DNA from: Eubacteriales bacterium | GTDB taxonomy: Bacteria > Bacillota > Clostridia > Oscillospirales > CAG-272 | Reading direction: 5' to 3' | Assembly (NCBI GenBank): GCA_045542275.1 | Contig: JAZQKP010000016.1 | Span: 5,576 to 69,575, forward strand | DNA length: 64,000 bases | Shown: positions 1 through 64,000 of the stretch, piece by piece | How the letters are laid out: each line of letters begins with the position of its first letter | Numbering within the stretch: position 1 is the stretch's first letter | Notes under the pieces: generated by a model | The model's database searches: none | What the model saw: only the letters and a program-made list of their open reading frames with translations | What the model was told of the DNA's origin: nothing | Position numbers and translations under genes: made by a program

Positions 1-2
1 AG

Positions 3-506
3 ACTATTAAGCAGCTTGATGCTGAGGTAAAAAAGCTTTATCCTCGCCATGCAGAGCTTGAAGCGATTTTTGAAAATGAAAAGACAGTTCGCACCCTTAA
101 TGTTAAGGATATCTATTCCTCAATGCTTGAGCAGCACGGTATACTGCTATCCCCCGATTACTGGCAGTATGCAGACATTATGTTCTACTACTTTGAGGCG
201 AAGAAATGCGACACTATGGAAACCTGTATTGCACTTATTGACAGGCTTAAGGCATCTGAGTTCCTTGAGACCTCCTCTCTTAAGGCAACACATAATCTTA
301 ACTTAAGAAGCAGCAAGCTTCTTACAGCGTCTAAGCTCTATTTAAGTCAGGAGTTTGCTACCCTTGCACTTAAGATAGAAAGACGCTCCAGCTACTACCA
401 TGACCTTGTAGCTGCTAATACTCTGTACGGCTGTATGAAATCTCGCCTTGGGGCAAACAGCCAGAACCTTTACGATGATATGATGAAGCTTATTAATTTG
501 GCATAA
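3..506 (+). CDS. Hypothetical protein, C-terminal fragment (gene starts left of the window)
   Basis: The reading frame is open from the window edge (TIKQLDAEVKKLYPRH...) through the listed 123..506 ORF to TAA at 504-506. No motif recognised. Confidence 0.45.
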   Translation, partial: TIKQLDAEVKKLYPRHAELEAIFENEKTVRTLNVKDIYSSMLEQHGILLSPDYWQYADIMFYYFEAKKCDTMETCIALIDRLKASEFLETSSLKATHNLNLRSSKLLTASKLYLSQEFATLALKIERRSSYYHDLVAANTLYGCMKSRLGANSQNLYDDMMKLINLA

Positions 507-517
507 TGAGGTGTACT

Positions 518-2092
518 ATGAATTTTGAAAAATTTGCAATGGGCCTTGAATTTGGCTCTACAAGAATTAAAGCAATTTTGCTTGACGAAAATCGCAACGT
601 AATCGCATCAGGCGGTCACACCTGGGAAAACCGTTATGTTGACGGAATCTGGACATACACAATGGACGATATTATCGGTGGCCTTCAGGATTGCTACGCA
701 AAGATGCGTACAGATTTTGAGAATACATACGGCGAAAAGCTTACCACCATCGGCGCTATCGGTATTTCCGGTATGATGCACGGCTACCTTGCATTCGATA
801 AGGACAATAATCTTCTTGCTCCCTTCAGAACATGGAGAAATACTATTACCGCAGAGTCCTCTGAAAAGCTGACCAAGGCGTTCAACTCTGCTATTCCTCA
901 GAGATGGAGCATCGCCCATCTTTATAAGGATATCCTTGAGGACGTATCTTACGTTAAGGATATTGCACACTTTACTACTCTTGCCGGCTTTATCCATTGG
1001 CAGCTTACAGGCAATAAGGTTCTCGGAATTGGTGAAGCATCGGGTATGTTCCCCATTGACAGCGAAAAGTGCGACTACAGAGATGATTGCCTTGAAATTT
1101 TTGCAAATCTTATAAAGGATAAAAATTATCCTTGGACACTTAAGGAAATTCTTCCCGGTGTGCTTAACGCAGGTGAGTGCGCCGGCTATCTTACAGAGGA
1201 GGGCGCTAAGCTTCTTGACGTAAGCGGTACACTTAAGGCAGGTGTTAAATTTGCACCTCCTGAGGGCGACGCAGGTACAGGTATGACAGCCACTAACTCT
1301 GTAAGAGTTGGTACAGGTAACGTTTCTGCAGGTACATCTGTTTTCGCAATGGTGGTTACAGAAAAGACACCTAAGCTTCATAAGGAAATCAACGTTGTTA
1401 CAACTCCCGACGGCGCTCCCGTTGCTATGGTGCATTGCTCCAACTGTACATCTGATTTTAACGCTTGGGCAAATATGCTTAAGGACTTTGCATCCTGTCT
1501 CGGTGTTGATATCCCTACTGGCAAGCTTATGGATCTTATGTTTGAAAAGGCGCTTTCAGGTGAGGCTGACTGCGGTGGACTTATCTCCTACAACTACTAT
1601 TCCGGTGAAGCAAACGTAGGTCTTACAAAGGGTATTCCCGTGCTTATGCGCAGACCCGATGCAGACTTCAGCTTTGCTAACCTTATGAGAACACATCTCT
1701 ACTCCTGTCTGTCAACTCTTAAGATGGGACTTGACATTCTTATTAAGGAAGAAAACATTAAGATTGACCGTATCTGCGGTCACGGTGGCTACTTCAAGGC
1801 TCCCGTAACAGGACCTAAGTTCCTTTCCGCTGCTGTTGGCGCTCCCGTTATTACAATGGAAAGCTCCGGTGAGGGTGGACCTTACGGTATGGCGCTCCTT
1901 GCTGCATATATGCTTGATAAGGCAGAGGGCGAAGCGCTTCCCGATTATCTTGACAATAAGATTTTCGCATCCTGCAAGACAGTGGAAACTATGGCTGATA
2001 AGGAAGATATTGACGGCTTCAATGCGTTTCTTACAGACTTTAAGCGTTGCCTTGATGTTGAAAAGACAGCTATTTCCACATTCGCTGAATAA
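518..2092 (+). CDS. FGGY-family carbohydrate kinase (xylulokinase/ribulokinase-like)
   Basis: About 524 aa. N-terminal actin-like ATPase motif GLEFGSTRIKAILLD; later GDAGTGM and GHGGYF segments typical of FGGY sugar kinases. ATG at 518 follows a GAGGTG RBS, so the listed start at 506 is probably too early. Confidence 0.8.
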   Translation: MNFEKFAMGLEFGSTRIKAILLDENRNVIASGGHTWENRYVDGIWTYTMDDIIGGLQDCYAKMRTDFENTYGEKLTTIGAIGISGMMHGYLAFDKDNNLLAPFRTWRNTITAESSEKLTKAFNSAIPQRWSIAHLYKDILEDVSYVKDIAHFTTLAGFIHWQLTGNKVLGIGEASGMFPIDSEKCDYRDDCLEIFANLIKDKNYPWTLKEILPGVLNAGECAGYLTEEGAKLLDVSGTLKAGVKFAPPEGDAGTGMTATNSVRVGTGNVSAGTSVFAMVVTEKTPKLHKEINVVTTPDGAPVAMVHCSNCTSDFNAWANMLKDFASCLGVDIPTGKLMDLMFEKALSGEADCGGLISYNYYSGEANVGLTKGIPVLMRRPDADFSFANLMRTHLYSCLSTLKMGLDILIKEENIKIDRICGHGGYFKAPVTGPKFLSAAVGAPVITMESSGEGGPYGMALLAAYMLDKAEGEALPDYLDNKIFASCKTVETMADKEDIDGFNAFLTDFKRCLDVEKTAISTFAE

Positions 2093-2105
2093 TTTAAAAA
2101 TAGAA

Positions 2106-2135
2106 ACGACTGCATCTTTTGTGCAGTCGTTTTTT
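2106..2135. terminator. Rho-independent terminator between convergent genes
   Basis: Stem ACGACTGCA / TGCAGTCGT with a 7-nt loop, followed by a T-run and preceded by an A-rich tract. Confidence 0.65.
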
Positions 2136-2143
2136 ACTGTCAA

Positions 2144-2548
2144 TTATGCTGATGTTATACGTTTTGCAAGCTTTGGCAGTATTTCACGCACCTTGGCACG
2201 TACCCATTCATCTGAGTAACCAAGCTGCTCCCCTACCTGCCAATAGGTTTTGTCTCCGTTGACAAAGCATTCAAGCATGATGATTTGCTCACTTGGTGTA
2301 AGAGTGGATATTATACCAAGATATTTCTTCTCAAGCCTGTTTGCTTTTCTTATGTATTCGTTGATTTTCAGTGATTTGAGTATATCCTCAATCTCGGAAA
2401 TTTCCTCTGTAATCTCGGGAGATTGCTCCATGGACCTTAGCCTTTCAAGTCTTCTTGTTCTTATGTCTCTTATGGTTTCCCGTACCTTTATACATTTTTC
2501 AAGATGCTTAAGCTCTTTTAGCTCCGCCTTAATCTGTTCAATCCTCAT
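2144..2548 (-). CDS. Sigma-70 region-4-like HTH protein resembling phage late-gene activators (RinA/ArpU-like size and architecture)
   Basis: 135 aa starting at MRIEQIKAELK. The ATG at 2548 is preceded by AAGGAGG. N-terminal coiled-coil; C-terminal LTPSEQIIMLECF...YWQVGEQLGYSDEWVRAKVREIL resembles sigma region 4. The listed 187-aa ORF extends upstream in a frame that overlaps another small ORF. Confidence 0.55.
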   Translation of the reverse strand: MRIEQIKAELKELKHLEKCIKVRETIRDIRTRRLERLRSMEQSPEITEEISEIEDILKSLKINEYIRKANRLEKKYLGIISTLTPSEQIIMLECFVNGDKTYWQVGEQLGYSDEWVRAKVREILPKLAKRITSA

Positions 2549-2597
2549 AAAACCTCCTTGCAAAGCTTTTTGCCACACCGCAAGCAAAAAGATTTTA

Positions 2598-2765
2598 TTA
2601 ATATAATTGTTCAAGCTCGTTACTGTGGCAGAAGGGACAGTGCATCTCGCACAATTCCTCATCTGCATACCCCTGTAAGTAGGGGTGAAACTGTGTGTAA
2701 TGCTCAAAAAGCGCTTCGTCCTCGTAGAAATCCTTACCGCAATTAAGACACCTGTAATCCGTAAT
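2598..2765 (-). CDS. Candidate small zinc-finger protein (about 55 aa) with no canonical start codon
   Basis: My own reverse-strand translation gives ITDYRCLNCGKDFYEDEALFEHYTQFHPYLQGYADEELCEMHCPFCHSNELEQLY*. It has C-X2-C-X12-H-X4-H spacing plus C-X3-C-X2-C. GGAAAGGAG lies immediately upstream, but the only in-frame start-like codon is ATT at 2765, 3 nt from the RBS. Confidence 0.3.
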   Translation of the reverse strand: MTDYRCLNCGKDFYEDEALFEHYTQFHPYLQGYADEELCEMHCPFCHSNELEQLY

Positions 2766-2911
2766 ATGCTCCTTTCCCGATTTTCCTTGACATTTCCTAA
2801 ATTAAGTGATATAATCTTATCATAACAGGGCTATGACCTAATTATATTCCTAATTTAGTAATATGTCAATAGCAATACTGTAACTTTTTTGAATTTGAAG
2901 GAAGGTGTCCT

Positions 2912-3562
2912 ATGAATAAGACAGTTATACTTGAAAGAATAGGTACTCTGTGCCGTGAGCGTGGAATTTCCATGAATACAGCCTTTTTGGAAAGTGGAGT
3001 TGGTAAGAATTTTAAAAGCAATATGAAGACTGCCAACCCTACTATGGGCAAGATTACAATGCTATCTATGTACTTTAATGTATCCCGTAAGTTTCTTCTG
3101 GGTGAAAGCGATAACCGTGGGGGATACATAAAGGATATTATGGATATAAACGGAGTTCACCCCGTTAAGAGAAAGAGCCTGCCCATTCTTGGCAGTATTG
3201 CCTGTGGCGCTCCTATTTTTGCTGAGGAGAATCTTGACGGATATGCGTCCTGTGACGGTGACATTAATGCCGATTTCTGTCTTTACGCCAAGGGGGACAG
3301 TATGATAGATGCGGGCATTCGTGACGGAAGCATCGTGTTTATTAAGAGTCAGCCCACCGTTGATAACGGGCAGATTGCTGTTGTTCTTATTGATGATGAG
3401 GCTACCCTTAAGCGTGTGTACTTTGATAAGGATAACAAGCGAATGATTTTAAACCCAGCCAACCCTGCCTATGCGCCTATAATTGTGGATAGCACACAGA
3501 TTGAATGCGGAAATGTACGTATTCTCGGCAAGGCAGTTATGTGTCAGTTCAAGGTGGTGTGA
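2912..3562 (+). CDS. XRE-type HTH / S24 peptidase repressor (phage CI-like, LexA-like autocleaving)
   Basis: 216 aa. The N-terminus is an HTH (LCRERGISMNTAFLESGVGKNF). The C-terminus has the S24 catalytic pattern (GDSM serine, LKRV lysine) and a cleavage-loop-like CGAPIFA segment. Confidence 0.85.
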   Translation: MNKTVILERIGTLCRERGISMNTAFLESGVGKNFKSNMKTANPTMGKITMLSMYFNVSRKFLLGESDNRGGYIKDIMDINGVHPVKRKSLPILGSIACGAPIFAEENLDGYASCDGDINADFCLYAKGDSMIDAGIRDGSIVFIKSQPTVDNGQIAVVLIDDEATLKRVYFDKDNKRMILNPANPAYAPIIVDSTQIECGNVRILGKAVMCQFKVV

Positions 3563-3573
3563 AAGGAGTAGCC

Positions 3574-4059
3574 ATGAGAATATTTCTCCCCTCTGAAAAA
3601 TTTTCAATAAATTCCGCAAGGAAATCAACCGAGCTTAGCAGAAGCCTTGACGAAATGGTAGAGAAAAAATGGTCCCCCTCTACTGATTATGACGTTTTTG
3701 TCGGTAACGTGTCTGAAAAGGGCTTTAAAATACATCAAAACAAGCTGACTACTTTTAGAAGAAATCCTCTTTCTCCTACAATAATCGGGAACTTCAACGA
3801 TACCCCCGAAGGATGCACAGTAGATATAAAAATGCGCCTTAATATACCAAGCCTGATTTTTGAATTAATTTGGAATCTTGGCTTAGCATTAATATTTGTC
3901 ATTGGAATTATTATGACAATAACAGACGGAATGTTTTATGTGCCGCTTACTGCATTTTTTATGTATGCAATTCCTCAAATCATTACAAGAACTCTTTTCC
4001 GTTCTTCGGTCAGGAGCTCAAAGGAAAGATTATTATCAATTTTAGGTGATAAAAAATGA
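3574..4059 (+). CDS. Hypothetical membrane protein
   Basis: ATG at 3574 follows AAAGGAG. Two C-terminal hydrophobic helices (LIFELIWNLGLALIFVIGIIM, VPLTAFFMYAIPQII). The stop overlaps the next start (ATGA). Confidence 0.5.
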   Translation: MRIFLPSEKFSINSARKSTELSRSLDEMVEKKWSPSTDYDVFVGNVSEKGFKIHQNKLTTFRRNPLSPTIIGNFNDTPEGCTVDIKMRLNIPSLIFELIWNLGLALIFVIGIIMTITDGMFYVPLTAFFMYAIPQIITRTLFRSSVRSSKERLLSILGDKK

Positions 4060-4976
4060 ACAGATTTAAATTGGAAAACACCCTTGACGTGTCGGTAATT
4101 TCCATAGGAGCTGACCATTTTGGCACGGCTGTGGATAATAAGACAGCATCACGTATACTTGATATGTACGTGGATTACGGCGGAAACCTCATAGATACAG
4201 CTAACGTGTACGGAAAATGGGTGGTGGGTGCAGGCAACGCAAGTGAAAAATTCCTTGGGGAGTGGCTGAAATCTACAAAAAAGAATGTAGTTATTGCCAC
4301 TAAGGGCGCACACTACAATTTTGATGCACCAAAGGTTATGCGCCTTAAGGAAAAGGATATCCGTCTTGACCTTGAACAGAGCCTTCGTGCGCTTAACAAG
4401 GACTGTATTGACTTTTATTGGCTACACAGAGATGACCCCTCTATGATGATTGGTGAAATACTTGACACAATGGAAAAATTGCGCCGTGAGGGTAAAATTC
4501 TCTTATACGGTGCGTCAAATTTCTGTGCAGACAGGCTTTTTGAGGCTGAAAGGTATGCCAAGGAAAACAATATTACAGGCTTTAGCGCTGTGTCAAATCA
4601 GCATAGCGCAGCAACGGTAAATCCGGGCTTTAATACTAACCCCGACCCTACCCTTGTAATACACGGAGAAAAGGAAGAAGCATTTCACAGGGAAACGAAA
4701 AAGCCTCTTATCCCCTATCAGTCCACAGCCCGTGGATATTTTGCAAAAAAAGCCACAGGGGCGACTGTTTCCGACTCTCTTGTACGTGCATACGATAACG
4801 AAAAAACAAGGGATACCTACAAAAAGGTGGTTGCTCTTGCAGAAAAGGAATGCTGCTCCGTCCATGCTGCCTCCCTTATCTACCTTGCAAGACAGGACTA
4901 CCCTACGCTCCCCATCACAAGTGTGCGTAGTCCAGAGCAGCTTAAAGACGTCTTTGAAGCAATGGACAAAATATAG
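4056..4976 (+). CDS. Aldo/keto reductase family oxidoreductase
   Basis: 306 aa with GGNLIDTANVYG, DFYWLHRDD and LYGASNF motifs typical of the AKR family. Confidence 0.85.
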   Translation: MNRFKLENTLDVSVISIGADHFGTAVDNKTASRILDMYVDYGGNLIDTANVYGKWVVGAGNASEKFLGEWLKSTKKNVVIATKGAHYNFDAPKVMRLKEKDIRLDLEQSLRALNKDCIDFYWLHRDDPSMMIGEILDTMEKLRREGKILLYGASNFCADRLFEAERYAKENNITGFSAVSNQHSAATVNPGFNTNPDPTLVIHGEKEEAFHRETKKPLIPYQSTARGYFAKKATGATVSDSLVRAYDNEKTRDTYKKVVALAEKECCSVHAASLIYLARQDYPTLPITSVRSPEQLKDVFEAMDKI

Positions 4977-4979
4977 GAT

Positions 4980-5033
4980 AGCCTCCCTGCGGAGGGAGGT
5001 GGCATGGCAAGTGCCGTGACGGAAGGAGTACCG
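4980..5033. repeat. Intergenic structured repeat, family 2, copy A (left module only)
   Basis: AGCCTCCCTGCGGAGGGAGGTGGCATGGCAAGTGCCGTGACGGAAGGAGTACCG shares the GCCTCC..GAGGGAGGTGGC....GTGACGGAAGGAGT module with 60708-60757. Contains hairpin CCTCCCT/AGGGAGG. Confidence 0.6.
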
Positions 5034-5051
5034 TTCTATTATTCCAAAAAG

Positions 5052-5085
5052 AAAGGAAGATGCAAAGGCATCTTCCTTTTTATAT
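5052..5085. terminator. Bidirectional rho-independent terminator
   Basis: 12-bp stem AAAGGAAGATGC / GCATCTTCCTTT with a 4-nt loop. A-run upstream and T-run downstream. Lies between convergent operons. Confidence 0.75.
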
Positions 5086-5226
5086 TTTCTATACGTAGTG
5101 CATTTAAGCTTTGATAATCAAGGATTTCAAGGCGCACCGCAGAGGGCGGACGAGGGCGTACTTTGTGTACGTCAAGGTCGCAATCGAGGAGCAACACAGA
5201 AATCTGAAGCATTAGCGAAGCTTAAA

Positions 5227-6201
5227 TTATGGATTACATGTTCCGCAAGGTGAGTAACCATCGTTAATCAGATTTTCACGGTTACCTGTATAGGTTTCCT
5301 TATTTTCTTCCTTTACGCTGGCGCCGCAGGCGCTGTCCCCCTTATGGAACTTCATGCTCTTTTTATTGAGAATGTAGGTGATTGTATTGGGGTCCTGAGT
5401 GGTGATATCCTCAATTTCAGGCGCTTCGTCGGAAAGCCAGTTTTGTCCTGTTGCGTAGTTGATTACAATACCGGGCTGAACATTGTAGGAATATACGTTA
5501 AAGGAAATTCCGTCGCCCTCATCCTCAACAGAGTATGCCATCATATGTACGCCGCTTGGCACAAGATTGTTACCGTCATAAATAGGAGTTACACGGAACA
5601 TAACATGGTTATTTGTTTCCTTAATGTAGTCGGCAATCATATTTTCAAAGGTGAGCATACCCTCAATATTAAGGTAACGTGTGCCTGTAACAAGGTTCTT
5701 ATCGTTTGCATTTTCACCTGCAAGCTGGAAGCCGATTAGGTGGCATCTGTTGTAAATATAGCCACCCTCAACAAGCTTTGTATCGTACTTATTGTTGTTG
5801 CTCTTTCCGTTATATTTCCAGCCTGATGGTGTAACTGAGCCGATTTCCTCTCTGTCCTCAGTAGGCATAAGCTCCTTACCAAGACAGGCGTGGGTCACTC
5901 CACATCTGCCAAGGGAGTCAAGCTCGCTGTAAAACTCATACGCCTTAGTTGTGATTTCGCTGTCTGTAAAGGTGGGAACGCCTCCGTTTACGTTAACAAA
6001 GGGCTTGTTTGTAAATTCGGGAATTGCTTCGCCGTTAATTACAATATTACTTGGCTCACCGGGGGTATAGCCGGAATCGGTGGTTGTGTCATCGCCTAAG
6101 CCAAGCTGACCCATAATTTCTTCAAGCAGGGTACAGGATGTGAGTGATAATACTGCCACTAAAATCAGGGCAAGTATGGGTAAAAGTAGTCTTTTCTTCA
6201 T
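5227..6201 (-). CDS. Secreted/lipoprotein DNA/RNA non-specific endonuclease (EndA/NucA-like DNA-entry nuclease family)
   Basis: Lipoprotein signal MKKRLLLPILALILVAVLSLTSC. Core RCHLIGFQLAGENANDKNLVTGTRYLN resembles the active-site region of the EndA/Endonuclease_NS_2 family. Cys/His-rich C-terminal tail (KFHKGDSACG...SPCGTCNP). The ATG at 6201 overlaps the upstream stop (ATGA). Confidence 0.75.
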   Translation of the reverse strand: MKKRLLLPILALILVAVLSLTSCTLLEEIMGQLGLGDDTTTDSGYTPGEPSNIVINGEAIPEFTNKPFVNVNGGVPTFTDSEITTKAYEFYSELDSLGRCGVTHACLGKELMPTEDREEIGSVTPSGWKYNGKSNNNKYDTKLVEGGYIYNRCHLIGFQLAGENANDKNLVTGTRYLNIEGMLTFENMIADYIKETNNHVMFRVTPIYDGNNLVPSGVHMMAYSVEDEGDGISFNVYSYNVQPGIVINYATGQNWLSDEAPEIEDITTQDPNTITYILNKKSMKFHKGDSACGASVKEENKETYTGNRENLINDGYSPCGTCNP

Positions 6202-6599
6202 TTTTTCCAAATCTCCTTAGTTATCTTTTCGTGGGATGAGCCTGCAAACTCCTCGCTGGATATAAGTCTGTAGGAATCAAGCTCCAAATCAAAAAAGAAA
6301 TCGCCGGGATAGTGTCTGTTCCAATGATAGATGACTAACTCCTCTATTTCATCTTTGTATTCTGCCACGGGTAAATTTTCAATAAAGCACCAGCCCTTGT
6401 TGGCAGCCCTTAAGGGGTTGCACTTGACCTTCAGCTTTATTTCGTTATCTTTAAAAAGACTTTCAGAGTAGGGAGCGACAAACAGCTTATCTCCGTCAAG
6501 CATTGCTTCAATATTGTCAATAAGCACTCTGTCTCTGCTCTGTCGTCTGTTATTGAACATCATTCCTTTTCTTTCGTCAAGACAAACTATAAGCTTCAA
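6198..6599 (-). CDS. Hypothetical cytoplasmic protein (133 aa), weak DHFR-fold-like N-terminus
   Basis: TTG start at 6599 sits immediately after the addA stop, with GGAGGTGG 9 nt upstream. The N-terminus KLIVCLDERKGMMFNNRRQSRD and the motif HWNRHYPGDFFFD resemble DHFR/RibD-C fold proteins, but the protein is much shorter. No signal peptide. Confidence 0.45.
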   Translation of the reverse strand: MKLIVCLDERKGMMFNNRRQSRDRVLIDNIEAMLDGDKLFVAPYSESLFKDNEIKLKVKCNPLRAANKGWCFIENLPVAEYKDEIEELVIYHWNRHYPGDFFFDLELDSYRLISSEEFAGSSHEKITKEIWKK

Positions 6600-9500
6600 T
6601 TATATTTCCACCTCCACATTTTTCGCCAGCGGTACTGAGTAGATAATAACCCTGTCAATAGGTCTTTCAAACATCATTTCGCAAGCTTTTTTGTAATACG
6701 TAAGCTGATTTTTGTGACGGGCAAGCAGCTCCTCCCTGTAATTTTCGGATGATACCCTATCCGTCTTGTAGTCTACAAGGACCAGCTTACCGTCCTTGGT
6801 TTCATAGATACAGTCTGTAACGCCCTGTACAAGCACTCTTTCCTTTTCAAGCTTCGGCTCATCTGTCAGCTCCTTAGCCGGCAGCATTACGTTAAAGCGA
6901 AATTCTCTTATAACTTGCTTAGCGTCCGAAAGAGCCTTAAAAAGCTCAGAGCCTATAAAGGCATCTATGTGCTTAAGGTTTACAAGGTCTTTTACTCTTG
7001 CTGAAATAAAGCTGCCTTCATACAGTCTTTCAAGCTCAGCAAGGCTGCCCTTTTCCTTAAGGCAATCAAGGTCGCAAAACTGCATAAACAGGTGTGTTGC
7101 CGTGCCTCTTTCTGCTCCTGTTGAAGCATCCCCCTTTTCGTTAAGAAAATCGGGCATTATATCAAGAGATATATTCTGCTCAATCTCCTCATTATCCTCG
7201 CTGTCAAGGACACGGGGATAAAGGTCGGACACGGATAGCTTTGAGGGGAGCTTATTTAAATACTCATACTCATAGCGAAAATCAAAGCGCTTTCTTAAAA
7301 TCGCCTCAACCCTGTCAACCTCTGCCTTATCATAATACAGCTTATTTTCTCTTGTGTCAAGGACTTTATTTTCGTCCTCCTCATCTTCTATAATATGCAA
7401 ATCCGCCTTGCTCATATCCGTTGCCCAAGCGCCTACTATCCAATCAATATGGCTCATTGCCTTGATTATGGAATAGGGGGATGCGTTGCCACTGCTCTTG
7501 GACCTTTCTCTTACAAGTCTGCTTACATCGCCTAAGGATGCAGTAACTATCATCTTCTGTCTTGCACGGGTAAGGGCAACGTAAAGAATACGCATTTCCT
7601 CCTCCACACCTGCCTTATCAACGGCAAGGGCTGTGCATTTACGCATTAAGGTATCATACTTTGCGTATCCGTCCTCACGGTACAGATATCCGCACACGCC
7701 AAGGCTTCTTTCAAATAAAAGGGGAGAGGAGTTGTCCATTTTGTTAAACTGCTTCCCTGCCTCACAGAGAAAGCATATTTCAAACTCCAAGCCCTTTGAT
7801 GCGTGAATAGTCATAATTCGCACGTTATCTGACAGGCTTTCCCGTACCTCTTCCTTGTCATTTTGTGCAGAAACCCTGTCTACGTACCTGAGGAAAGAGC
7901 TAAGTCCCTTATAGGAATTGCCCTCATAGGACCTTGCAGCGTCATATAGCTTAAGAAGATTTTTTCTTTCTCCTCTTGTTGCTGAGGCAAGAATACCTGC
8001 ATCGGTATAAAGCATGGAAATTATCTCGTGTGTAGGCAATTTGGGACACTCTGTACGGTATTTTTCTGTTTTTTCAAAAAATCTACACAGCTTTTTTGAA
8101 ATCTCCTCATCTCCGTCATAACGTCTGCACGCCTCATAAAGAGACGGCGCATCCTTGGAATAGCGCTTAATATCAACCACATCTGCAAGAGAAAGGTTGA
8201 AAATCGGGGAGCGCAGCGCTCCTGCCAGATATACATCACGTGAGGGATTGTCTATAACGTTAAGCAAGCAAAGGACAAAAAGCACCTCGCTTCTTTCATA
8301 GAAGCAATCCTCGTTTACATATTCGCTGCGAATACCGTATTTTTTAAGTGCGTTAAGATAATCGTTAAGATTACGCAGACTACGCAGCATAATACAGATA
8401 TGCTCAGCCTTTATCTTTTCACCGCTTGGGAGGTAGCCCTCATCAAGCATAGTGCGTATCTTTTTGGCTACAAGCTCTGCCTCACGGTTTATTCCCTCTT
8501 CCTCATTATCAGACCTTGAAAGAAGATAAATTTCTGCTTTTTCGTACACTTCCCCGCCTGTTTTTGAGAAAATCAGCTTATCATCTGCTGAATACGGTAT
8601 ACCGTTTGAGTGCATAAAGGTGTAGTCGGACACCAGGTTTGCAAAGTCGATAACTCCCTTATCGGAACGGAAGTTATTTGACATAAACAGACTTGCGCCC
8701 TTGCCATTCTCGTGATAATCAATTGGGGTAAAGGTATTACGGTAATGGGCAAAAATCTCCGGCTCAGCCGAACGGAAGCGATAAATACTCTGCTTAATAT
8801 CGCCAACCATAAATCTGTTATGATTTGAAATAGCGGAGAAAATCTTATCCTGTACGGAGTTTGTATCCTGATACTCGTCTATATAGATTTCGTCGTATTT
8901 TCTTCTGAGCTCCTCTGCAACGGAGGACACCGTTCCGTCCTCATTGTAAAGAATTTTAAGTGCATAGCGCTCAATATCGTTAAAATCGCACACAGAGTGG
9001 GCTTTTTTCCGTCTTTCAAACTCATTTTCAAAGGTGCGAAGAACCTTGTAAATGGACTGACAGATTTTTCCGTTATGCAAAAATGCAGACCTTACAGCGC
9101 TTACCTCTGAGGAAAAATACTTGTCCCTGTAAGCTGCTATCGATTTTTTAAAGCTGTCTCTGTCTGCCTTGATGATGGCTACATCAACGGAGCATTCGCC
9201 CTTTGGAGAATAAAATCTTACAGGCTCATACTCATTAATAAGCTTTTTGATTCCCTCATAGGTAGGGCTCTTTAAAGCCAAGTCAAGACGGCTAAGGTAT
9301 TCTCTGTCGGAGTAAAGAGCATTTAAGGTCTTTACAGTAGCCACCTCTCCTTCGCACTCCTTACATGCTCTATTAAGGATTGCATTGTAATGGCTGACAA
9401 GCATATTAAGTCTTTCATAAAGCACCTTACCGTAGGCGCTGTCAAAGAAATCCCCGTCAAGCTCCCTGTTATTCAAAAGAAGCTCTATTGAAAGAGGGGT

Positions 9501-10046
9501 GGAAATCAGCTTTCTTCTAAGATCAAGCAATGATTTGGAAAGCGCCTCATCATCTCCCATATTACCGAAGCAATCGCTTACTACATAAAAATCCCTGTCG
9601 GGAGTGTCTGCCTCAGCAAACAGCTCAATAGTATCCTCCATCGCCTCCTTGCAAAGAAGGGCAATTTCGCTTTCCTCACCGATACGGAAGGCAGAATCAA
9701 TACCTACCTTATCAAAGTTAGGGCGCACTATCTTGATACAAAATGAGTCAATAGTGCAGATATCTGCGCTACCCACCTTAACTATCTGAGAGATAAGATG
9801 CTTATTCCCCTTATCCTCCTTAAGCTTTTTTGAAAGGGCAACACTTAGTCTTGTACGCAGCTCATTTGCCGCTGCCTTTGTAAAGGTTACAATAAGCATA
9901 CGGGAAATATCTGCGCCATTTTCTATTTTTTCTGTAATTCTTTTAATTAGAGTGGTAGTTTTACCGCTACCTGCGGCGGCGGAAACAATAAGGTCATCGC
10001 CTGAAAAATTTATAGCCTTAAGCTGCTCAGGTGTAAATGCCATCAT
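6600..10046 (-). CDS. addA: ATP-dependent helicase/nuclease AddA
   Basis: UvrD-like helicase N-terminus (FTPEQLKAINFSGDDLIVSAAAGSGKTTTL), DEYQDTN motif, and a C-terminal PD-(D/E)XK nuclease segment (VQGVTDCIY...VLVDYKTD). The ATG at 10046 overlaps the addB stop (ATGA). Confidence 0.9.
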   Translation of the reverse strand: MMAFTPEQLKAINFSGDDLIVSAAAGSGKTTTLIKRITEKIENGADISRMLIVTFTKAAANELRTRLSVALSKKLKEDKGNKHLISQIVKVGSADICTIDSFCIKIVRPNFDKVGIDSAFRIGEESEIALLCKEAMEDTIELFAEADTPDRDFYVVSDCFGNMGDDEALSKSLLDLRRKLISTPLSIELLLNNRELDGDFFDSAYGKVLYERLNMLVSHYNAILNRACKECEGEVATVKTLNALYSDREYLSRLDLALKSPTYEGIKKLINEYEPVRFYSPKGECSVDVAIIKADRDSFKKSIAAYRDKYFSSEVSAVRSAFLHNGKICQSIYKVLRTFENEFERRKKAHSVCDFNDIERYALKILYNEDGTVSSVAEELRRKYDEIYIDEYQDTNSVQDKIFSAISNHNRFMVGDIKQSIYRFRSAEPEIFAHYRNTFTPIDYHENGKGASLFMSNNFRSDKGVIDFANLVSDYTFMHSNGIPYSADDKLIFSKTGGEVYEKAEIYLLSRSDNEEEGINREAELVAKKIRTMLDEGYLPSGEKIKAEHICIMLRSLRNLNDYLNALKKYGIRSEYVNEDCFYERSEVLFVLCLLNVIDNPSRDVYLAGALRSPIFNLSLADVVDIKRYSKDAPSLYEACRRYDGDEEISKKLCRFFEKTEKYRTECPKLPTHEIISMLYTDAGILASATRGERKNLLKLYDAARSYEGNSYKGLSSFLRYVDRVSAQNDKEEVRESLSDNVRIMTIHASKGLEFEICFLCEAGKQFNKMDNSSPLLFERSLGVCGYLYREDGYAKYDTLMRKCTALAVDKAGVEEEMRILYVALTRARQKMIVTASLGDVSRLVRERSKSSGNASPYSIIKAMSHIDWIVGAWATDMSKADLHIIEDEEDENKVLDTRENKLYYDKAEVDRVEAILRKRFDFRYEYEYLNKLPSKLSVSDLYPRVLDSEDNEEIEQNISLDIMPDFLNEKGDASTGAERGTATHLFMQFCDLDCLKEKGSLAELERLYEGSFISARVKDLVNLKHIDAFIGSELFKALSDAKQVIREFRFNVMLPAKELTDEPKLEKERVLVQGVTDCIYETKDGKLVLVDYKTDRVSSENYREELLARHKNQLTYYKKACEMMFERPIDRVIIYSVPLAKNVEVEI

Positions 10047-13000
10047 TTCCTCCTTCTGCAAACTGCCCTGTTTGTACAGTAATCGCAAATGCTTCTGTTA
10101 TTTTCCATTTTGGGCTTTGCCGTGGCATCTCCCGATATCATGGCGCTGCCTATCTCATCAAGAGTAAGGGACAAATCCTCATAGATTTTTTCAAATTCCT
10201 CGTATGATGCAAAGGAGGACTTGCTTCTTGCATCGTGCTTAGGTAAAAATCTGCCCTTAAGCTCACTATCCTGTGCACGAAGAATTTCCACATCGTCAAG
10301 GTAGATACCGCTGCGTCTTATGCCCTCGGACACAGCAGACCTTTCTATACCGTCTGCCTCCTGACTATCAAGGTCGGTCTCCTTATCAAGCCTTGTCTTA
10401 TCAAGCTGTAAGGGGAAGTACATAATTCCTGCCGGCAAGATTTGTCCATTGTCTGCAAGCTTTGTCTTAAACTCGCACTCCCCCATTTTACAAAGGGAAT
10501 AAAGGTATATAAGCAGCTGGAGCCCCTTGCCCATTGAAATATCGGAAAGGGTAAATTTCTTACTGCCCGACTTATAGTCAACAACACGCACATAGGTGTT
10601 GCCGTCCTTTTTAAAGATGTCAACTCTGTCGCAGATGCCGTGAAGAGAAAGCTTGGCATTCTCTCCAACCTTGAAAAGCAAGGGGGGAACCTCACTGTTT
10701 TTCATTCCCATAGGCAATTCAAAATATTCGGGGGTAAACCGGCTTTGTGCAAGCTCGGAAACAAGCTCCTTAACAAAAATGTAAAGATTGCTACGAAGTC
10801 TTTCAATAAGCCTTGAAAGCTTTTTTGCCTTGTTTATACTGCAAAGGTAGCCTATCTGCTCCTCGATTATTTTATCCACCATTTCGTTGATTTCTATATC
10901 GGTAAGGGTATCAAGAGCCAGATTGCCCTCCTTTACCCTCTTTAAAAATCCCTCAAACACACTGTGGGTAAGTGTGCCTATAAGGTCCATACCAAAGGTG
11001 TACCTTTTTGCGCCCTTAAGACCTAAAAGGTAGTCGCAATAATATTTGAAATGGCACTTAACATAGGTTTCTATTCTTGACTGGCTAAGGCTTAAATAAT
11101 TTGTAAAGATGCGCCCAGCATCCTCCTTATCAAGACAAACCTCATCGTTTGTAAAGCCGCCGTTTTCGATTTTCTCACCGAGAATATTTGAAATTGCCTC
11201 TGTGGTGGGAGATTTTTCAAAGGAAAGATATTCTCTTGCTATATCCTCGGAATATATTCTTTCGTATAAGGGAAGTCTGCTTGTATCCGTAGGTGTAATT
11301 CCCGAAAGAAGCTCTTTTATACGTGTAAAGCCCATTGATGGCTCATTTTTTCCACCACGTATGCTGCTTTTCGGTGACAAAACCGTAATTCCCTCCGATG
11401 CAAGGGCAAGAGCATTTTTAAAATTAAGAAGCTCATCGTCCGACCTTACATCATTAAGTGAGGAAAGAATTATACCCATTGATTCAAGCTCTGTCTTATC
11501 CACATCGCTAAAGAAGCCGTCATCAGCTATATCGGCAGGGAAAGACCCTGCAGTTGCGCCTAAAACAAACACGTGTCCGATGTTTTTTGCGCGAATGCCC
11601 GATGCCTCGCCTACTGTAACCTTGTCCTCTCCTGTGGGGATAGAGCCGATAGATACGCCGTCAAGACCGTATCTTAATACAGATGCAAAATCCTCGGGGC
11701 TTAAAATGTCGTCGCCCATAATATCGTAAACCGTATCAAGGGTATTTATAAGCTTTGTATAAAGCTGGGAAATCTCTATTGCCTCATCCTTAGATGCGTT
11801 TTTTATTTCCTTATCCAGCTTTTCTTTTATTTTTAAGCTTTCAAGAAAGCTATAAAGGGCTTTAAGAAGCTCCTTACAGCTTAATTTTTTATCAAATGCA
11901 TCACGTAAGGGAGCAAGTGAGGTAAGCACCTTGTCTCTCGCCTCGTGAATTCTTGCAAGGGTGTCCATCTGCTGTATAGTGGGGCTTTCAACGTATCCGT
12001 CGGGATTGGCGCTCCAGTATTCGTCGCCCTCCACCTTTCGTCTGCCCTGTATATTCCAGCGATACATATATTCCTCAAGCTCATCTCCTGCACCCTTGTC
12101 AATATCAAGATATCCACTCTTTATAAAAGCTCCGATATCCTGTACCCCGTAGCTGTTAATTGACTCAAGAGCTGAGAAAATCATACGCACAAGGGGCTTT
12201 GACATAAGGCCTGTCTTATCGCTTAAAAAGAAGGGTATCTTGTATTTATCAAGAGCGAAATCTATAATTCCACGGTATGCCTCTGCATTACGCATTACAA
12301 CAGCAATCCGGGAATATCGGTAGCCCTTCCTTATAAGGCTACTGATTTTTGATGCTACATAATCACACTCATCAAACTCGTCCTCAGGCAAAATAAGCTC
12401 AATGTTTTCGTAATTATCCACACTCTGTGCGGAAAAATCCCAGATTTTATCGCAAAGCTCCTCTATTGCAGGGTTAGTATGCTGATAATCTCTTTCAAGG
12501 CTTATCTTGTTTATTTTAGTGCCAAGACGCTTTGCCATTTGCTCAAGCTGCTCGGCAGTCTTGCCTATTCTTGCGTACTGAAGAGGCTGCGCGTCAAGGG
12601 GCATATCAAGGGAAATTACCAGATTATCACACTGGGCTGCAATCTCATAAATTACCTTAAGCTGACCTCCCGTAAAGCCATAAAAGGAATCAATATAAAC
12701 ATTTGCGCCCTTAAAAAAGCTGTTTTCACGCAGCTTTTTAATAAGCATAAGTATATCGTCATAGGGATCCGAATAGCGCTCATATAGAATACGCTCATAT
12801 ACGCTGTTTACCAAAATCAAGTCCTTAAGCCTGTTACGTAGGCGAGGATTGTCCGTTTTTTCCATGGCATCAAGCAGCATATCCTCAGAAATATCGTAGG
12901 TCTTAAGCTCACCTATGGCATCAAGAAACATCTTAACAGCTGTACGCTCTCTGCCCTTTGCGATTCTGTATTCAAAAAGGCTCTCACGCACCTCGCAAAG

Positions 13001-13285
13001 CGCCCTGTACATAATAAGGCTTTTTCCGTTTTTAGTTATGTAGTTATATCTTAAGCCACCGTAAATACGGAACAGCTTATTTGAAAGACGGGTAAAGTTT
13101 ATAGCCTCGGTGTAAAGCTGTGCAGAGGGAGAAAGATATGCAGCAATATCCCTTTCGGAAATAACCGTCTTCTGCTCCGGCACTATAAGATAGGACTGCT
13201 TCTTATTTTCGCAATCCTTTTTTATCATTTCAAGAATACGGGTGCTTTTACCTGTACCCACCTTGCCGTATAAAACAGTAAGCAT
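10043..13285 (-). CDS. addB: ATP-dependent helicase/nuclease AddB
   Basis: 1080 aa. N-terminal P-loop YGKVGTGKST. C-terminal nuclease/Fe-S region (VVDYKSG...; CDYCTNRAVC). Lies immediately upstream of addA. Confidence 0.9.
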   Translation of the reverse strand: MLTVLYGKVGTGKSTRILEMIKKDCENKKQSYLIVPEQKTVISERDIAAYLSPSAQLYTEAINFTRLSNKLFRIYGGLRYNYITKNGKSLIMYRALCEVRESLFEYRIAKGRERTAVKMFLDAIGELKTYDISEDMLLDAMEKTDNPRLRNRLKDLILVNSVYERILYERYSDPYDDILMLIKKLRENSFFKGANVYIDSFYGFTGGQLKVIYEIAAQCDNLVISLDMPLDAQPLQYARIGKTAEQLEQMAKRLGTKINKISLERDYQHTNPAIEELCDKIWDFSAQSVDNYENIELILPEDEFDECDYVASKISSLIRKGYRYSRIAVVMRNAEAYRGIIDFALDKYKIPFFLSDKTGLMSKPLVRMIFSALESINSYGVQDIGAFIKSGYLDIDKGAGDELEEYMYRWNIQGRRKVEGDEYWSANPDGYVESPTIQQMDTLARIHEARDKVLTSLAPLRDAFDKKLSCKELLKALYSFLESLKIKEKLDKEIKNASKDEAIEISQLYTKLINTLDTVYDIMGDDILSPEDFASVLRYGLDGVSIGSIPTGEDKVTVGEASGIRAKNIGHVFVLGATAGSFPADIADDGFFSDVDKTELESMGIILSSLNDVRSDDELLNFKNALALASEGITVLSPKSSIRGGKNEPSMGFTRIKELLSGITPTDTSRLPLYERIYSEDIAREYLSFEKSPTTEAISNILGEKIENGGFTNDEVCLDKEDAGRIFTNYLSLSQSRIETYVKCHFKYYCDYLLGLKGAKRYTFGMDLIGTLTHSVFEGFLKRVKEGNLALDTLTDIEINEMVDKIIEEQIGYLCSINKAKKLSRLIERLRSNLYIFVKELVSELAQSRFTPEYFELPMGMKNSEVPPLLFKVGENAKLSLHGICDRVDIFKKDGNTYVRVVDYKSGSKKFTLSDISMGKGLQLLIYLYSLCKMGECEFKTKLADNGQILPAGIMYFPLQLDKTRLDKETDLDSQEADGIERSAVSEGIRRSGIYLDDVEILRAQDSELKGRFLPKHDARSKSSFASYEEFEKIYEDLSLTLDEIGSAMISGDATAKPKMENNRSICDYCTNRAVCRRRK

Positions 13286-13304
13286 ATTTTCTCCTTTCTC
13301 AGCA

Positions 13305-14132
13305 TTATTTCTTGCTGTTATCGTAAATTAAGGTGTTGCGTCTTATAACACCTCTGCCTCTCCACGAAAAGGGACGGGAAAGAAACTCCTCCTCGGACAT
13401 GTTATCAAGTGTAGCTGTATCAAGCTCCGTAATTATGCCCTCATCAAAATAGGAAATGGGAGTAAAGGACGCATTTTTTGTATACGGACAGGCATTTTGA
13501 CACACATCGCAGCCCCAGATGCTGCCGTTTTTCAGCATCATTTCTATTTCCCTATCTGTAAGCTCACCCTTTTTCTGTGTAATGGCAGAAAGGCATTCCG
13601 TCTTTGGACGGGGGTCCCTTTCGTCCATACAGTTAGAGGGGCATAGACGGGCGCAGGCACCGCAATTCATACACGTCCTAACACCTTTTTCTCTATATTC
13701 TTCAATTCCAAGCTCCCTTGGAGATAAATCCGTTATAATCTCGCAAAGAAAAACAAAGGACGAATATTTTTCGTTAATCAAAAGACCGTTTCTGCCGATA
13801 AAGCCAAGTCCACTTATACAGGCTGCATGGACCTCATCAATGGGAGAATGGTCGGCAAAAAGCTGAATTTTAGCCACAGGGTATCGGTTTTTTATATATT
13901 CAATAAGCTCTCTGCGTAAATTTTCCACATATTTGTGGTAATCTCTTACCGATGCATAGACCGACAGATTTTTCGGTTGATTTTTGCTCCTGTACGGGAG
14001 CAAAATCATAATTACGTTATCCTTTTCGCAAAATCCCTCTCTTTCAAGAAGGTATCTTTTTATTATCTTGCATCGGGAAAGAGGAACGTGGGCATAAAGC
14101 TCAATGCTTCTCTTTTCAAAAAAGCTCTTCAT
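13305..14132 (-). CDS. queG: Epoxyqueuosine reductase-like 4Fe-4S protein
   Basis: 275 aa with two ferredoxin-type cysteine clusters (CMNCGACARLCP, CDVCQNACPY) and a GLGFIGRNGLLIN...SFVFLCEIITDL segment typical of QueG. Confidence 0.65.
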   Translation of the reverse strand: MKSFFEKRSIELYAHVPLSRCKIIKRYLLEREGFCEKDNVIMILLPYRSKNQPKNLSVYASVRDYHKYVENLRRELIEYIKNRYPVAKIQLFADHSPIDEVHAACISGLGFIGRNGLLINEKYSSFVFLCEIITDLSPRELGIEEYREKGVRTCMNCGACARLCPSNCMDERDPRPKTECLSAITQKKGELTDREIEMMLKNGSIWGCDVCQNACPYTKNASFTPISYFDEGIITELDTATLDNMSEEEFLSRPFSWRGRGVIRRNTLIYDNSKK

Positions 14133-14554
14133 TCCTTATCCTCCGTATCCTTTTTCTTACGGAAGGTAATAAGCTTTGAAAAAACGTAGTTGAGGACTAA
14201 AATCACTACGCTGGAAATCGCCTTCATAAGATATTCGTTGCCACCGAGAGTATCTACAAAGAGTAAGATAAACAAAACTCCGAATACACCCGTTGCTACC
14301 CTTGAAAGAACAAAGGAGCAAAACTCCTTAAGAATATTCTTAGAGTGGTTTTCAAATACTAAAAGCTTATTTGTGGGATAAGCAAACAAAACAGCGCACG
14401 CCCAGGAAAGCGCCTCTGAAAGGGTGGCGTTCATATTAAACAGGCTTACAAAAAGGGCAAAGGTGCCGTAGGAAACAAGAGTAGTAAGTCCACCTACCAC
14501 AAGATACCAGAATATTTCCTTGTATTTTCTGTAAAGCTCAAATATTTTTTTCAT
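14129..14554 (-). CDS. GtrA-family membrane protein
   Basis: 141 aa with 4 predicted TM helices. The N-terminus FWYLVVGGLTTLVSYGTF and the C-terminus VLNYVFSKLITFRKK are typical of GtrA-like proteins. The stop overlaps the queG start. Confidence 0.7.
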   Translation of the reverse strand: MKKIFELYRKYKEIFWYLVVGGLTTLVSYGTFALFVSLFNMNATLSEALSWACAVLFAYPTNKLLVFENHSKNILKEFCSFVLSRVATGVFGVLFILLFVDTLGGNEYLMKAISSVVILVLNYVFSKLITFRKKKDTEDKE

Positions 14555-14601
14555 TATCCTACCCTTTTCCTTTTTGGCTTAGCCACGTATTTGCTAATAA
14601 T

Positions 14602-14630
14602 ATAATACTATACGCATCTTTTTTTGTCAA
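14602..14630 (-). promoter_or_regulatory. Candidate sigma-A promoter for the gtrA-queG-addBA operon
   Basis: On the reverse strand: TTGACA, a 17-nt spacer, then TATTAT, about 50 nt upstream of the gtrA-like start. Confidence 0.45.
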
Positions 14631-14695
14631 GTTAAAAGAATATGGCAATAATGCTTTTGTCCCGATTTCAGCCCTGTACCCTAAATATTTTATAC

Positions 14696-14724
14696 TTGAA
14701 AAATAAATTTTACTATGTTAAAAT
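14696..14724 (+). promoter_or_regulatory. Candidate sigma-A promoter for the topoisomerase B / tadA operon
   Basis: TTGAAA, a 17-nt spacer, then TAAAAT, about 30 nt upstream of the ATG at 14756. Confidence 0.4.
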
Positions 14725-14755
14725 AAATATGTTAGACTACTTACAGGAGGAAAAT

Positions 14756-16744
14756 ATGGCTACTAAACAGTATAATGACCAGACCATTACGTCCTTAAAG
14801 GGCGCTGACCGTGTGCGTAAACGCCCTGCGGTTATATTCGGCTCCGACGGACTAGAGGGCTGTCAGCACTCCTTCTTTGAAATACTATCAAACTCACTTG
14901 ACGAATCCCGTGAGGGCTACGGTAAGGTTATTACCGTTACGGTATACAAGGACCATACTATTGAGGTGGACGACCGTGGACGCGGTGTTCCCCTTGGATA
15001 TAACGAAAAGGAAAAGAGATATAACTGGGAGCTTATCTACTGTGAGCTTTACGCAGGAGGTAAGTATAACAATAACAGCGACAAGGGTGCGTACAAGTTC
15101 TCCCTTGGCTTAAACGGTCTTGGCGCCTGCGCTACCCAGTATTCCTCTGAGTTTATGGACGTGTATTCCTTTAAAAAGGATACTGTGTCCGAAATGCACT
15201 TTAAAAAAGGTAAGGCAAAGGGAGAGCTTAAGACTACTCCCATTGAGGATAAAAAGCTTCAGCGCACAGGTACTCTTACCCGTTGGCGCCCCGACATTGA
15301 GGTATTTACCGATATTAAAATCCCCGAGGAGCATTTTAAAGAGGTTCTTCATAAGCAGGCAGTTGTAAATAAGGGCGTTAAGCTTGTGCTTCGCTTCCAG
15401 AAGACAGAAACCAAGTTTGAAACTACGGAATATTACTACGAAAACGGTATTTCCGACTATATTCAGGAGATTACAAACGATAATACCCTTACTCCTCCCC
15501 TCCTTTGGACTATGGAGGCTAAGGGCCGTGACCGTGAGGATAAAGAGGACTACAGCCTTCAGGCTGAGATTTCCTTCTGCGTGTCAAACACCGTAAGCAA
15601 GCTTGAGTATTATCATAACTCCAGCTTCCTTGAGCACGGCGGCTCACCCGACAAGGCTGTTAAGCGTGCATTTACCACAGAGCTTGACAGATTTATTAAG
15701 GAAAGCGGAAAATACTCACGTAATGAATCAAGAATAACCTTTACCGATATTCAGGACTGTCTTGTTCTTATTATCAACAGTATTTCCACCCAGACCTCCT
15801 ACGAAAACCAGACTAAAAAGTCTATTACAAATAAGTTTATTGAGGACGCCCTTTGCGACTTTATGCGTAAAAAGCTCTCAATCTACTTTACGGAAAACTC
15901 AGCACAGGCAGAGCTTTTTGCTAATCAGGTGTTAGTAAACAAGCGCTCCCGTGAAAGAGCCGAAACAGCAAGACTTGACCTAAAGAAGAAGCTTGCCACC
16001 ACCACAGATTTTTCAAACAATGTGGAAAAGTTTGTTTCCTGTCGCTCAAAGGATATTAACAAGCGTGAGCTTTATATAGTTGAGGGTGACTCTGCCCTTA
16101 CCTCCTGTAAGCTTGGCAGAGATGCAGACTTCCAGGCGATTATCCCCGTAAGAGGTAAGACTCTTAACTGTCTTAAGAGCACCTACGACAAGATATTTAA
16201 AAACGATATTATCGTTGACCTTCTTAAGGTTATCGGCTGTGGCGCTGAGGTCAAGGCGAAGAAGGATGAGGTTTCCGCCTTTAACCTTGACAATTTAAGA
16301 TGGCGCAGAATTATAATCTGCACCGATGCCGACGAGGACGGCTTCCAGATAAGAACCTTGCTTCTTACTATGTTCTACCGTCTGTTGCCTACTCTTATTA
16401 AGGAGGGCAAGGTTTATATTGCCGAATCTCCTCTTTACGAAATCACAACCTCTAAGGATAAGATATACTTTGCCTACAGCGAGGCGGAAAAATCCAAGAT
16501 TCTTGATGAGCTTGGGGAGCAGAAATATACAATTCAGCGCTCCAAGGGACTTGGTGAAAATGAGCCTGAGATGATGTGGCAGACAACTATGAATCCCGAA
16601 ACACGCCGTCTTATTCAGGTAAATCCCGCCGATGAGGAACAGACAAGAATTATGTTTGAAACTCTGTTAGGTGACGATATTATGGCACGTAAGGAATTCA
16701 TCGCCCAAAACGGCGCAAAGTATATGGACCTTGCCGATATATGA
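14756..16744 (+). CDS. Type IIA DNA topoisomerase subunit B (GyrB/ParE family)
   Basis: ATG at 14756 follows AGGAGG; the listed start at 14642 runs into the promoter region. GHKL ATPase N-terminus (RKRPAVIFGS...EILSNSLDE), Toprim motifs (YIVEGDSALTS, IICTDADEDGFQI), C-terminal QRSKGLGE. Confidence 0.85.
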   Translation: MATKQYNDQTITSLKGADRVRKRPAVIFGSDGLEGCQHSFFEILSNSLDESREGYGKVITVTVYKDHTIEVDDRGRGVPLGYNEKEKRYNWELIYCELYAGGKYNNNSDKGAYKFSLGLNGLGACATQYSSEFMDVYSFKKDTVSEMHFKKGKAKGELKTTPIEDKKLQRTGTLTRWRPDIEVFTDIKIPEEHFKEVLHKQAVVNKGVKLVLRFQKTETKFETTEYYYENGISDYIQEITNDNTLTPPLLWTMEAKGRDREDKEDYSLQAEISFCVSNTVSKLEYYHNSSFLEHGGSPDKAVKRAFTTELDRFIKESGKYSRNESRITFTDIQDCLVLIINSISTQTSYENQTKKSITNKFIEDALCDFMRKKLSIYFTENSAQAELFANQVLVNKRSRERAETARLDLKKKLATTTDFSNNVEKFVSCRSKDINKRELYIVEGDSALTSCKLGRDADFQAIIPVRGKTLNCLKSTYDKIFKNDIIVDLLKVIGCGAEVKAKKDEVSAFNLDNLRWRRIIICTDADEDGFQIRTLLLTMFYRLLPTLIKEGKVYIAESPLYEITTSKDKIYFAYSEAEKSKILDELGEQKYTIQRSKGLGENEPEMMWQTTMNPETRRLIQVNPADEEQTRIMFETLLGDDIMARKEFIAQNGAKYMDLADI

Positions 16745-17196
16745 TAAGTGAGCTTGACATTTTATATATGAGGGAGGCGCTGAAGGAGGCGTGTCTTGCT
16801 GCCGAAAGCGATGAAGTGCCTGTTGGCGCAGTTATGGTGCGTGACGGTGAAATAATCGCAAGATCAAGAAACAGCCGTGAGGGAGATAAAAATCCTCTCT
16901 CCCACGCAGAAATAAAGCTGATTAACGACACGTGTCGGGCTTTAGGAGGCTGGCGACTGACAAGATGCACCCTTTACGTAACCCTTGAGCCCTGTCCTAT
17001 GTGTGCAGGGGCAATTGTAAATTCACGTATTGAAAGAGTAGTTTTCGGAGCATATGACGATAAGGCAGGAGCCTTTGGAACTATGCTTAATCTTACGGAG
17101 TATCCCCTCTATAAGCCTACGGTTGAGGGTGGGGTGCTTAAGGAGGAATGCGCTTCTCTTTTAACTGAATTTTTTAAGAAAAAAAGAAACAAATAA
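16741..17196 (+). CDS. tadA: tRNA-specific adenosine deaminase
   Basis: HAE...PCPMC zinc-binding CDA motifs (SHAEIKLI, TLEPCPMCAGAI). 151 aa. The start overlaps the upstream stop. Confidence 0.9.
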   Translation: MISELDILYMREALKEACLAAESDEVPVGAVMVRDGEIIARSRNSREGDKNPLSHAEIKLINDTCRALGGWRLTRCTLYVTLEPCPMCAGAIVNSRIERVVFGAYDDKAGAFGTMLNLTEYPLYKPTVEGGVLKEECASLLTEFFKKKRNK

Positions 17197-17214
17197 TTAA
17201 GGATAGGAGTACAA

Positions 17215-18453
17215 ATGGCATTACATATTCTTGATGAAGCAAATCGCTGCCTTGAGTGTAAAAATCCAACCTGTATAAAGGGCTGTCCCATAGGTACGCC
17301 TATTCCACAGGTTATAAAGCTTCTTAAGGAAAACAAGCTTGATGAGGCAGGAAGAATGCTTTTCTTCAATAACCCTCTTACAACCATCTGCAGTCTTATC
17401 TGCAACCACGAAAAGCAATGCGAGGGTCACTGTGTCCTTGCAAAAAAGGGAAATCCCGTTCACTTTTCTGCAATCGAAAGCTATATTTCAAACGCCTACG
17501 CACCTAAAATGGTCAAGGGTCCTGCACCCTCAAACGGCCATAAGGTTGCAATTGTAGGCTCTGGCCCTGCAGGACTTACAATCTCCATTATTCTTGCAAG
17601 ATACGGCTATCAGGTTACTATCTTTGAAAGCAAGGATAAAATCGGTGGAATTTTAAGGTACGGTATCCCCGAATTCCGTCTTCCTAAGCGAGTTTTAGAG
17701 GATTTGCAGTACAGACATATTGAATTAAAGGGTATAAAAATCCGTCCAAATATCCGTATCGGCGATGCAATCGGCATTGACGATTTGTTCCGTGACGGAT
17801 ACAAGGCTATATTTATCGGCACAGGCGTATGGCGTGCCAACTCTCTGCATATCAAGGGTGAAACCCTTGGTAATGTTCACTTTGCCATTAACTATCTTAC
17901 CAACCCCGACGTTTATAAGCTGGGGGATAATGTTACTATTATCGGCGCAGGTAATGCTGCTATGGACGTGGCAAGAACAGCTATCCGTAACGGAAGCCAG
18001 AATGTTACCTGCTTCTCTATTACCGGTAAGGCTGCGGCAAGTGAGTATGAATTCAAATACGCAACCCTTGAGGGCGTAGGGTTCCGGTACAACCTTAAGC
18101 CTGTTGAAATCCTTGATGACGGTGTTATTTTCCGTAGAGTTACGGAGGACGAAAACGGTAATCTTACAGAAATTGAGGGTAGCGATGTGTTCCAGCCCTC
18201 CAGCTCCGTAATTATCGCCATAAGCCAAGGCCCCAGAAACGTAATCGTTTCCTCCACCACAGGTCTTAACGTAAACGAAAGAGGACTTTTACGTGCTGAT
18301 GAGCACGGTCATACAAGCAGACAGGGTATTTTCGCATCCGGCGACGTTGTAAGCGGTGCCAGAAGCGTGGTTGAGGCCGTTGCCCACAGTAAGGTGGTTG
18401 CCGAATCCATGCATCAGTATATTCAAAGCACTCTTAAGGAAGATGAAAAATAA
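17215..18453 (+). CDS. GltD-family NAD(P)H-dependent FAD/Fe-S oxidoreductase (glutamate synthase small-subunit-like)
   Basis: N-terminal Cys clusters (CLECKNPTCIKGCP, CNHEKQCEGHC) followed by two Rossmann dinucleotide motifs (VAIVGSGPAGLT, VTIIGAGNAAMD). Confidence 0.8.
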   Translation: MALHILDEANRCLECKNPTCIKGCPIGTPIPQVIKLLKENKLDEAGRMLFFNNPLTTICSLICNHEKQCEGHCVLAKKGNPVHFSAIESYISNAYAPKMVKGPAPSNGHKVAIVGSGPAGLTISIILARYGYQVTIFESKDKIGGILRYGIPEFRLPKRVLEDLQYRHIELKGIKIRPNIRIGDAIGIDDLFRDGYKAIFIGTGVWRANSLHIKGETLGNVHFAINYLTNPDVYKLGDNVTIIGAGNAAMDVARTAIRNGSQNVTCFSITGKAAASEYEFKYATLEGVGFRYNLKPVEILDDGVIFRRVTEDENGNLTEIEGSDVFQPSSSVIIAISQGPRNVIVSSTTGLNVNERGLLRADEHGHTSRQGIFASGDVVSGARSVVEAVAHSKVVAESMHQYIQSTLKEDEK

Positions 18454-18462
18454 CATACAAAC

Positions 18463-18497
18463 AAAAATCCCCGACACGTGTCGGGGATTTTTATTTT
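18463..18497. terminator. Bidirectional rho-independent terminator
   Basis: Palindrome ATCCCCGACAC/GTGTCGGGGAT flanked by an A-run and a T-run. Lies between convergent genes. Confidence 0.8.
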
Positions 18498-18520
18498 TGG
18501 AGGCTCTATAAGGATACAGA

Positions 18521-19399
18521 CTACTGATTATCCTTGTATCCCCAGATTACTTCTTTTACTTTTATATCTTTTCTTTCATCTCCCGTCCATTCATCATCCC
18601 AACCGTCAGGCTTGGATGTTGCTTCGCAATACACTGTAAGATTTTCATTACCGTAAAATGCATTTTTCGATATATGAGTAACACTGGACGGAATAATTAT
18701 ACTTTCAAGCTTTTCGCAGTTGCGAAACGCACGGCTATCAATAGACGTAACACTGCTTGGAATAGTTACACTTGTAAGCTCCTTGCAATATGAAAATACA
18801 GCGCGTTCGATAGAGGTAACTCCATTTGGAATATTTACGCTTTTAATTTTAGAGCCGATAAATGCACCTTGCTCAATCGACGTAATACTATCCGGAATAG
18901 TTATGCTTTCAATTCCGCAATAAGCAAACAGCCCTGCGTTGATGGAAGTAAGATTATCAGGAAGCTTTATATCGGTAAGGCTTCTACAACCTTCAAATGC
19001 ACTTTCGCCAATATAAGTAACAGTATCGGGAATTACTATCGTAGTAAGATTTGAACAAGAAATAAATGCAACTGCATCAATATTCGTTACACTATTCGGA
19101 ATATATACGTGTGTAATTTGTTTATTATTTTCAAAAGCCATACTACCAATAGAAGTAACGGGAAGATCATTATACTCATCGGGAATATGGATTACCGTAT
19201 CCTTACATTCTCCAATGCCAACCACAGCATATGATTTGCCGTCAGAATTCATTTCAAAAGCTAGCCCTTCACTTGACGGATTAGGTTCAACAGGAGGAGT
19301 TTCTGTAGTTGTGGTTTCATCGTTACCGTCACAAGAGTACAGCATAAGCGAACATAGGCACAAAGACAAAATTATAAACACGTATGTGAGCTTTTTCAT
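18521..19399 (-). CDS. BspA-type leucine-rich-repeat surface lipoprotein
   Basis: Lipoprotein signal MKKLTYVFIILSLCLCSLMLYSC. Repeated about-23-aa units of the form IPxxVTxIxxxAFxxCxxLxxI. Confidence 0.8.
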   Translation of the reverse strand: MKKLTYVFIILSLCLCSLMLYSCDGNDETTTTETPPVEPNPSSEGLAFEMNSDGKSYAVVGIGECKDTVIHIPDEYNDLPVTSIGSMAFENNKQITHVYIPNSVTNIDAVAFISCSNLTTIVIPDTVTYIGESAFEGCRSLTDIKLPDNLTSINAGLFAYCGIESITIPDSITSIEQGAFIGSKIKSVNIPNGVTSIERAVFSYCKELTSVTIPSSVTSIDSRAFRNCEKLESIIIPSSVTHISKNAFYGNENLTVYCEATSKPDGWDDEWTGDERKDIKVKEVIWGYKDNQ

Positions 19400-19424
19400 C
19401 GAAATGACCTCCTTATATATGATT

Positions 19425-21233
19425 TTAGTTTCCCTTGTATCCCCAGATTACTTCTTTTACATTTTGCGCCCACTCGTCATCCCAGCTATCAGGCTTCGAT
19501 TCTACTTCGCAATATACTACAAGATTTTGGGAGTTACAAAATACTCCTTCACCAATTTCTGTTACATTACTTGGAATATTTATAGATGTAAGGTTTATAC
19601 ATCCGTAAAACGCAGCGCGCCCTATAACCGTAACACCGTCGGGAATTGTATAAGATGTGCCATGCTTCCATAAGGGATAAAGAATAAGTGTCTTACTATC
19701 CTTACTGAAAAGGACGCCGTCTACGGATTTGAAATACTTATTTCCCTCATCCACAGTAACCTTCTCAAGAGAACTTCGCAAAAAATCAAAGCATTCGGGA
19801 TCTATTTCAGACACGCCTGCGCCAATTTTAAGCTCATGAAGGTTTTTGAAATTTTTAATAATATCAAGCAAAGGAGATGTAACATTATTTGGAATGTCCA
19901 ATTTGTTCATATTGTAGCATCCACTAAAGGCAGCGCTGCCTATTGATATCAGACTGTCCGGAAGATCTACTTCAGGGAGAGATTCGCATCTGAAGAATGC
20001 CTCTTTGCCCAAGGATTCAAGTGTGCTCGGCAATGTTATAGATTCAAGTTCATCGCAGAATCTGAACGCTCGCTCCCCGATAGAGATAACGCCCTCTGGA
20101 ATAGTTATATTCGCAATAGTATCACAATGATCAAATGCGTTTTTATCAATAGATTTAAGTGTGCTTGGTAAAGATATATATTTTAGCCCAGAACAATAAT
20201 GAAAAGCATAGTCGCCTATAGATGTAACTCCCTCGGGAATAGTTATATTTCTAAGAGCAAAACAGCTTTTAAACAGATGTCTATCGATTTTTTCTAGATT
20301 CTTTGACAGTGTTATCTTTTTAAGATTTATGCAATATCCAAATGCGTGGCTGCCAATTTCTGTAACCATATCAGGAATTTCTATCACTTCAAGAGCTGTG
20401 CATTGATAAAACGCGCCGCTTCCTATAGTTGTAATGCCTTCGGGAAGCTCAATATCCTTCAACTTGTTGCACCAAGCGAAGGCATTGGTCCCGATGGATT
20501 TTATATTATTTGCAAGGATCACCTTTTCCAAATTAAAGTTCCGACAAAACGCCTTATCGCCAATAGCGATAACCTCCTCAGGAACTGAAAACTCAGTGTC
20601 CTTTCTGCCTGATGGATAGCAAACCAGTGTCTTGCCGTCCTTGCTATACATAATTCCGTCTACCGACTTGTACAAGGGATTCTCCTCATCAACGGTTACT
20701 TCTTCAAGTGTATGTGACGGGTTATAAAAAAATCCTCTTTTTAAATCCTGGTATGTTTCAATAATCTCTACTGATGAAGAGATATAAAGATGCTTGATAG
20801 TGCCCGGTGTAGCAAAGGCTTTTTCACCTATTTCCACTACAGGTAATCCATTATGCTTTTCGGGAATTATAATAGTATGCTCTCTTGACAAACAGCTTTC
20901 AAGGCGGTACCCACCTTCTGCCTCAACAAACAAAAAGGCTTCATCATGAGATATCCATTTGGCATAAACGGTTATGTCATTCTTAGGCTCGGTCACTGAA
21001 TCGATTCTGTTTTCAAATGTTGGCTCGGTATACCAACCAAGAAACATATAATTCTCTCTTTCGGGAAATTCAAGTGTGACAGTGCCACTTTCCTTACATT
21101 TAGTAGGGGCATCAGCGCTGTTTACTCCACCGTCAAGCTCGTATGTTATTTCGTAAGTCTTTTCGCAAGAGGACAGCATAAGCGCACATAGGCACAAAGA
21201 CAAAATTATAAACACGTATGTAAGCTTTTTCAT
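19425..21233 (-). CDS. BspA-type leucine-rich-repeat surface lipoprotein with an N-terminal Listeria-Bacteroides (Flg_new-like) repeat
   Basis: ATG at 21233 follows AAGGAGG. Signal peptide nearly identical to the neighbouring paralog. YEITYELDGG...LGWYTEP resembles the Listeria-Bacteroides repeat. Many LRR_5-type units follow. Confidence 0.8.
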   Translation of the reverse strand: MKKLTYVFIILSLCLCALMLSSCEKTYEITYELDGGVNSADAPTKCKESGTVTLEFPERENYMFLGWYTEPTFENRIDSVTEPKNDITVYAKWISHDEAFLFVEAEGGYRLESCLSREHTIIIPEKHNGLPVVEIGEKAFATPGTIKHLYISSSVEIIETYQDLKRGFFYNPSHTLEEVTVDEENPLYKSVDGIMYSKDGKTLVCYPSGRKDTEFSVPEEVIAIGDKAFCRNFNLEKVILANNIKSIGTNAFAWCNKLKDIELPEGITTIGSGAFYQCTALEVIEIPDMVTEIGSHAFGYCINLKKITLSKNLEKIDRHLFKSCFALRNITIPEGVTSIGDYAFHYCSGLKYISLPSTLKSIDKNAFDHCDTIANITIPEGVISIGERAFRFCDELESITLPSTLESLGKEAFFRCESLPEVDLPDSLISIGSAAFSGCYNMNKLDIPNNVTSPLLDIIKNFKNLHELKIGAGVSEIDPECFDFLRSSLEKVTVDEGNKYFKSVDGVLFSKDSKTLILYPLWKHGTSYTIPDGVTVIGRAAFYGCINLTSINIPSNVTEIGEGVFCNSQNLVVYCEVESKPDSWDDEWAQNVKEVIWGYKGN

Positions 21234-21269
21234 TGTTATCCTCCTTTTAATCATCTTTTCAGACACCTA

Positions 21270-23363
21270 TTACGGTATTTTTGCAGAATGAATTCTCATT
21301 ACCTTTCCGTCTTCATTAAAGGCAAGAAAATAGTAAGCTCCTTCAATTTCGTATACTGCTACCCTTTTGCCAATACGTGAGGCTTCATTTTCTGTTTGAA
21401 GCTCATAGAAGTATTCTACATCCTTTATTTTATTAAGAATGTCCTTAAGCCCTTTGGCATCTGCATCCAGCAATAAAGCTTCTTCATATACTACGTTATC
21501 GTTCGGCTCAGCATATGCCCTATACAAAATTCCGTTCAAATAAATGTCACTATCGGTTATGCTGATATCTATACCAAAGGAGGAGGATAAGCTGATTTCT
21601 TGCAAAAGTAAATTTGCTTTAAATTCTGTTTTTCCTCCGCTAGTGCCAAAATCCTTCTTCCAAAGCGATGAAAGGGCGGGATAGTAGGGCGTTATAAATG
21701 TGTTTATTTTTGTTAATTCTATTTCTCCGTTTTCAAGGGAAACCCGATAACGAGTTATAGGCATATGAGAAAAGCTGGATGTATAATTTGGGCAGTCAAT
21801 ATACAATCCGTCTGTTTTTACAGTAAATTTGCTAAAGGCGTGTCCTCTGCCAAGCTCTTTATAAATTTTTGGTACGTTATCATCCTTTGTTACGGAAAGA
21901 TAAATCTTATATTCTCCGTTCTTTCTTTCCTCTGTTATTTCGCAGATTTCGTTCTTACCGTTTCCGTCAATATCGTAGGCTATATAATCTGCCGTTCTCT
22001 TTTCATCAGCAAGGGAAAGGTCATATTTCACCCTGAAATAATAATTATGCTTTACACCGTTTTCATCTGTCACAATAACAAGATATGACCATTGATTTCC
22101 ACGCTGATCCTCACTTGACGCACGGTAGAACCAGCCGATATCTATAAACACGCTTTTATCACCGTGGATTGTTGGAGCAATAAAGTATTTATCAGGAACA
22201 GTTGTGCTGTAATCCTCCAACGCCCCGGGAGAAAAGATACGGGCGCTTACGCTTACGGCTCTGTAATCGGTTTTTATGTAGATACCGTCGCTGCTTGACC
22301 ATTCAAGATTTTCACAGGTGCCGGTATATCTGCTTGCTGTTGTTCTGAAATCGTAATCGGAGAAGCTTCCCTCTCCTGCGTAAAGTAAATTATCCTCAGT
22401 AAGATATTTCTTTCCGTCGTCGGTGTGGCTTACAGGATTTGTAAGAAATACAACGGATAGCACAATGCTTACAATAACAGCCACAACGATTATCCAGAAG
22501 GCAGGCTTTTTATAGTTAAGCACGGATTTGATTCTTTCCTTTACTCTGCCCTCTCCAAAGGCAAGAGGACAGGCAGAAATAATACGTCTGCTTACGCTGC
22601 AGTTAAGAAGCGCCTGAGAATAGTCTGCTCTTCTTTCACCGTCAAGCTCCTTAATTACCTTTTCGTCACAGGCACCCTCAATATCTCTGCAAAGCAAGAT
22701 ATATCCAAGCCACACAAGAGGATTGAACCAGTGAATTGAAAGAATCAGAAAACCAAGGGGCTTCCACAGATAGTCACGACGGCGAATATGGGCTTCCTCG
22801 TGAGCAATAACATACGCTTCATCCTGTGGGCTGATGCTGAAGGGCAAATAAATTCTCGGCTTAATAATTCCAAGGACAAAGGGAGAGGCAACGCCCTCAC
22901 TTTTATAAATGTTATCACGGACAAGAACTGCCGTTGCAACCTTGCTTCTGATTTTCAAATAGCTAACAAGGGCGTACACCGTAAGAAGTGCAATACCGCA
23001 AAGCCAGATAACTGAGGCAACAGGCACAATAATCTGCAAGGGGTTAACGCTTGCGCCAAGCTCAGGCTTAAAGGCATCGCTGATTACAGGGTTAAAGGTG
23101 TTGTCAATAATGGGTATTCCCGAATTTATTTCGGGGGTGGGCGTCACCATAATATCGGAGCTGACCGTATCTGCGCTTGGAATAAGGCTAAGAACGCTTT
23201 CAATGGAAAAGGGACAAATAAGTCGCACTGCCGCTATGCCAAACAGCGCAACGGATATCCATTTTGGCGCTTTCTTAAGAGGTAGCCTTAAAAGCACAAT
23301 TGCAAGTATCAGATAGCTTGCCGATATGCTCATATTTAAAATCTCAAGAAAAATCGCTGACAT
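21270..23363 (-). CDS. M56-family (BlaR1/MecR1-like) membrane metalloprotease/signal transducer with a non-canonical extracellular domain
   Basis: Multiple TM helices and the zinc motif HEEAHIRRRD typical of peptidase M56. After a further TM helix comes an about-390-aa C-terminal domain in which I recognise no penicillin-binding sensor. It contains a DIDGNGKNE FG-GAP/calcium-like motif. Confidence 0.85.
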   Translation of the reverse strand: MSAIFLEILNMSISASYLILAIVLLRLPLKKAPKWISVALFGIAAVRLICPFSIESVLSLIPSADTVSSDIMVTPTPEINSGIPIIDNTFNPVISDAFKPELGASVNPLQIIVPVASVIWLCGIALLTVYALVSYLKIRSKVATAVLVRDNIYKSEGVASPFVLGIIKPRIYLPFSISPQDEAYVIAHEEAHIRRRDYLWKPLGFLILSIHWFNPLVWLGYILLCRDIEGACDEKVIKELDGERRADYSQALLNCSVSRRIISACPLAFGEGRVKERIKSVLNYKKPAFWIIVVAVIVSIVLSVVFLTNPVSHTDDGKKYLTEDNLLYAGEGSFSDYDFRTTASRYTGTCENLEWSSSDGIYIKTDYRAVSVSARIFSPGALEDYSTTVPDKYFIAPTIHGDKSVFIDIGWFYRASSEDQRGNQWSYLVIVTDENGVKHNYYFRVKYDLSLADEKRTADYIAYDIDGNGKNEICEITEERKNGEYKIYLSVTKDDNVPKIYKELGRGHAFSKFTVKTDGLYIDCPNYTSSFSHMPITRYRVSLENGEIELTKINTFITPYYPALSSLWKKDFGTSGGKTEFKANLLLQEISLSSSFGIDISITDSDIYLNGILYRAYAEPNDNVVYEEALLLDADAKGLKDILNKIKDVEYFYELQTENEASRIGKRVAVYEIEGAYYFLAFNEDGKVMRIHSAKIP

Positions 23364-23731
23364 TATTTAATACCCTTTCGATAGTCATCTATCATCTGCT
23401 GTACAGCGTCAAGCTCCTTTTCAGATAATTTTTTATGCTTGGAAAAGGCAGCGATGAATGCAGGTAGTGAGCCCTCAAAGGTCTTTTCCACCATTTCGTT
23501 AATTTCCGCAGCCTGTACCTGCTCCTTTGTAACAAGAGCCCTTACAATTGTATTTTCGTTTACAAGCACTCCTCTGTCGGAAAGACGCTTAATAACCGTA
23601 TATGTGGTTGTAGGCTTCCAGCCAAGCTGCTCCTTGCAAAGCGCAACAAGCTCACTGCTCTTTACAGGCTCATGCTCCCACAAAATAAGACAAAAACGAT
23701 ATTCACTTTCAAATACCTTTGGTGTTTCCAT
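23363..23731 (-). CDS. BlaI/MecI/CopY-family winged-helix transcriptional repressor
   Basis: 122 aa. EYRFCLILWEHEPVKSSELV...TTYTVIKRLSDRGVL is typical of the Penicillinase_R family. The stop overlaps the start of the M56 gene. Confidence 0.9.
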   Translation of the reverse strand: METPKVFESEYRFCLILWEHEPVKSSELVALCKEQLGWKPTTTYTVIKRLSDRGVLVNENTIVRALVTKEQVQAAEINEMVEKTFEGSLPAFIAAFSKHKKLSEKELDAVQQMIDDYRKGIK

Positions 23732-23848
23732 AATAAAATCTCCATTCTAAAGCATTAATCTTCACTTATACTCTAACATATTAGAGCCAAGTTGTCAACT
23801 TTCTTCACAAAATTTTCATTAATAAAACGATAATAATTCTCTTCGCCC

Positions 23849-23862
23849 TTTACATATGTAAA
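23849..23862. promoter_or_regulatory. Perfect TACAnnTGTA-type palindrome (candidate BlaI/CopY-family operator)
   Basis: TTTACATATGTAAA is a 14-bp perfect palindrome containing TACA-TA-TGTA. It lies in the divergent region between the blaI-like gene and the oad operon. Confidence 0.5.
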
Positions 23863-23889
23863 ATTTTATTAAATTATTTAATATAAGTA

Positions 23890-23918
23890 TTTACTTTGTA
23901 TAAAAAGTATGGTAAAAT
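23890..23918 (+). promoter_or_regulatory. Candidate sigma-A promoter of the decarboxylase operon
   Basis: TTTACT, a 17-nt spacer, then TAAAAT, about 75 nt upstream of the oadG-like start. Confidence 0.4.
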
Positions 23919-23991
23919 GTAAAAAAATTTGGGTTAAATCAGGTGAGGCGAAAACGCCTGGTGATGCCCCGTATAAAAAGGAGTGGAGGAA

Positions 23992-24312
23992 ATGGATAAA
24001 TTTTTGCTTTTCGCGGCGAATGAAGGTGATCCTGCTACTTGGATTGTTTGCTTACTCGGCGTTGTAGTCGTATTCGCAGGTCTTGCAGCTCTTATCGGCA
24101 TTATTGAGGTAATGAACAGAGTATGCGACAAGCTTGCTAAGAAGAAGGCAGACAATGCTCCCACAGCTCAGGCTGCACCCGCACCTGTACCTGTTGCAGC
24201 TGCACCTTTGGAAAATCGTCAGGAAATCGTAGCAGCTGTTTGCGCTGCTGTAGCGGAAGAAAACGGCACCGATATTTCGGCTATCCGCGTTGTATCATTT
24301 AAAAAGCTTTAA
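23992..24312 (+). CDS. oadG: OadG-family small membrane subunit of a Na+-translocating decarboxylase
   Basis: Single N-terminal TM helix, an Ala/Pro-rich linker, and the conserved C-terminus EIVAAVCAAVAEE...IRVVSFKK. ATG at 23992 follows GGAGTGGAGG. Confidence 0.75.
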   Translation: MDKFLLFAANEGDPATWIVCLLGVVVVFAGLAALIGIIEVMNRVCDKLAKKKADNAPTAQAAPAPVPVAAAPLENRQEIVAAVCAAVAEENGTDISAIRVVSFKKL

Positions 24313-24333
24313 TTAAGAAAGGAAATAAGAAAA

Positions 24334-24696
24334 ATGAAAGCATATAAAGTAACTGTAAACGGTAATGTTTATGAAATCACACTCGAAGTAATTGACAAGG
24401 CGGATATCAAGACTCCCGCAGCTCCTGTTGCTGCTCCTGCACCCGCTGCTCCTGCTGCTCCCGTTGCTCCTGCTGCTGCAGGCGCTACAACTGTCAGCGC
24501 TCCTATGCCCGGTACTATCCTTAAGGTAAACGTTTCTAACGGTCAGGCTGTTAAGAAGGGCGATGTTCTTATGGTTCTTGAGGCTATGAAGATGGAAAAC
24601 GAAATCATGGCTCCCAACGACGGTACAGTTTCCTCTGTAAATGTTAACGCAGGTGCTTCTGTTGAAGCCGGCGCTGTTCTCTGCACACTTGCATAA
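24334..24696 (+). CDS. Biotin carboxyl carrier (biotinyl domain) subunit
   Basis: Ala/Pro-rich linker plus the biotinylation motif [10 protein letters not shown]. Confidence 0.9.
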
Positions 24697-24709
24697 TCGG
24701 AGGCAGTAA

Positions 24710-25999
24710 ATGTTAGACTATATAATCAACTTTGGTGAACAGAGTGGTTTTTACCAGTTCTTCACTGTAGGCCAGGGTTGGAAGAATCTTATTATGATAG
24801 CTATTGCCTGTCTTCTCTGCTGGCTTGCTATCCATAAGAAGTTTGAGCCCTTGCTTCTTCTCCCCATCGCTATCGGTATGCTTCTTACCAACTTACCCGG
24901 CGCAGGCGTGTACAATGAAGCTCTCTTTGCCGGCGGACATGTCCATTGGGACCTTTTCGGCGGTGAGCCCATCACTCAGGAGCTTATTGATACGCTTATT
25001 AACGTAGACAAGGTTGACCCCTCCTCTGCGGTTATTACTTATCTTCAGTCAAATGTAGGCAATACAATTACCCCCGGCCTTATCGACGTGCTTTATCTCG
25101 GCGTTAAGCTTGGTATTTATCCTTGCCTTATCTTTATCGGCGTTGGCGCAATGACAGACTTCGGTCCCCTTATTGCCAACCCCAAGAGCCTTATTCTCGG
25201 TGCTGCAGCTCAGATCGGTATCTTCGCTACATATGCTGCTGCCGTTGCCATGGGCTTTACAGGAGCTGAGGCGGGCTCTATCGGTATTATCGGTGGCGCT
25301 GACGGTCCTACTGCTATCTTCGTAACATCAAAGCTTGCACCCCACCTTCTCGGTCCTATCGCCGTTGCGGCTTACTCCTATATGGCGCTTGTACCTGTAA
25401 TTCAGCCTCCTATTATGAGACTGCTTACAACCAAGGAGGAAAGAGCAATCGTAATGAAGCCTCTCCGTGAGGTTACAAAGGTACAGAAGATTCTCTTCCC
25501 CGTTATCGTAACTATCCTTGTTGCTCTTATCGTACCCAGCGCAGCTCCCCTTGTTGGCTGCCTTATGTTTGGTAACCTTCTTAAGGAATGCGGAGTTTGC
25601 GACCGTCTTTCAAAGACAGTACAGAACGAGCTTATGAACATTGTAACAGTATTCCTCGGTATCTCCGTAGGTGCTACTGCTACTGCTACTACATTCTTAA
25701 GCTTTAACACAATCAAGATCATTATCATGGGCGTAGTTGCATTCGGTGTTGCTACTGCTTGCGGTGTTCTTATTGCTAAGCTTATGAACGTATTCTTGCC
25801 TGAGGGTAAGAAGATTAACCCCCTTATCGGTTCCGCAGGCGTATCTGCTGTTCCTATGGCTGCACGTGTTTCCCAGAAGGAAGGACAGAAGGAAAACCCC
25901 TCAAACTTCTTGCTTATGCACGCTATGGGTCCCAACGTTGCAGGTGTAATCGGCTCTGCAATTGCGGCAGGCGTACTTATCGCACTCTTTGGCGCTTAA
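24710..25999 (+). CDS. oadB: Na+-translocating decarboxylase beta subunit (OadB/GcdB/MmdB family)
   Basis: 429-aa polytopic membrane protein with GAMTDFGPL, IIGGADGPT and LIGSAGVSAVPMAARV segments characteristic of the family. Confidence 0.9.
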   Translation: MLDYIINFGEQSGFYQFFTVGQGWKNLIMIAIACLLCWLAIHKKFEPLLLLPIAIGMLLTNLPGAGVYNEALFAGGHVHWDLFGGEPITQELIDTLINVDKVDPSSAVITYLQSNVGNTITPGLIDVLYLGVKLGIYPCLIFIGVGAMTDFGPLIANPKSLILGAAAQIGIFATYAAAVAMGFTGAEAGSIGIIGGADGPTAIFVTSKLAPHLLGPIAVAAYSYMALVPVIQPPIMRLLTTKEERAIVMKPLREVTKVQKILFPVIVTILVALIVPSAAPLVGCLMFGNLLKECGVCDRLSKTVQNELMNIVTVFLGISVGATATATTFLSFNTIKIIIMGVVAFGVATACGVLIAKLMNVFLPEGKKINPLIGSAGVSAVPMAARVSQKEGQKENPSNFLLMHAMGPNVAGVIGSAIAAGVLIALFGA

Positions 26000-26014
26000 T
26001 GGAGGTAAACTAAA

Positions 26015-27412
26015 ATGGCTAAAAAAGTTTTTATAACAGATACTGTTCTTCGTGACGCACATCAGTCTCAGGCTGCTACAAGAATGCGTCTTGAGGATAT
26101 GCTCCCCGCTTGTGAGGGTCTTGACAAGGCAGGCTACTGGTCACTTGAGTGCTGGGGCGGCGCAACCTTTGACTCCTGCATGCGTTTCCTTAAGGAAGAC
26201 CCCTGGGAAAGACTTCGTCAGCTTCGTAAGGCTATGCCTAACACAAAGCTTCAGATGCTTCTCCGCGGTCAGAACCTTCTTGGCTACAAGCACTACGCAG
26301 ACGACGTTGTAGATGCTTTCGTTAAGAAATCTATTGAAAACGGTATTGACGTTATCCGTATATTTGACGCACTTAACGACCCCCGTAATATGGAGGCTGC
26401 AATCAAGGCTACAAAGAAATACGGCGGACACGTTGAGGCTGCTATCAGCTATACAACAAGCCCTGTTCATAATGAGGAATACTTTGTAAATCTCGCTATG
26501 AAGCTCGAAGAAATGGGCGCTGATACAATTTGTATCAAGGATATGGCTAACCTTCTTCTTCCCTATGATGCCTATTCACTCGTTAAGGCACTTAAGGCAA
26601 AGGTTAAGGCTCCTATCCACCTTCACACACACAACACCACAGGTACAGGCGATATGACATACCTTATGGCTATCCAGGCTGGTGTTGATATTGTAGATAC
26701 TGCACTTTCTCCCCTTGCAAACGGTACATCACAGCCCTCTACTGAGGCTATGGTTGCTACACTTGCAGGTACAGAATACGATACAGGCATTGACCTTAAC
26801 AACCTTAGCGATGTAGCTGCTCACTTCAGAAAGGTAGCAGCAAAGCTTAAGGAGCAGGGCTCCCTTGACCCCAAGGTGCTTAACGTTGACCCCAACACAC
26901 TTCTCTATCAGGTACCCGGTGGAATGCTTTCCAACCTTATTTCCCAGCTTAAGCAGGCTAAGGCAGAGGATAAGTATTATGAGGTGCTTGCTGAAATTCC
27001 CAGAGTACGTAAGGACTTCGGTTATCCTCCCCTTGTAACTCCCACATCACAGTTCGTTGGTACACAGGCTGTTCTCAACGTTCTTTCCGGTGAAAGATAC
27101 AAGATGGTAACTAAGGAATCCAAGGGCCTTCTCCGTGGTGAGTACGGTATGCTTCCCGGTGAGGTAAACGAAGAGGTAAGAAAGAAGGCAATCGGCGATG
27201 CTGAGGTTATCACTTGCCGTCCTGCTGACCTTCTTGAGCCTGAGCTTGAAAAGTACCGTGCTGAGTATGCTGACGTAACAAAGAGTGATGAGGACGTTCT
27301 CTCCTGCGCACTCTTCCCACAGGTTGCACCTAAGTTCTTGGCTGAACGTGACAAGCCTGCCGTAGACGAAAACGCAGTACGTGAGCTTTTCGTTGAGGAC
27401 CTTGGTCTTTAA
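26015..27412 (+). CDS. oadA: Oxaloacetate decarboxylase alpha subunit, carboxyltransferase (5S/HMGL-like TIM barrel) without a fused biotin domain
   Basis: ITDTVLRDAHQS...ECWGGATFD...HLHTHNTTG motifs of the pyruvate carboxyltransferase domain. 465 aa. Confidence 0.9.
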   Translation: MAKKVFITDTVLRDAHQSQAATRMRLEDMLPACEGLDKAGYWSLECWGGATFDSCMRFLKEDPWERLRQLRKAMPNTKLQMLLRGQNLLGYKHYADDVVDAFVKKSIENGIDVIRIFDALNDPRNMEAAIKATKKYGGHVEAAISYTTSPVHNEEYFVNLAMKLEEMGADTICIKDMANLLLPYDAYSLVKALKAKVKAPIHLHTHNTTGTGDMTYLMAIQAGVDIVDTALSPLANGTSQPSTEAMVATLAGTEYDTGIDLNNLSDVAAHFRKVAAKLKEQGSLDPKVLNVDPNTLLYQVPGGMLSNLISQLKQAKAEDKYYEVLAEIPRVRKDFGYPPLVTPTSQFVGTQAVLNVLSGERYKMVTKESKGLLRGEYGMLPGEVNEEVRKKAIGDAEVITCRPADLLEPELEKYRAEYADVTKSDEDVLSCALFPQVAPKFLAERDKPAVDENAVRELFVEDLGL

Positions 27413-27580
27413 GCGATGTTCCATCGCAATGAATTGCCAAAGGCATGAATTGGCTTAAGCCATGAATTGCTACACATGAATTGCACTGCAGTGCATAAGG
27501 AAAAAGCAATTCAATTCATGGAGCGAAGCGAGAATTCATGATGCATAGCATCAATTCACGATGTGGACACATCAATTCAT
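27413..27580 (+). repeat. ATGAATTG/CAATTCAT composite structured repeat, family 1, copy 1
   Basis: Four ATGAATTG units are separated by short GC mini-hairpins (GCC-AAA-GGC, GGC-TTAA-GCC, GCAC-TGCA-GTGC). Units in the opposite orientation follow (CAATTCAATTCATG, GAATTCATG, CAATTCACG, CAATTCAT). Collinear with 53914-54086 and with the reverse complement of 46611-46837. Confidence 0.8.
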
Positions 27581-27588
27581 AACTAATA

Positions 27589-27625
27589 GAAAAAACGGAC
27601 ACCCACGTGTCCGTTTTTTATTTTG
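27589..27625. terminator. Bidirectional rho-independent terminator
   Basis: Stem ACGGACAC / GTGTCCGT with loop CCAC. A-run upstream, T-run downstream. Lies between convergent genes. Confidence 0.8.
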
Positions 27626-27629
27626 TTTA

Positions 27630-29114
27630 TTATTTCAGGCAGCCGGCTGCGTAGCCGTAATATTCCTCAAGGAAATCCTCGGCGCACTTACGCATAACTA
27701 CTGTAACCTTATCGTCACGGAAGGCAAAGGTCATATTACAGTTGCCAAGATATCTGTCAATAATCTGCACATAAATCATAAGCTTGCTATCGTCAAGCCA
27801 TGTGGCAGATACAGCATCATCATACATGAATCCATCGGTGGTACGTACTCCACCCACGTCGTTTGAGTAGCCAAGCTGAGGAAACTTACCGAATTCGTTT
27901 CTGTTAATCCCGAAATGAAGCTCCTTTTTGCCTTGCTCATTTATGTAGCGAAGTGTACCGCTGTCCCCATCAAAATTAAGAGTAAATTCGGTAATGCCCA
28001 TTCTGTTATCCTCAAGGGCGTAGGTCTTACCGTTTATTTTCTCTCGCATGGGAGAATCCTCATTACCCTTTATAGCCACAAGCTCTCTTGTAGAGGTAAG
28101 GGCTGTAAGCTCCTCATAAGCCTTTTCGTTTTCGGTTAAGGGGTGGGCGCTCATTTTATCCATAATAAGCTCAAAGAAATGGTTGATTATATATTCTCTG
28201 CCTGAGCCCTCGTCACCCTGACAGTCGGCTGTGCATACGAAAATCACATCGTCATCGGGCAGGCACACCGTAAGCTCATTACCCATACCCACAAAGGCAA
28301 AGCCGTTTCTCTCTGTGCGCCATATCAGATAGCCGTAGCCGTGGTGGAATGCGTAGGTTCTTGGCGCCTCTCTGTTGTCAACCACCTTTGATGTGGCAGT
28401 ACGCACATAGTCCTCACTCAAAAGCTGCTTACCGTTCCACTTGCCGTAATTCATCACAAAACGGGCAAAGGACATAATATCACGGCTTGTGCAAAGCATT
28501 GCGGAGTCGCCCCAGCTTTCTCCTGTGGGCACCTTAAGAATTTCAGCATTTCTGAATGTGCCAAGGTGAGAAAAAAGCTTCCTATTAAGATAATCAAATA
28601 AGGTAGTTCCGCATAAATCCTCAACAAGTGAGCTTAAAACCTGGGAGCCCTGACTGTCGTATTCCCAGATAGTACCGGGATAACGGCTCAGGCTTCTGTT
28701 ACAGTTAAAATAAAGATGTACTCTGTCCTTGTCCTCGTTTCCGAACCAAGGCTGACCGTAGCCCACAGTGCTCATTGTAAGCATATTGCGAATAGTCTGC
28801 ATACGTATATTCTCAGGCAGAGTCTTGTCTATTTTTTCGGGGAAGAAGTCAGCTATTCTGTCATCAAGAGAAAGCTTACCCTCATCGGCAAGAAAGCCGA
28901 TTGCCATAGCAACAAAGCTTTTTGTCTGGGAATACATACGGTGGTTTTTATTTCTGTTAAAGGGTGCAAAGTAGCACTCGCAGAAAAGAGAGTCTCCCTT
29001 CATCATAAGAACGCTGTGCATAGGGATACCTCTGCGCTCAAGAAGCTCTATATATCTTTTTACCGCCTTACTTTTAACACCGGCAGCCTCGGGTGTGATT
29101 TTATCAAACAACAT
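27630..29114 (-). CDS. Beta-lactamase-fold serine hydrolase (class C / PBP4*-like family) with a C-terminal extra domain
   Basis: 494 aa. SxxK motif in MYSQTKSFVAMAIG. Conserved HHGYGY/YLIW-type segments of the PF00144-like family. Confidence 0.85.
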   Translation of the reverse strand: MLFDKITPEAAGVKSKAVKRYIELLERRGIPMHSVLMMKGDSLFCECYFAPFNRNKNHRMYSQTKSFVAMAIGFLADEGKLSLDDRIADFFPEKIDKTLPENIRMQTIRNMLTMSTVGYGQPWFGNEDKDRVHLYFNCNRSLSRYPGTIWEYDSQGSQVLSSLVEDLCGTTLFDYLNRKLFSHLGTFRNAEILKVPTGESWGDSAMLCTSRDIMSFARFVMNYGKWNGKQLLSEDYVRTATSKVVDNREAPRTYAFHHGYGYLIWRTERNGFAFVGMGNELTVCLPDDDVIFVCTADCQGDEGSGREYIINHFFELIMDKMSAHPLTENEKAYEELTALTSTRELVAIKGNEDSPMREKINGKTYALEDNRMGITEFTLNFDGDSGTLRYINEQGKKELHFGINRNEFGKFPQLGYSNDVGGVRTTDGFMYDDAVSATWLDDSKLMIYVQIIDRYLGNCNMTFAFRDDKVTVVMRKCAEDFLEEYYGYAAGCLK

Positions 29115-29305
29115 ATTTTTCTCCTTAAATACATTACTGAAATTATAATATCATTTTTTTATTCTTTTGGCAATAGGAAATCTGTCCTATTGCTGTTTTT
29201 ATTTTAAATTTTTTGTATGTACGTTTACATACATACGTGCGTGTGCGTAGGTGAACGCAGGGTGATTTTGTATGATTTTTTGAGAAAAAATGCACTTTTT
29301 TAAAA

Positions 29306-29334
29306 TTACTTAATTTATATAATAAATTAAGTAA
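29306..29334. promoter_or_regulatory. 29-bp palindrome (13-bp perfect arms) containing TATAAT; candidate operator/promoter of the phage-like cluster
   Basis: In TTACTTAATTTATATAATAAATTAAGTAA, all 13 arm positions pair around a 3-nt centre. TATAAT sits at 29318-29323. I saw no good -35 hexamer at 17-nt spacing. It lies 83 nt upstream of the first cluster gene. Confidence 0.5.
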
Positions 29335-29416
29335 AAGTCTAACGTTTTCTAACGCTTTGGTTATGCAATAATAAGGTTGCGGGGGACAACCGACACAAAG
29401 GGAAAGGAGATGCACA

Positions 29417-29782
29417 ATGAAAAAGGTAAAAGCGATTAAGGTAACAAAGAGGAGCGCCGAAAAATGTAAGGAGCGTTTCGCCCTGCAATCTATGGAGATT
29501 GTAGGCTTGGCTCAGGCGATTATAAAGCGAAGATTAGAACGGGCTCTCTTTTGTGAGGAGGAGCTTGATTGCCTTATGCAGACGCTTCTCCATCATGCCG
29601 AGGTGTGCGAGGATAAGGGAAAAAGCAAGACTATAATATCAAAATTTGATTCCCTCCGAATTGAAGATATTACAAAGCTTGTCTCCCTTATAAAGAGTAT
29701 GGGCGACAGGGAGCCGACAGGTAGGACGGAAATCAAGGAGGGTGAGCAGGTAAAAATAAAGTTTGAGGATTTATATGGATAA
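29417..29782 (+). CDS. Hypothetical protein in the small-terminase position
   Basis: 121 aa, basic N-terminus. Immediately precedes the large terminase and overlaps it by 8 nt. Assigned by position only. Confidence 0.35.
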   Translation: MKKVKAIKVTKRSAEKCKERFALQSMEIVGLAQAIIKRRLERALFCEEELDCLMQTLLHHAEVCEDKGKSKTIISKFDSLRIEDITKLVSLIKSMGDREPTGRTEIKEGEQVKIKFEDLYG

Positions 29783-31544
29783 TGCAAGAGAGCTTATTTC
29801 CTCCCTTGTAAAAAGGCGAAGAGAGGCTTGGGAGACTAAGGGCAGCATCTCTCTGGATAAAAGAATATGTAGGGAAAATGCCGACATAATTCTTGACACA
29901 CCACATCTGAGAGATGAAGTAATAAAATCACCCTATCTGCTTATTGAGCCCTGCTTCTCTCTTGTAAGCAAGGAAAAAAGGGACTGCCCCTTTTTCCTTA
30001 ACACCGTGCAAAGAGATTTTATTTTCCGTCTCGAAAAGCACGGAACCAAAAGGCCCTACTTTATCTTAAAGGGGCGGCAGCAGGGCTTTACAACCCTTAT
30101 TACAGCTATTCAGCTTTCCTTTGCCATAGTAAGAAGAAATTTCAGCGGCTTCACCGTAGCAGACAGGGACGATAATGTTAAATCGATTTTCCTTGACAAG
30201 GCTAAGCTTATGTACTCCCGTCTGCCCTCACGGCTTAAGCCTACTGAACGCTTTAATTCCTCAAATGAGCTTTATTTTGATAAGCTTAACAGCTCCTGGA
30301 GAGTAAGCTGCGCCACGGAAAATCTTGGAAGAAGCCGTACTCTTTCCTTTATCCACTATTCCGAGGCGTCATTCTTTAAATGCTCTCTTGCCTCTCTGCA
30401 GCGCTCCCTACAGGAGTGTCTTATTCCCGATGCCCTTTGCATCTACGAAACTACGGCAAACGGCTACGGAGAATCAAAGGAGCTGTGGGATAGCGAAGCC
30501 TGTGTAAACCTCTTTTATGAGTGGTGGCTGAGTGATGAGTACGAAAGGGACACAATGCCCGAAATAAAAATGGATTCCTTTATTAAAAAAAGAATAGAGC
30601 TTCTTCGTTCCCTTGGCTTAAGGGAAGAAAAAATCAACTGGTACGTGTGGAAATACAGCACCTACATAGACAAAAGCGCAATCAAGCAGGAATATCCCTG
30701 CACAAGTGAGGAGGCTTTTATTTCCACAGCAGAATCCATTTTTGACAGAGACAGCATTTCTCAGCATATGGCACAGGGTCTGCCTGAGTATTCTCTTGGC
30801 TACTTTATCTATGATAAGGAGAATGTGCCTATCTATTCGGAGGACGGCAGAGTTATCCACTACCACAAGCGTATAACTAACATAAGGTTTAAAAAAAGCG
30901 ATAACGGGTATATAAAAATCGTGGAGCTGCCTTACCGACGAGAGTACTCCGACAAAATCGAGGAAAGACCTTACGTAATCGGCGCTGATACCTCAGGCAC
31001 AGGCAGTGACTACTTTGCTGCCAAGGTTATTGACAACACAAACGGAAAATGCGTGGCTTCTCTCCACAAGCAGAAAATTGATGAGGACTTGTTTTCCGAG
31101 CAGCTATACTGTCTTGGTATGTACTACAATGAGGCGCTTTTGGGTGTGGAAACAAACTATTCCCGTCACCCTGTGCGTGTTTTACGTTCTCTCGGCTATG
31201 TAAATCTCTATTCCGCCAACACCGAGGAATACTGTGGCTTTCTTACCACCTCCGTAACCCGTCCTATTATCATAGCCAACCTTGTCAGCGTAATGCGTGA
31301 CTGTATAAGCCTTGAAACCGACAGGGATACCTTACTTGAAATGCTTGATTTCGCTAAAAGTCCGTCAGGCAAGGCACAGGCTGTAAGCGGTAAGCACGAT
31401 GACCTTGTTATATCCTCTGCAATTGCAAGGTACATAGGCCTTGGCTACGATTGTCAGCTAAGGGTGAAAAAGCAGATTTACGACACTCTCCCCCGTAATT
31501 TCACCCTTGAGCCAAAAGAAAATAACAGTTATATGGAGTGGTAA
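29775..31544 (+). CDS. Phage terminase large subunit
   Basis: Walker A-like ILKGRQQGFTTL, Walker B-like LSFIHYSE, coupling-like ETTANG. C-terminal RNase H-like nuclease motifs VIGADTSGTGSDYFAAKV and GKHDDLVISSAIA. Confidence 0.8.
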   Translation: MDNARELISSLVKRRREAWETKGSISLDKRICRENADIILDTPHLRDEVIKSPYLLIEPCFSLVSKEKRDCPFFLNTVQRDFIFRLEKHGTKRPYFILKGRQQGFTTLITAIQLSFAIVRRNFSGFTVADRDDNVKSIFLDKAKLMYSRLPSRLKPTERFNSSNELYFDKLNSSWRVSCATENLGRSRTLSFIHYSEASFFKCSLASLQRSLQECLIPDALCIYETTANGYGESKELWDSEACVNLFYEWWLSDEYERDTMPEIKMDSFIKKRIELLRSLGLREEKINWYVWKYSTYIDKSAIKQEYPCTSEEAFISTAESIFDRDSISQHMAQGLPEYSLGYFIYDKENVPIYSEDGRVIHYHKRITNIRFKKSDNGYIKIVELPYRREYSDKIEERPYVIGADTSGTGSDYFAAKVIDNTNGKCVASLHKQKIDEDLFSEQLYCLGMYYNEALLGVETNYSRHPVRVLRSLGYVNLYSANTEEYCGFLTTSVTRPIIIANLVSVMRDCISLETDRDTLLEMLDFAKSPSGKAQAVSGKHDDLVISSAIARYIGLGYDCQLRVKKQIYDTLPRNFTLEPKENNSYMEW

Positions 31545-31546
31545 AA

Positions 31547-31726
31547 ATGTTTAAAGGAACTATTAAGGCTCGGCTTAAAAGAGCCGAGGAGGAGATTTCA
31601 CGCCTTAAAGATGAAAACAAAAGAATTATTGACGCACTTGAGCGAGGAGACGGAAATAACAGCATTACCTGCGCCCGTCTTATTGACGAGTGGGTAAACG
31701 GAAGGGAGGGAGAAAATGAACGATAA
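31547..31726 (+). CDS. Small coiled-coil hypothetical protein
   Basis: 59 aa from the ATG at 31547, after a GGAG RBS. KARLKRAEEEISRLKDENKRI. Confidence 0.4.
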   Translation: MFKGTIKARLKRAEEEISRLKDENKRIIDALERGDGNNSITCARLIDEWVNGREGENER

Positions 31727-33419
31727 GGATTTTGCAGCTCTTATCTATGAACGGTACGAAAGCGGAATTGAGTATCAGAACAGCCTTGGGCTTCGCCGTC
31801 TTATCCCCGAATATGTGCGCTTTTATGAGGGAAAGCAATGGCCTGAGCCAACAAGGAATACAAGAAATCTTCCCCGTCCCGTTATCAACATTGTAAAAAT
31901 GATTTGCAGAAACAAAAAGAGTGCGATTTTATCCACTCCCGTAAGGATTTTATATAAATCCAAGGATAAGCGTGTGGATACAGACCCTCTTAACGCCTTT
32001 TCCGACACTGTCCTTAAGGACCTTGACCAGGACGCACTTGATAAGAATGCTATTGACGATGCAACCAAAAAGGGCTCTTACTTTTATCATTATTACTGGG
32101 ATAGCGAGGGAGAAAGTGCCTATGGGCTTAAGGACGGTGCTCTTCGCTGTGAGCTTATTGACCCACTTAACATCTTTTTTGAAAATCCCTGTCAGCTTGA
32201 TGAGCAAAAGCAGGGCTGGATTATTATTTCAACAAGGGATAAGGTGGAAAATGTAATTAAAAATGCCGAGGAGGGTGTGGATAAAACCCAGATTTTGCCC
32301 GATGAGGAGCTTGGAGCTTCTAACCCGTCCAAGGAAATGTGCACCGTTCTTACAATGTACTATAAAAAGGAAAATCAGGTTTTCTGTGTCCGTTCCGTAA
32401 AGAACACGGTAATTAAGAGGGAATTTCCTATTTCCCCTAACAAAAATCTTGCCTATGAGGCGCTTGGTGTAGAGAAAAACAGCAAACGTACCGAAAATTT
32501 TGCAACGCTTTACCCTATTGTGTGCGGCTACTATGAAAAAAGGGACAGATGTATATATGGACTTAGCGAGGTAGAGGGGCTTATCCCTAATCAGAAGGCT
32601 ATTAACTTCAATATCGCCATGTCCCTTTTAAACGCACAGGAGGTGGCGTGGGGCAAGTATATCGCTTTGCCCGGAGCCCTTAAGGGTCAGACTATTACAA
32701 ATGCCCCGGGGCAGATTCTTGTTGACTATACAGGCACAGGCAACGGCATTAAAAAGATGCAGGAAAGCTATATGCAGTCCTACCCTGTTGAGCTGGTAAA
32801 GACTATTACCGACCTTACACGAAGCGTAACGGGAACATCTGAGTTTATGACAGGCGAGGTAGAGGGCGCAGGAATGTCGGGCACGGCAATTGCAAGGCTT
32901 CAGTCTCAGGCGCTTCTTCCCATTGAGGATTTACGTGCTACCTTTATGGCAGTCAAGAGAAAGCAAGGCAGAGTTCTTGCTCAGTTCTATAAGCTCTACT
33001 TCCCAAAATGTACCTTTGAGTATTCCTCTGAGGAAAAAGGGAGCATTATCGCCCACTTTGATCCCGATGATTACGACGGCAAGGACCTTGAAATCATTGT
33101 AGAAACCGTCCTTGGCGCAAACGCATCTGTGGCAGGAGATATTACAATGCTTGACAACCTTTTAAAGAGTGGCAAGATTTCTCTTGAGGCGTACATCGGC
33201 GCTTACCCCGACAGCGCCCTTACAGACAAGAAAAAGCTTCTTGCACGTATTAAGGAATCAAAGGAAGCTGAGGCGATTTCCTATAAGGAGGAGATTAAAC
33301 GTCTTGAAGCTCAGCTTAAGGAAAACGAAAGCACTGTCAGCCGTGTATCAGCTATAATCAGCGAAAATAAATCTCTTAAGGAGATTATAGCAAAGGAGTA
33401 TTCAAATGGACGAAAATAA
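31716..33419 (+). CDS. Phage portal protein (by position, size and N-terminal pattern)
   Basis: 567 aa, directly after the terminase. The N-terminus YVRFYEGKQWPEP is reminiscent of portal families. Acidic coiled-coil C-terminus. Confidence 0.6.
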   Translation: MNDKDFAALIYERYESGIEYQNSLGLRRLIPEYVRFYEGKQWPEPTRNTRNLPRPVINIVKMICRNKKSAILSTPVRILYKSKDKRVDTDPLNAFSDTVLKDLDQDALDKNAIDDATKKGSYFYHYYWDSEGESAYGLKDGALRCELIDPLNIFFENPCQLDEQKQGWIIISTRDKVENVIKNAEEGVDKTQILPDEELGASNPSKEMCTVLTMYYKKENQVFCVRSVKNTVIKREFPISPNKNLAYEALGVEKNSKRTENFATLYPIVCGYYEKRDRCIYGLSEVEGLIPNQKAINFNIAMSLLNAQEVAWGKYIALPGALKGQTITNAPGQILVDYTGTGNGIKKMQESYMQSYPVELVKTITDLTRSVTGTSEFMTGEVEGAGMSGTAIARLQSQALLPIEDLRATFMAVKRKQGRVLAQFYKLYFPKCTFEYSSEEKGSIIAHFDPDDYDGKDLEIIVETVLGANASVAGDITMLDNLLKSGKISLEAYIGAYPDSALTDKKKLLARIKESKEAEAISYKEEIKRLEAQLKENESTVSRVSAIISENKSLKEIIAKEYSNGRK

Positions 33420-33759
33420 TATTCACGATAGCGACTTTGCACTTCTCTATCCCGACGTAAACAAGGAGGAGCTTCTTGCAAATGAGGAATTCAATCTCTT
33501 TGCAGGCAGCCGTCTTTCAGCCGAGGAGCTGTCGGAGGTGTACCGTGGCTATCTTGACTTAACGGAAAGAATAAGAAAGCGTGAAATGGAAAAGGCTGCA
33601 GATATTCTTGCAAAAAAGCTTTCCTCCGTTGGCGCACTTAACAACTCAAACCCTCCCGAAAATACATATTTCACAAGGGAGCAGGTAAAGGGCATGAGCC
33701 GTGCCGAGATTAAGGCTAACTATGAAAAAATAAGAAAAAGCCAGGAAAAATGGCAGTAA
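33406..33759 (+). CDS. Scaffolding-like protein
   Basis: 117 aa, acidic, helical/coiled. Lies between the portal and capsid genes. Confidence 0.4.
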   Translation: MDENNIHDSDFALLYPDVNKEELLANEEFNLFAGSRLSAEELSEVYRGYLDLTERIRKREMEKAADILAKKLSSVGALNNSNPPENTYFTREQVKGMSRAEIKANYEKIRKSQEKWQ

Positions 33760-33780
33760 AAATGAAAAGGAGAATTTATT

Positions 33781-34611
33781 ATGGCATATGAAAATTTTAT
33801 TCCCTCTGTGTGGTCAGAGGCTATTAACAGAGGTCTTGAAAGAGAATGCGTTTTCGTTCAGGACTGTAACAGACAGTACGAGGGCGATGTATCCAAGATG
33901 GGCGACTCCGTCCATATCCTTGGCGTAGGTAAGCCCACTATCAAGACTCTTGAAAGAGCTAACGCAAGCGGTGAAATCGACGCTGCCGAGGAGGTATCAG
34001 ACAGCTCCGTTATTCTTAACATCAACCAGATTCGCTACTTCAACTACAAGGTTGGCGATATTGATAAGGCTCAGGCAATTGGCGGCCTTATGGATGCGCT
34101 CTCCGAGGAGACAGCAGAGGGCATTTCCAATGAAATGGATAAGTTTGTTGCTAATATGGCAACAGAGGCAACAAAGCTTTATACCGAGGATAAGGTGGTA
34201 ACAAAGGATAATGTCCTTGATATTCTTGATGATGCTATCGAGGCGCTTCAGGATAAGGATGTAAACATTTCCTCCGGTGTAAGCATTACTATCTCGCCTA
34301 AGTTCTATAAGCTCTTTAAGAGAGCCTACATTGAAAAGGATACGGACAACAGCGAGTTCCTTAAAAACGGTGTGGTAGCAAGATATGGCGCAGTTACTAT
34401 CCGTATGTCAAAGAATGTTGCAAGGACAGGCGACACCGATAATATGATGATCAGAACCAAGCGTGCCATCGCCTTTGTAAACCCTCTTACACATACAGAG
34501 GCATACCGTCCCGAAAAATCCTTTGCAGACGCAGTTAAGGGCTTTGTCCTCTTTGACGGCAAAATAGTTCGTCCTGACGAAATCATTAACGTAAACGTAA
34601 AGTACGCGTAA
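33781..34611 (+). CDS. Major capsid protein (P22-coat/HK97-fold-like N-terminal signature)
   Basis: 276 aa. The N-terminus MAYENFIPSVWSEAINRGLERECVFVQDCNRQYEGDVSKMGDSVHI matches the recurrent NFIPxxWS...V....V.R.YEG......GD.V.I pattern of this coat-protein family. Lies in the capsid position. Confidence 0.7.
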   Translation: MAYENFIPSVWSEAINRGLERECVFVQDCNRQYEGDVSKMGDSVHILGVGKPTIKTLERANASGEIDAAEEVSDSSVILNINQIRYFNYKVGDIDKAQAIGGLMDALSEETAEGISNEMDKFVANMATEATKLYTEDKVVTKDNVLDILDDAIEALQDKDVNISSGVSITISPKFYKLFKRAYIEKDTDNSEFLKNGVVARYGAVTIRMSKNVARTGDTDNMMIRTKRAIAFVNPLTHTEAYRPEKSFADAVKGFVLFDGKIVRPDEIINVNVKYA

Positions 34612-34622
34612 TTTAATTTTGG

Positions 34623-34644
34623 GGGCAGCAAGCAATTGTTGCCC
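34623..34644 (+). promoter_or_regulatory. Stem-loop with GCAA (GNRA) tetraloop directly after the capsid gene
   Basis: GGGCAGCAA-GCAA-TTGTTGCCC forms a 9-bp stem including one G-U pair. No strong U-tract follows. It could be an attenuating terminator or an mRNA stabiliser. Confidence 0.4.
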
Positions 34645-34673
34645 TTAAATTTAAAATACAGAAAGGAGAAAAA

Positions 34674-35324
34674 ATGAAGCTAGGCAATATAAAACTTGAA
34701 GCATTGTATCTCTGCTTCCCAAGCCCGCAGCTTTACGTCGACACCGACGATGACACCCTGCTTACAGAAGCACTTTCAAGCCTTAAGGACGACCCTAACT
34801 ATTCCGACTACCTAAATGCCACAGTTGGCGCAATCAACAGATGCATTTCACTTTTTGAGCTTAAGGGTATGCTCCCCTTAAAAAGCGTGACCGTGCTCTT
34901 TTCCAAGGACAGAGTAAGCAACGGCAGCTTTATTATAGATATGTCTTCCCTTGCAAATGATTTTTATAAGGCTGACAGAGTTATTACCTATCCCTACGGC
35001 GATTTACCTCACAAATGGGAGTTTGCTGATTTGGGCAACGGAAAAATTCAGGTTGCGCCCATTAACGTAGGGGAAAGCTACACGGTTTTCTATCACTCCG
35101 AGGGAGAAAGAATAAGTCAGGCAACGCCCGAAACCTATGAGCTTAAGCTGCCACGCAGGCTTTGTGAGATTATGCCCTATTATATCAAAAGCGATATTTT
35201 AAGGGTTGATGACCCTACGGAGGCTGAGACCGCAAGAAAAATCTTTAATGAGCTTTGCAGCGATATTGAGGATGGGGAAAGGCTATATTCCTCAATGGTG
35301 CGCTCAATCTATAAAATGGGGTGA
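34674..35324 (+). CDS. Hypothetical structural protein (adaptor/head-tail connector position)
   Basis: 216 aa. Follows the capsid gene. Its stop overlaps the next GTG start (GTGA). Confidence 0.35.
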   Translation: MKLGNIKLEALYLCFPSPQLYVDTDDDTLLTEALSSLKDDPNYSDYLNATVGAINRCISLFELKGMLPLKSVTVLFSKDRVSNGSFIIDMSSLANDFYKADRVITYPYGDLPHKWEFADLGNGKIQVAPINVGESYTVFYHSEGERISQATPETYELKLPRRLCEIMPYYIKSDILRVDDPTEAETARKIFNELCSDIEDGERLYSSMVRSIYKMG

Positions 35325-37834
35325 TAAAAATAAAAAGCACAAGACACAATTTTAAAATTGAAAGCTTACGTGGTGTGGATTTGACCTCTCACCCTGCAAA
35401 TGTACAGAAAAATCGCGCTACGTATATGAAAAATATGGTTAATTACGGTGGAATTAATCATAAGCGCAAGGGCTTTCATCAGATATATGAGCTTCTTTCT
35501 ATAAATGATACGCCCTTAAAAATAAACGGGCTTCATATTTGCACTCTTAACGGTAAGGAGGAGCTTATTATCCATGCAGGCACAGACTTTTATAAGGAAA
35601 ACGGAGATAAAATCCCGAAAGACGTGTCTGTTTCCGATACAAAAAGCCAAGCCTTTTGCACAGATAAGGAGATGATTATTGTAGGCTGCGGTGGAATTTA
35701 TACCTTTAACGGAGAAAAAATCTCATCTATCACTCCCTACGTGCCTACAATACGTAAAAGCTATGACTGTCGCTATGACAAGGGACAGTATATGGAAAGC
35801 CCCAACTACCTTACACCCAAGCGAAAAGAGCTTTTTTGCGGTAAGCTTTTTGAAAACGAAAGAAATACATATCTTAAGCTTGATACAAACGCAGATTACA
35901 CCAAGGGAATTACAATTACCGTATCCCTTTCCCCTATTCATAACGAGCTTCGTATTTGTGAGGGAGAAAGCCCAAATCCAGACACAGACTCCCTTGTTTC
36001 CAACGATGTGACTGTGATTTTCCACATTACAGAGGAAAAGCTTGATTTGAATTTACCCATAGATGCAGAGCCTGTAATATCAAATGGAAAAAGAGTTTAT
36101 TTCCTTGATAGCACCACATCATCTGACACTGTGGTCTATCCGACTGTCTCCACTCTCTTTGCAGGAAGTGGCTTTACCTTTAATTTTAATGCTACCCCCT
36201 CAACAGAGGACGAATACAATATTCTCATTGAATATTCGACTACGGAAGATAAAGGCAGAACGGTGCAGGACTGTATTATGGGGGCATTATCACAGGATAA
36301 CAGAGGAAGCACACGTCTTGTCCTCTCCGGTAACGGTCAATTTCCGAATTTCTGTTGCTTCTCCGACGGACTTAACAATAACGGTATTAACTATTTTCCC
36401 GAAGCCTGTGGATTTTACGTAGGAGACGGCTCACCTGTTACATCACTTTACAACCTTAGTAACACCTACGTGGGTGTTTTTAAGAAAAACAGCTTTTTCA
36501 GATACGCAATTTATCATTATCCCAAGGCGAGCGCCCTTGATGAGCAGATCTATATAAACGGCTACGAAAGTCAGGATAATCAGGGGTGTATCTCCCCTTT
36601 CGTGTGCGCCACATCAAACGGAGACTACCTTGTTTTTGACGGCGACGGAGTGTTTGGCATTACAGATGTCAGCTCCTCAAGTGACAGATCATACCTTGCA
36701 AAGCGAAGCATCAATATAGAAGGTGGGCTCAAAACACACTCCTACGAGGATATTTTAAATGCAGTAGGCTGTGAGCTTGACGGCAGATACTACCTGTTTA
36801 TAGGAAACAGAGCTTACGTGGCAGATACAAGATACACCTTTCGTGAGGGTGGAGCCCTTGGCTCTCACTATCAGTATGAGTGGTGGGTGTGGACCTGTCC
36901 CAAGGTAAGATGCGCTGTCAAGTATAAGGATAAGCTTTATATGGGCACTGAGGACGGCAGAATTTATACACAGGGTGAGGATTTTCGTGATATTAAGATA
37001 GTTAAAAGCGCCAAGGACGGCGACTATGTCTATAAGGACGGTGGCTTTTATATTAATGAAAGCATTCCCCTTACGGCCTCAACTAAATTAATGCTTAAGG
37101 GCGTTCGCTCATTTCTCAAAAATGGCGAATTTACAGCATCATACGAGAACGGAATACTTAAGATTATGACCGATAATCCCTACTCTCAGGCAAGGGAGCT
37201 TGACAATGTGGTAATTAAGCTATCTGACGGCGATGAATTTACCGCTGCATTAGTTACAATTCCTCAGTATGATGAGCTTGGAGCCTTAACTCTTTTACCC
37301 AATAAGGATATAAGCGATATTAATCCCGATAGCATCCTCGAAATCTGTCTTTTGGAAACCCACAACAGAGAGTATACTCTTAAAAAAGAGGGGGACGTGT
37401 ACGTAACCTACTATAAGGATAAGGCTGTACACTGGCATGAATGCTATGACCTGTTTTTTATAGAGTGCCATACTGTTGAGGCTGAATTTTACACCCCGAT
37501 GCTTAATTTTGATGAGCCAATGCGTACAAAAACCCTTATACGTATAGGGGTTTCTTCAGCAAATGAGGATTCGGGCAGCGTTAATTTCGGTTGGGATACA
37601 AGAAAAAGCACCTTGTCAAGAATTGACGGCATTGACGGTCTTGATTTTGCAAGCTTTGACTTTGATAAGCTTTCTTTTGAGTTTCCCTTTGCAAAGGTCT
37701 ATGAAAGACGGGTATTTGAGAGGAATTTCAATTATATTATGTTTAAATTCTCATCAAAGGAAAACAAGGACTGCGCCATAAATGAAATTTACGGTCTTTA
37801 CACAGTAAACAACTATATACAGGGGGTTAGATAA
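35321..37834 (+). CDS. Large hypothetical structural protein (tail hub/nozzle-sized)
   Basis: 837 aa, no TM helices. Assigned by position and size only. Confidence 0.35.
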   Translation: MIKIKSTRHNFKIESLRGVDLTSHPANVQKNRATYMKNMVNYGGINHKRKGFHQIYELLSINDTPLKINGLHICTLNGKEELIIHAGTDFYKENGDKIPKDVSVSDTKSQAFCTDKEMIIVGCGGIYTFNGEKISSITPYVPTIRKSYDCRYDKGQYMESPNYLTPKRKELFCGKLFENERNTYLKLDTNADYTKGITITVSLSPIHNELRICEGESPNPDTDSLVSNDVTVIFHITEEKLDLNLPIDAEPVISNGKRVYFLDSTTSSDTVVYPTVSTLFAGSGFTFNFNATPSTEDEYNILIEYSTTEDKGRTVQDCIMGALSQDNRGSTRLVLSGNGQFPNFCCFSDGLNNNGINYFPEACGFYVGDGSPVTSLYNLSNTYVGVFKKNSFFRYAIYHYPKASALDEQIYINGYESQDNQGCISPFVCATSNGDYLVFDGDGVFGITDVSSSSDRSYLAKRSINIEGGLKTHSYEDILNAVGCELDGRYYLFIGNRAYVADTRYTFREGGALGSHYQYEWWVWTCPKVRCAVKYKDKLYMGTEDGRIYTQGEDFRDIKIVKSAKDGDYVYKDGGFYINESIPLTASTKLMLKGVRSFLKNGEFTASYENGILKIMTDNPYSQARELDNVVIKLSDGDEFTAALVTIPQYDELGALTLLPNKDISDINPDSILEICLLETHNREYTLKKEGDVYVTYYKDKAVHWHECYDLFFIECHTVEAEFYTPMLNFDEPMRTKTLIRIGVSSANEDSGSVNFGWDTRKSTLSRIDGIDGLDFASFDFDKLSFEFPFAKVYERRVFERNFNYIMFKFSSKENKDCAINEIYGLYTVNNYIQGVR

Positions 37835-38076
37835 TGAATGAAAAAATCTTAATTACAGACACAGAGCTTGAGAAAATTATGCTTTCCTCTGCACGTGCTC
37901 TTCCCGATAACCCAAGTGAAAGGGGCTTTCGTCCATCTCAGATAAAAAGAGCATTATCGGAGCCTGTAAGAATGCTTATTTCTCTGCTCAATAATAAATT
38001 TCAGTTTCTGTATACCGACGGTAGCATAACGGTTACGGAAATGAGCCATAGTGCCATTGATGGGCTATTTAATTAA
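37834..38076 (+). CDS. Small hypothetical protein
   Basis: 80 aa. TAATG overlap with the upstream gene. Confidence 0.4.
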   Translation: MNEKILITDTELEKIMLSSARALPDNPSERGFRPSQIKRALSEPVRMLISLLNNKFQFLYTDGSITVTEMSHSAIDGLFN

Positions 38077-38087
38077 GGGGGTGACGT

Positions 38088-40043
38088 ATGAATAATCCCA
38101 TTATAGTAACAGACAGAGCCTTAAGCTATTACGATACAAAGCTTAAGGAATATATCGGCGCAAATTACGGTGACGGTATGCTTATTGACTGGGAGCCCAT
38201 GGAGAATGGCAAAAACCCCTTCAAGCTTAAAATCGCTCTTAAAAACAGATACGGGGCTGAGCTTTTTTCAAAAATCGTAGACTTCCCTCTTGAGCAGACT
38301 ATTGTAAGCGGTGAATACAATAACGAGGATAAATCCCTTATCCTCTATTTTCAGGACGGAAGCTATACATCTGTTCCCATTGAGGACTTGATTGAGGGCC
38401 TTGCCACAAGGCTGGACCTTGAGAAAAAAGCAGACCTTGGGGAAAAATGCATTGCAAGAGGCAACGGATACACCGTAAGCGTTCCTGTAAATTCAGCACC
38501 TTATGCTCGGCTTAATAAAATCGGGGGTATGTGCTACACTAGTAGGAATTTGGTCAAGTTCCCATATTACGATTTTACAGATAACGCATTTGAGGTTAAT
38601 GGCATAAAGGGTACGGTAGACCCAAAAACTCAAATTATTCATTTGGTAGGCGTGGCAACCGCCGATGTAGATAGAAGGCTCTGTACATTAGATGTCACGG
38701 CAGGTAAATCCTACACCATCTATGCAGAGCAATCCTGGAATCAGACACGTGTAGTTCTTAGAAAAAACGGTGCAATTTACTTAAATATTGCTAAGGGTAA
38801 TGCACCCCACACCTTCACAGTAAATTCAGGCGAAACGTGGACAGTATATATCCAAGCCTTTAGTGGTATGAGCCAAAACGATACCATAAGAGTTATGGTA
38901 AACGAGGGCACGACTGCACTTCCCTTTGAGCCGTACTTTACAGGCTTGTATAGTGCAGGGGTAACCTCTGTAAGATGCACTAAGGACGGCAAGGAGCACA
39001 TCCTTGCCATTCCCAAGTATGTATTGAATATAGAGGGATACGGACAGGGCAATCCCGATAATGCCGACGAATATAACTATATTGATTTGAAAAATCAAAG
39101 ATTTATTTCCTTCGGTTATATTTCAGACGGTGTATGGATTCCCCGATATTCACAAACAGATATAGAGCTTCCGAATATTATCGGCATTGAGGGAAGTAGC
39201 ACGATTACATTTGAAAATGAGTATGGCTACGGCGTTCCCTATGAAATTGAATACACGCTTAATTCAAACGATGCTATAGGGGCTAAGGAATTTGTCGGAG
39301 ACCTTAAGGGTACAGCCGAAATGGCTAAGTATTATGATGATAACGGTAAGATTTCAAATCGCACCATTGGAGAAATACTGACTCAGCTGTTAAACGCAGG
39401 CAATCCCATTAAGGTCACTGTGGAATCAATCGGCACTCTTGCCAACGCAGACGGACAAAAAGAAATTCGAGGAGCAGGAATTATAGCAAATCCTCCCGTT
39501 TATGCAGAGGATATTGTTATTGATACCTATCTTGACTCATCAAACGGTAACGCAGCATATCTTTGCTTCTGGAAGGTGGAAAGCGTGGATACAGCTAATG
39601 TTACATTAACACCCCTTTCAAGCATATATGTCGGAGGTGGCTCTGCATCTGTTGCCAATCAGGCAATAGCCGACGGTGAGGGAAGAAATATAGCTAATAC
39701 CTATGAAACAAAAAGCAACGCGCTTTACACCCACAGCGCCCTCCGGTCAGATGTAGACAGCGCATCAGCCATTGCCAATAATGCCTTGAATATGGCAGCC
39801 AGCACTGAAGCTGTTGCAAATGATGCAAAAGAGCTTGCACAGACGGCTAACAATAATGCAGACAGCGCAAGAGCAAGAGCCGACAGAGGTGTACAAAGCA
39901 TTTCTGCCACCTATAATTCAAGCTACAACGGTCAAGGTACATTTAAGCTTAACGTAACGCTTGTAGGTGGTACAACAGAAAGCTTTGATATTACAGATGA
40001 GCTGTCCGGATTTATTATGGACGTGTTCAGTCACAATCAGTAA
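38088..40043 (+). CDS. Tail-fibre/receptor-binding-like protein
   Basis: 651 aa. The C-terminal Ala/Asn-rich heptad-like segment (SASAIANNALNMAASTEAVANDAKELAQTANNNADSARARAD) is typical of trimeric fibre shafts. GGGGGTGA RBS. Confidence 0.45.
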   Translation: MNNPIIVTDRALSYYDTKLKEYIGANYGDGMLIDWEPMENGKNPFKLKIALKNRYGAELFSKIVDFPLEQTIVSGEYNNEDKSLILYFQDGSYTSVPIEDLIEGLATRLDLEKKADLGEKCIARGNGYTVSVPVNSAPYARLNKIGGMCYTSRNLVKFPYYDFTDNAFEVNGIKGTVDPKTQIIHLVGVATADVDRRLCTLDVTAGKSYTIYAEQSWNQTRVVLRKNGAIYLNIAKGNAPHTFTVNSGETWTVYIQAFSGMSQNDTIRVMVNEGTTALPFEPYFTGLYSAGVTSVRCTKDGKEHILAIPKYVLNIEGYGQGNPDNADEYNYIDLKNQRFISFGYISDGVWIPRYSQTDIELPNIIGIEGSSTITFENEYGYGVPYEIEYTLNSNDAIGAKEFVGDLKGTAEMAKYYDDNGKISNRTIGEILTQLLNAGNPIKVTVESIGTLANADGQKEIRGAGIIANPPVYAEDIVIDTYLDSSNGNAAYLCFWKVESVDTANVTLTPLSSIYVGGGSASVANQAIADGEGRNIANTYETKSNALYTHSALRSDVDSASAIANNALNMAASTEAVANDAKELAQTANNNADSARARADRGVQSISATYNSSYNGQGTFKLNVTLVGGTTESFDITDELSGFIMDVFSHNQ

Positions 40044-40053
40044 AGGAGATAAA

Positions 40054-40635
40054 ATGAAAAGAATTATAATTTTTATGCTTGCCCTTTTCCTTATGCTTAC
40101 AGTAGTAAGCTATGCAGATGAGGGCGAGATTTCAGAAACAACAATCGCAGACAAAAAGCAAGATGTGTCTATTGACGTAACAGACGGTGAGACTGTCACA
40201 CTCAATGCCGAGGAGTCTTTTGAGGACTTTGATATTCAGTCTTATCTTACAGAAAAAATTCTTCCCGTTGTGGCAGGCGTTGCAACATCTATTGTGGCTC
40301 TTGGTGGCACAATTTATAAAATCAAGTCCTCTCTTTCCTCTCTTAACAGCTCGAACGAGAGCCTTAAGGAGATAAAAAATACGGTGTCGGGCACACTTGA
40401 CAATGTAAAGACAGAGCTTGCAAAGGGTCTTTGCGAGGTACAGACCAAGGTTAAGGAAATTCCTGAGCTTAAGGAAAGCTACTCTGAGCTTAAAAATAAC
40501 TACAGCGAGCTTTTAAAGCAGAACAAGGAGCTTATGGACGCCCTAAAGCTTGGCTTTGAAGTTTTGCCCGAGGCTGTAAAAAGTGGCAACGCCAGAAAAA
40601 TTGCTATTATTGCTGAGGGGGTTGCAGATGAATAA
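40054..40635 (+). CDS. Signal-peptide/TM protein with a coiled-coil C-terminus
   Basis: ATG at 40054 follows AAAGGAG. N-terminal signal-like helix MKRIIIFMLALFLMLTVVSYA, an internal TM helix (ILPVVAGVATSIVALGGTIY), then coiled-coil. Confidence 0.5.
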   Translation: MKRIIIFMLALFLMLTVVSYADEGEISETTIADKKQDVSIDVTDGETVTLNAEESFEDFDIQSYLTEKILPVVAGVATSIVALGGTIYKIKSSLSSLNSSNESLKEIKNTVSGTLDNVKTELAKGLCEVQTKVKEIPELKESYSELKNNYSELLKQNKELMDALKLGFEVLPEAVKSGNARKIAIIAEGVADE

Positions 40636-41063
40636 TGAAGAAAAGAGTATTAATATTATTTCTGTACATATGTTCATTTGTATGTAGTGTAGCGCCTATT
40701 GTCGTATATTTTGCCATTAATTCGGAAAAATACATCAAGTCCTATGAGGACACCTTTAAGCTTTGCTTCGGTGGGCTTATATGCTTAGTGCTTCTTGCCC
40801 TTAAGGTTATAGGCAAGCTTAAGCTCCCCTCATCAACTGTTACCTTTGGTATTGTTTTTCTTCTTGCATACCTTTTAAAGAGCATTACGGACGACCTTCT
40901 TGTTTTCTCATTCCTTGCTCTTATAGGCGATATCGCAGATAAGGTATTCTTTATGATTCCCATTTCAAAAATGAAGAAAAATATTGAAAACGAAAAGCTT
41001 TCCACCCTTACAGCCGACAAGGTTAGCGAGGCTATGGAAAGATACTTCCGAGGTGGAGTATGA
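40635..41063 (+). CDS. Small polytopic membrane protein (holin-like by position and size)
   Basis: 142 aa with about 4 hydrophobic helices. TAATG overlap upstream and ATGA overlap downstream. Confidence 0.45.
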   Translation: MKKRVLILFLYICSFVCSVAPIVVYFAINSEKYIKSYEDTFKLCFGGLICLVLLALKVIGKLKLPSSTVTFGIVFLLAYLLKSITDDLLVFSFLALIGDIADKVFFMIPISKMKKNIENEKLSTLTADKVSEAMERYFRGGV

Positions 41064-41917
41064 GATACGACTTAAGAAAATTTATGTTTAAAAACATAGG
41101 CTTTTTCTTAGTGGCGCTGGTGTCGGCCCTTTACATTGTTAAGGGGCTTTACACCCTTGGGGAAAGCGGAAAAACCGTTGCCCAGATTATAGGTGACGGT
41201 GCGCTTTCCGCCGCTGTGGGGTTTATCATAGGCCACCTTTTAAGGCAGACGGGGCTTAACTACGGCAACGATGATATTGAGGTTGTAAAAACCAAAAGCT
41301 TTCACTTAAAGCTTCTTGATGAGGCTGCCCCGAATATAGATAAGCTGGAGGGCTTTTGCGCTGAGGAAAACAGATGCGCCCTTGAGGGCATTCGCACAAG
41401 AATCCTTTCAGCCGGTGGGCTTACTTATGATGAGTGCTTCGCCTCTGACGGCACGGTAAAAATCTTTCATATTCCTATACCAAAGGGTATTCCCAAGGAG
41501 GAGAGAAAAAAGCTTAAAAGGAAAAGAAAGGCGCTTAAAAAAGCGCTGAGAGTCAGCATCACGCCCTTAACTCCCGAAGCTCTTTCCGTGGACGGGAGCA
41601 AGTACCTTGACCCCTACGATTTTGGCAAAACCCAAAGCCAGTATCTCAGGGCGAAAAGCGGTAGCGATTTGACAAGCAAGATTTTGTTTGGCTTGCTTTT
41701 CGGCTACTACGCAATTTATCTAACAGAAAACGCAGGGCTTGATGCTGTGGTATGGGCATCGCTACAGATTGCCATTTATCTTATCTTCGGCGCTACACAA
41801 ATGATGCAAGCATATATGTTTGTAAAAAACGAATGTACCGCCCGTATAACACGAAAAATTGACGCATTACAGAAGTTTTTACGGAAAAACGGTACAAAAA
41901 ACACGGATACGTATTAA
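41060..41917 (+). CDS. Membrane protein with a basic cytoplasmic loop
   Basis: 285 aa. Two N-terminal and two C-terminal hydrophobic helices flank a soluble region containing the Lys/Arg-rich EERKKLKRKRKALKKAL. Confidence 0.45.
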   Translation: MRYDLRKFMFKNIGFFLVALVSALYIVKGLYTLGESGKTVAQIIGDGALSAAVGFIIGHLLRQTGLNYGNDDIEVVKTKSFHLKLLDEAAPNIDKLEGFCAEENRCALEGIRTRILSAGGLTYDECFASDGTVKIFHIPIPKGIPKEERKKLKRKRKALKKALRVSITPLTPEALSVDGSKYLDPYDFGKTQSQYLRAKSGSDLTSKILFGLLFGYYAIYLTENAGLDAVVWASLQIAIYLIFGATQMMQAYMFVKNECTARITRKIDALQKFLRKNGTKNTDTY

Positions 41918-41943
41918 AAAATTTAACACAAAGGAGAAAAATT

Positions 41944-42201
41944 ATGAACAAAGTAATTGATATGTTCTGGAACGGAGAAAACGGATTCCACAGTAAAATC
42001 AAGGAGGATTTGTCAGAAAAAGAGGGTATTATAGATACAAAAAAGCGTGAGCTTGCCATGTATGTTAGCGACGAGCTTGGTGATGTAGTACTCGCAGAAT
42101 TGACAGAAGACCTTGATTGCTATACTGAGGACTTTGCAAAAATGGCGTTTTATGCCGGAGTTGCCATAGGCAAAAGGATAACAAAATTCGCATTAGAATA
42201 A
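41944..42201 (+). CDS. Small acidic hypothetical protein
   Basis: 85 aa. AAAGGAGAAAAA RBS. Last gene before the terminator. Confidence 0.4.
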   Translation: MNKVIDMFWNGENGFHSKIKEDLSEKEGIIDTKKRELAMYVSDELGDVVLAELTEDLDCYTEDFAKMAFYAGVAIGKRITKFALE

Positions 42202-42246
42202 AAAAGAGCTGCTACACCGAAGTGTAGCAGCTTTACTTTTTCTTTT
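42202..42246. terminator. Bidirectional rho-independent terminator at the right end of the phage-like cluster
   Basis: Stem GCTGCTACAC / GTGTAGCAGC with loop CGAA. A-run upstream and T-rich tract downstream. Confidence 0.75.
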
Positions 42247-42899
42247 TAATAAAGTGGGTCAGCGCCGATTTCCTTAAGGATTCTGCGTGCGATAATCATT
42301 CCACCTACCCAGCCGGGATGAACTCTGTCCCAGGAGATGTAGGCAGGGTATCTGTGCTGAAGGTGTGCATCAAAGTCAGGCTGAACATCTATAAAGCCTG
42401 CGCCGTATTTTTCAGCCACCTCCCTAGCGATATTTGAATATTCCACCATTCTTTTCTTCATTGCGTCATTATCGTTTGACTCCATATAGAAGGGAGAAAT
42501 AAGGAACATTCCCTTTACTGTGGGCATAGTCTGAGAAACCATTTTTTCAAGGTTTTCTCTGTATCTTTCGGGCATATATCTATCATTATCAAGATTAAGC
42601 TCATCATACTGGCGCCATACGTCGTTTGCGCCTATCATAAGGAACACCCAGTCAGCCTTTAAAGCCATTACATCTCTTTCCCAGTTGGCAAGCATATCGC
42701 AGCTGGCAGCTCCACCGGAGCCTGTATTACAGATGTGAAGTCTTATTTCGGGATATACTGTGGCAAGAATGGAATCCACCATTCTTACATAGCCTGTGCC
42801 AAGGCCCTCCCAAAGACCTTCGCCAACAGGACGCTTTCTGCCTGCATCAGTTACCGAGTCGCCTGTAAATAAAATCTTATCCTTGTTCTGAAAAATCAT
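42246..42899 (-). CDS. SGNH/GDSL-family hydrolase
   Basis: N-terminal block I FTGDSVTDAG. Later GANDV and DRVHPG (DxxH) blocks. Confidence 0.85.
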   Translation of the reverse strand: MIFQNKDKILFTGDSVTDAGRKRPVGEGLWEGLGTGYVRMVDSILATVYPEIRLHICNTGSGGAASCDMLANWERDVMALKADWVFLMIGANDVWRQYDELNLDNDRYMPERYRENLEKMVSQTMPTVKGMFLISPFYMESNDNDAMKKRMVEYSNIAREVAEKYGAGFIDVQPDFDAHLQHRYPAYISWDRVHPGWVGGMIIARRILKEIGADPLY

Positions 42900-42914
42900 A
42901 ACCGTTCTCCTTTT

Positions 42915-44351
42915 TTAGCACTCTTTAAGCACTCTTATATAAAATTCTACCGATTTTGCAATGCTTTCCACTCTTATTCTTTCGTTGTTGCCATGGATAG
43001 ATTTTCTTTCCTCGCTTGTAAGGTCCATAGCGCTGAATCTGTACACTCTGTCGCTGATTTTACCGTAATGACGGCTATCGGAGCATTGTACCATAAGGTA
43101 AGGAGAAACAAGGGCGCCCTCCCATGTAGATGCAACAGCCCTTTCCACAATCTTGTATTCACGGCAGTCGGTACGGGAGATACGGCTTGGGTTAATGCCC
43201 TTAAGCTTCTTTATCTCAACATTATCATTTTTAACGGTTTTCTTAATGTATTCAAGGGCGCTATCCATAGTATCCATAGGATTAAGACGGATATTTGACA
43301 CCATTGTTGCCTCAGTAGGCACTACGTTTGATGCGTTGCTGCCCTGCATCTTGGTAAATGCAACGGTTGTACGCATAAGTGCGTTGACCTCGCCTCCGCT
43401 TGACTTACAAATCTTATCAAGTAAGCCACCAAAGCACCAGAGATTTGAGAAAATCATCTTATATGCAAAGGTGGAGTATCTGCCAAGGGTATCAAACATT
43501 TCAGCCACAGGGGCGGTCAAATGCGCCTTAAAGGGCTTGTTTTCCATATTACAGCAAGCCTGTGAAAGAACGCCCACAGGAGTGTGAGGAGCAGGTGCAG
43601 ATGCGTGGCCACCGTTAGTTTCCACCTTATATTCCACATCCATCATACCCTTTTCGGCAATACCGATAAGTCCGCAGGGAGCCTTGACACCGGGGAACAC
43701 GTTAGCTACTACTGCGCCACCCTCATCAATTACCAAGCCAACATCTATATGATTTTCTTCGAAATAGTCTACAATATTAACAGCACCCTTACCGTTTATC
43801 TCCTCGCCACCGGAAAAGGCGAAATACACATCATGCTCAGGGGTGAAGCCCTCCGAAATAAGATGGTCGGCTGAGGTAAGCACGGCATTGAAGGTTGCCT
43901 TTGTATCAAGAGTGCCACGTCCCCAAAGAACTCCGTCCTCGATAACACCGCCAAAGGGGTCCTTTTCCCATTTGCTTTCATCTACGGGAACTACATCGTA
44001 GTGGGACATCATTACTGAGGCTGTGCCCTCGCTTTTGCCCTTCCATTTAAAGAGCAGGGCTCTGTCGGGCAAGGTCATATACTCACATTTTGCAAAAACA
44101 TTGGGATAAAGCTCCGGAAGCTTATTAATAAGCCCCTGAAATTCACCGTCGTCCTCAAGGGAGCTGTCCTGATATGAAATTGTCTTGAATTTAACAAGGG
44201 TCTGAAGATTGGAAATCGCCTTGTCCTTATCAAAAACAACCTCTGTTTTATCCACGTCCACCGACTTTTTCGGCTTAAAGGTAAGGGTTCGCACAAGAAT
44301 TACCCCAAGAAAAAGGGCAATCACACCTAAAGCACCGTACAAAACGTACAT
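42915..44351 (-). CDS. M20-family metallopeptidase with an N-terminal membrane anchor
   Basis: N-terminal TM helix. MSHYDVVPV, GRGTLDTKA and SGGEE motifs of the M20/M25/M40 family. Confidence 0.85.
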   Translation of the reverse strand: MYVLYGALGVIALFLGVILVRTLTFKPKKSVDVDKTEVVFDKDKAISNLQTLVKFKTISYQDSSLEDDGEFQGLINKLPELYPNVFAKCEYMTLPDRALLFKWKGKSEGTASVMMSHYDVVPVDESKWEKDPFGGVIEDGVLWGRGTLDTKATFNAVLTSADHLISEGFTPEHDVYFAFSGGEEINGKGAVNIVDYFEENHIDVGLVIDEGGAVVANVFPGVKAPCGLIGIAEKGMMDVEYKVETNGGHASAPAPHTPVGVLSQACCNMENKPFKAHLTAPVAEMFDTLGRYSTFAYKMIFSNLWCFGGLLDKICKSSGGEVNALMRTTVAFTKMQGSNASNVVPTEATMVSNIRLNPMDTMDSALEYIKKTVKNDNVEIKKLKGINPSRISRTDCREYKIVERAVASTWEGALVSPYLMVQCSDSRHYGKISDRVYRFSAMDLTSEERKSIHGNNERIRVESIAKSVEFYIRVLKEC

Positions 44352-44491
44352 TTTTTATCCTCCTTATATCTGCCTTTTGCTTTACCACAGCAGAAAATTT
44401 TAGAAAAACACTTGAAATTAAACTTCTTTTATTCTATTATATTATTACAAGCTTTAAAATTCAAGATGAAAATGGAATTTGAGGTATTTTT

Positions 44492-45952
44492 ATGGATATT
44501 AGTAAAAGACATTTAACACTTCTTTGTGATTTCTATGAGCTCACAATGGCAAACGGCTATCTCACATCAGGTCTTAAGGACCAGATTGCATACTTTGATG
44601 TGTTCTTCCGTAAGGTTCCTGACGGAGGTGGATACGCAATCGCAGCAGGTCTTGAGCAGATAATCGAATATGTTAAGTCCGTTCACTTTGATGATGACGA
44701 TATTGAATGCTTACGTAAGAAAAATATCTTTAGTGAGGAGTTTCTTGACTATCTCCGTTCATTCCGTTTCACAGGCGATATCTGGGCTGTTCCCGAGGGT
44801 ACTGTTGTATTCCCTCATGAGCCTATTATGACTGTACGCGCTCCCGCACCTGAGGCGCAGTTTATTGAAACCTTTGTTCTTCTTATATTCAACCACCAGT
44901 GCCTTATGGCAACTAAGGCATCAAGAATTGTAAGGGCTGCAAACGGCAGAGCCGTATCTGAGTTTGGCTCACGCAGAGCCCACGGTCCCGATGCTGCCAT
45001 CTACGGCGCAAGGGCTGCCTATATCGGTGGCTGTAACTCTACTGCCTGCACTATTGCAGAGCAGATGTTCGGTATCCCCGCAGGCGGAACAATGGCACAC
45101 GCATGGGTACAGATGTTTGACTCTGAATATGAGGCATTTAAAACCTACTGTCAGCTTTATCCCAACAACTGCACTCTTCTTATAGACACATACAGCGTTC
45201 TTGAAAGTGGCTTGCCTAACGCAATCAAGGTATTTAAGGAGTTTCTTACTCCCGAGCAGATAAAGCGTGCAGCTATCCGTCTTGACTCCGGTGATATTAC
45301 CTACCTTTCAAAGAAGTGCCGTAAGATTCTTGACGAAAACGGACTTACAGATGTTAAGATTCTTGTTTCCAACTCACTTGACGAATATATTATCCGTGAT
45401 ATTATTATGCAGGGTGCTAAGGTTGACGCATTTGGCGTTGGTGAGCGTCTTATCACCTCTAAGAGTGAGCCTGTTTTCGGCTGTGTATACAAGCTTTGTG
45501 CAGTTGAGGACAAGGACGGAAATCTTATACCTAAGATTAAAATCAGCGAAAACGCTGCTAAGATTACTAACCCCGACTTTAAGGACCTTTACAGATTCTA
45601 CTCCAAGGATACAGGCAAGGCAGAGGCTGACCTCCTTACTCTTCACGGTGAGGCTATAGATGAGAATGAGGACTATGAGCTCTTTGACCCCAACCACATC
45701 TGGAAGAGAAAGACCATGACAAATTACACATTAAGAAAGCTTCTCGTTCCTATTTTCAAGAACGGCGAATGTGTATATAACAGCCCCAGCGTGTCCGAAA
45801 TCCGTGACTACTGCAAGAAGGAAATCGAATCCATGTGGGATGAGGTTCTCCGCTTTGAGAATCCTCATAACTACTACGTTGACTTGTCACAGGATTTGTG
45901 GGATGAGAAAACAATGCTTCTTCGCGGTCGTGGAAGAATTATTAAAAAGTAA
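44492..45952 (+). CDS. pncB: Nicotinate phosphoribosyltransferase
   Basis: 486 aa. The N-terminus LLCDFYELTMANGY and the EFGSRRAHG motif are typical of NAPRTase. Confidence 0.9.
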   Translation: MDISKRHLTLLCDFYELTMANGYLTSGLKDQIAYFDVFFRKVPDGGGYAIAAGLEQIIEYVKSVHFDDDDIECLRKKNIFSEEFLDYLRSFRFTGDIWAVPEGTVVFPHEPIMTVRAPAPEAQFIETFVLLIFNHQCLMATKASRIVRAANGRAVSEFGSRRAHGPDAAIYGARAAYIGGCNSTACTIAEQMFGIPAGGTMAHAWVQMFDSEYEAFKTYCQLYPNNCTLLIDTYSVLESGLPNAIKVFKEFLTPEQIKRAAIRLDSGDITYLSKKCRKILDENGLTDVKILVSNSLDEYIIRDIIMQGAKVDAFGVGERLITSKSEPVFGCVYKLCAVEDKDGNLIPKIKISENAAKITNPDFKDLYRFYSKDTGKAEADLLTLHGEAIDENEDYELFDPNHIWKRKTMTNYTLRKLLVPIFKNGECVYNSPSVSEIRDYCKKEIESMWDEVLRFENPHNYYVDLSQDLWDEKTMLLRGRGRIIKK

Positions 45953-45977
45953 TTTAGCCGACAAAGAAATATCTAAA

Positions 45978-46010
45978 CAAAAACAGCCACGTGAGTGGCT
46001 GTTTTTTTGT
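45978..46010. terminator. Bidirectional rho-independent terminator
   Basis: Stem ACAGCCAC / GTGGCTGT with loop GTGA, flanked by an A-run and a T-run. Confidence 0.8.
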
Positions 46011-46595
46011 TTATTTAGACTCTTTTTCCTTGGGTGGACGCTTTTTCTTTACTGAAAAGCCGAATTTGCCGATTCTCTGTCCAAGCTTATAATATTCGCC
46101 GTGGGCATAGGCGCAAAGGTGGGCACGGTTAATGCAAAGCTTATTCTTCTCAATAAGCCTTTCATCTACGTTTACACCTACAATATCGGCAACAAACATA
46201 TCGTGAGTACCGAGAGGCACAATATCCGTAACCTTACATTCAATGGCGATGGGAGCTTCGGCTATCATGGGGCAATCAAGGTTTGGCGCTTTTTCACGGG
46301 TTAAGCCATACTTTGCAAACTTGTCAACCTTTCTGCCTGTAAGCATTCCACAGCCGTCAGCTGCCTTGGCAAGTGCGTCTGAGGTAAGGTTTATAACAAA
46401 CTCCCTCTTTTCCTTGATTATATCATAGGAATACCTTTCAGGGCGAACCGAAATATAGGTTTTGGCGGGGGTAGTGTTTAAAATTCCACACCAGCCGATA
46501 GTAATTATATTAGAGCTTTTCATATCTCCGCAGCTTACCATTACTACAGGTAACGGGGCAAGGAGGGCTCCGCTTTTCCAATTTACTTTAGCCAT
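46011..46595 (-). CDS. Flavin reductase-like (FMN-binding split-barrel) protein
   Basis: 194 aa. LAPLPVVMVSCGD...NIITIGWCG pattern of the flavin reductase domain family. Confidence 0.8.
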   Translation of the reverse strand: MAKVNWKSGALLAPLPVVMVSCGDMKSSNIITIGWCGILNTTPAKTYISVRPERYSYDIIKEKREFVINLTSDALAKAADGCGMLTGRKVDKFAKYGLTREKAPNLDCPMIAEAPIAIECKVTDIVPLGTHDMFVADIVGVNVDERLIEKNKLCINRAHLCAYAHGEYYKLGQRIGKFGFSVKKKRPPKEKESK

Positions 46596-46610
46596 AAGAT
46601 TCTCCTTTCA

Positions 46611-46837
46611 GGCAATTCATTGGCTTGATTTGTCGGATTTGATGAATTGACACTCCGTGTCATAAATTCTCACTTCATTCCATGAATTCTCGCTTCGCTC
46701 CGTGAATTGAATTGCCTATCCCATGCACCGCAGTGCAATTCATGCTTTGCAATTCATGGCGTAAGCCAATTCATGCCGCAAGGCAATTCATGCCGCAAGG
46801 CAATTCATTGGCTTGATTTGACTTGTCAAATCAAGCC
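46611..46837 (-). repeat. ATGAATTG/CAATTCAT composite repeat, family 1, copy 2 (inverted relative to copies 1 and 3)
   Basis: By eye, most positions match the reverse complement of 53914-54086. Carries an extra GCCGCAAGGCAATTCAT unit. Bounded by an identical 22-bp direct repeat GGCAATTCATTGGCTTGATTTG at 46611-46632 and 46799-46820. Confidence 0.8.
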
Positions 46838-47497
46838 TTTCTTATACATAATACGAGCCACGATAAGTGTAAAGATAACACCTACGGGAACCATAATGCC
46901 TACTGTACCCGAATTAAGTGCGGGGATAGAGATAAAGAGGGCGAGCATAAGAATGATAGGCGCAATTGCAAGCTTAACATTCTTAGAAATAAATACTACG
47001 CCAAGTCCACCGAAAAGCGCAGGAAGCATCTGTTCAAATGCAGGGGTAAGCACAGGGGACTCAAGAATAGGTGTCAAGGGGATAATAAGAATTACACCGA
47101 GGATTACTATAACTGTTGTTACAATGCTGGACACAGCAATAGAGATAGTGGAGATGATTTCTCCCTCCTCAGAGTTAGCCTTAACCTCAGCCTTTTCCAT
47201 TGCGTCAAGGGCGCAAGGAAGCTTAAGGTTGGAAATATTACCTGTTACAAAGGAAAGGTACGCACCGCCTGCGCCAAGCATAGGCACATAGGTAATAACC
47301 TCAACAACGCCAACTGCCCAGTACATAGGAGCAACGGCAAGAACGCCCTTTGCAAGTGCGCCCCAGTCGGGAACTGCGCTGAAGATAAGCGAAAGCACTA
47401 CGGGGAACAGGAACAAAACAGCAAGAATGCTAAAGCCCCAGATTCTACCGTCACGGTGAACGGAATCAAGATAAGTCATTTCTTTTTTGTTATCCAT
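46826..47497 (-). CDS. Polytopic membrane protein, function unknown
   Basis: 223 aa, multiple hydrophobic helices. The overlapping plus-strand ORFs 46707..47291 and 46823..47518 are shadows. Confidence 0.6.
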   Translation of the reverse strand: MDNKKEMTYLDSVHRDGRIWGFSILAVLFLFPVVLSLIFSAVPDWGALAKGVLAVAPMYWAVGVVEVITYVPMLGAGGAYLSFVTGNISNLKLPCALDAMEKAEVKANSEEGEIISTISIAVSSIVTTVIVILGVILIIPLTPILESPVLTPAFEQMLPALFGGLGVVFISKNVKLAIAPIILMLALFISIPALNSGTVGIMVPVGVIFTLIVARIMYKKGLI

Positions 47498-47509
47498 AAT
47501 ACCCTCCTA

Positions 47510-48244
47510 TCAGCCTAACCACGCTGTTACGGGAATGGCGATTGCCATGCCGCAAACCAAGCTAATGGGAAGTGCGTAGTCGTTGAGCCATCTCTGCTTA
47601 AGCTTAATAGCGCATACGCCGCAGACAGCCATTACAATAGCAGATGCAAAGAATACAACAACAGGGATAAGACCGCTTGTGTCGCCCTTGAATACATTTG
47701 CCACATCACAGAATACAAAGCCGAGGAATGCAGAAATCATACCAAGGAACATTGCGTTAGTAAAGATTTCACGCCATTTCTTGTCGGATTGCTCGATTTT
47801 TGCCATACCGTTCTGGATTTTTTTAGCCAAAAGGGGTGTAAGAAGAAGTCCTGCCGCAATACCGAAGGTCATAACCCACACTACTGTTACGTATACGTTT
47901 GGGTCGGTAATTACCTGTGACAAATCTATGCCAAAGGCTGCAAGGGCTCTTTCTGCTGCAATGGTTTCATAGGAAAGTGAACCGATTACAGAAAGGCGAA
48001 GCCAGGGCAACGGAATGCCAAGGCTGACGGAAAGTGCAACTACACCTACAAGTATGGATACTGCAGGGGCAATGGTGAAAACTGCCGATGAAATCATAGT
48101 TTTCTTGATTTTTGCCATATCCATTCCCTTTTCCTTTGCGCGCCTTAGGGCTCTTAAAAGGAAATAAACGGACTGTGCAATAACAGCGGCAATTATAAGT
48201 CCCACCATTACAAATATAATGGGGTGATTTACTCTGAAGTCCAT
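47510..48244 (-). CDS. Polytopic membrane protein, function unknown (partner of the downstream membrane protein)
   Basis: 244 aa, multiple TM helices. Separated from the next gene by 12 nt. Confidence 0.6.
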   Translation of the reverse strand: MDFRVNHPIIFVMVGLIIAAVIAQSVYFLLRALRRAKEKGMDMAKIKKTMISSAVFTIAPAVSILVGVVALSVSLGIPLPWLRLSVIGSLSYETIAAERALAAFGIDLSQVITDPNVYVTVVWVMTFGIAAGLLLTPLLAKKIQNGMAKIEQSDKKWREIFTNAMFLGMISAFLGFVFCDVANVFKGDTSGLIPVVVFFASAIVMAVCGVCAIKLKQRWLNDYALPISLVCGMAIAIPVTAWLG

Positions 48245-48254
48245 ATTCTACCTC

Positions 48255-48548
48255 TTATTCTTCGTCGTCAAGAAGCTTATAATACTCCTCAAAAATCTTT
48301 TCTGCCAAATCAAAATCGTCAATTATTTCAAGGCAATCCTCATCCTCGTTAATCTCGAAAACGAATGCCTCATCCTCGCTGACACCCTCAATTTCAGTCA
48401 CAGGGTGGAGGATTGCGTAATATTTCTCCTGAAAATCAACAACTGCAACCTGCTCAAACTCGGTCTTATTGTCGTCCTCATCATAGAGAATAATGTTCTC
48501 GTTGTTATCAGCCTCAAAAAGCTTGTCTACAAATTTCTTCTCTGCCAT
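48255..48548 (-). CDS. DUF1292-like small acidic protein
   Basis: 97 aa from the ATG at 48548 (MAEKKF...). The pattern IILYDEDDNKTEFEQVAVVDFQEKYYAILHP...FVFEI is typical of DUF1292. Confidence 0.7.
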   Translation of the reverse strand: MAEKKFVDKLFEADNNENIILYDEDDNKTEFEQVAVVDFQEKYYAILHPVTEIEGVSEDEAFVFEINEDEDCLEIIDDFDLAEKIFEEYYKLLDDEE

Positions 48549-48573
48549 AATATTATCCTTCTTTCTGTTTTTT

Positions 48574-48664
48574 AGCCGTCCTCTTTGAGGAAGGGGGACC
48601 ACGTTAGTGGTGGAAGAAGTTACTCACCCACCTGCTACGCAGGAGCCCCCTCGGTGAGGGAGCC
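48574..48664. repeat. Intergenic structured repeat, family 2, copy C (right module)
   Basis: AGTTACTCACCCACCTGCTACGCAGGAGCCCCCTCGGTGAGGGAGCC aligns with 60753-60799. Lies between the dnaB stop and the DUF1292 start. Confidence 0.6.
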
Positions 48665-48669
48665 TATAT

Positions 48670-50001
48670 TTATCTTTCAACGGAGCTCTCATCAAGGGTG
48701 GAGAACTTTGTGTACTGACCAAGCCAGCTCATCTGTACTGTTCCTACGTTACCGTGACGGTTTTTAGCAAGAATAACATCCACAAGGTTCGCCTTTTCGG
48801 GGTCGTCACCGTAATAGTCACGGGAGAGGAACATAACCATATCTGCGTCCTGCTCAATAGAGCCTGACTCACGAAGGTCGGAAAGCATAGGCTTTTTATG
48901 CTCCTTTTCTGTGGAACGGGAAAGCTGTGCACATACAATTACGGGAACGTTAAGCTCCTTTGCCATAATCTTAAGACCACGGGAGATTTCACCAACCTGA
49001 TTTACACGGCTTGGGTCGTTCTTCCTTTCGGACTGCATAAGCTGAAGATAGTCAACCACCACAAGTCCAAGGTTCTTGACACGGCGAAGCTTCGCCTTCA
49101 TTGATGTAACTGTAATGCTGGGGTTTGCGTCTATAAGAATATCTGTTTCGGAAAGCTCTGAGGTTGCATTTGCAATCTTCTCCCAGTCGTCAGCGCTCAG
49201 GTTCCCCTGTCTTAGCTTCTGGGAATCTACAAGCGCCTCAGAGGAGATAACTCTCTGTACAAGCTGCTCTGCTGCCATTTCAAGATTGAAAATAGCAACA
49301 GCCTTTTTCTTTCTCTTGGCAATGTTGGTGGCGATATTAAGCACAAAGGCTGTCTTACCTACACCGGGACGTGCGCCTACAATTATAAGGTCGCTTTTGC
49401 CAAAGCCCACAATATACTGGTCAAGACCTGAGAAGCCACTCTTTAAGCCCATGACCTCCTCAGTTGCGCCGTCCTTAAGAATATTAAGACGGTCATAAAT
49501 ATTAAAGATTACATCCTTGATATGCTGAAAGTCGGATCTTTCATTATTACCTGCAATATCGTAGATGCTCTGCTCAGCGTAGTCTACAATATGGGAAACG
49601 TTTTCTCCCTCTGTGTAAACCTTTTCCTGAATATCGTCTGTAACCTCAATCAGCCTACGGAGTATGCTTTTATCGTGAACGATTTTGGCATAGTCCTTTG
49701 CGTTTGCGCTGCCGGGGACAATATCGGCAATTACTCTTATGTAGCTTCTTGCCGCAGCCTCATCAGCGTATACGCCCTTTACCACAAGCTGATTTATAAG
49801 AGTAACAAGGTCAATATCTCTGCCTGCAAGATTGAATTCGTGCATTATGGAAAAGATGTCCTTATGCTCCTCAATATAAAAATCGTCAGCCTTGATAATC
49901 TGGGCAACATCGTCGTAGCATCTTGGGTCTATAAGTACAGAGCCGAGGACAGACTGCTCTGCCTCTACGGAAAAGGGTATCTTTCTCTGCATTCCGTCCA
50001 T
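48670..50001 (-). CDS. dnaB: Replicative DNA helicase
   Basis: 443 aa. N-terminus PFSVEAEQSVLGSVL, Walker A GARPGVGKTAF, DYLQLM and the RecA-like C-terminus. Confidence 0.92.
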   Translation of the reverse strand: MDGMQRKIPFSVEAEQSVLGSVLIDPRCYDDVAQIIKADDFYIEEHKDIFSIMHEFNLAGRDIDLVTLINQLVVKGVYADEAAARSYIRVIADIVPGSANAKDYAKIVHDKSILRRLIEVTDDIQEKVYTEGENVSHIVDYAEQSIYDIAGNNERSDFQHIKDVIFNIYDRLNILKDGATEEVMGLKSGFSGLDQYIVGFGKSDLIIVGARPGVGKTAFVLNIATNIAKRKKKAVAIFNLEMAAEQLVQRVISSEALVDSQKLRQGNLSADDWEKIANATSELSETDILIDANPSITVTSMKAKLRRVKNLGLVVVDYLQLMQSERKNDPSRVNQVGEISRGLKIMAKELNVPVIVCAQLSRSTEKEHKKPMLSDLRESGSIEQDADMVMFLSRDYYGDDPEKANLVDVILAKNRHGNVGTVQMSWLGQYTKFSTLDESSVER

Positions 50002-50002
50002 T

Positions 50003-50449
50003 TTATTTCTCCGTTACCGTAACATTGAATTTACCGCTGATATCGGCATAGAGCTTAAGCTCTATTTTGTATGTGCCGAATGCTTTAATGGGGCTGTCAA
50101 GAAGAATCTTACGCTTATCTGCCTCAATTCCTGCCTGAGCCTTAAGGGCCTCTGCAATATCCTTAGAGGTAATAGCGCCGTAGAATCTTCCGTCGGCGCC
50201 AGCCTCAGCTGTAAGCTTTACTGTAGTTTCGGAAAGCTTCTTTGCAAGGGCTCTTGCATTTTCTCTCTCCACCTCTTCTCTGTGCTTGGCAGAGGACTGC
50301 TTGCTCTTAATATCATTAATTACCTTTGCATCGGCAGGCACAGCCAGCTTCTTAGGGAAAAGGAAATTTCTTGCGTATCCGTCAGATACCTCAACTATCT
50401 GGTCCTTTTTGCCCTGTGCCTTTACATCCTGTAATAATACAACCTTCAT
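50003..50449 (-). CDS. rplI: 50S ribosomal protein L9
   Basis: MKVVLLQDVKAQGKKDQIVEVSDGYARNFLFPKKLA is the canonical L9 N-terminus. 148 aa. Confidence 0.92.
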   Translation of the reverse strand: MKVVLLQDVKAQGKKDQIVEVSDGYARNFLFPKKLAVPADAKVINDIKSKQSSAKHREEVERENARALAKKLSETTVKLTAEAGADGRFYGAITSKDIAEALKAQAGIEADKRKILLDSPIKAFGTYKIELKLYADISGKFNVTVTEK

Positions 50450-50455
50450 TTTACC

Positions 50456-52462
50456 TTAATCCTCCGGGTCTAAATATTTATCAATAGCATCCTTAAGCAT
50501 AAGAAGCGCCTGCTGCATACCGTTTCTTACAACGGCACCTGCCGCATCGTAACGTCCACCGCCGTTCAAGGACTCAAGGATAAGCTGAACATTGACTGTA
50601 CCGTTGGAACGGGCAGACACGTGTACGCTGTCTCCAATCTGAACAAGGGCAAAGGATGCCACAACCTCCTCTACCATAAGGAGATTGTCTGCTACTCTTG
50701 ATGCAAGAATTTTATCCCCTGCATCAGAGCCGAATTCGTTTACTGCAATTGCCATACAATGGCGATAGATCTCTATCTTCTGACCGAACATAGACTCCTG
50801 CTTGTAGTCTGCGATGTTGGCCTTGAAAAGATCCTGAATATCATCATAGGACGCACCGTTATCACGAAGATACATTGCCGCAGCAAAGGTCTTTGTACCT
50901 GCGCCCTTGGTGAAGTTTCTTGTATCAAGAGTAATACCTGCAAGAAGCATATTTGCTTCAACAGGTGTAAGAAGCGACTCCTGAAGTGTGAAGTCAAGCA
51001 TTTCGGAAACAAGCTCACTTGCGCTGGAGGCAGAGGGCTCAATAAGCTCAAATATAGGCTTTCTTGTAAATTCCGATGCCTTTCTGTGGTGGTCAATAAC
51101 TGCCACCTTGTATACGTTATCGTAAATATCGGGGGCTTCAAACATGGCAGGGTTGTTAACGTCTGTAAGGATAAGAAGAGTTTCTGAGGAAACCATATCA
51201 AGTCCTGTTGCAGCGTCGATAAACATTCCCTTGTAAACCTTGTTATCGCCGATAATCTTCATACATTTTTTAACGTTGGGGTTTTTAAAATCGGTAACTA
51301 TATTTACCTTAACTCCGCAGTACATAGCAAGACGGGCAAGTCCCACAGATGCGCCAAAGGCATCGTAGTCGGGGAACTTATGCGCCATAATAATCACGTT
51401 TGATGCTGCGGCAATAAGGGCAAGAATCTCCGTAGATGCTACACGGGTAAATACCTTTGTTCTCTTCTGGAGAGAGTTTGTAAGTCCACCGTAGAACTCA
51501 ATCTTGTCGCCGTACTTAACTACTGCCTGGTCGCCACCGCGCTGAAGCGCCATATCAAGCGCCACGTGGGCAGCCTTTTCCTTGTCGGACAGGTCTCCGT
51601 TTACCTTACCTACACCGATAGAAACGGTAATTGGCACCTTGCCGTTACCAACACGGATTTCTCTTACCTTGTCAAGTATCTCAAATTTTTCCTTGGTAAA
51701 TACCTCAAGGTCCTTGTTTTTAAACATAAAGAGATATTTATCTCTTTCATACTCCTTAAGCACGCCGCCAACGCTTGCAGACCACTCACGAAGAAGCTGC
51801 TCAACCTCTGCGGCGCTTTCACGGTATCTCTCCTGCTCAAACTGCATAAGCTCCTCAAGGTTATCAATGATGATATAGGCGCAAACCTCATCCTCATCCT
51901 TGATGTAATTTTTAAGCTCCACAGTCTCTGTAATATCTCTGAATTTAAGAAGATAGTAAACAGTATCGTTGCTCCTTATCTTTGTGGGCTCAAGAGAATA
52001 GTGCTTATTGTCGAGAATAACCTCAGAGGGATATTTTCTTTCCTCACCCTCCTTGATTTCTCCAAACTCCATCACGTTCTCAAGCTTAGCGCCGAGAAGT
52101 GAGGATGTACCGGAGATTTCCGCAGCAAAGCGATTGAACCAGATTATCTTGTTTCTTTCGTCGCAGATAAGGGCAGGCTCCTTTGCCGTATTTACGGTAT
52201 CATACATTATAGTACCAAGCATAGGTCCTGAGATTTTGCCTACCTCGGCTTTCTTTTTTATATAGTCAAAAAGCTTGAATATACCCACACATGCAGCCAC
52301 ATAAATAAGCGTGGTAATAAGAGAAATAAGTAATACTCTCTCAGGGTGCCGTATTGCAACGGTTGCAGCAACAAGGAATGCACCTAAGCCAAGTACACCG
52401 CAGGCAGCACATCCGTAAGCCCTCAAAAGCAGCTTTTTAACCTTTCTTTGTTTATTATACAT
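50456..52462 (-). CDS. gdpP: GdpP/YybT-type DHH/DHHA1 phosphodiesterase (cyclic-di-AMP phosphodiesterase family)
   Basis: Two N-terminal TM helices, a PAS-like region, a degenerate GGDEF-like region, then DHH (AVIDHHR) and DHHA1 (GGGRYDAAG-like) motifs. Conserved yybT-rplI-dnaB(C) synteny. Confidence 0.85.
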   Translation of the reverse strand: MYNKQRKVKKLLLRAYGCAACGVLGLGAFLVAATVAIRHPERVLLISLITTLIYVAACVGIFKLFDYIKKKAEVGKISGPMLGTIMYDTVNTAKEPALICDERNKIIWFNRFAAEISGTSSLLGAKLENVMEFGEIKEGEERKYPSEVILDNKHYSLEPTKIRSNDTVYYLLKFRDITETVELKNYIKDEDEVCAYIIIDNLEELMQFEQERYRESAAEVEQLLREWSASVGGVLKEYERDKYLFMFKNKDLEVFTKEKFEILDKVREIRVGNGKVPITVSIGVGKVNGDLSDKEKAAHVALDMALQRGGDQAVVKYGDKIEFYGGLTNSLQKRTKVFTRVASTEILALIAAASNVIIMAHKFPDYDAFGASVGLARLAMYCGVKVNIVTDFKNPNVKKCMKIIGDNKVYKGMFIDAATGLDMVSSETLLILTDVNNPAMFEAPDIYDNVYKVAVIDHHRKASEFTRKPIFELIEPSASSASELVSEMLDFTLQESLLTPVEANMLLAGITLDTRNFTKGAGTKTFAAAMYLRDNGASYDDIQDLFKANIADYKQESMFGQKIEIYRHCMAIAVNEFGSDAGDKILASRVADNLLMVEEVVASFALVQIGDSVHVSARSNGTVNVQLILESLNGGGRYDAAGAVVRNGMQQALLMLKDAIDKYLDPED

Positions 52463-52674
52463 TAAGGAATTCCTCCTAAAATTATAAAGATATTTATATA
52501 ATTATAACAGAAATTTTAATAAAATGCAATACATAGAGCCGAAAAACAGCAAAGTAGTAAAAAAGTGCCGCCACGTGTCTGTTTTTTCGGATATGTATCT
52601 TTGATTTGTCTGCAAAAATCAAGAGAATACAAAAATAAGCTGTCGCAAGCACACACGTATTATAATATTTACTC

Positions 52675-52703
52675 TTGCAACTAAATCAAAATTATGATAT
52701 ACT
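52675..52703 (+). promoter_or_regulatory. Candidate sigma-A promoter with an extended -10
   Basis: TTGCAA, a 17-nt spacer, then TGATATACT (TGn extended -10), about 60 nt upstream of the ATG at 52764. Confidence 0.5.
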
Positions 52704-52763
52704 TAGTACAATGGGAAGTATTAGCAGATTATAGCTCTGCTATTTCATACATTGGAGGTAGTT

Positions 52764-53924
52764 ATGTATAAAATTCATGTAGTTGTATGTCAAAGCGAGG
52801 ATGTGGCTTATATTGACACTAAAAAGGAGCTTCTTGCCTTTTCCACTCTCTATGACCACACATTCAGAAAATTCGAGGACGCAGCCTTCTCTCTTAATCT
52901 TGACTGTCAGGTGCTTCATGAATCCACCTTTGAGCTTACCGGCGCAACTCAGGAAATTGCCGCAGACGTGGACGATATTATTATTTTTGCAAGTCCCTTT
53001 GCATTTCTTGCCCCTGCCCATGATGTAGAGCTTGCGCTTAATTACGCCCTTACAACAGACCTTGGATATGCTACTGTCGGCTCTATGCGAAGCCTCTACG
53101 CCGTTATCGGTAGCGGAAAGATGCTTATTGATGATACAACCCTTAATTCACCCTACGATTTTATATCCAGCATCGGTGCGTGCGGTGCAAAGTGCAATCC
53201 CCGTGGCTATTGCGAAGGTGAAAATGCAATCTGCAACAGCCGTGACGAGTATGATGTAAGGGTGGAAAGATACAGGGCTGAATTCCTTACCTATCTTAAC
53301 AAAAGAGGTATAAAGATCGAAAACCCCGGCTCTGTGGTGGTTTCTCCCAATACGGAAATAGGCAGAGATACTATTCTTCTTCCCAACACACAGGTGTGCG
53401 CAGGTGCTAAAATCGGCAGACACTGTGTAATCGGACCATCCAGCGTGGTTTCCGGCTCCGTTTTGGGAAATGACTGTACGGTTACATCATCACAGATATA
53501 TCAGTCCTTTGTAGAAAGTGAGGCTGAAATCGGCCCATTTGCCTACATCGACGATAACACACGTATGCTACACAGGGTTAAGGTTGGTGCGTTTACCGAG
53601 GTACGTAGGTCACTTATCGGCGCATTTTCCGAAATCGGCTCTCACAGCCATATCGCCCATTGTGAAACAGGCCCTCACGTTCTTATCGGCTGTCACGTAT
53701 GCTGTGCAAACTATGACGGACGCAAGAATAACGCAGTTAAGATTTCCGAGGGCGCATTTGTCGGCTCAGGCACTATTCTTGTTGCTCCTGTAACTATCGG
53801 CACAGGTGCATTTACAGCTGCCGGCTCCACAATTACAGATAACGTGCCCGCAGGCTCTCTCGGTATCGCCCGTGAGTATCAGTCAAATCACGACGGCTGG
53901 GCAAGACGAAGAAGCAAAGCTTGA
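52764..53924 (+). CDS. GlmU-like protein: intact left-handed beta-helix acetyltransferase domain, degenerate N-terminal nucleotidyltransferase domain
   Basis: The C-terminal half has hexapeptide repeats and a GlmU-like end (ANYDGRKNNAVKISEGAFVGSGTILVAPVTIG...DNVPAGSL). The N-terminus (MYKIHVVVCQSEDVAY...) lacks the LAAGKGTRM-type signature. ATG at 52764 follows GGAGG. Confidence 0.65.
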   Translation: MYKIHVVVCQSEDVAYIDTKKELLAFSTLYDHTFRKFEDAAFSLNLDCQVLHESTFELTGATQEIAADVDDIIIFASPFAFLAPAHDVELALNYALTTDLGYATVGSMRSLYAVIGSGKMLIDDTTLNSPYDFISSIGACGAKCNPRGYCEGENAICNSRDEYDVRVERYRAEFLTYLNKRGIKIENPGSVVVSPNTEIGRDTILLPNTQVCAGAKIGRHCVIGPSSVVSGSVLGNDCTVTSSQIYQSFVESEAEIGPFAYIDDNTRMLHRVKVGAFTEVRRSLIGAFSEIGSHSHIAHCETGPHVLIGCHVCCANYDGRKNNAVKISEGAFVGSGTILVAPVTIGTGAFTAAGSTITDNVPAGSLGIAREYQSNHDGWARRRSKA

Positions 53925-54086
53925 GCTTTGCTTCAATGAATTGCCTTGCGGCATGAATTGGCTTTCGCCATGAATTGCAAAGCATGAATTGCACTGCGGT
54001 GCATAGGATAGGCAATTCAATTCACGGAGCGAAGCGAGAATTCACGGAACGAAGTGAGAATTCATGACACACCCGTGTCAATTCAT
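53914..54086 (+). repeat. ATGAATTG/CAATTCAT composite repeat, family 1, copy 3 (intercistronic, glmU-like to pth)
   Basis: Begins with hairpin GCAAAGC-TTGA-GCTTTGC, which contains the upstream stop codon. Four ATGAATTG units, then inverted-type units. Ends 18 nt before the pth start. Confidence 0.8.
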
Positions 54087-54104
54087 TCACTATGAAAGGA
54101 TACT

Positions 54105-54746
54105 ATGTCAAACATATTTGATTTATTTAAGAAGATTGAAAAGCCTGTTAACACTGCTCCTGTTACCCATATTGTAGCAGGACTTGGTAATCCGGGCGAA
54201 AAGTATACATTTACAAGGCACAATGCAGGCTTTCTTGCTATTGACTATTTAACAGAGAAGCTTAACGTTAAGTGCGACAGGGTTAAGTTTAAGGCGCTGA
54301 CAGGAGAGGCTGTAATCGGTAACACCCGTGTGCTTCTTATGAAGCCCCAGACCTTTATGAATTCATCGGGTGAGGCTGTATCCGAGGCTGCCGCCTTTTA
54401 TAAAATACCCCCCGAAAACATAATTGTCATTTCCGATGATGTGGCACAGGACATCGGCAGAGTCCGTGTTCGTAAATCGGGTAGTGCAGGCGGTCAAAAG
54501 GGGTTAAAATCTATAATTGAGCATTTAAAAACAGACACGTTCCCAAGGATTCGTATAGGCGTAGGACAAAAGCCTACACCCGAATATGACCTTGCCGACT
54601 GGGTGCTTGGCAGAATTCCCAAGGAAAATGAAAAGGCGCTCTACTCTGTTTTAGAGGTGGTGCCCCATATTCTCACTCTTATTTTAAAGGGTGATTTTGA
54701 CACCGCAATGTGCAACTATAACGGATTTAACGGAAATAAGATATAA
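54105..54746 (+). CDS. pth: Peptidyl-tRNA hydrolase
   Basis: VAGLGNPGEKYTFTRHNAGF and the DD..L..G..R motif. 213 aa with a short N-terminal extension. Confidence 0.92.
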   Translation: MSNIFDLFKKIEKPVNTAPVTHIVAGLGNPGEKYTFTRHNAGFLAIDYLTEKLNVKCDRVKFKALTGEAVIGNTRVLLMKPQTFMNSSGEAVSEAAAFYKIPPENIIVISDDVAQDIGRVRVRKSGSAGGQKGLKSIIEHLKTDTFPRIRIGVGQKPTPEYDLADWVLGRIPKENEKALYSVLEVVPHILTLILKGDFDTAMCNYNGFNGNKI

Positions 54747-54756
54747 GGAGAAAAAT

Positions 54757-56937
54757 ATGAAAAACTGTATTTGGATTACCAAAAAGGGCTCAGGCGTTTC
54801 TCATAATCGCCTTTACTACTTCAAGAAAACCTTTAATCTTGATAAAATTGACGGGGGAGTGGTTGAAATTTCTGCTCAGAGCCGTTACAGACTTTATATA
54901 AACGGACATTTCTGCGCCTTTGGCCCATGTAAGGGCACACGTGAGCAGGTGTTCTTTGATACGGTAGATGTTAAGGACTATCTTAAGATAGGTGAAAACG
55001 AAATCTTTGTAGAGGTTATTCAGCTTTACGGCAGAGATTCCGACGGCGGTATTACTCCTGCTGACGGTGTGCTTCGTACAGGTATTTGCGCCCTCTGCTT
55101 TGAGCTTACCTGTGGCGATACAGTAATCAAGGCTGACGAAAGCTGGCTTTGCGGTGAGCAAAAGGGACTTACAATGCTTTCCGCTATTCACGCAAACTCA
55201 GCCTCATTCCTTGAGGAGTTTGAAAGCTACCCTGTTGAATACGAAAACGCTGTAAAGCGCTGCGATGTGCATAACAATGAAAATGACCACTTCTGGTGGG
55301 GTGGCACATCAAATCTTTTCCTCTCAAAAAGACCTATCCCCATGCTGAAAATGACCGAAATCCCCATTACGTATGATGGGTTTTACTACGATGCAGGCTA
55401 TATTACCTTTGGCTTCCCCTTCTTTACCATTAAGGGTAAGGGCAAGGTAAGAATTGAATATTTTGAGTGCTTTGGCAAGCTTTATCCCACTAACACCAAG
55501 GCTGACCGTGCTGACCGTTCCCTTGGCTATGAGGACTTCTTTGCTGACACGGTTACAGTTGACGGCGAGCTTAAGTATTCCCCCTTCTGGTTCAGATGCT
55601 TCCGTTATGTAGCAATCAAGACTGAGGGCGATGTTACCGTTTCCTTTGATAAATTCCTTGAGGTTAATTATCCTATGCCTATCCGTAAGGATTACGATTT
55701 CGGCAGAGATGATGACAACAGGCTTTGGGAAATAAGCGTACGCACTCTCCAGAGATGTATGCACGAAACCTATGAGGACTGCCCCTATTATGAGCAGCTT
55801 CAGTACACAATGGATACCTCACTTCAGATGCTGTTTAACTATCAGCTTTGCGATGATGACGCCCTTGCCAGAAAGGCAATGGATGATTTCGCTGCGGCGC
55901 AGATGGCAAACGGACTTATGCCGTCACGCTACCCCTGTGTTTACGATCAGCATATTCCCTCCTTCCAGTTCTACTTTATATTTATGGTATATCAGCACTA
56001 CATTCGATTTGGCGACCTGTCCCTTGTAAGAAAGCATCTTCGTGCAATTGACGGTGTTGTTGAGTGGTTTACTGCTCTTATCGACGAGGACGGAATGGTT
56101 GGTCAGAGCAAGTACTGGAACTTTGTTGACTGGGCTAAGCCTTGGGTTTACGACCAGACACGTGGCTGTGAGGGTGGTGTTCCCCTTGGAGTATACGAGG
56201 GCAATATCGGTCTTTACAATCCTATGATGGCATACTTTTTACAGGTTGGCGCTAAGCTTAACGAGCTTTGCGGTCGCCGTGATGTTGCAAGAGAATATAT
56301 TAAAACCGCTAATCTTCTTATTAAGAATACAAAGAAATACTTCTACGATAAGAAAACAAAGCTGTTTGCAGACGATGTAAACCACATCTACTACTCTCAG
56401 CATATGCAGACCTGGTGTGTTCTTGCCGGTGTTGTCCGTGGAGAGCAGGCTAAGGAAATTATGACTCTCTCCCGTAATCTTGATGCCAAGAGCACCTATG
56501 CCTTTGCATTCTTCTACTTCCGTGCCCTTGAGTCCTGCGGTCTTTACGAATATACCGAGGATATGATGGACTCCTACCGCGGACTTCTTAAGCTTAACTG
56601 CACAACAGTACCCGAAACCCCTGAGGAATCAAGAAGCGAATGTCACGCTTGGGGCGCTATTGCACTTTACGAGTTCAGCGCTACTGTGCTTGGTGTAAGA
56701 ACAGAAAACGTAGCTGAAAAATCTATTTCCGTAAAGCCTTACATCAAGGACAGAGATTACGCCCGTGGCACAGTTTCCACTATTGCAGGAGATGTTACGG
56801 TTGAATGGAAGAAGGAAAACAACACATTTATTATTAATGTAAGCTCTGTAAACGATTGCGACAAGGTAGTTTATATGCCAAACGGCGATGTAGCTACCGT
56901 AAGTGAGAAAAACGGAACACTTACCTGTAATTTATAA
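54757..56937 (+). CDS. GH78-like alpha-L-rhamnosidase family glycoside hydrolase
   Basis: ATG at 54757 follows AAGGAG. The N-terminus [19 protein letters not shown] and the catalytic-domain segment [16 protein letters not shown] are typical of the rhamnosidase six-hairpin family. Confidence 0.6.
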
Positions 56938-56947
56938 GGAGAAAAAT

Positions 56948-57325
56948 ATGAAAATTGCACTTATTGCACACGATAAGAAAAAGGATACAATGATTAAGCT
57001 TGCAATCAAGTATCAGGATATTTTAAAGGACCATGAGCTTTACGCAACAGGCACAACAGGTACACTTGTAATGGGTGAAACCGGTCTTAAGATAACAAGA
57101 ATGAAAAGCGGTCCTCTCGGTGGTGACCAGCAGATAGGCTCCATGGTTGCCGAGGGCAAGCTTGACCTTATTATCTTCCTCCGTGACCCCCTTACCTCTC
57201 AACCTCACGAGCCTGACGTTTCCGCACTTCTCCGTCTTTGCGACGTTCAGTCAATTCCCTTGGCTACAAACTACAAAAGCGCCGAGATTATGCTTGACGC
57301 CATGAGAGCAGGTATAGTAAAATGA
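56948..57325 (+). CDS. mgsA: Methylglyoxal synthase
   Basis: [13 protein letters not shown]...LYATGTTG...[10 protein letters not shown]...FLRDPL motifs. ATG at 56948 follows AAGGAG. Confidence 0.9.
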
Positions 57326-57795
57326 AAAGATTTTTAAGCTTAATTCTTGTAATCGTCCTCTCCTTGTCCGTTCTTGCTTTTACAGGCTGTGGCGACAAGG
57401 TATATCCCGAGGACTACGAAAGCATTGTTCTTGATGAAGAAAAGCCGGTTGATTCTATAACTCTTCTTTATTCCGAGGGCGCTCTTTCCTCAAACACATT
57501 CTTCCCCATTGATGTTACCGATAAGGCTGTAATTGCAGACATTCTTACTCTTCTTAAGGACGCAGAGGACGGCTTTAAGGAAATTACAAACGAAGATGTG
57601 CTTACCCTTTCCGATGCTAACATATGCATTTCCGTAAAGAGTGGCGGCAGCTACGTTGCAAGATACTTTGTTTACGATACAGGCTACATCTACTCCCTTT
57701 CCGGCTACGTGGTAAACAAAAACTATCAGTCCCTTGATAAGACAAGCTACGCTGACCTTTTCGATATTTACGTTCGCCTCGGTGGTAAGCACTAA
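57322..57795 (+). CDS. Small lipoprotein, unknown family (paralog 1 of 3)
   Basis: Lipobox [17 protein letters not shown] segment shared in type with the two downstream paralogs. ATGA overlap with mgsA. Confidence 0.55.
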
Positions 57796-57889
57796 AGTGC
57801 AGCGTCCCACTACGCAGCGATATAAATCTCTTTCGAAATTTGCGATATAACTTCGATAAGATATGCCCTGTGTGGCACAGGAGGGTTTT

Positions 57890-58381
57890 ATGAAAAGAAT
57901 TATTAGTATAGCTTTGATTTTGGCTCTTTCTCTGTCAGCCTTTATTCATGTAGGCTGCAGTGCAGAAAAAAATGAAAGCGTTACTTACAACAAATACGTA
58001 GTCAATCGCACGGTTGACGTAGATAAAATAGAATTACATCATATGTACGGAACTCTTTCCTCAATCGTGGACTTTGCAGCCACAGCAGACACCGACGATT
58101 CCTCGGAGATAGAGGATTTTCTTAAAAAGCTTGCAAGCGAAGGTCTCAGCTTTGAGGCTATGGAGGAGGACACGTCCTTTAGTGAGCTGACGGTTACTGA
58201 GCATCTTGGTGTTCGTCTGTGTCACGGCAAGGATGAATACTGCTATATCAGAATAGCAACAACAGGATATGTTTACGTTTACGATACCGATAAAAACGAT
58301 GAAGAAATATGCTTTAAATCTACAACCACAGTAGATTTTAAAGCCTACAAGGATTTTTATAAAAAATGGTATAATTTTTAA
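57890..58381 (+). CDS. Small lipoprotein, unknown family (paralog 2 of 3)
   Basis: ATG at 57890 follows AGGAGGG. Signal MKRIISIALILALSLSAFIHVGC. TTGYVYVYD motif. Confidence 0.6.
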   Translation: MKRIISIALILALSLSAFIHVGCSAEKNESVTYNKYVVNRTVDVDKIELHHMYGTLSSIVDFAATADTDDSSEIEDFLKKLASEGLSFEAMEEDTSFSELTVTEHLGVRLCHGKDEYCYIRIATTGYVYVYDTDKNDEEICFKSTTTVDFKAYKDFYKKWYNF

Positions 58382-58393
58382 AAGGGGTCCCCT

Positions 58394-58861
58394 ATGAAAA
58401 GAATTATAAGTATTGCTTTACTTATTTCTCTTTGCCTCTCAGCCTTTATTCTTGTAGGCTGCAGCAAGGGAGAAAAAACAGGAATTGAAATGTACGATAA
58501 GTACATAGTTACGGGCTCTAAAAGGATACGTAATATAGAGGTATCCTACTATGAGGGAAGCCTCTCCTCTATAATGAATTTCCCCAAATCGTCAGAAAAG
58601 TCCGCTAAAATTGACAGAGTTGCAGACAAGCTTGCCTCCGAAAATCTTCAGTTTAAGCTTTTGAAGGGCGAGGTTCCCTTTATGCTTGAAAATGTTTTAT
58701 TTACCTTTAACAAGGGTACTGATGACGAGTACTCCATTATGGTTTATCAGGACGGATACGTATATATCTATGACATCGCCGAAAACGGCGCAAAGCTTTA
58801 CTATGTTTCCACCACAACAGTAAACAAGCAGGACTATATGGATATCTATAAAAATTGGTAA
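58394..58861 (+). CDS. Small lipoprotein, unknown family (paralog 3 of 3)
   Basis: Signal MKRIISIALLISLCLSAFILVGC. QDGYVYIYD motif. The C-terminus YMDIYKNW is similar to paralog 2. Confidence 0.6.
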   Translation: MKRIISIALLISLCLSAFILVGCSKGEKTGIEMYDKYIVTGSKRIRNIEVSYYEGSLSSIMNFPKSSEKSAKIDRVADKLASENLQFKLLKGEVPFMLENVLFTFNKGTDDEYSIMVYQDGYVYIYDIAENGAKLYYVSTTTVNKQDYMDIYKNW

Positions 58862-58867
58862 GGAAAT

Positions 58868-58900
58868 AAACACCGAATTCAGTGAAATTCGGTGTTTTTC
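58868..58900 (+). terminator. Rho-independent terminator
   Basis: Stem ACACCGAATT / AATTCGGTGT with a 6-nt loop and a T-run. Confidence 0.75.
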
Positions 58901-59094
58901 TTCAGCTTTTATGTATGTTTGTATACAAACCTACATACTATTTTGAGGGCAGAAATGCGAGAAATTTCCGTTTTTCTCTTGACATAATTGCTTCTATAAT
59001 ATAAAATAATAATGTGTATCTATGTCTTATTATACAGATGTAAGACTTTTACATATTGCATTACATACGGAAATAAAATGAAAAGGAGGTAGAA

Positions 59095-60636
59095 ATGGAA
59101 GTATTATATGCGGTTATCGGCGCAGTCGCTGGTATCGTTATCGGTATTCTCTTAGGCATTCTTTTGCGTAAGAAAATTGCCGAGAAACAGATAGGCTCTG
59201 CTGAAGAGCAGGCGAAGAAGCTCCTTGAGGACGCAATCAAGGCTGCTGAAACAAAACGCAAGGAATCAATACTTGAGGCTAAGGAAGAAATCCTTGCTGC
59301 TCGTAACGAGCACGAGCATGAGGTTAAGGAGCGTAGAGCTGAGCTTAGCCGACAGGAAATGCGTTTGAATACTCGAGAGGAAAATCTCGACAAAAAGATT
59401 GACGCCGTAGAAAAGAAGGACGAGCTTCTTTCCAAGAAAATTAAAGAAACAGAAGAATTAAATCAAAAAATCTCTCAGGCCCGTGATGAACAGCTTAAGC
59501 TGCTTGAAAAAATCTCGGGATACAGTATAGATGAGGCACGTGCTCTGCTTATCAAGAACCTTGAGGATGATGTTAAGTATGAGCAGGCTCAGAAGCTTAT
59601 TGAGCTTGAGGCTGAATTTAAAGAGGAGGCAGACAAAAAGGCAAAGAATATTATTTCTCTTGCTATTGCACGTTGCGCTGCCGACCACGTTTCTGAGGCT
59701 ACCATCTCCGTTGTGCCCTTGCCCAACGATGAGATGAAGGGTAGAATTATCGGACGTGAGGGACGTAATGTCCGTACTATTGAAAACCTTACAGGTGTTG
59801 AGCTTATTATTGACGATACACCTGAGGCAATTACAATCTCCGGCTTTGACCCCGTTCGCAGAGAGGTTGCAAGGCTTGCCCTTGAAAAGCTTATCTCCGA
59901 CGGTAGAATCCATCCTACAAGAATTGAGGATTGCGTTGAAAAGGCTAAGCGTGAGGTTGAAGCATCTATTAAGCAGGCAGGCGAAAAGGCTACCTTTGAC
60001 ACAGGCATTCACGGTCTTAATATTGAGCTTGTTAAGCTCCTTGGCAGACTTAAGTACAGAACCAGCTACGGTCAGAACGTGCTTACCCACTCTATCGAGG
60101 TTGCAGAGCTTGCAGGTGTTATGGCTGCTGAGCTTGGCGCAGATGTTACTCTTGCTAAGCGCGCAGGTCTTCTCCACGATATCGGTAAGGCTCTTACAGC
60201 TGAAATCGAGGGCTCCCACGTACAGATTGGCGTAGACGTGGCTAAGAAATATAAGGAAAGCAAGGAAATTCTCCATGCTATTGAGGCGCACCACGGTGAC
60301 GTTGAGCCTCACTCCATCATTGCGGTTATCGTTCAGGCTGCTGACGCAATTTCAGCTGCACGTCCCGGTGCCCGCCGTGAAAATCTTGAAAACTACATTA
60401 AGCGTCTTGAAAAGCTTGAGGAAATCGCAGGTGGCTTTGACGGAGTTGAAAAGACATTTGCAATTCAGGCAGGCCGTGAAATCAGAATTATGGTTAAGCC
60501 CGAGCTTATCAATGATGAAAGAATGGCGCTTGTTGCACGTGATATAGTTAAGAAGATTGAGTCCGAGCTTGAGTATCCCGGACAGATTAAGGTTAACCTT
60601 ATCCGTGAAAGCAGAGTTGTAGATTACGCAAAGTAA
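59095..60636 (+). CDS. rny: Ribonuclease Y
   Basis: N-terminal TM anchor, coiled-coil, KH domain ([12 protein letters not shown]), HD domain (LLHDIGKA...HH). 513 aa. Confidence 0.93.
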
Positions 60637-60653
60637 TAAATATGAAAACAATG

Positions 60654-60684
60654 AAAGCGAAGCCTGTGTGACTTCGCTTTCTTA
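60654..60684 (+). terminator. Stem-loop after rny (probable partial terminator)
   Basis: Stem AAAGCGAAG / CTTCGCTTT with a 9-nt loop and a short T tract. Confidence 0.55.
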
Positions 60685-60707
60685 AACAAAATGCACGCAT
60701 TAAACCG

Positions 60708-60799
60708 AGCCTCCATCTCAGAGGGAGGTGGCTCGCGTAGCGTGACGGAAGGAGTTACTCCCCCACCTACTACGTAGGAGCCCCCTCAACGAGGGAGCC
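60708..60799. repeat. Intergenic structured repeat, family 2, copy B (full length: left plus right modules)
   Basis: The left module matches 4980-5033 and the right module matches 48618-48664. Several short hairpins (CCTAC-TAC-GTAGG; CCCTC-AAC-GAGGG). Confidence 0.65.
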
Positions 60800-60833
60800 T
60801 GATATTACGTGCAGTAGAAAGAAAAATTAAAAA

Positions 60834-61628
60834 ATGAAAACCTTTAAAATTTTAGCTCTTGGGGATATATGCGGACCAAGAGCCCTTAAGTATGTTGCCT
60901 CTCACCTTTGGAAAATAAGAAAAGAGCTGAAGGTGGATATGGTTATTGCCAACGGTGAAAACTGCGCTGAGCCAAACGGAATCGACAAGGAAAGTGCAAT
61001 CGCTCTCTTTGACGGTGGCGTTGACGTTATTACCACAGGCAACCATGTTTGGCGCAAAAATAACGTGTTTTCCTACCTTGATGACGAAAAAAACCTGTTA
61101 CGTCCCTTAAATTTTCCGTCAGCCAACCCCGGTCACGGCTCTACCATTATTAAAATTGACGGTGTGCGTGTCCTCTGCTTAAACGTCCTTGGCTCTGCCT
61201 ATATGGACGCAAGCTCCTGTCCCTTTGAGGCTGTGGAAAGGGCCCTTTCCTATCACGCAGGAGAATACGATTTTGCTGTTTTGGATATTCACGCAGAGGC
61301 AACAGGCGAAAAAAAGGCTATCGCCTATAATTTTGCCGACAGAATAAGCGTTGCCTTTGGCACTCACACCCATGTGCAGACTAACGATGCCCAGATTTTA
61401 GAGGGCAGATGCGCTTACATTACCGACCTTGGTATGTGTGGCGCTGCCGATTCTATCCTTGGGGTGAAAAAAGAGGCAGTAATTCACAAGATGAAAACAA
61501 AAATGATGTCCCGATTTGACTTTGCCGAGGGGGAAATCTCTATTGAGGGCGCATTATTTGAGTTAAATACAGACACGTGGCACGGCGTTTCGTGCAAAAA
61601 TATTATATTTACGGGGGATTTAAAATGA
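60834..61628 (+). CDS. ymdB: YmdB-type metallophosphoesterase (TIGR00282 family)
   Basis: ILALGDICG...VIANGEN...TTGNHVW motifs. Conserved position downstream of rny. Confidence 0.85.
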   Translation: MKTFKILALGDICGPRALKYVASHLWKIRKELKVDMVIANGENCAEPNGIDKESAIALFDGGVDVITTGNHVWRKNNVFSYLDDEKNLLRPLNFPSANPGHGSTIIKIDGVRVLCLNVLGSAYMDASSCPFEAVERALSYHAGEYDFAVLDIHAEATGEKKAIAYNFADRISVAFGTHTHVQTNDAQILEGRCAYITDLGMCGAADSILGVKKEAVIHKMKTKMMSRFDFAEGEISIEGALFELNTDTWHGVSCKNIIFTGDLK

Positions 61629-62902
61629 AAACTACCCAGCTTTTGGAATATGTAAAGAACGGTCAGCTCAATGCTCGCTTGGCTGATATATACGGTGAAG
61701 AAAACGTAGCTGCACAGAAGGAGCGCTATCTTGATGCCATTTCCGAATTTTGTGAAATTTACGGAGAGATTGAGGCAGAGCTTTTCTCTGTTCCCGGCAG
61801 AAGTGAAATCTCCGGTAACCACACCGACCACAATCACGGTGAGGTCCTTGCCGGCTCTATTAACCTTGATATTATTGCTGTTGCAGCCAAGACCGATGAC
61901 GGTGTTATAAAAATCAAGTCTAAGGGCTTCCCTGAGGACGTAATTGATACAAATTCATACACCTCCCCAAGGGAAAAGGATTATTTTACCTCCGGTGCGC
62001 TTATTGCAGGTATGGCAAAAGCGTTTACCGATAACGGCTACACCAAGGGTGGCTATGTGGCTTATACCACATCAAACGTATTCAAGGGCTCCGGCCTTTC
62101 CTCCTCTGCTGCATTTGAGGTTATGGTTGGTAATATCCTTAACTATTTCTACAATGACGGCAAGGTAGACAATGTGGAAATTGCCAAGATGGCACAGTTC
62201 TCCGAAAATGTATTCTTCGGTAAGCCCTGTGGACTTATGGACCAGATGGCGTGTGCCGTAGGTGGATTTGTACATATTGATTTTCATGACCCCAAGTCCC
62301 CTGTTATAAACAAGATTAACTTTGATTTAAGTGGCGCAGGCTACTCCCTCTGTATTATCAATACAGGTGGAAACCACGCAGACTTGAATGAGGACTACGC
62401 ATCTGTTCCCGCAGAGATGAAGTCTGTTGCCAAGTATTACGGTAAGAGTGTGCTTGCCGAAATGGACAGAGAAACACTTATGTCCGATATTGAAAATCTT
62501 CGTAAGGCTGTTGGCGACCGTGCTATTCTCCGTGCTGCCCACTTCTTTAACGAAAATGACAGAGTTGAGGTTCAGGCAGAGGCGCTTAAGTGTAACGACC
62601 TTACAAGGTTCCTTCAGTATGTTCTTAAGTCCGGACAGTCCTCTTATATGTATCTTCAGAACGTGTTTACAACTAAGAACGTATCTGAGCAGGGTCTTTC
62701 ACTTGCCCTTTGCATTACAGATATGACTCTTAGCGGCACAGGTGCAGCTTGGCGAGTTCACGGCGGTGGCTTTGCAGGTACAATTCAGGTATTTGTTCCC
62801 CATAGCTATGTTGAGCTTTACAAGACTAACATCGAAAAGGCGTTCGGCAAGGGCGCTTGCCACGTGCTTCGTATCCGTCCCTACGGTGCAATCAAGGTTT
62901 AA
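61625..62902 (+). CDS. Galactokinase-family GHMP kinase
   Basis: ATG at 61625. PGRSEISGNHTDHNHG (galactokinase signature variant), GSGLSSSAA (GHMP ATP motif), HGGGFAGT. Confidence 0.75.
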   Translation: MKTTQLLEYVKNGQLNARLADIYGEENVAAQKERYLDAISEFCEIYGEIEAELFSVPGRSEISGNHTDHNHGEVLAGSINLDIIAVAAKTDDGVIKIKSKGFPEDVIDTNSYTSPREKDYFTSGALIAGMAKAFTDNGYTKGGYVAYTTSNVFKGSGLSSSAAFEVMVGNILNYFYNDGKVDNVEIAKMAQFSENVFFGKPCGLMDQMACAVGGFVHIDFHDPKSPVINKINFDLSGAGYSLCIINTGGNHADLNEDYASVPAEMKSVAKYYGKSVLAEMDRETLMSDIENLRKAVGDRAILRAAHFFNENDRVEVQAEALKCNDLTRFLQYVLKSGQSSYMYLQNVFTTKNVSEQGLSLALCITDMTLSGTGAAWRVHGGGFAGTIQVFVPHSYVELYKTNIEKAFGKGACHVLRIRPYGAIKV

Positions 62903-62921
62903 ATACACAATGAGGTTTTAA

Positions 62922-63698
62922 ATGATTGTTTACACATTATTTTCCGGCTCCAGCGGAAACTGTGTGTATGTAAAGGATAAGAATACCGAAATATTAATAG
63001 ACGCAGGAAAAAGCGCAGGAGCAATTGAAAAATCGCTTACTGCGCTTAACTCTTGTCTTAGCAATATTGAGGGTATTTTCTTAACCCATGAGCATACAGA
63101 CCATACCGTCGGACTGGAAATTATATCAAAGAAATACCACGTTCCCGTACATATGACGGAGCCGTCCTATCAAAGATGTGTCAGCCCCCATTCCTATCTT
63201 GCCACCTGTGCCAAGGGACACGAGGTAAGATACGAATTGAAAATCGGCACTCTTAAAATCTCATCCTTTGAGATTCCCCATGACAGTATGCAAAACGTGG
63301 GCTACATTATAGAAAACGATGAGGGCGAAAAATTTGGCTTGGCAACGGATATGGGGCATATAACCGAAGAAATTCTTTCCTCTCTTGTGGGCTGTCACTA
63401 CGCAGTTATCGAATCAAACCACGATATCGGTATGCTGAAAAGTGGCCCATACCCCTATTTTTTAAAGCAAAGAATTCTTTCCGACCGTGGACACCTTTGT
63501 AACGAGGAATGCGCAAGATTATCCCTCTATCTTGCCGAAAACGGCACAAAATCAATTACCCTTGCCCACCTAAGCCGTGAGAATAACACTCCCTACAGAG
63601 CATTTTCCATTACCCGTGACGTGCTTAATCAGGGTGGCTTCCCTAACGTAGAGCTAAACGTTGCTTCTCCCCTTATTTCTATTTGTGTCCACAAATAG
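62922..63698 (+). CDS. MBL-fold metallo-hydrolase (YycJ/WalJ-like)
   Basis: FLTHEHTDHTVGL (HxHxDH) motif. 258 aa. Confidence 0.85.
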   Translation: MIVYTLFSGSSGNCVYVKDKNTEILIDAGKSAGAIEKSLTALNSCLSNIEGIFLTHEHTDHTVGLEIISKKYHVPVHMTEPSYQRCVSPHSYLATCAKGHEVRYELKIGTLKISSFEIPHDSMQNVGYIIENDEGEKFGLATDMGHITEEILSSLVGCHYAVIESNHDIGMLKSGPYPYFLKQRILSDRGHLCNEECARLSLYLAENGTKSITLAHLSRENNTPYRAFSITRDVLNQGGFPNVELNVASPLISICVHK

Positions 63699-63720
63699 AA
63701 ATAACAGTATTCCTCAAGGA

Positions 63721-63790
63721 ATATATCGTATCGGCACAGCCGATATATCGAATTTGCAGAGCAAATATATCGTATACGCAGTATATATCG
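63721..63790. repeat. Phased array of four ATATATCG octamers
   Basis: ATATATCG at 63721, 63743, 63765 and 63783 (spacings 22, 22 and 18 nt). The second sits within the perfect palindrome CGATATATCG. Confidence 0.5.
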
Positions 63791-63828
63791 CAAAAAACAG
63801 CCACTTCTGTGGCTGTTTTTTATTTTTC
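63791..63828. terminator. Bidirectional rho-independent terminator
   Basis: Stem ACAGCCAC / GTGGCTGT with loop TTCT, flanked by an A-run and a T-run. Overlaps the stop of the reverse-strand HepT-like gene. Confidence 0.75.
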
Positions 63829-64000
63829 AAGCTCTTTTATAAGCCAAGGGATATCCTCGGTAAGGGTAGCATACACTACTGAAAGATCTACGTGTCCGTA
63901 ATCATGCACAATTCTGTTTCTTAAGCCCGATATGTCAGTCCAAGGAATGTTTTTGTGTTCGTCTCTATATTCCTCTGATAGCTTTCTTGTGTTTTCCTGC
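63820..64000 (-). CDS. HepT/DUF86 (HEPN-domain) toxin, C-terminal part; gene continues past the right edge
   Basis: My reverse-strand translation gives ...PWTDISGLRNRIVHDYGHVDLSVVYATLTEDIPWLIKELEK*, with the HEPN R-x4-H motif (RNRIVH). Stop TAA at 63820-63822. Confidence 0.75.
   Translation of the reverse strand, partial: QENTRKLSEEYRDEHKNIPWTDISGLRNRIVHDYGHVDLSVVYATLTEDIPWLIKELEK

Follow-up and report, generated by a model that had tools for sequence, protein, structure and literature searches.

The DNA analysed here (hereafter, the window) is a 64,000-nt stretch from a Eubacteriales bacterium (CAG-272; assembly GCA_045542275.1, contig JAZQKP010000016.1, positions 5,576-69,575, forward strand). 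Between 29417 and 42201 it carries 14-15 tightly coupled genes on the same (+) strand, with host genes on either side, for a TerS-like protein, the large terminase (TerL), portal, scaffold, capsid, head-to-tail adaptor, tail nozzle, fibre and three membrane proteins. ORF coordinates, lengths and overlaps agree with those given in a previous sequence-only reading: TerL starts at the ATG at 29775 and hence overlaps g01 (29417-29782) by 8 nt, and stop/start overlaps are found at 35321 (GTGA), 37834 and 40635 (both TAATG) and 41060 (ATGA). TerL and portal are separated by a conserved ORF of 59-62 aa (31538/31547-31726; 59 aa for 31547-31726), which all relatives have as a called gene of 53-59 aa.

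The flanking host genes encode oxaloacetate decarboxylase, a beta-lactamase-family hydrolase, a GDSL hydrolase, an M20 peptidase and NAPRTase, and outside the cluster the window consists of core chromosome, with genes for DnaB, AddAB, RNase Y and Pth. Bidirectional terminators had been proposed at both borders. The right one is present, ending the operon at 42205-42234 with a 13-bp stem and T runs on both strands, whereas on the left the cluster and the 5′ end of the hydrolase gene are separated by a divergent promoter region; a second bidirectional terminator (27590-27619) lies on the far side of that gene. Family and profile searches matched none of the 14 cluster proteins to integrase, excisionase, replication or lysin families, no att-like repeats were found flanking the cluster, no tRNA genes lie within the 64-kb window, and no endolysin was found in either cluster or window, all consistent with the absences noted from the sequence.

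At the TerS position, the 121-aa g01 product matches the C-terminal part of phage small-terminase-like proteins, aligning with residues 97-203 of the 203-aa protein of phage L049 (E-value 2e-10) and with residues 57-160 of the 160-aa protein of phage L059 (3e-11). The L059 homologue has an N-terminal helix-turn-helix (HTH_23, residues 13-48, E-value 2e-4, below the Pfam cut-off) that g01 lacks. TerL (29775-31544; phrog_2, E-value 1e-16, and phrog_24361) comprises ATPase and nuclease; the motifs reported for it, KGRQQGFTT, FIHYSE, GADTSGTGSDYF and HDDLV, are all found in the translation, and its dN/dS is 0.12. The 567-aa portal (31716-33419) is of the P22/SU10 type (Pfam P22_portal, 3e-11; phrog_156, 5e-33) and 47% identical to the portal of phage L049. 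The scaffolding protein (33406-33759) consists of the C-terminal domain alone, corresponding to residues 158-264 of the 265-aa L049 scaffold (E-value 9e-30), whereas the phage protein also has the N-terminal half. The major capsid protein (33781-34611) has the HK97 fold in its small, 276-aa type (phrog_267, E-value 2e-33), and the N-terminal signature described earlier is found in its translation. The family matches and L049 scaffold homology support the portal, scaffold and coat assignments made originally from the sequence. The capsid returns 2401 database clusters at E < 1e-40, >120 of these at ≥73% identity, turns up very frequently in metagenomes (73-100% identity) and has a dN/dS of 0.03-0.12.

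The 216-aa (34674-35324) and 837-aa (35321-37834) products had been guessed to form a T7-like adaptor/nozzle pair, and structure searches with predicted models confirm the former as a podovirus head-to-tail adaptor and the latter as a T7 gp12-type nozzle. The adaptor family profile matches PDB 9d83_B, ‘Head to tail adaptor Gp50’ (E-value 3e-4), and in Foldseek with the AF2 model (pLDDT 78.5) the first 10 matches, and all but one of the first 13, are podovirus adaptors (best E-value 3e-7). For the nozzle model (pLDDT 86, pTM 0.80), all of the top 24 PDB matches are podovirus nozzle or tail-hub proteins, including A4 (1e-21), T7 gp12 (1e-18), SU10 and P22 gp10. In relatives and phages alike, the gene for g08 (37834-38076), a small, conserved 80-aa tail-module protein, stays next to that for the nozzle. 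The fibre/receptor-binding protein (38088-40043) has a conserved N-terminal region of ~157 aa, a variable middle and an Ala/Asn-rich coiled-coil C-terminus with a weak Alanine_zipper match; residues 1-157 are 60% identical to the L009 protein, the sequence being replaced beyond, and the dN/dS of 0.36 is the cluster maximum.

Hydropathy delineates the three membrane proteins. In g10 (40054-40635), a signal peptide/TM is followed by an acidic region, a second TM and a coiled coil; family searches returned coiled-coil matches only, and the protein is conserved in the tail-only loci described below. The 142-aa g11 (40635-41063), with ~4 TM segments and a basic tail, has homologues in phages L014 and L049-L067 as well as in tail-only loci, and is a candidate holin-like or ejection/channel protein. 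The 285-aa g12 (41060-41917) has two N-terminal TM segments, at least one C-terminal TM segment and a basic centre; it is 58-82% conserved in orthologues (dN/dS 0.10) and is found in phage relatives. The last operon gene, g13 (41944-42201), encodes an acidic 85-aa protein that is poorly conserved (34% with L005) and whose L009 counterpart has DUF6809.

An activator-type promoter element (29339-29372, + strand) composed of CTAACG-N4-CTAACG, a T-rich stretch and an extended -10, TGCAATAAT, starts ~78 nt upstream of the g01 ATG, with the end of the -10 ~45 nt before it. The core is invariant inside otherwise unalignable intergenic/upstream DNA of relatives. In a PWM scan each locus had a single site, in every case on the + strand, with scores of 15-39 (shuffle maximum 19.8); these sites precede full, head-only and tail-only modules and phage late operons, and the window contains a single one.

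A repressor had been described as absent, which holds for the cluster itself but not for the window, where a repressor and a late activator sit 26.5 kb away (2144-3562). The 134-aa product of 2144-2548 (− strand) is a sigma-70-region-4/ArpU-like protein (Pfam Sigma70_r4, 29.6 bits, over the cut-off; phrog_36, E-value 6e-9; weak ArpU TIGR01637 match) homologous to a phage late-gene regulator (tblastn E-value 7e-18; BLASTP 37% identity over the full length, E-value 5e-28). From this homology and from the gene position in related phages, where the homologue lies immediately upstream of the late promoter, we propose that it is the activator of the cluster. Divergent from it is the gene for a 216-aa CI-like repressor (2912-3562, + strand) with an XRE-type HTH and a self-cleaving Peptidase_S24 domain (Pfam, 4e-26; phrog_4 ‘transcriptional repressor’, E-value 2e-28 along the full length). 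Against the LexA equivalog model this protein scores 90.8 bits, under the cut-off of 110.95, with the C-terminal part alone matching. The promoter of the activator operon (2841-2869, − strand) reads as a perfect TTGACA-17-TATAAT; the box ACTAAATTAGGAA (2847-2859) inside its spacer and a similar one at 2794-2807 are putative repressor operators. The regulator pair was traced in near-identical short contigs only.

In L003, L005-L009 and L015-L017, orthologous clusters are bordered by the same host genes (OAD, beta-lactamase-family, GDSL, M20) with no surrounding prophage, which bears out a shared host site; identity among these relatives is 77-97% for flanking host proteins, 83-96% for the capsid, 65-76% for TerL and 40-55% for the nozzle. 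At least five lineages diverged to saturated dS retain every one of the 14-15 genes intact at the conserved host site. Compared with the close strain L003, dS is similar in the two gene sets, mostly 0.02-0.07 for island genes (0.17 for g12) and 0.06-0.09 for host genes. Values of dN/dS, 0.05-0.36 against L003 and 0.03-0.25 against L005, are close to those of host genes, although dS is saturated except in the closest comparison and the deep values are rough. No internal stops were found in the ORFs in the dN/dS comparisons, and the overall range of 0.03-0.36 with intact ORFs indicates purifying selection. A stop does occur in g10 of L003, beside a scaffold gap, and one head-only lineage (L079) has an interrupted TerL, so some copies may be decaying. 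The composition is fully ameliorated, as the resemblance to the flanks seen by eye had suggested: GC3 is 0.447 in the cluster and 0.439 in the host, RSCU correlates at r 0.954 (host-host 0.973 +/- 0.010) and tetranucleotide distance falls inside the host range. Synteny, dN/dS and host-like composition sustain the earlier argument that intact, coupled ORFs speak against simple decay.

Other lineages carry split versions. Head-only loci (TerL to capsid), with ACT/DUF711/Met-biosynthesis genes on one side and parB-parA-parB on the other, occur in four lineages, and tail-only loci (small protein, adaptor, nozzle, fibres and g10-g12) in five, between DXS and transketolase genes or, in L026, between the OAD operon and transketolase, both kinds being counted by lineage and not as pairs within one genome. 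Each is kept at its own syntenic site and, the TerL break in L079 excepted, intact (capsid dN/dS ~0.05). Head and tail loci separated yet served by one promoter type form an arrangement that would be intolerable for a mobile prophage. In the phage relatives, which are ~40 kb long, genes for a methyltransferase and a DGR reverse transcriptase accompany a replication-type gene and the activator adjoining the late promoter; these phages are distant, with capsid identity ≤66% and no IMG/VR capsid match above 66%. Relatives do not carry these genes only within complete prophages, as a recent deletion remnant would imply, and the structure, synteny, selection and composition checks alike favour domestication.

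Our best reading is that the cluster derives from the packaging and structural half of a podovirus-type phage, was domesticated by an uncultured gut Clostridia lineage and is now passed on vertically as a chromosomal operon, its own genes sufficing for a DNA-filled particle and none serving replication, integration or excision. On comparative evidence, it is probably a domesticated, GTA-like particle system with host DNA as the most likely cargo, and we infer that it acts as a GTA, forming particles that would take up random host DNA and transfer it; the 13-kb cluster may instead package itself. The lack of an endolysin match in cluster or window and the single promoter-motif site in the window count against this reading. 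The CI-like HTH-S24 repressor (2912-3562) would keep the consensus promoter of the activator (2144-2548) shut and would undergo SOS-type self-cleavage, a scheme suggested by the gene pair and promoter seen in the sequence. The activator would then switch on the promoter at 29339-29372, to which motif distribution and homology predict that it binds. Capsids would form on the scaffold lacking its N-terminal half. The analogy with RcGTA and FpGTA suggests that they may be smaller than in the 40-kb ancestor; TerL and the HTH-less TerS-like protein would package DNA and, on the same analogy, HTH loss would leave packaging without sequence specificity. Adaptor, nozzle and fibre complete a short tail, as their folds show. 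For release and delivery, the cluster offers its three membrane proteins, which may have a holin-like or ejection-channel role, and no peptidoglycan hydrolase.

All of the domestication evidence would fit equally well a PBSX-like or otherwise non-transferring particle that kills competitors, releases DNA, contributes to biofilm matrix or acts as a decoy against related phages. A fast-evolving fibre (dN/dS 0.36, middle replaced in L009) is expected of any receptor-targeting device, and the authors of the FpGTA study leave the same question open for their element (PMC12946183). Purifying selection on TerL, portal and TerS-like protein argues, however, that DNA packaging itself matters. We also know of no tailocin-type killing mechanism for short non-contractile tails, and consider such a particle unlikely. 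Structural-only prophage remnants are common, and a functionless cryptic one, with its early region deleted and decay still to come, would agree with the missing lysin, the split TerL in L079 and the g10 stop in L003. Already disfavoured, this explanation seems very unlikely against 14-15 intact genes at a conserved host site in at least five saturated-dS lineages, dN/dS of 0.03-0.36 near host genes in fully ameliorated DNA, an invariant promoter core amid unalignable intergenic DNA, and head-only and tail-only loci each conserved at its own site.

The size of ~13 kb, the cluster's own terminase, portal and capsid genes and the ArpU-like activator recall capsid-forming phage satellites, helper-dependent mobile islands of the PICI type that borrow helper replication, lysis or excision, and a 2026 preprint points out that such satellites and GTA candidates are readily confused (10.64898/2026.07.08.737213). 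Here, however, no integrase, primase/replicase, att repeat or tRNA target accompanies the cluster, which occupies the same chromosomal position in different species; the regulators lie 26.5 kb off among core genes, and other lineages have separate head and tail loci. Capsid-forming PICIs, moreover, lack tails, whereas the cluster has its own adaptor, nozzle and fibre, and we regard a satellite as highly improbable.

As a domesticated, GTA-like system, the cluster would join the short-tailed GTA-like systems, a kind first reported only in 2024-2026. The view that a short-tailed GTA would be unusual is out of date, given the published podovirus-like, GTA-like element of Faecalibacterium, FpGTA (PMC12946183). 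In that study, the podovirus-like element, from a related family, yields 40-nm particles with ~8.5-9 kb of host DNA, and GTA-like packaging was also seen in Oscillospiraceae and Christensenellaceae with the gene cluster not identified (PMC12946183). FpGTA is the closest known case for the present cluster, which differs from it in capsid family.

The ORF list of the cluster (29417-42201) reproduces the coordinates and overlaps of the sequence-only reading in full. By profile, phrog_2 (1e-16) marks the large terminase TerL, P22_portal (3e-11) and phrog_156 (5e-33) mark the portal, and phrog_267 (2e-33) marks the major capsid protein. Podovirus tails are composed of a dodecameric adaptor and a hexameric beta-propeller nozzle; an adaptor and a nozzle had been guessed from synteny, and a short tail with them, and structure searches of the 837- and 216-aa proteins bear this out. 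The 837-aa protein has just 19 homologue clusters in the database and its family profile returned no match among PDB sequences; the best 24 PDB matches of its AlphaFold model, obtained from the homologue alignment (pLDDT 86, pTM 0.80), are all podovirus tail nozzle or hub proteins, including those of cyanophage A4 (1e-21), T7 (gp12, 1e-18), E1004, HRP29, Kp7/Kp9, PhiM1, SU10 and P22 (gp10). For the 216-aa protein sequence is already enough: its family profile matches a solved structure named 'Head to tail adaptor Gp50' (E 3e-4), and its model (pLDDT 78.5) matches the adaptors of Shigella phage B2, KHP30, A4, N4, Pa223, crAss001 and SU10. Since adaptor and nozzle folds are identified in these two proteins, a short tail is predicted: the two genes follow that of the capsid, without tube, sheath or tape-measure families, as in podoviruses of the T7/P22/N4 type. 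The 651-aa protein behaves like a fibre, with 157 conserved N-terminal residues, an exchangeable remainder, an Ala/Asn-rich coiled coil at the C-terminus and the highest dN/dS of the cluster. Three membrane proteins without family match (g10, g11 and g12), whose homologues come after the tail genes in related phages and in all tail modules, have a putative role in either lysis or DNA ejection.

Profile searches with the 14-15 cluster proteins gave no match to mobility families (integrase, excisionase), to repressors or replication proteins, to tail tube, sheath or tape-measure families or to peptidoglycan hydrolases, in line with the absences noted by eye, with one qualification: a repressor is indeed missing among the cluster proteins, but a CI-like repressor and an activator are encoded 26.5 kb away. 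No lysin was found by profile searches in the cluster or the window. The window is free of tRNA genes, and att-like direct repeats are absent from the cluster borders, as the sequence-only reading held; the flanks are the host genes it took them for, namely oxaloacetate decarboxylase (OAD) beta and alpha, a beta-lactamase-family hydrolase, a GDSL hydrolase, an M20 peptidase and NAPRTase. Outside the cluster the window is core chromosome, encoding among others AddAB, a GyrB-like protein, DnaB, GdpP, Pth, RNase Y and YmdB. Bidirectional terminators are located at 27590-27619 and 42205-42234; the latter closes the right border as proposed, but the left border, for which the same had been claimed, is a divergent promoter region. 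Base composition, which had looked similar to the flanks by eye, and codon usage of the cluster are indistinguishable from those of the host (GC3 0.447 vs. 0.439; RSCU correlation 0.954 vs. 0.973 +/- 0.010 for host-vs-host splits; tetranucleotide distance inside the host range). Phage-derived structural and packaging genes are found here with no replication, integration or excision functions of their own, as in gene transfer agents (GTAs).

A terminator-like hairpin followed by a T run (TGGCAATAGG…CCTATTGCTG, 29168-29195) lies between the start of the beta-lactamase-family hydrolase gene and the cluster promoter. It is kept in the close strain L003 and in L005, a relative with the same neighbourhood, though a same-strand gene upstream is absent, and may be an insulator or a 5′-UTR element of the hydrolase gene. 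Just 218 bp with a bidirectional terminator (27413-27629) separate that gene from OAD-alpha; relatives carry a 102-aa XRE-type HTH gene in this position (L005 947-2100, L003 1-921), and L005 an additional 114-aa gene. The ORF at 27561-27866 was rejected as a counterpart of this regulator because it is antisense inside the 3′ end of the hydrolase gene; the regulator is missing from the window. The beta-lactamase-family protein itself (phrog_382, 1e-12) was discarded as the lysin of the system, given that it is divergent, has no signal peptide, is not beside the cluster in the orthologous locus L015 and is missing from all split loci. Similarly, the GDSL hydrolase was rejected as a tail component (compare operon II of FpGTA, the GTA-like element of Faecalibacterium prausnitzii), being encoded on the opposite strand beyond a terminator and conserved at 84-92% like host genes; in L009, moreover, it flanks the cluster on the opposite side.

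Other loci of the window deserve mention. Two adjoining BspA-type leucine-rich-repeat surface proteins (292 and 613 aa; a Listeria-Bacteroides repeat is present in one) are encoded at 18521-21266 (-) next to BlaR1 (21270-23363), in a region whose GC of 0.38-0.40 is the window minimum. Three small unannotated genes lie at 57322-58861, the last of which (58394-58861) encodes a 155-aa protein with a weak match to the SH3_5 cell-wall-binding domain (E 1e-4); having neither a catalytic lysin domain nor a promoter-motif site, it shows no evident link to the cluster. A non-specific DNA/RNA endonuclease (Endonuclease_NS_2, 3e-22) is encoded at 5227-6210 (-), between the regulator locus and addAB, and nucleases can influence uptake and release of extracellular DNA.

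The capsid family is very large in metagenomes, where 2401 clusters match at E<1e-40. More than 120 clusters share 73-100% identity, and many lie on contigs of 50-325 kb; the hosts are uncultured MAGs labelled 'Clostridia', 'Oscillospiraceae', 'Ruminococcaceae' or 'Eubacteriales', recovered from the guts of ruminants and humans. No exact match to the capsid protein of the window is on record; the nearest capsid of a cultured phage is 32% identical and that of an IMG/VR viral contig 66%. IMG/VR relatives on contigs of ~23-42 kb are real phages, in which the late module is collinear and complete between the TerS-like gene and g12. In these podophages (e.g., IMGVR_UViG_3300045988_167712, here L049, ~40 kb) the late module is homologous to that of the window and shares its promoter architecture, with identities of 59-66% for the capsid, ~50% for TerL, ~48% for the portal, ~25% for the nozzle and ~47% for g11. 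Beyond this module the phages encode a DNA methyltransferase, a protein related to DNA polymerases (phrog_6615, E 2e-7), tail fibres and a reverse transcriptase of the DGR type, together with a small sigma-like regulator, the activator, whose gene is adjacent to the late module. The existence of collinear phage relatives therefore indicates that the element descends from a definable podophage lineage and has lost all but the late module. The reverse transcriptase of L049 (17013-18116; phrog_1423, 7e-91), missing from the domesticated cluster, directly follows the tail protein genes and is probably part of a diversity-generating retroelement acting on a receptor-binding protein. A more distant phage-like contig (L014) encodes PcfJ and a rolling-circle Rep protein. 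Two human faecal virome scaffolds, MT836592 and MT836833 (capsid 36%, nozzle 23-27%), were set aside as evidence on packaging of the window's element since they are too distant.

Unlike in the window, TerS, with its HTH, and scaffold are full length in the phages. The TerS-like protein of the cluster (g01, 121 aa) aligns solely to the C-terminal part of the phage proteins in the small-terminase position (residues 97-203 of 203 in L049 and 57-160 of 160 in a second phage, L059), and the L059 protein has a weak HTH_23 match at residues 13-48; the domesticated versions are without this part and measure 121-125 aa in all orthologues. The 117-aa scaffold corresponds to residues 158-264 of the 265-aa phage scaffold (E 9e-30), while portal, TerL and nozzle are full length. 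If RcGTA and FpGTA are a guide, a TerS deprived of its DNA-binding domain would package without specificity, and the shortened scaffold suggests a smaller head. Particles of GTAs deliver random host DNA in pieces too short for the full gene set, and for the window these two truncations are the indirect hints of such packaging.

The same genes in the same order are found in L003 (98% nozzle identity), L005-L008 (54%) and L009 with L015-L017 (40-43%), and the synteny check recommended at the outset came out in favor of domestication: all orthologous clusters sit in the same host neighbourhood, with no prophage around them. Host proteins in these genomes are 77-97% identical to those of the window, capsids 83-96% and nozzles 40-55%. 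In L009 the hydrolase gene and the cluster are flipped together with respect to the OAD operon and the GDSL/M20 genes; because BlaI/BlaR1 come after the OAD genes in both L009 and the window, this is a local inversion around the island. Compared with L003, dS is mostly 0.02-0.07 for island genes (g12, 0.17) and, at a similar level, 0.06-0.09 for flanking host genes, and dN/dS is 0.05 for the capsid, 0.09 for the portal, 0.12 for TerL, 0.16 for the adaptor, 0.18 for the nozzle and 0.36 for the fibre, vs. 0.03-0.13 for host genes. Deeper comparisons of island genes give dN/dS of 0.03-0.25 with dS saturated. Selection had been named as a further check, and with dN/dS of 0.03-0.36 across comparisons and intact ORFs it agrees with the synteny; internal stops are absent from the cluster orthologues except for g10 of L003, beside a scaffold gap. 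That in-frame TAA (L003 13432-13525) lies 41 nt past the scaffold N run of this 98%-identical strain and may be an assembly artefact or a null allele. Taken together, the comparisons point to vertical inheritance with the host under purifying selection, as in GTAs.

Head and tail genes also occur apart. Four lineages (L045/46, L048, L079-82 and L102) have head-only loci consisting of TerL, a small ORF, portal, scaffold and capsid, located between ACT/DUF711/methionine-biosynthesis genes and parB-parA-parB, with no tail genes within 10 kb. Five others (L012, L021, L023, L044 and L026) have tail-only loci consisting of a small protein, adaptor, nozzle, fibres and g10-g12, located between the DXS and transketolase genes, and head genes are absent from the 10 kb around them; L026 has, in place of DXS, the OAD operon just upstream, the same operon that adjoins the full cluster of the window. 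Each type keeps its own conserved host site across lineages, with genes intact bar the TerL of L079, and purifying selection is seen where measurable (dN/dS ~0.05 for the capsid, 0.09-0.36 for tail genes). The L079 TerL (233-2004; also in L080 and L082) is called as 443 plus 83 aa owing to an in-frame stop present on many independent contigs, and may be a real pseudogene, i.e., packaging lost in one lineage. Look-ups with the capsid homologues P0070 and P0127 for a genome with both a head-only and a tail-only locus gave more head-only loci in other assemblies, and cluster-member names had no locus-tag prefix in common. Tail-only operons (L012 9035-9352, L021, L023, L024, L026 and L044) start with a small protein …GDTQAAVFLRDTSGNKLKD…KFEDF, and a full cluster, L022, has such a protein (3381-3845) in the TerS position ahead of TerL; it therefore appears that in split genomes the TerS-position gene stays with the tail locus and TerL with the head locus. 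Homology of g01 to these first small proteins was not established, the sole common motif being C-terminal KFED[LF] (hhalign probability 17%), and a profile search of the latter against PDB sequences returned only noise.

Were the cluster an integrated prophage, integrase, att, lysogeny and replication modules should adjoin it, and these are not contiguous with it. A phage with its head genes at one chromosomal site and its tail genes at another, as the split forms suggest, could not be a mobile unit. As for a recent insertion, the island site is occupied in all relatives recovered; a search for the empty site in JGI metagenomes with the flanking beta-lactamase-family protein returned mostly contigs of 1-6 kb and distant paralogues. 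Capsid-forming satellites (cf-PICI) have an integrase, a replication module of their own, and capsid and packaging genes without tail genes; in the cluster integrase and replication genes are absent, and adaptor, nozzle and fibre are present.

Upstream regions of orthologous clusters are unalignable bar one block, which in the window reads AAAGTCTAACGTTTTCTAACGCTTTGGTTATGCAATAATA (conserved core 29339-29372). A matrix from nine such sites (consensus GTNTACCGGTNNGTACCGGTTTTTTTATGCAATAAT plus a CTAACG variant) was scanned over the 1.44 Mb of collected loci and gave a single site in each locus, invariably on the coding strand and shortly ahead of the first gene, with scores of 22-39 for full, head-only and tail-only loci; 20 shuffles of the 64-kb window gave a mean maximum of 9.5 and a highest score of 19.8. 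In related phages the promoter is built alike but scores lower (15-23); there it directly follows the gene of the sigma-like regulator and precedes that of the TerS-like protein. Between lineages the half-site pairs co-vary (CTAACG/CTAACG, TACCGG/TACCGG, GTATCG/GTATCG, GTATAG/GTATAG), and such concerted change is expected of a putative binding site for a protein reading two repeats one helical turn apart. The same promoter type was also seen on two MAG contigs (L040 2208 and 3478; L038 2640) ahead of replication-type genes, a replisome-organiser-like protein of 365 aa and a DnaC/IstB-like protein of 249 aa, beside tail-only modules; these may be prophages or domestication intermediates.

A tblastn search with the phage regulators matched, among the bacterial loci collected, only the window, at 2144-2548 (-) (E 7e-18); all else were related phage contigs. 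The protein encoded there (134 aa) aligns with the phage regulator from end to end at 37% identity (E 5e-28); its Sigma70_r4 domain passes the Pfam threshold, and its similarity to ArpU is weak (19.8 bits vs. a cut-off of 43.1). A perfect TTGACA-17-TATAAT promoter (2869-2841) precedes its gene, and divergent from it (2912-3562, +) is encoded a 216-aa XRE-HTH/Peptidase_S24 protein, under the LexA equivalog threshold, that matches phage repressors over its full length. Both genes sit among host genes (FGGY kinase, aldo-keto reductase, AddAB). A position just upstream of terS and the late promoter defines the RinA/ArpU late regulators. The candidate activator of the window is likewise a small sigma-region-4 protein whose phage homologue is encoded directly upstream of terS and the late promoter; in the window, unlike ArpU/RinA, its gene is separated from the putative target operon by 26.5 kb of core chromosome. 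From these homologies we infer that the HTH-S24 protein would act as an SOS-induced repressor and that the activator would recognise the cluster promoter. The stretch between the consensus promoter and the activator gene (2594-2790, -) contains a frame for a CxxC...CxxC zinc-ribbon-like peptide, ending …YRCLNCGKDFYEDEALFEHYTQFHPYLQGYADEELCEMHCPFCHSNELEQLY before the stop, and lacks a canonical start codon close to where it begins. A leader peptide, a non-canonical start or a remnant may account for it.

The domesticated, GTA-like character first proposed from the sequence is thus supported by folds, synteny, selection, composition, promoter distribution, regulator homology and domain losses. 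On the gene evidence, the system occurs either at a single locus or in split form, and its regulatory circuit is recognisable: every module is marked by a 34-nt promoter, the putative late activator, of phage origin, is detached from the operon, and the repressor is predicted to cleave itself. Single-locus and split forms can be taken as stages of domestication, with the TerS HTH and the scaffold N-terminus trimmed on the way. By analogy, one would expect non-specific packaging into a small head, particle release and DNA delivery.

According to a recent study, no form of capsid-mediated DNA mobilisation is more common in the human gut than GTA-like packaging, seen mostly in Ruminococcaceae, Oscillospiraceae and Christensenellaceae (PMC12946183). 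A gene cluster is assigned to it only in Faecalibacterium (PMC12946183), with candidates in Coprocola (10.64898/2026.07.08.737213), and according to both works the clusters of the other taxa remain unidentified; the family of the window is a concrete candidate beyond these two genera. Somewhat short of an even chance, in our judgement, is the fuller proposal that it is a second, independently domesticated podovirus-derived GTA family, common among uncultured Oscillospirales-like Clostridia in the guts of ruminants and humans, organised as a regulon of head locus, tail locus and SOS-type switch (CI-like repressor plus sigma-region-4 activator) tied by one promoter, and that it supplies the missing gene set for packaging in Oscillospiraceae and Christensenellaceae. 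If so, the promoter motif would let the whole regulon, lysis genes included, be read from any genome, and a genome-wide motif search could list it in full.

Among known systems, PBSX of Bacillus subtilis is a defective phage-like element that is induced by SOS under repressor control, packages random 13-kb pieces of host DNA and drives its late genes with a dedicated small sigma-like factor. The system of the window resembles it as a phage-like element of a Gram-positive host with a predicted repressor and a candidate small sigma-like late factor, whereas PBSX is of myovirus type, with a contractile tail, a killing particle and a single locus that includes lysis genes. RcGTA and the other alphaproteobacterial GTAs (Rhodobacter, Caulobacter) likewise show vertical inheritance, purifying selection and host-like composition; their genes are scattered over loci, with one dedicated activator, a TerS without DNA-binding specificity and a reduced head (PMC12946183, PMC11150451). 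Gene sets divided between loci, as the split head and tail forms suggest for the family of the window, are known from these GTAs and from FpGTA. Unlike the system described here, alphaproteobacterial GTAs are of siphovirus type with long tails, have Proteobacteria as hosts and show no sequence relationship to it, and their regulators GafA/GafYZ and CtrA are unrelated to those of the window.

The closest parallel is FpGTA (PMC12946183; Nat Commun 2026, preprint 2024), which comprises two operons and forms 40-nm particles with ~8.5-9 kb of DNA, supported by proteomics; it has short-tail-type proteins including a nozzle, and a TerS without evident DNA-binding domain. Like the cluster, it is a podovirus-like, structural-only chromosomal set without integrase or replication genes in a gut host of the NCBI family Oscillospiraceae. 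Described GTAs had been considered long-tailed and a short-tailed one unusual, which does not hold: FpGTA is podovirus-like, so the present system is not the first of its kind. The FpGTA order is TerS, TerL, portal, head-assembly protein, capsid, nozzle and an Ala-rich 'TolA-like' protein, with genes over more than one locus, and it is near-ubiquitous in its host clade. Its capsid (RCH50849.1) is named as N4-gp56 family, whereas that of the window is of the phrog_267 type and had no match to NCBIfam models at E<=0.01. Between portal and capsid FpGTA has a Prp-type protease and the window a homologue of the scaffold, 117 aa long; operon II of FpGTA encodes a holin and an endolysin, neither of which was found in the cluster or its 64 kb. 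FpGTA has particle, DNA and proteomic support, while the family of the window is known from genes alone. No Faecalibacterium proteins occur among the homologues listed, and the two families are probably distinct, set apart here by the published description of FpGTA (RCH50844-RCH50853). The gene-level evidence supports the cluster as a domesticated podovirus-derived particle system that is kin to FpGTA in concept, not evidently by descent.
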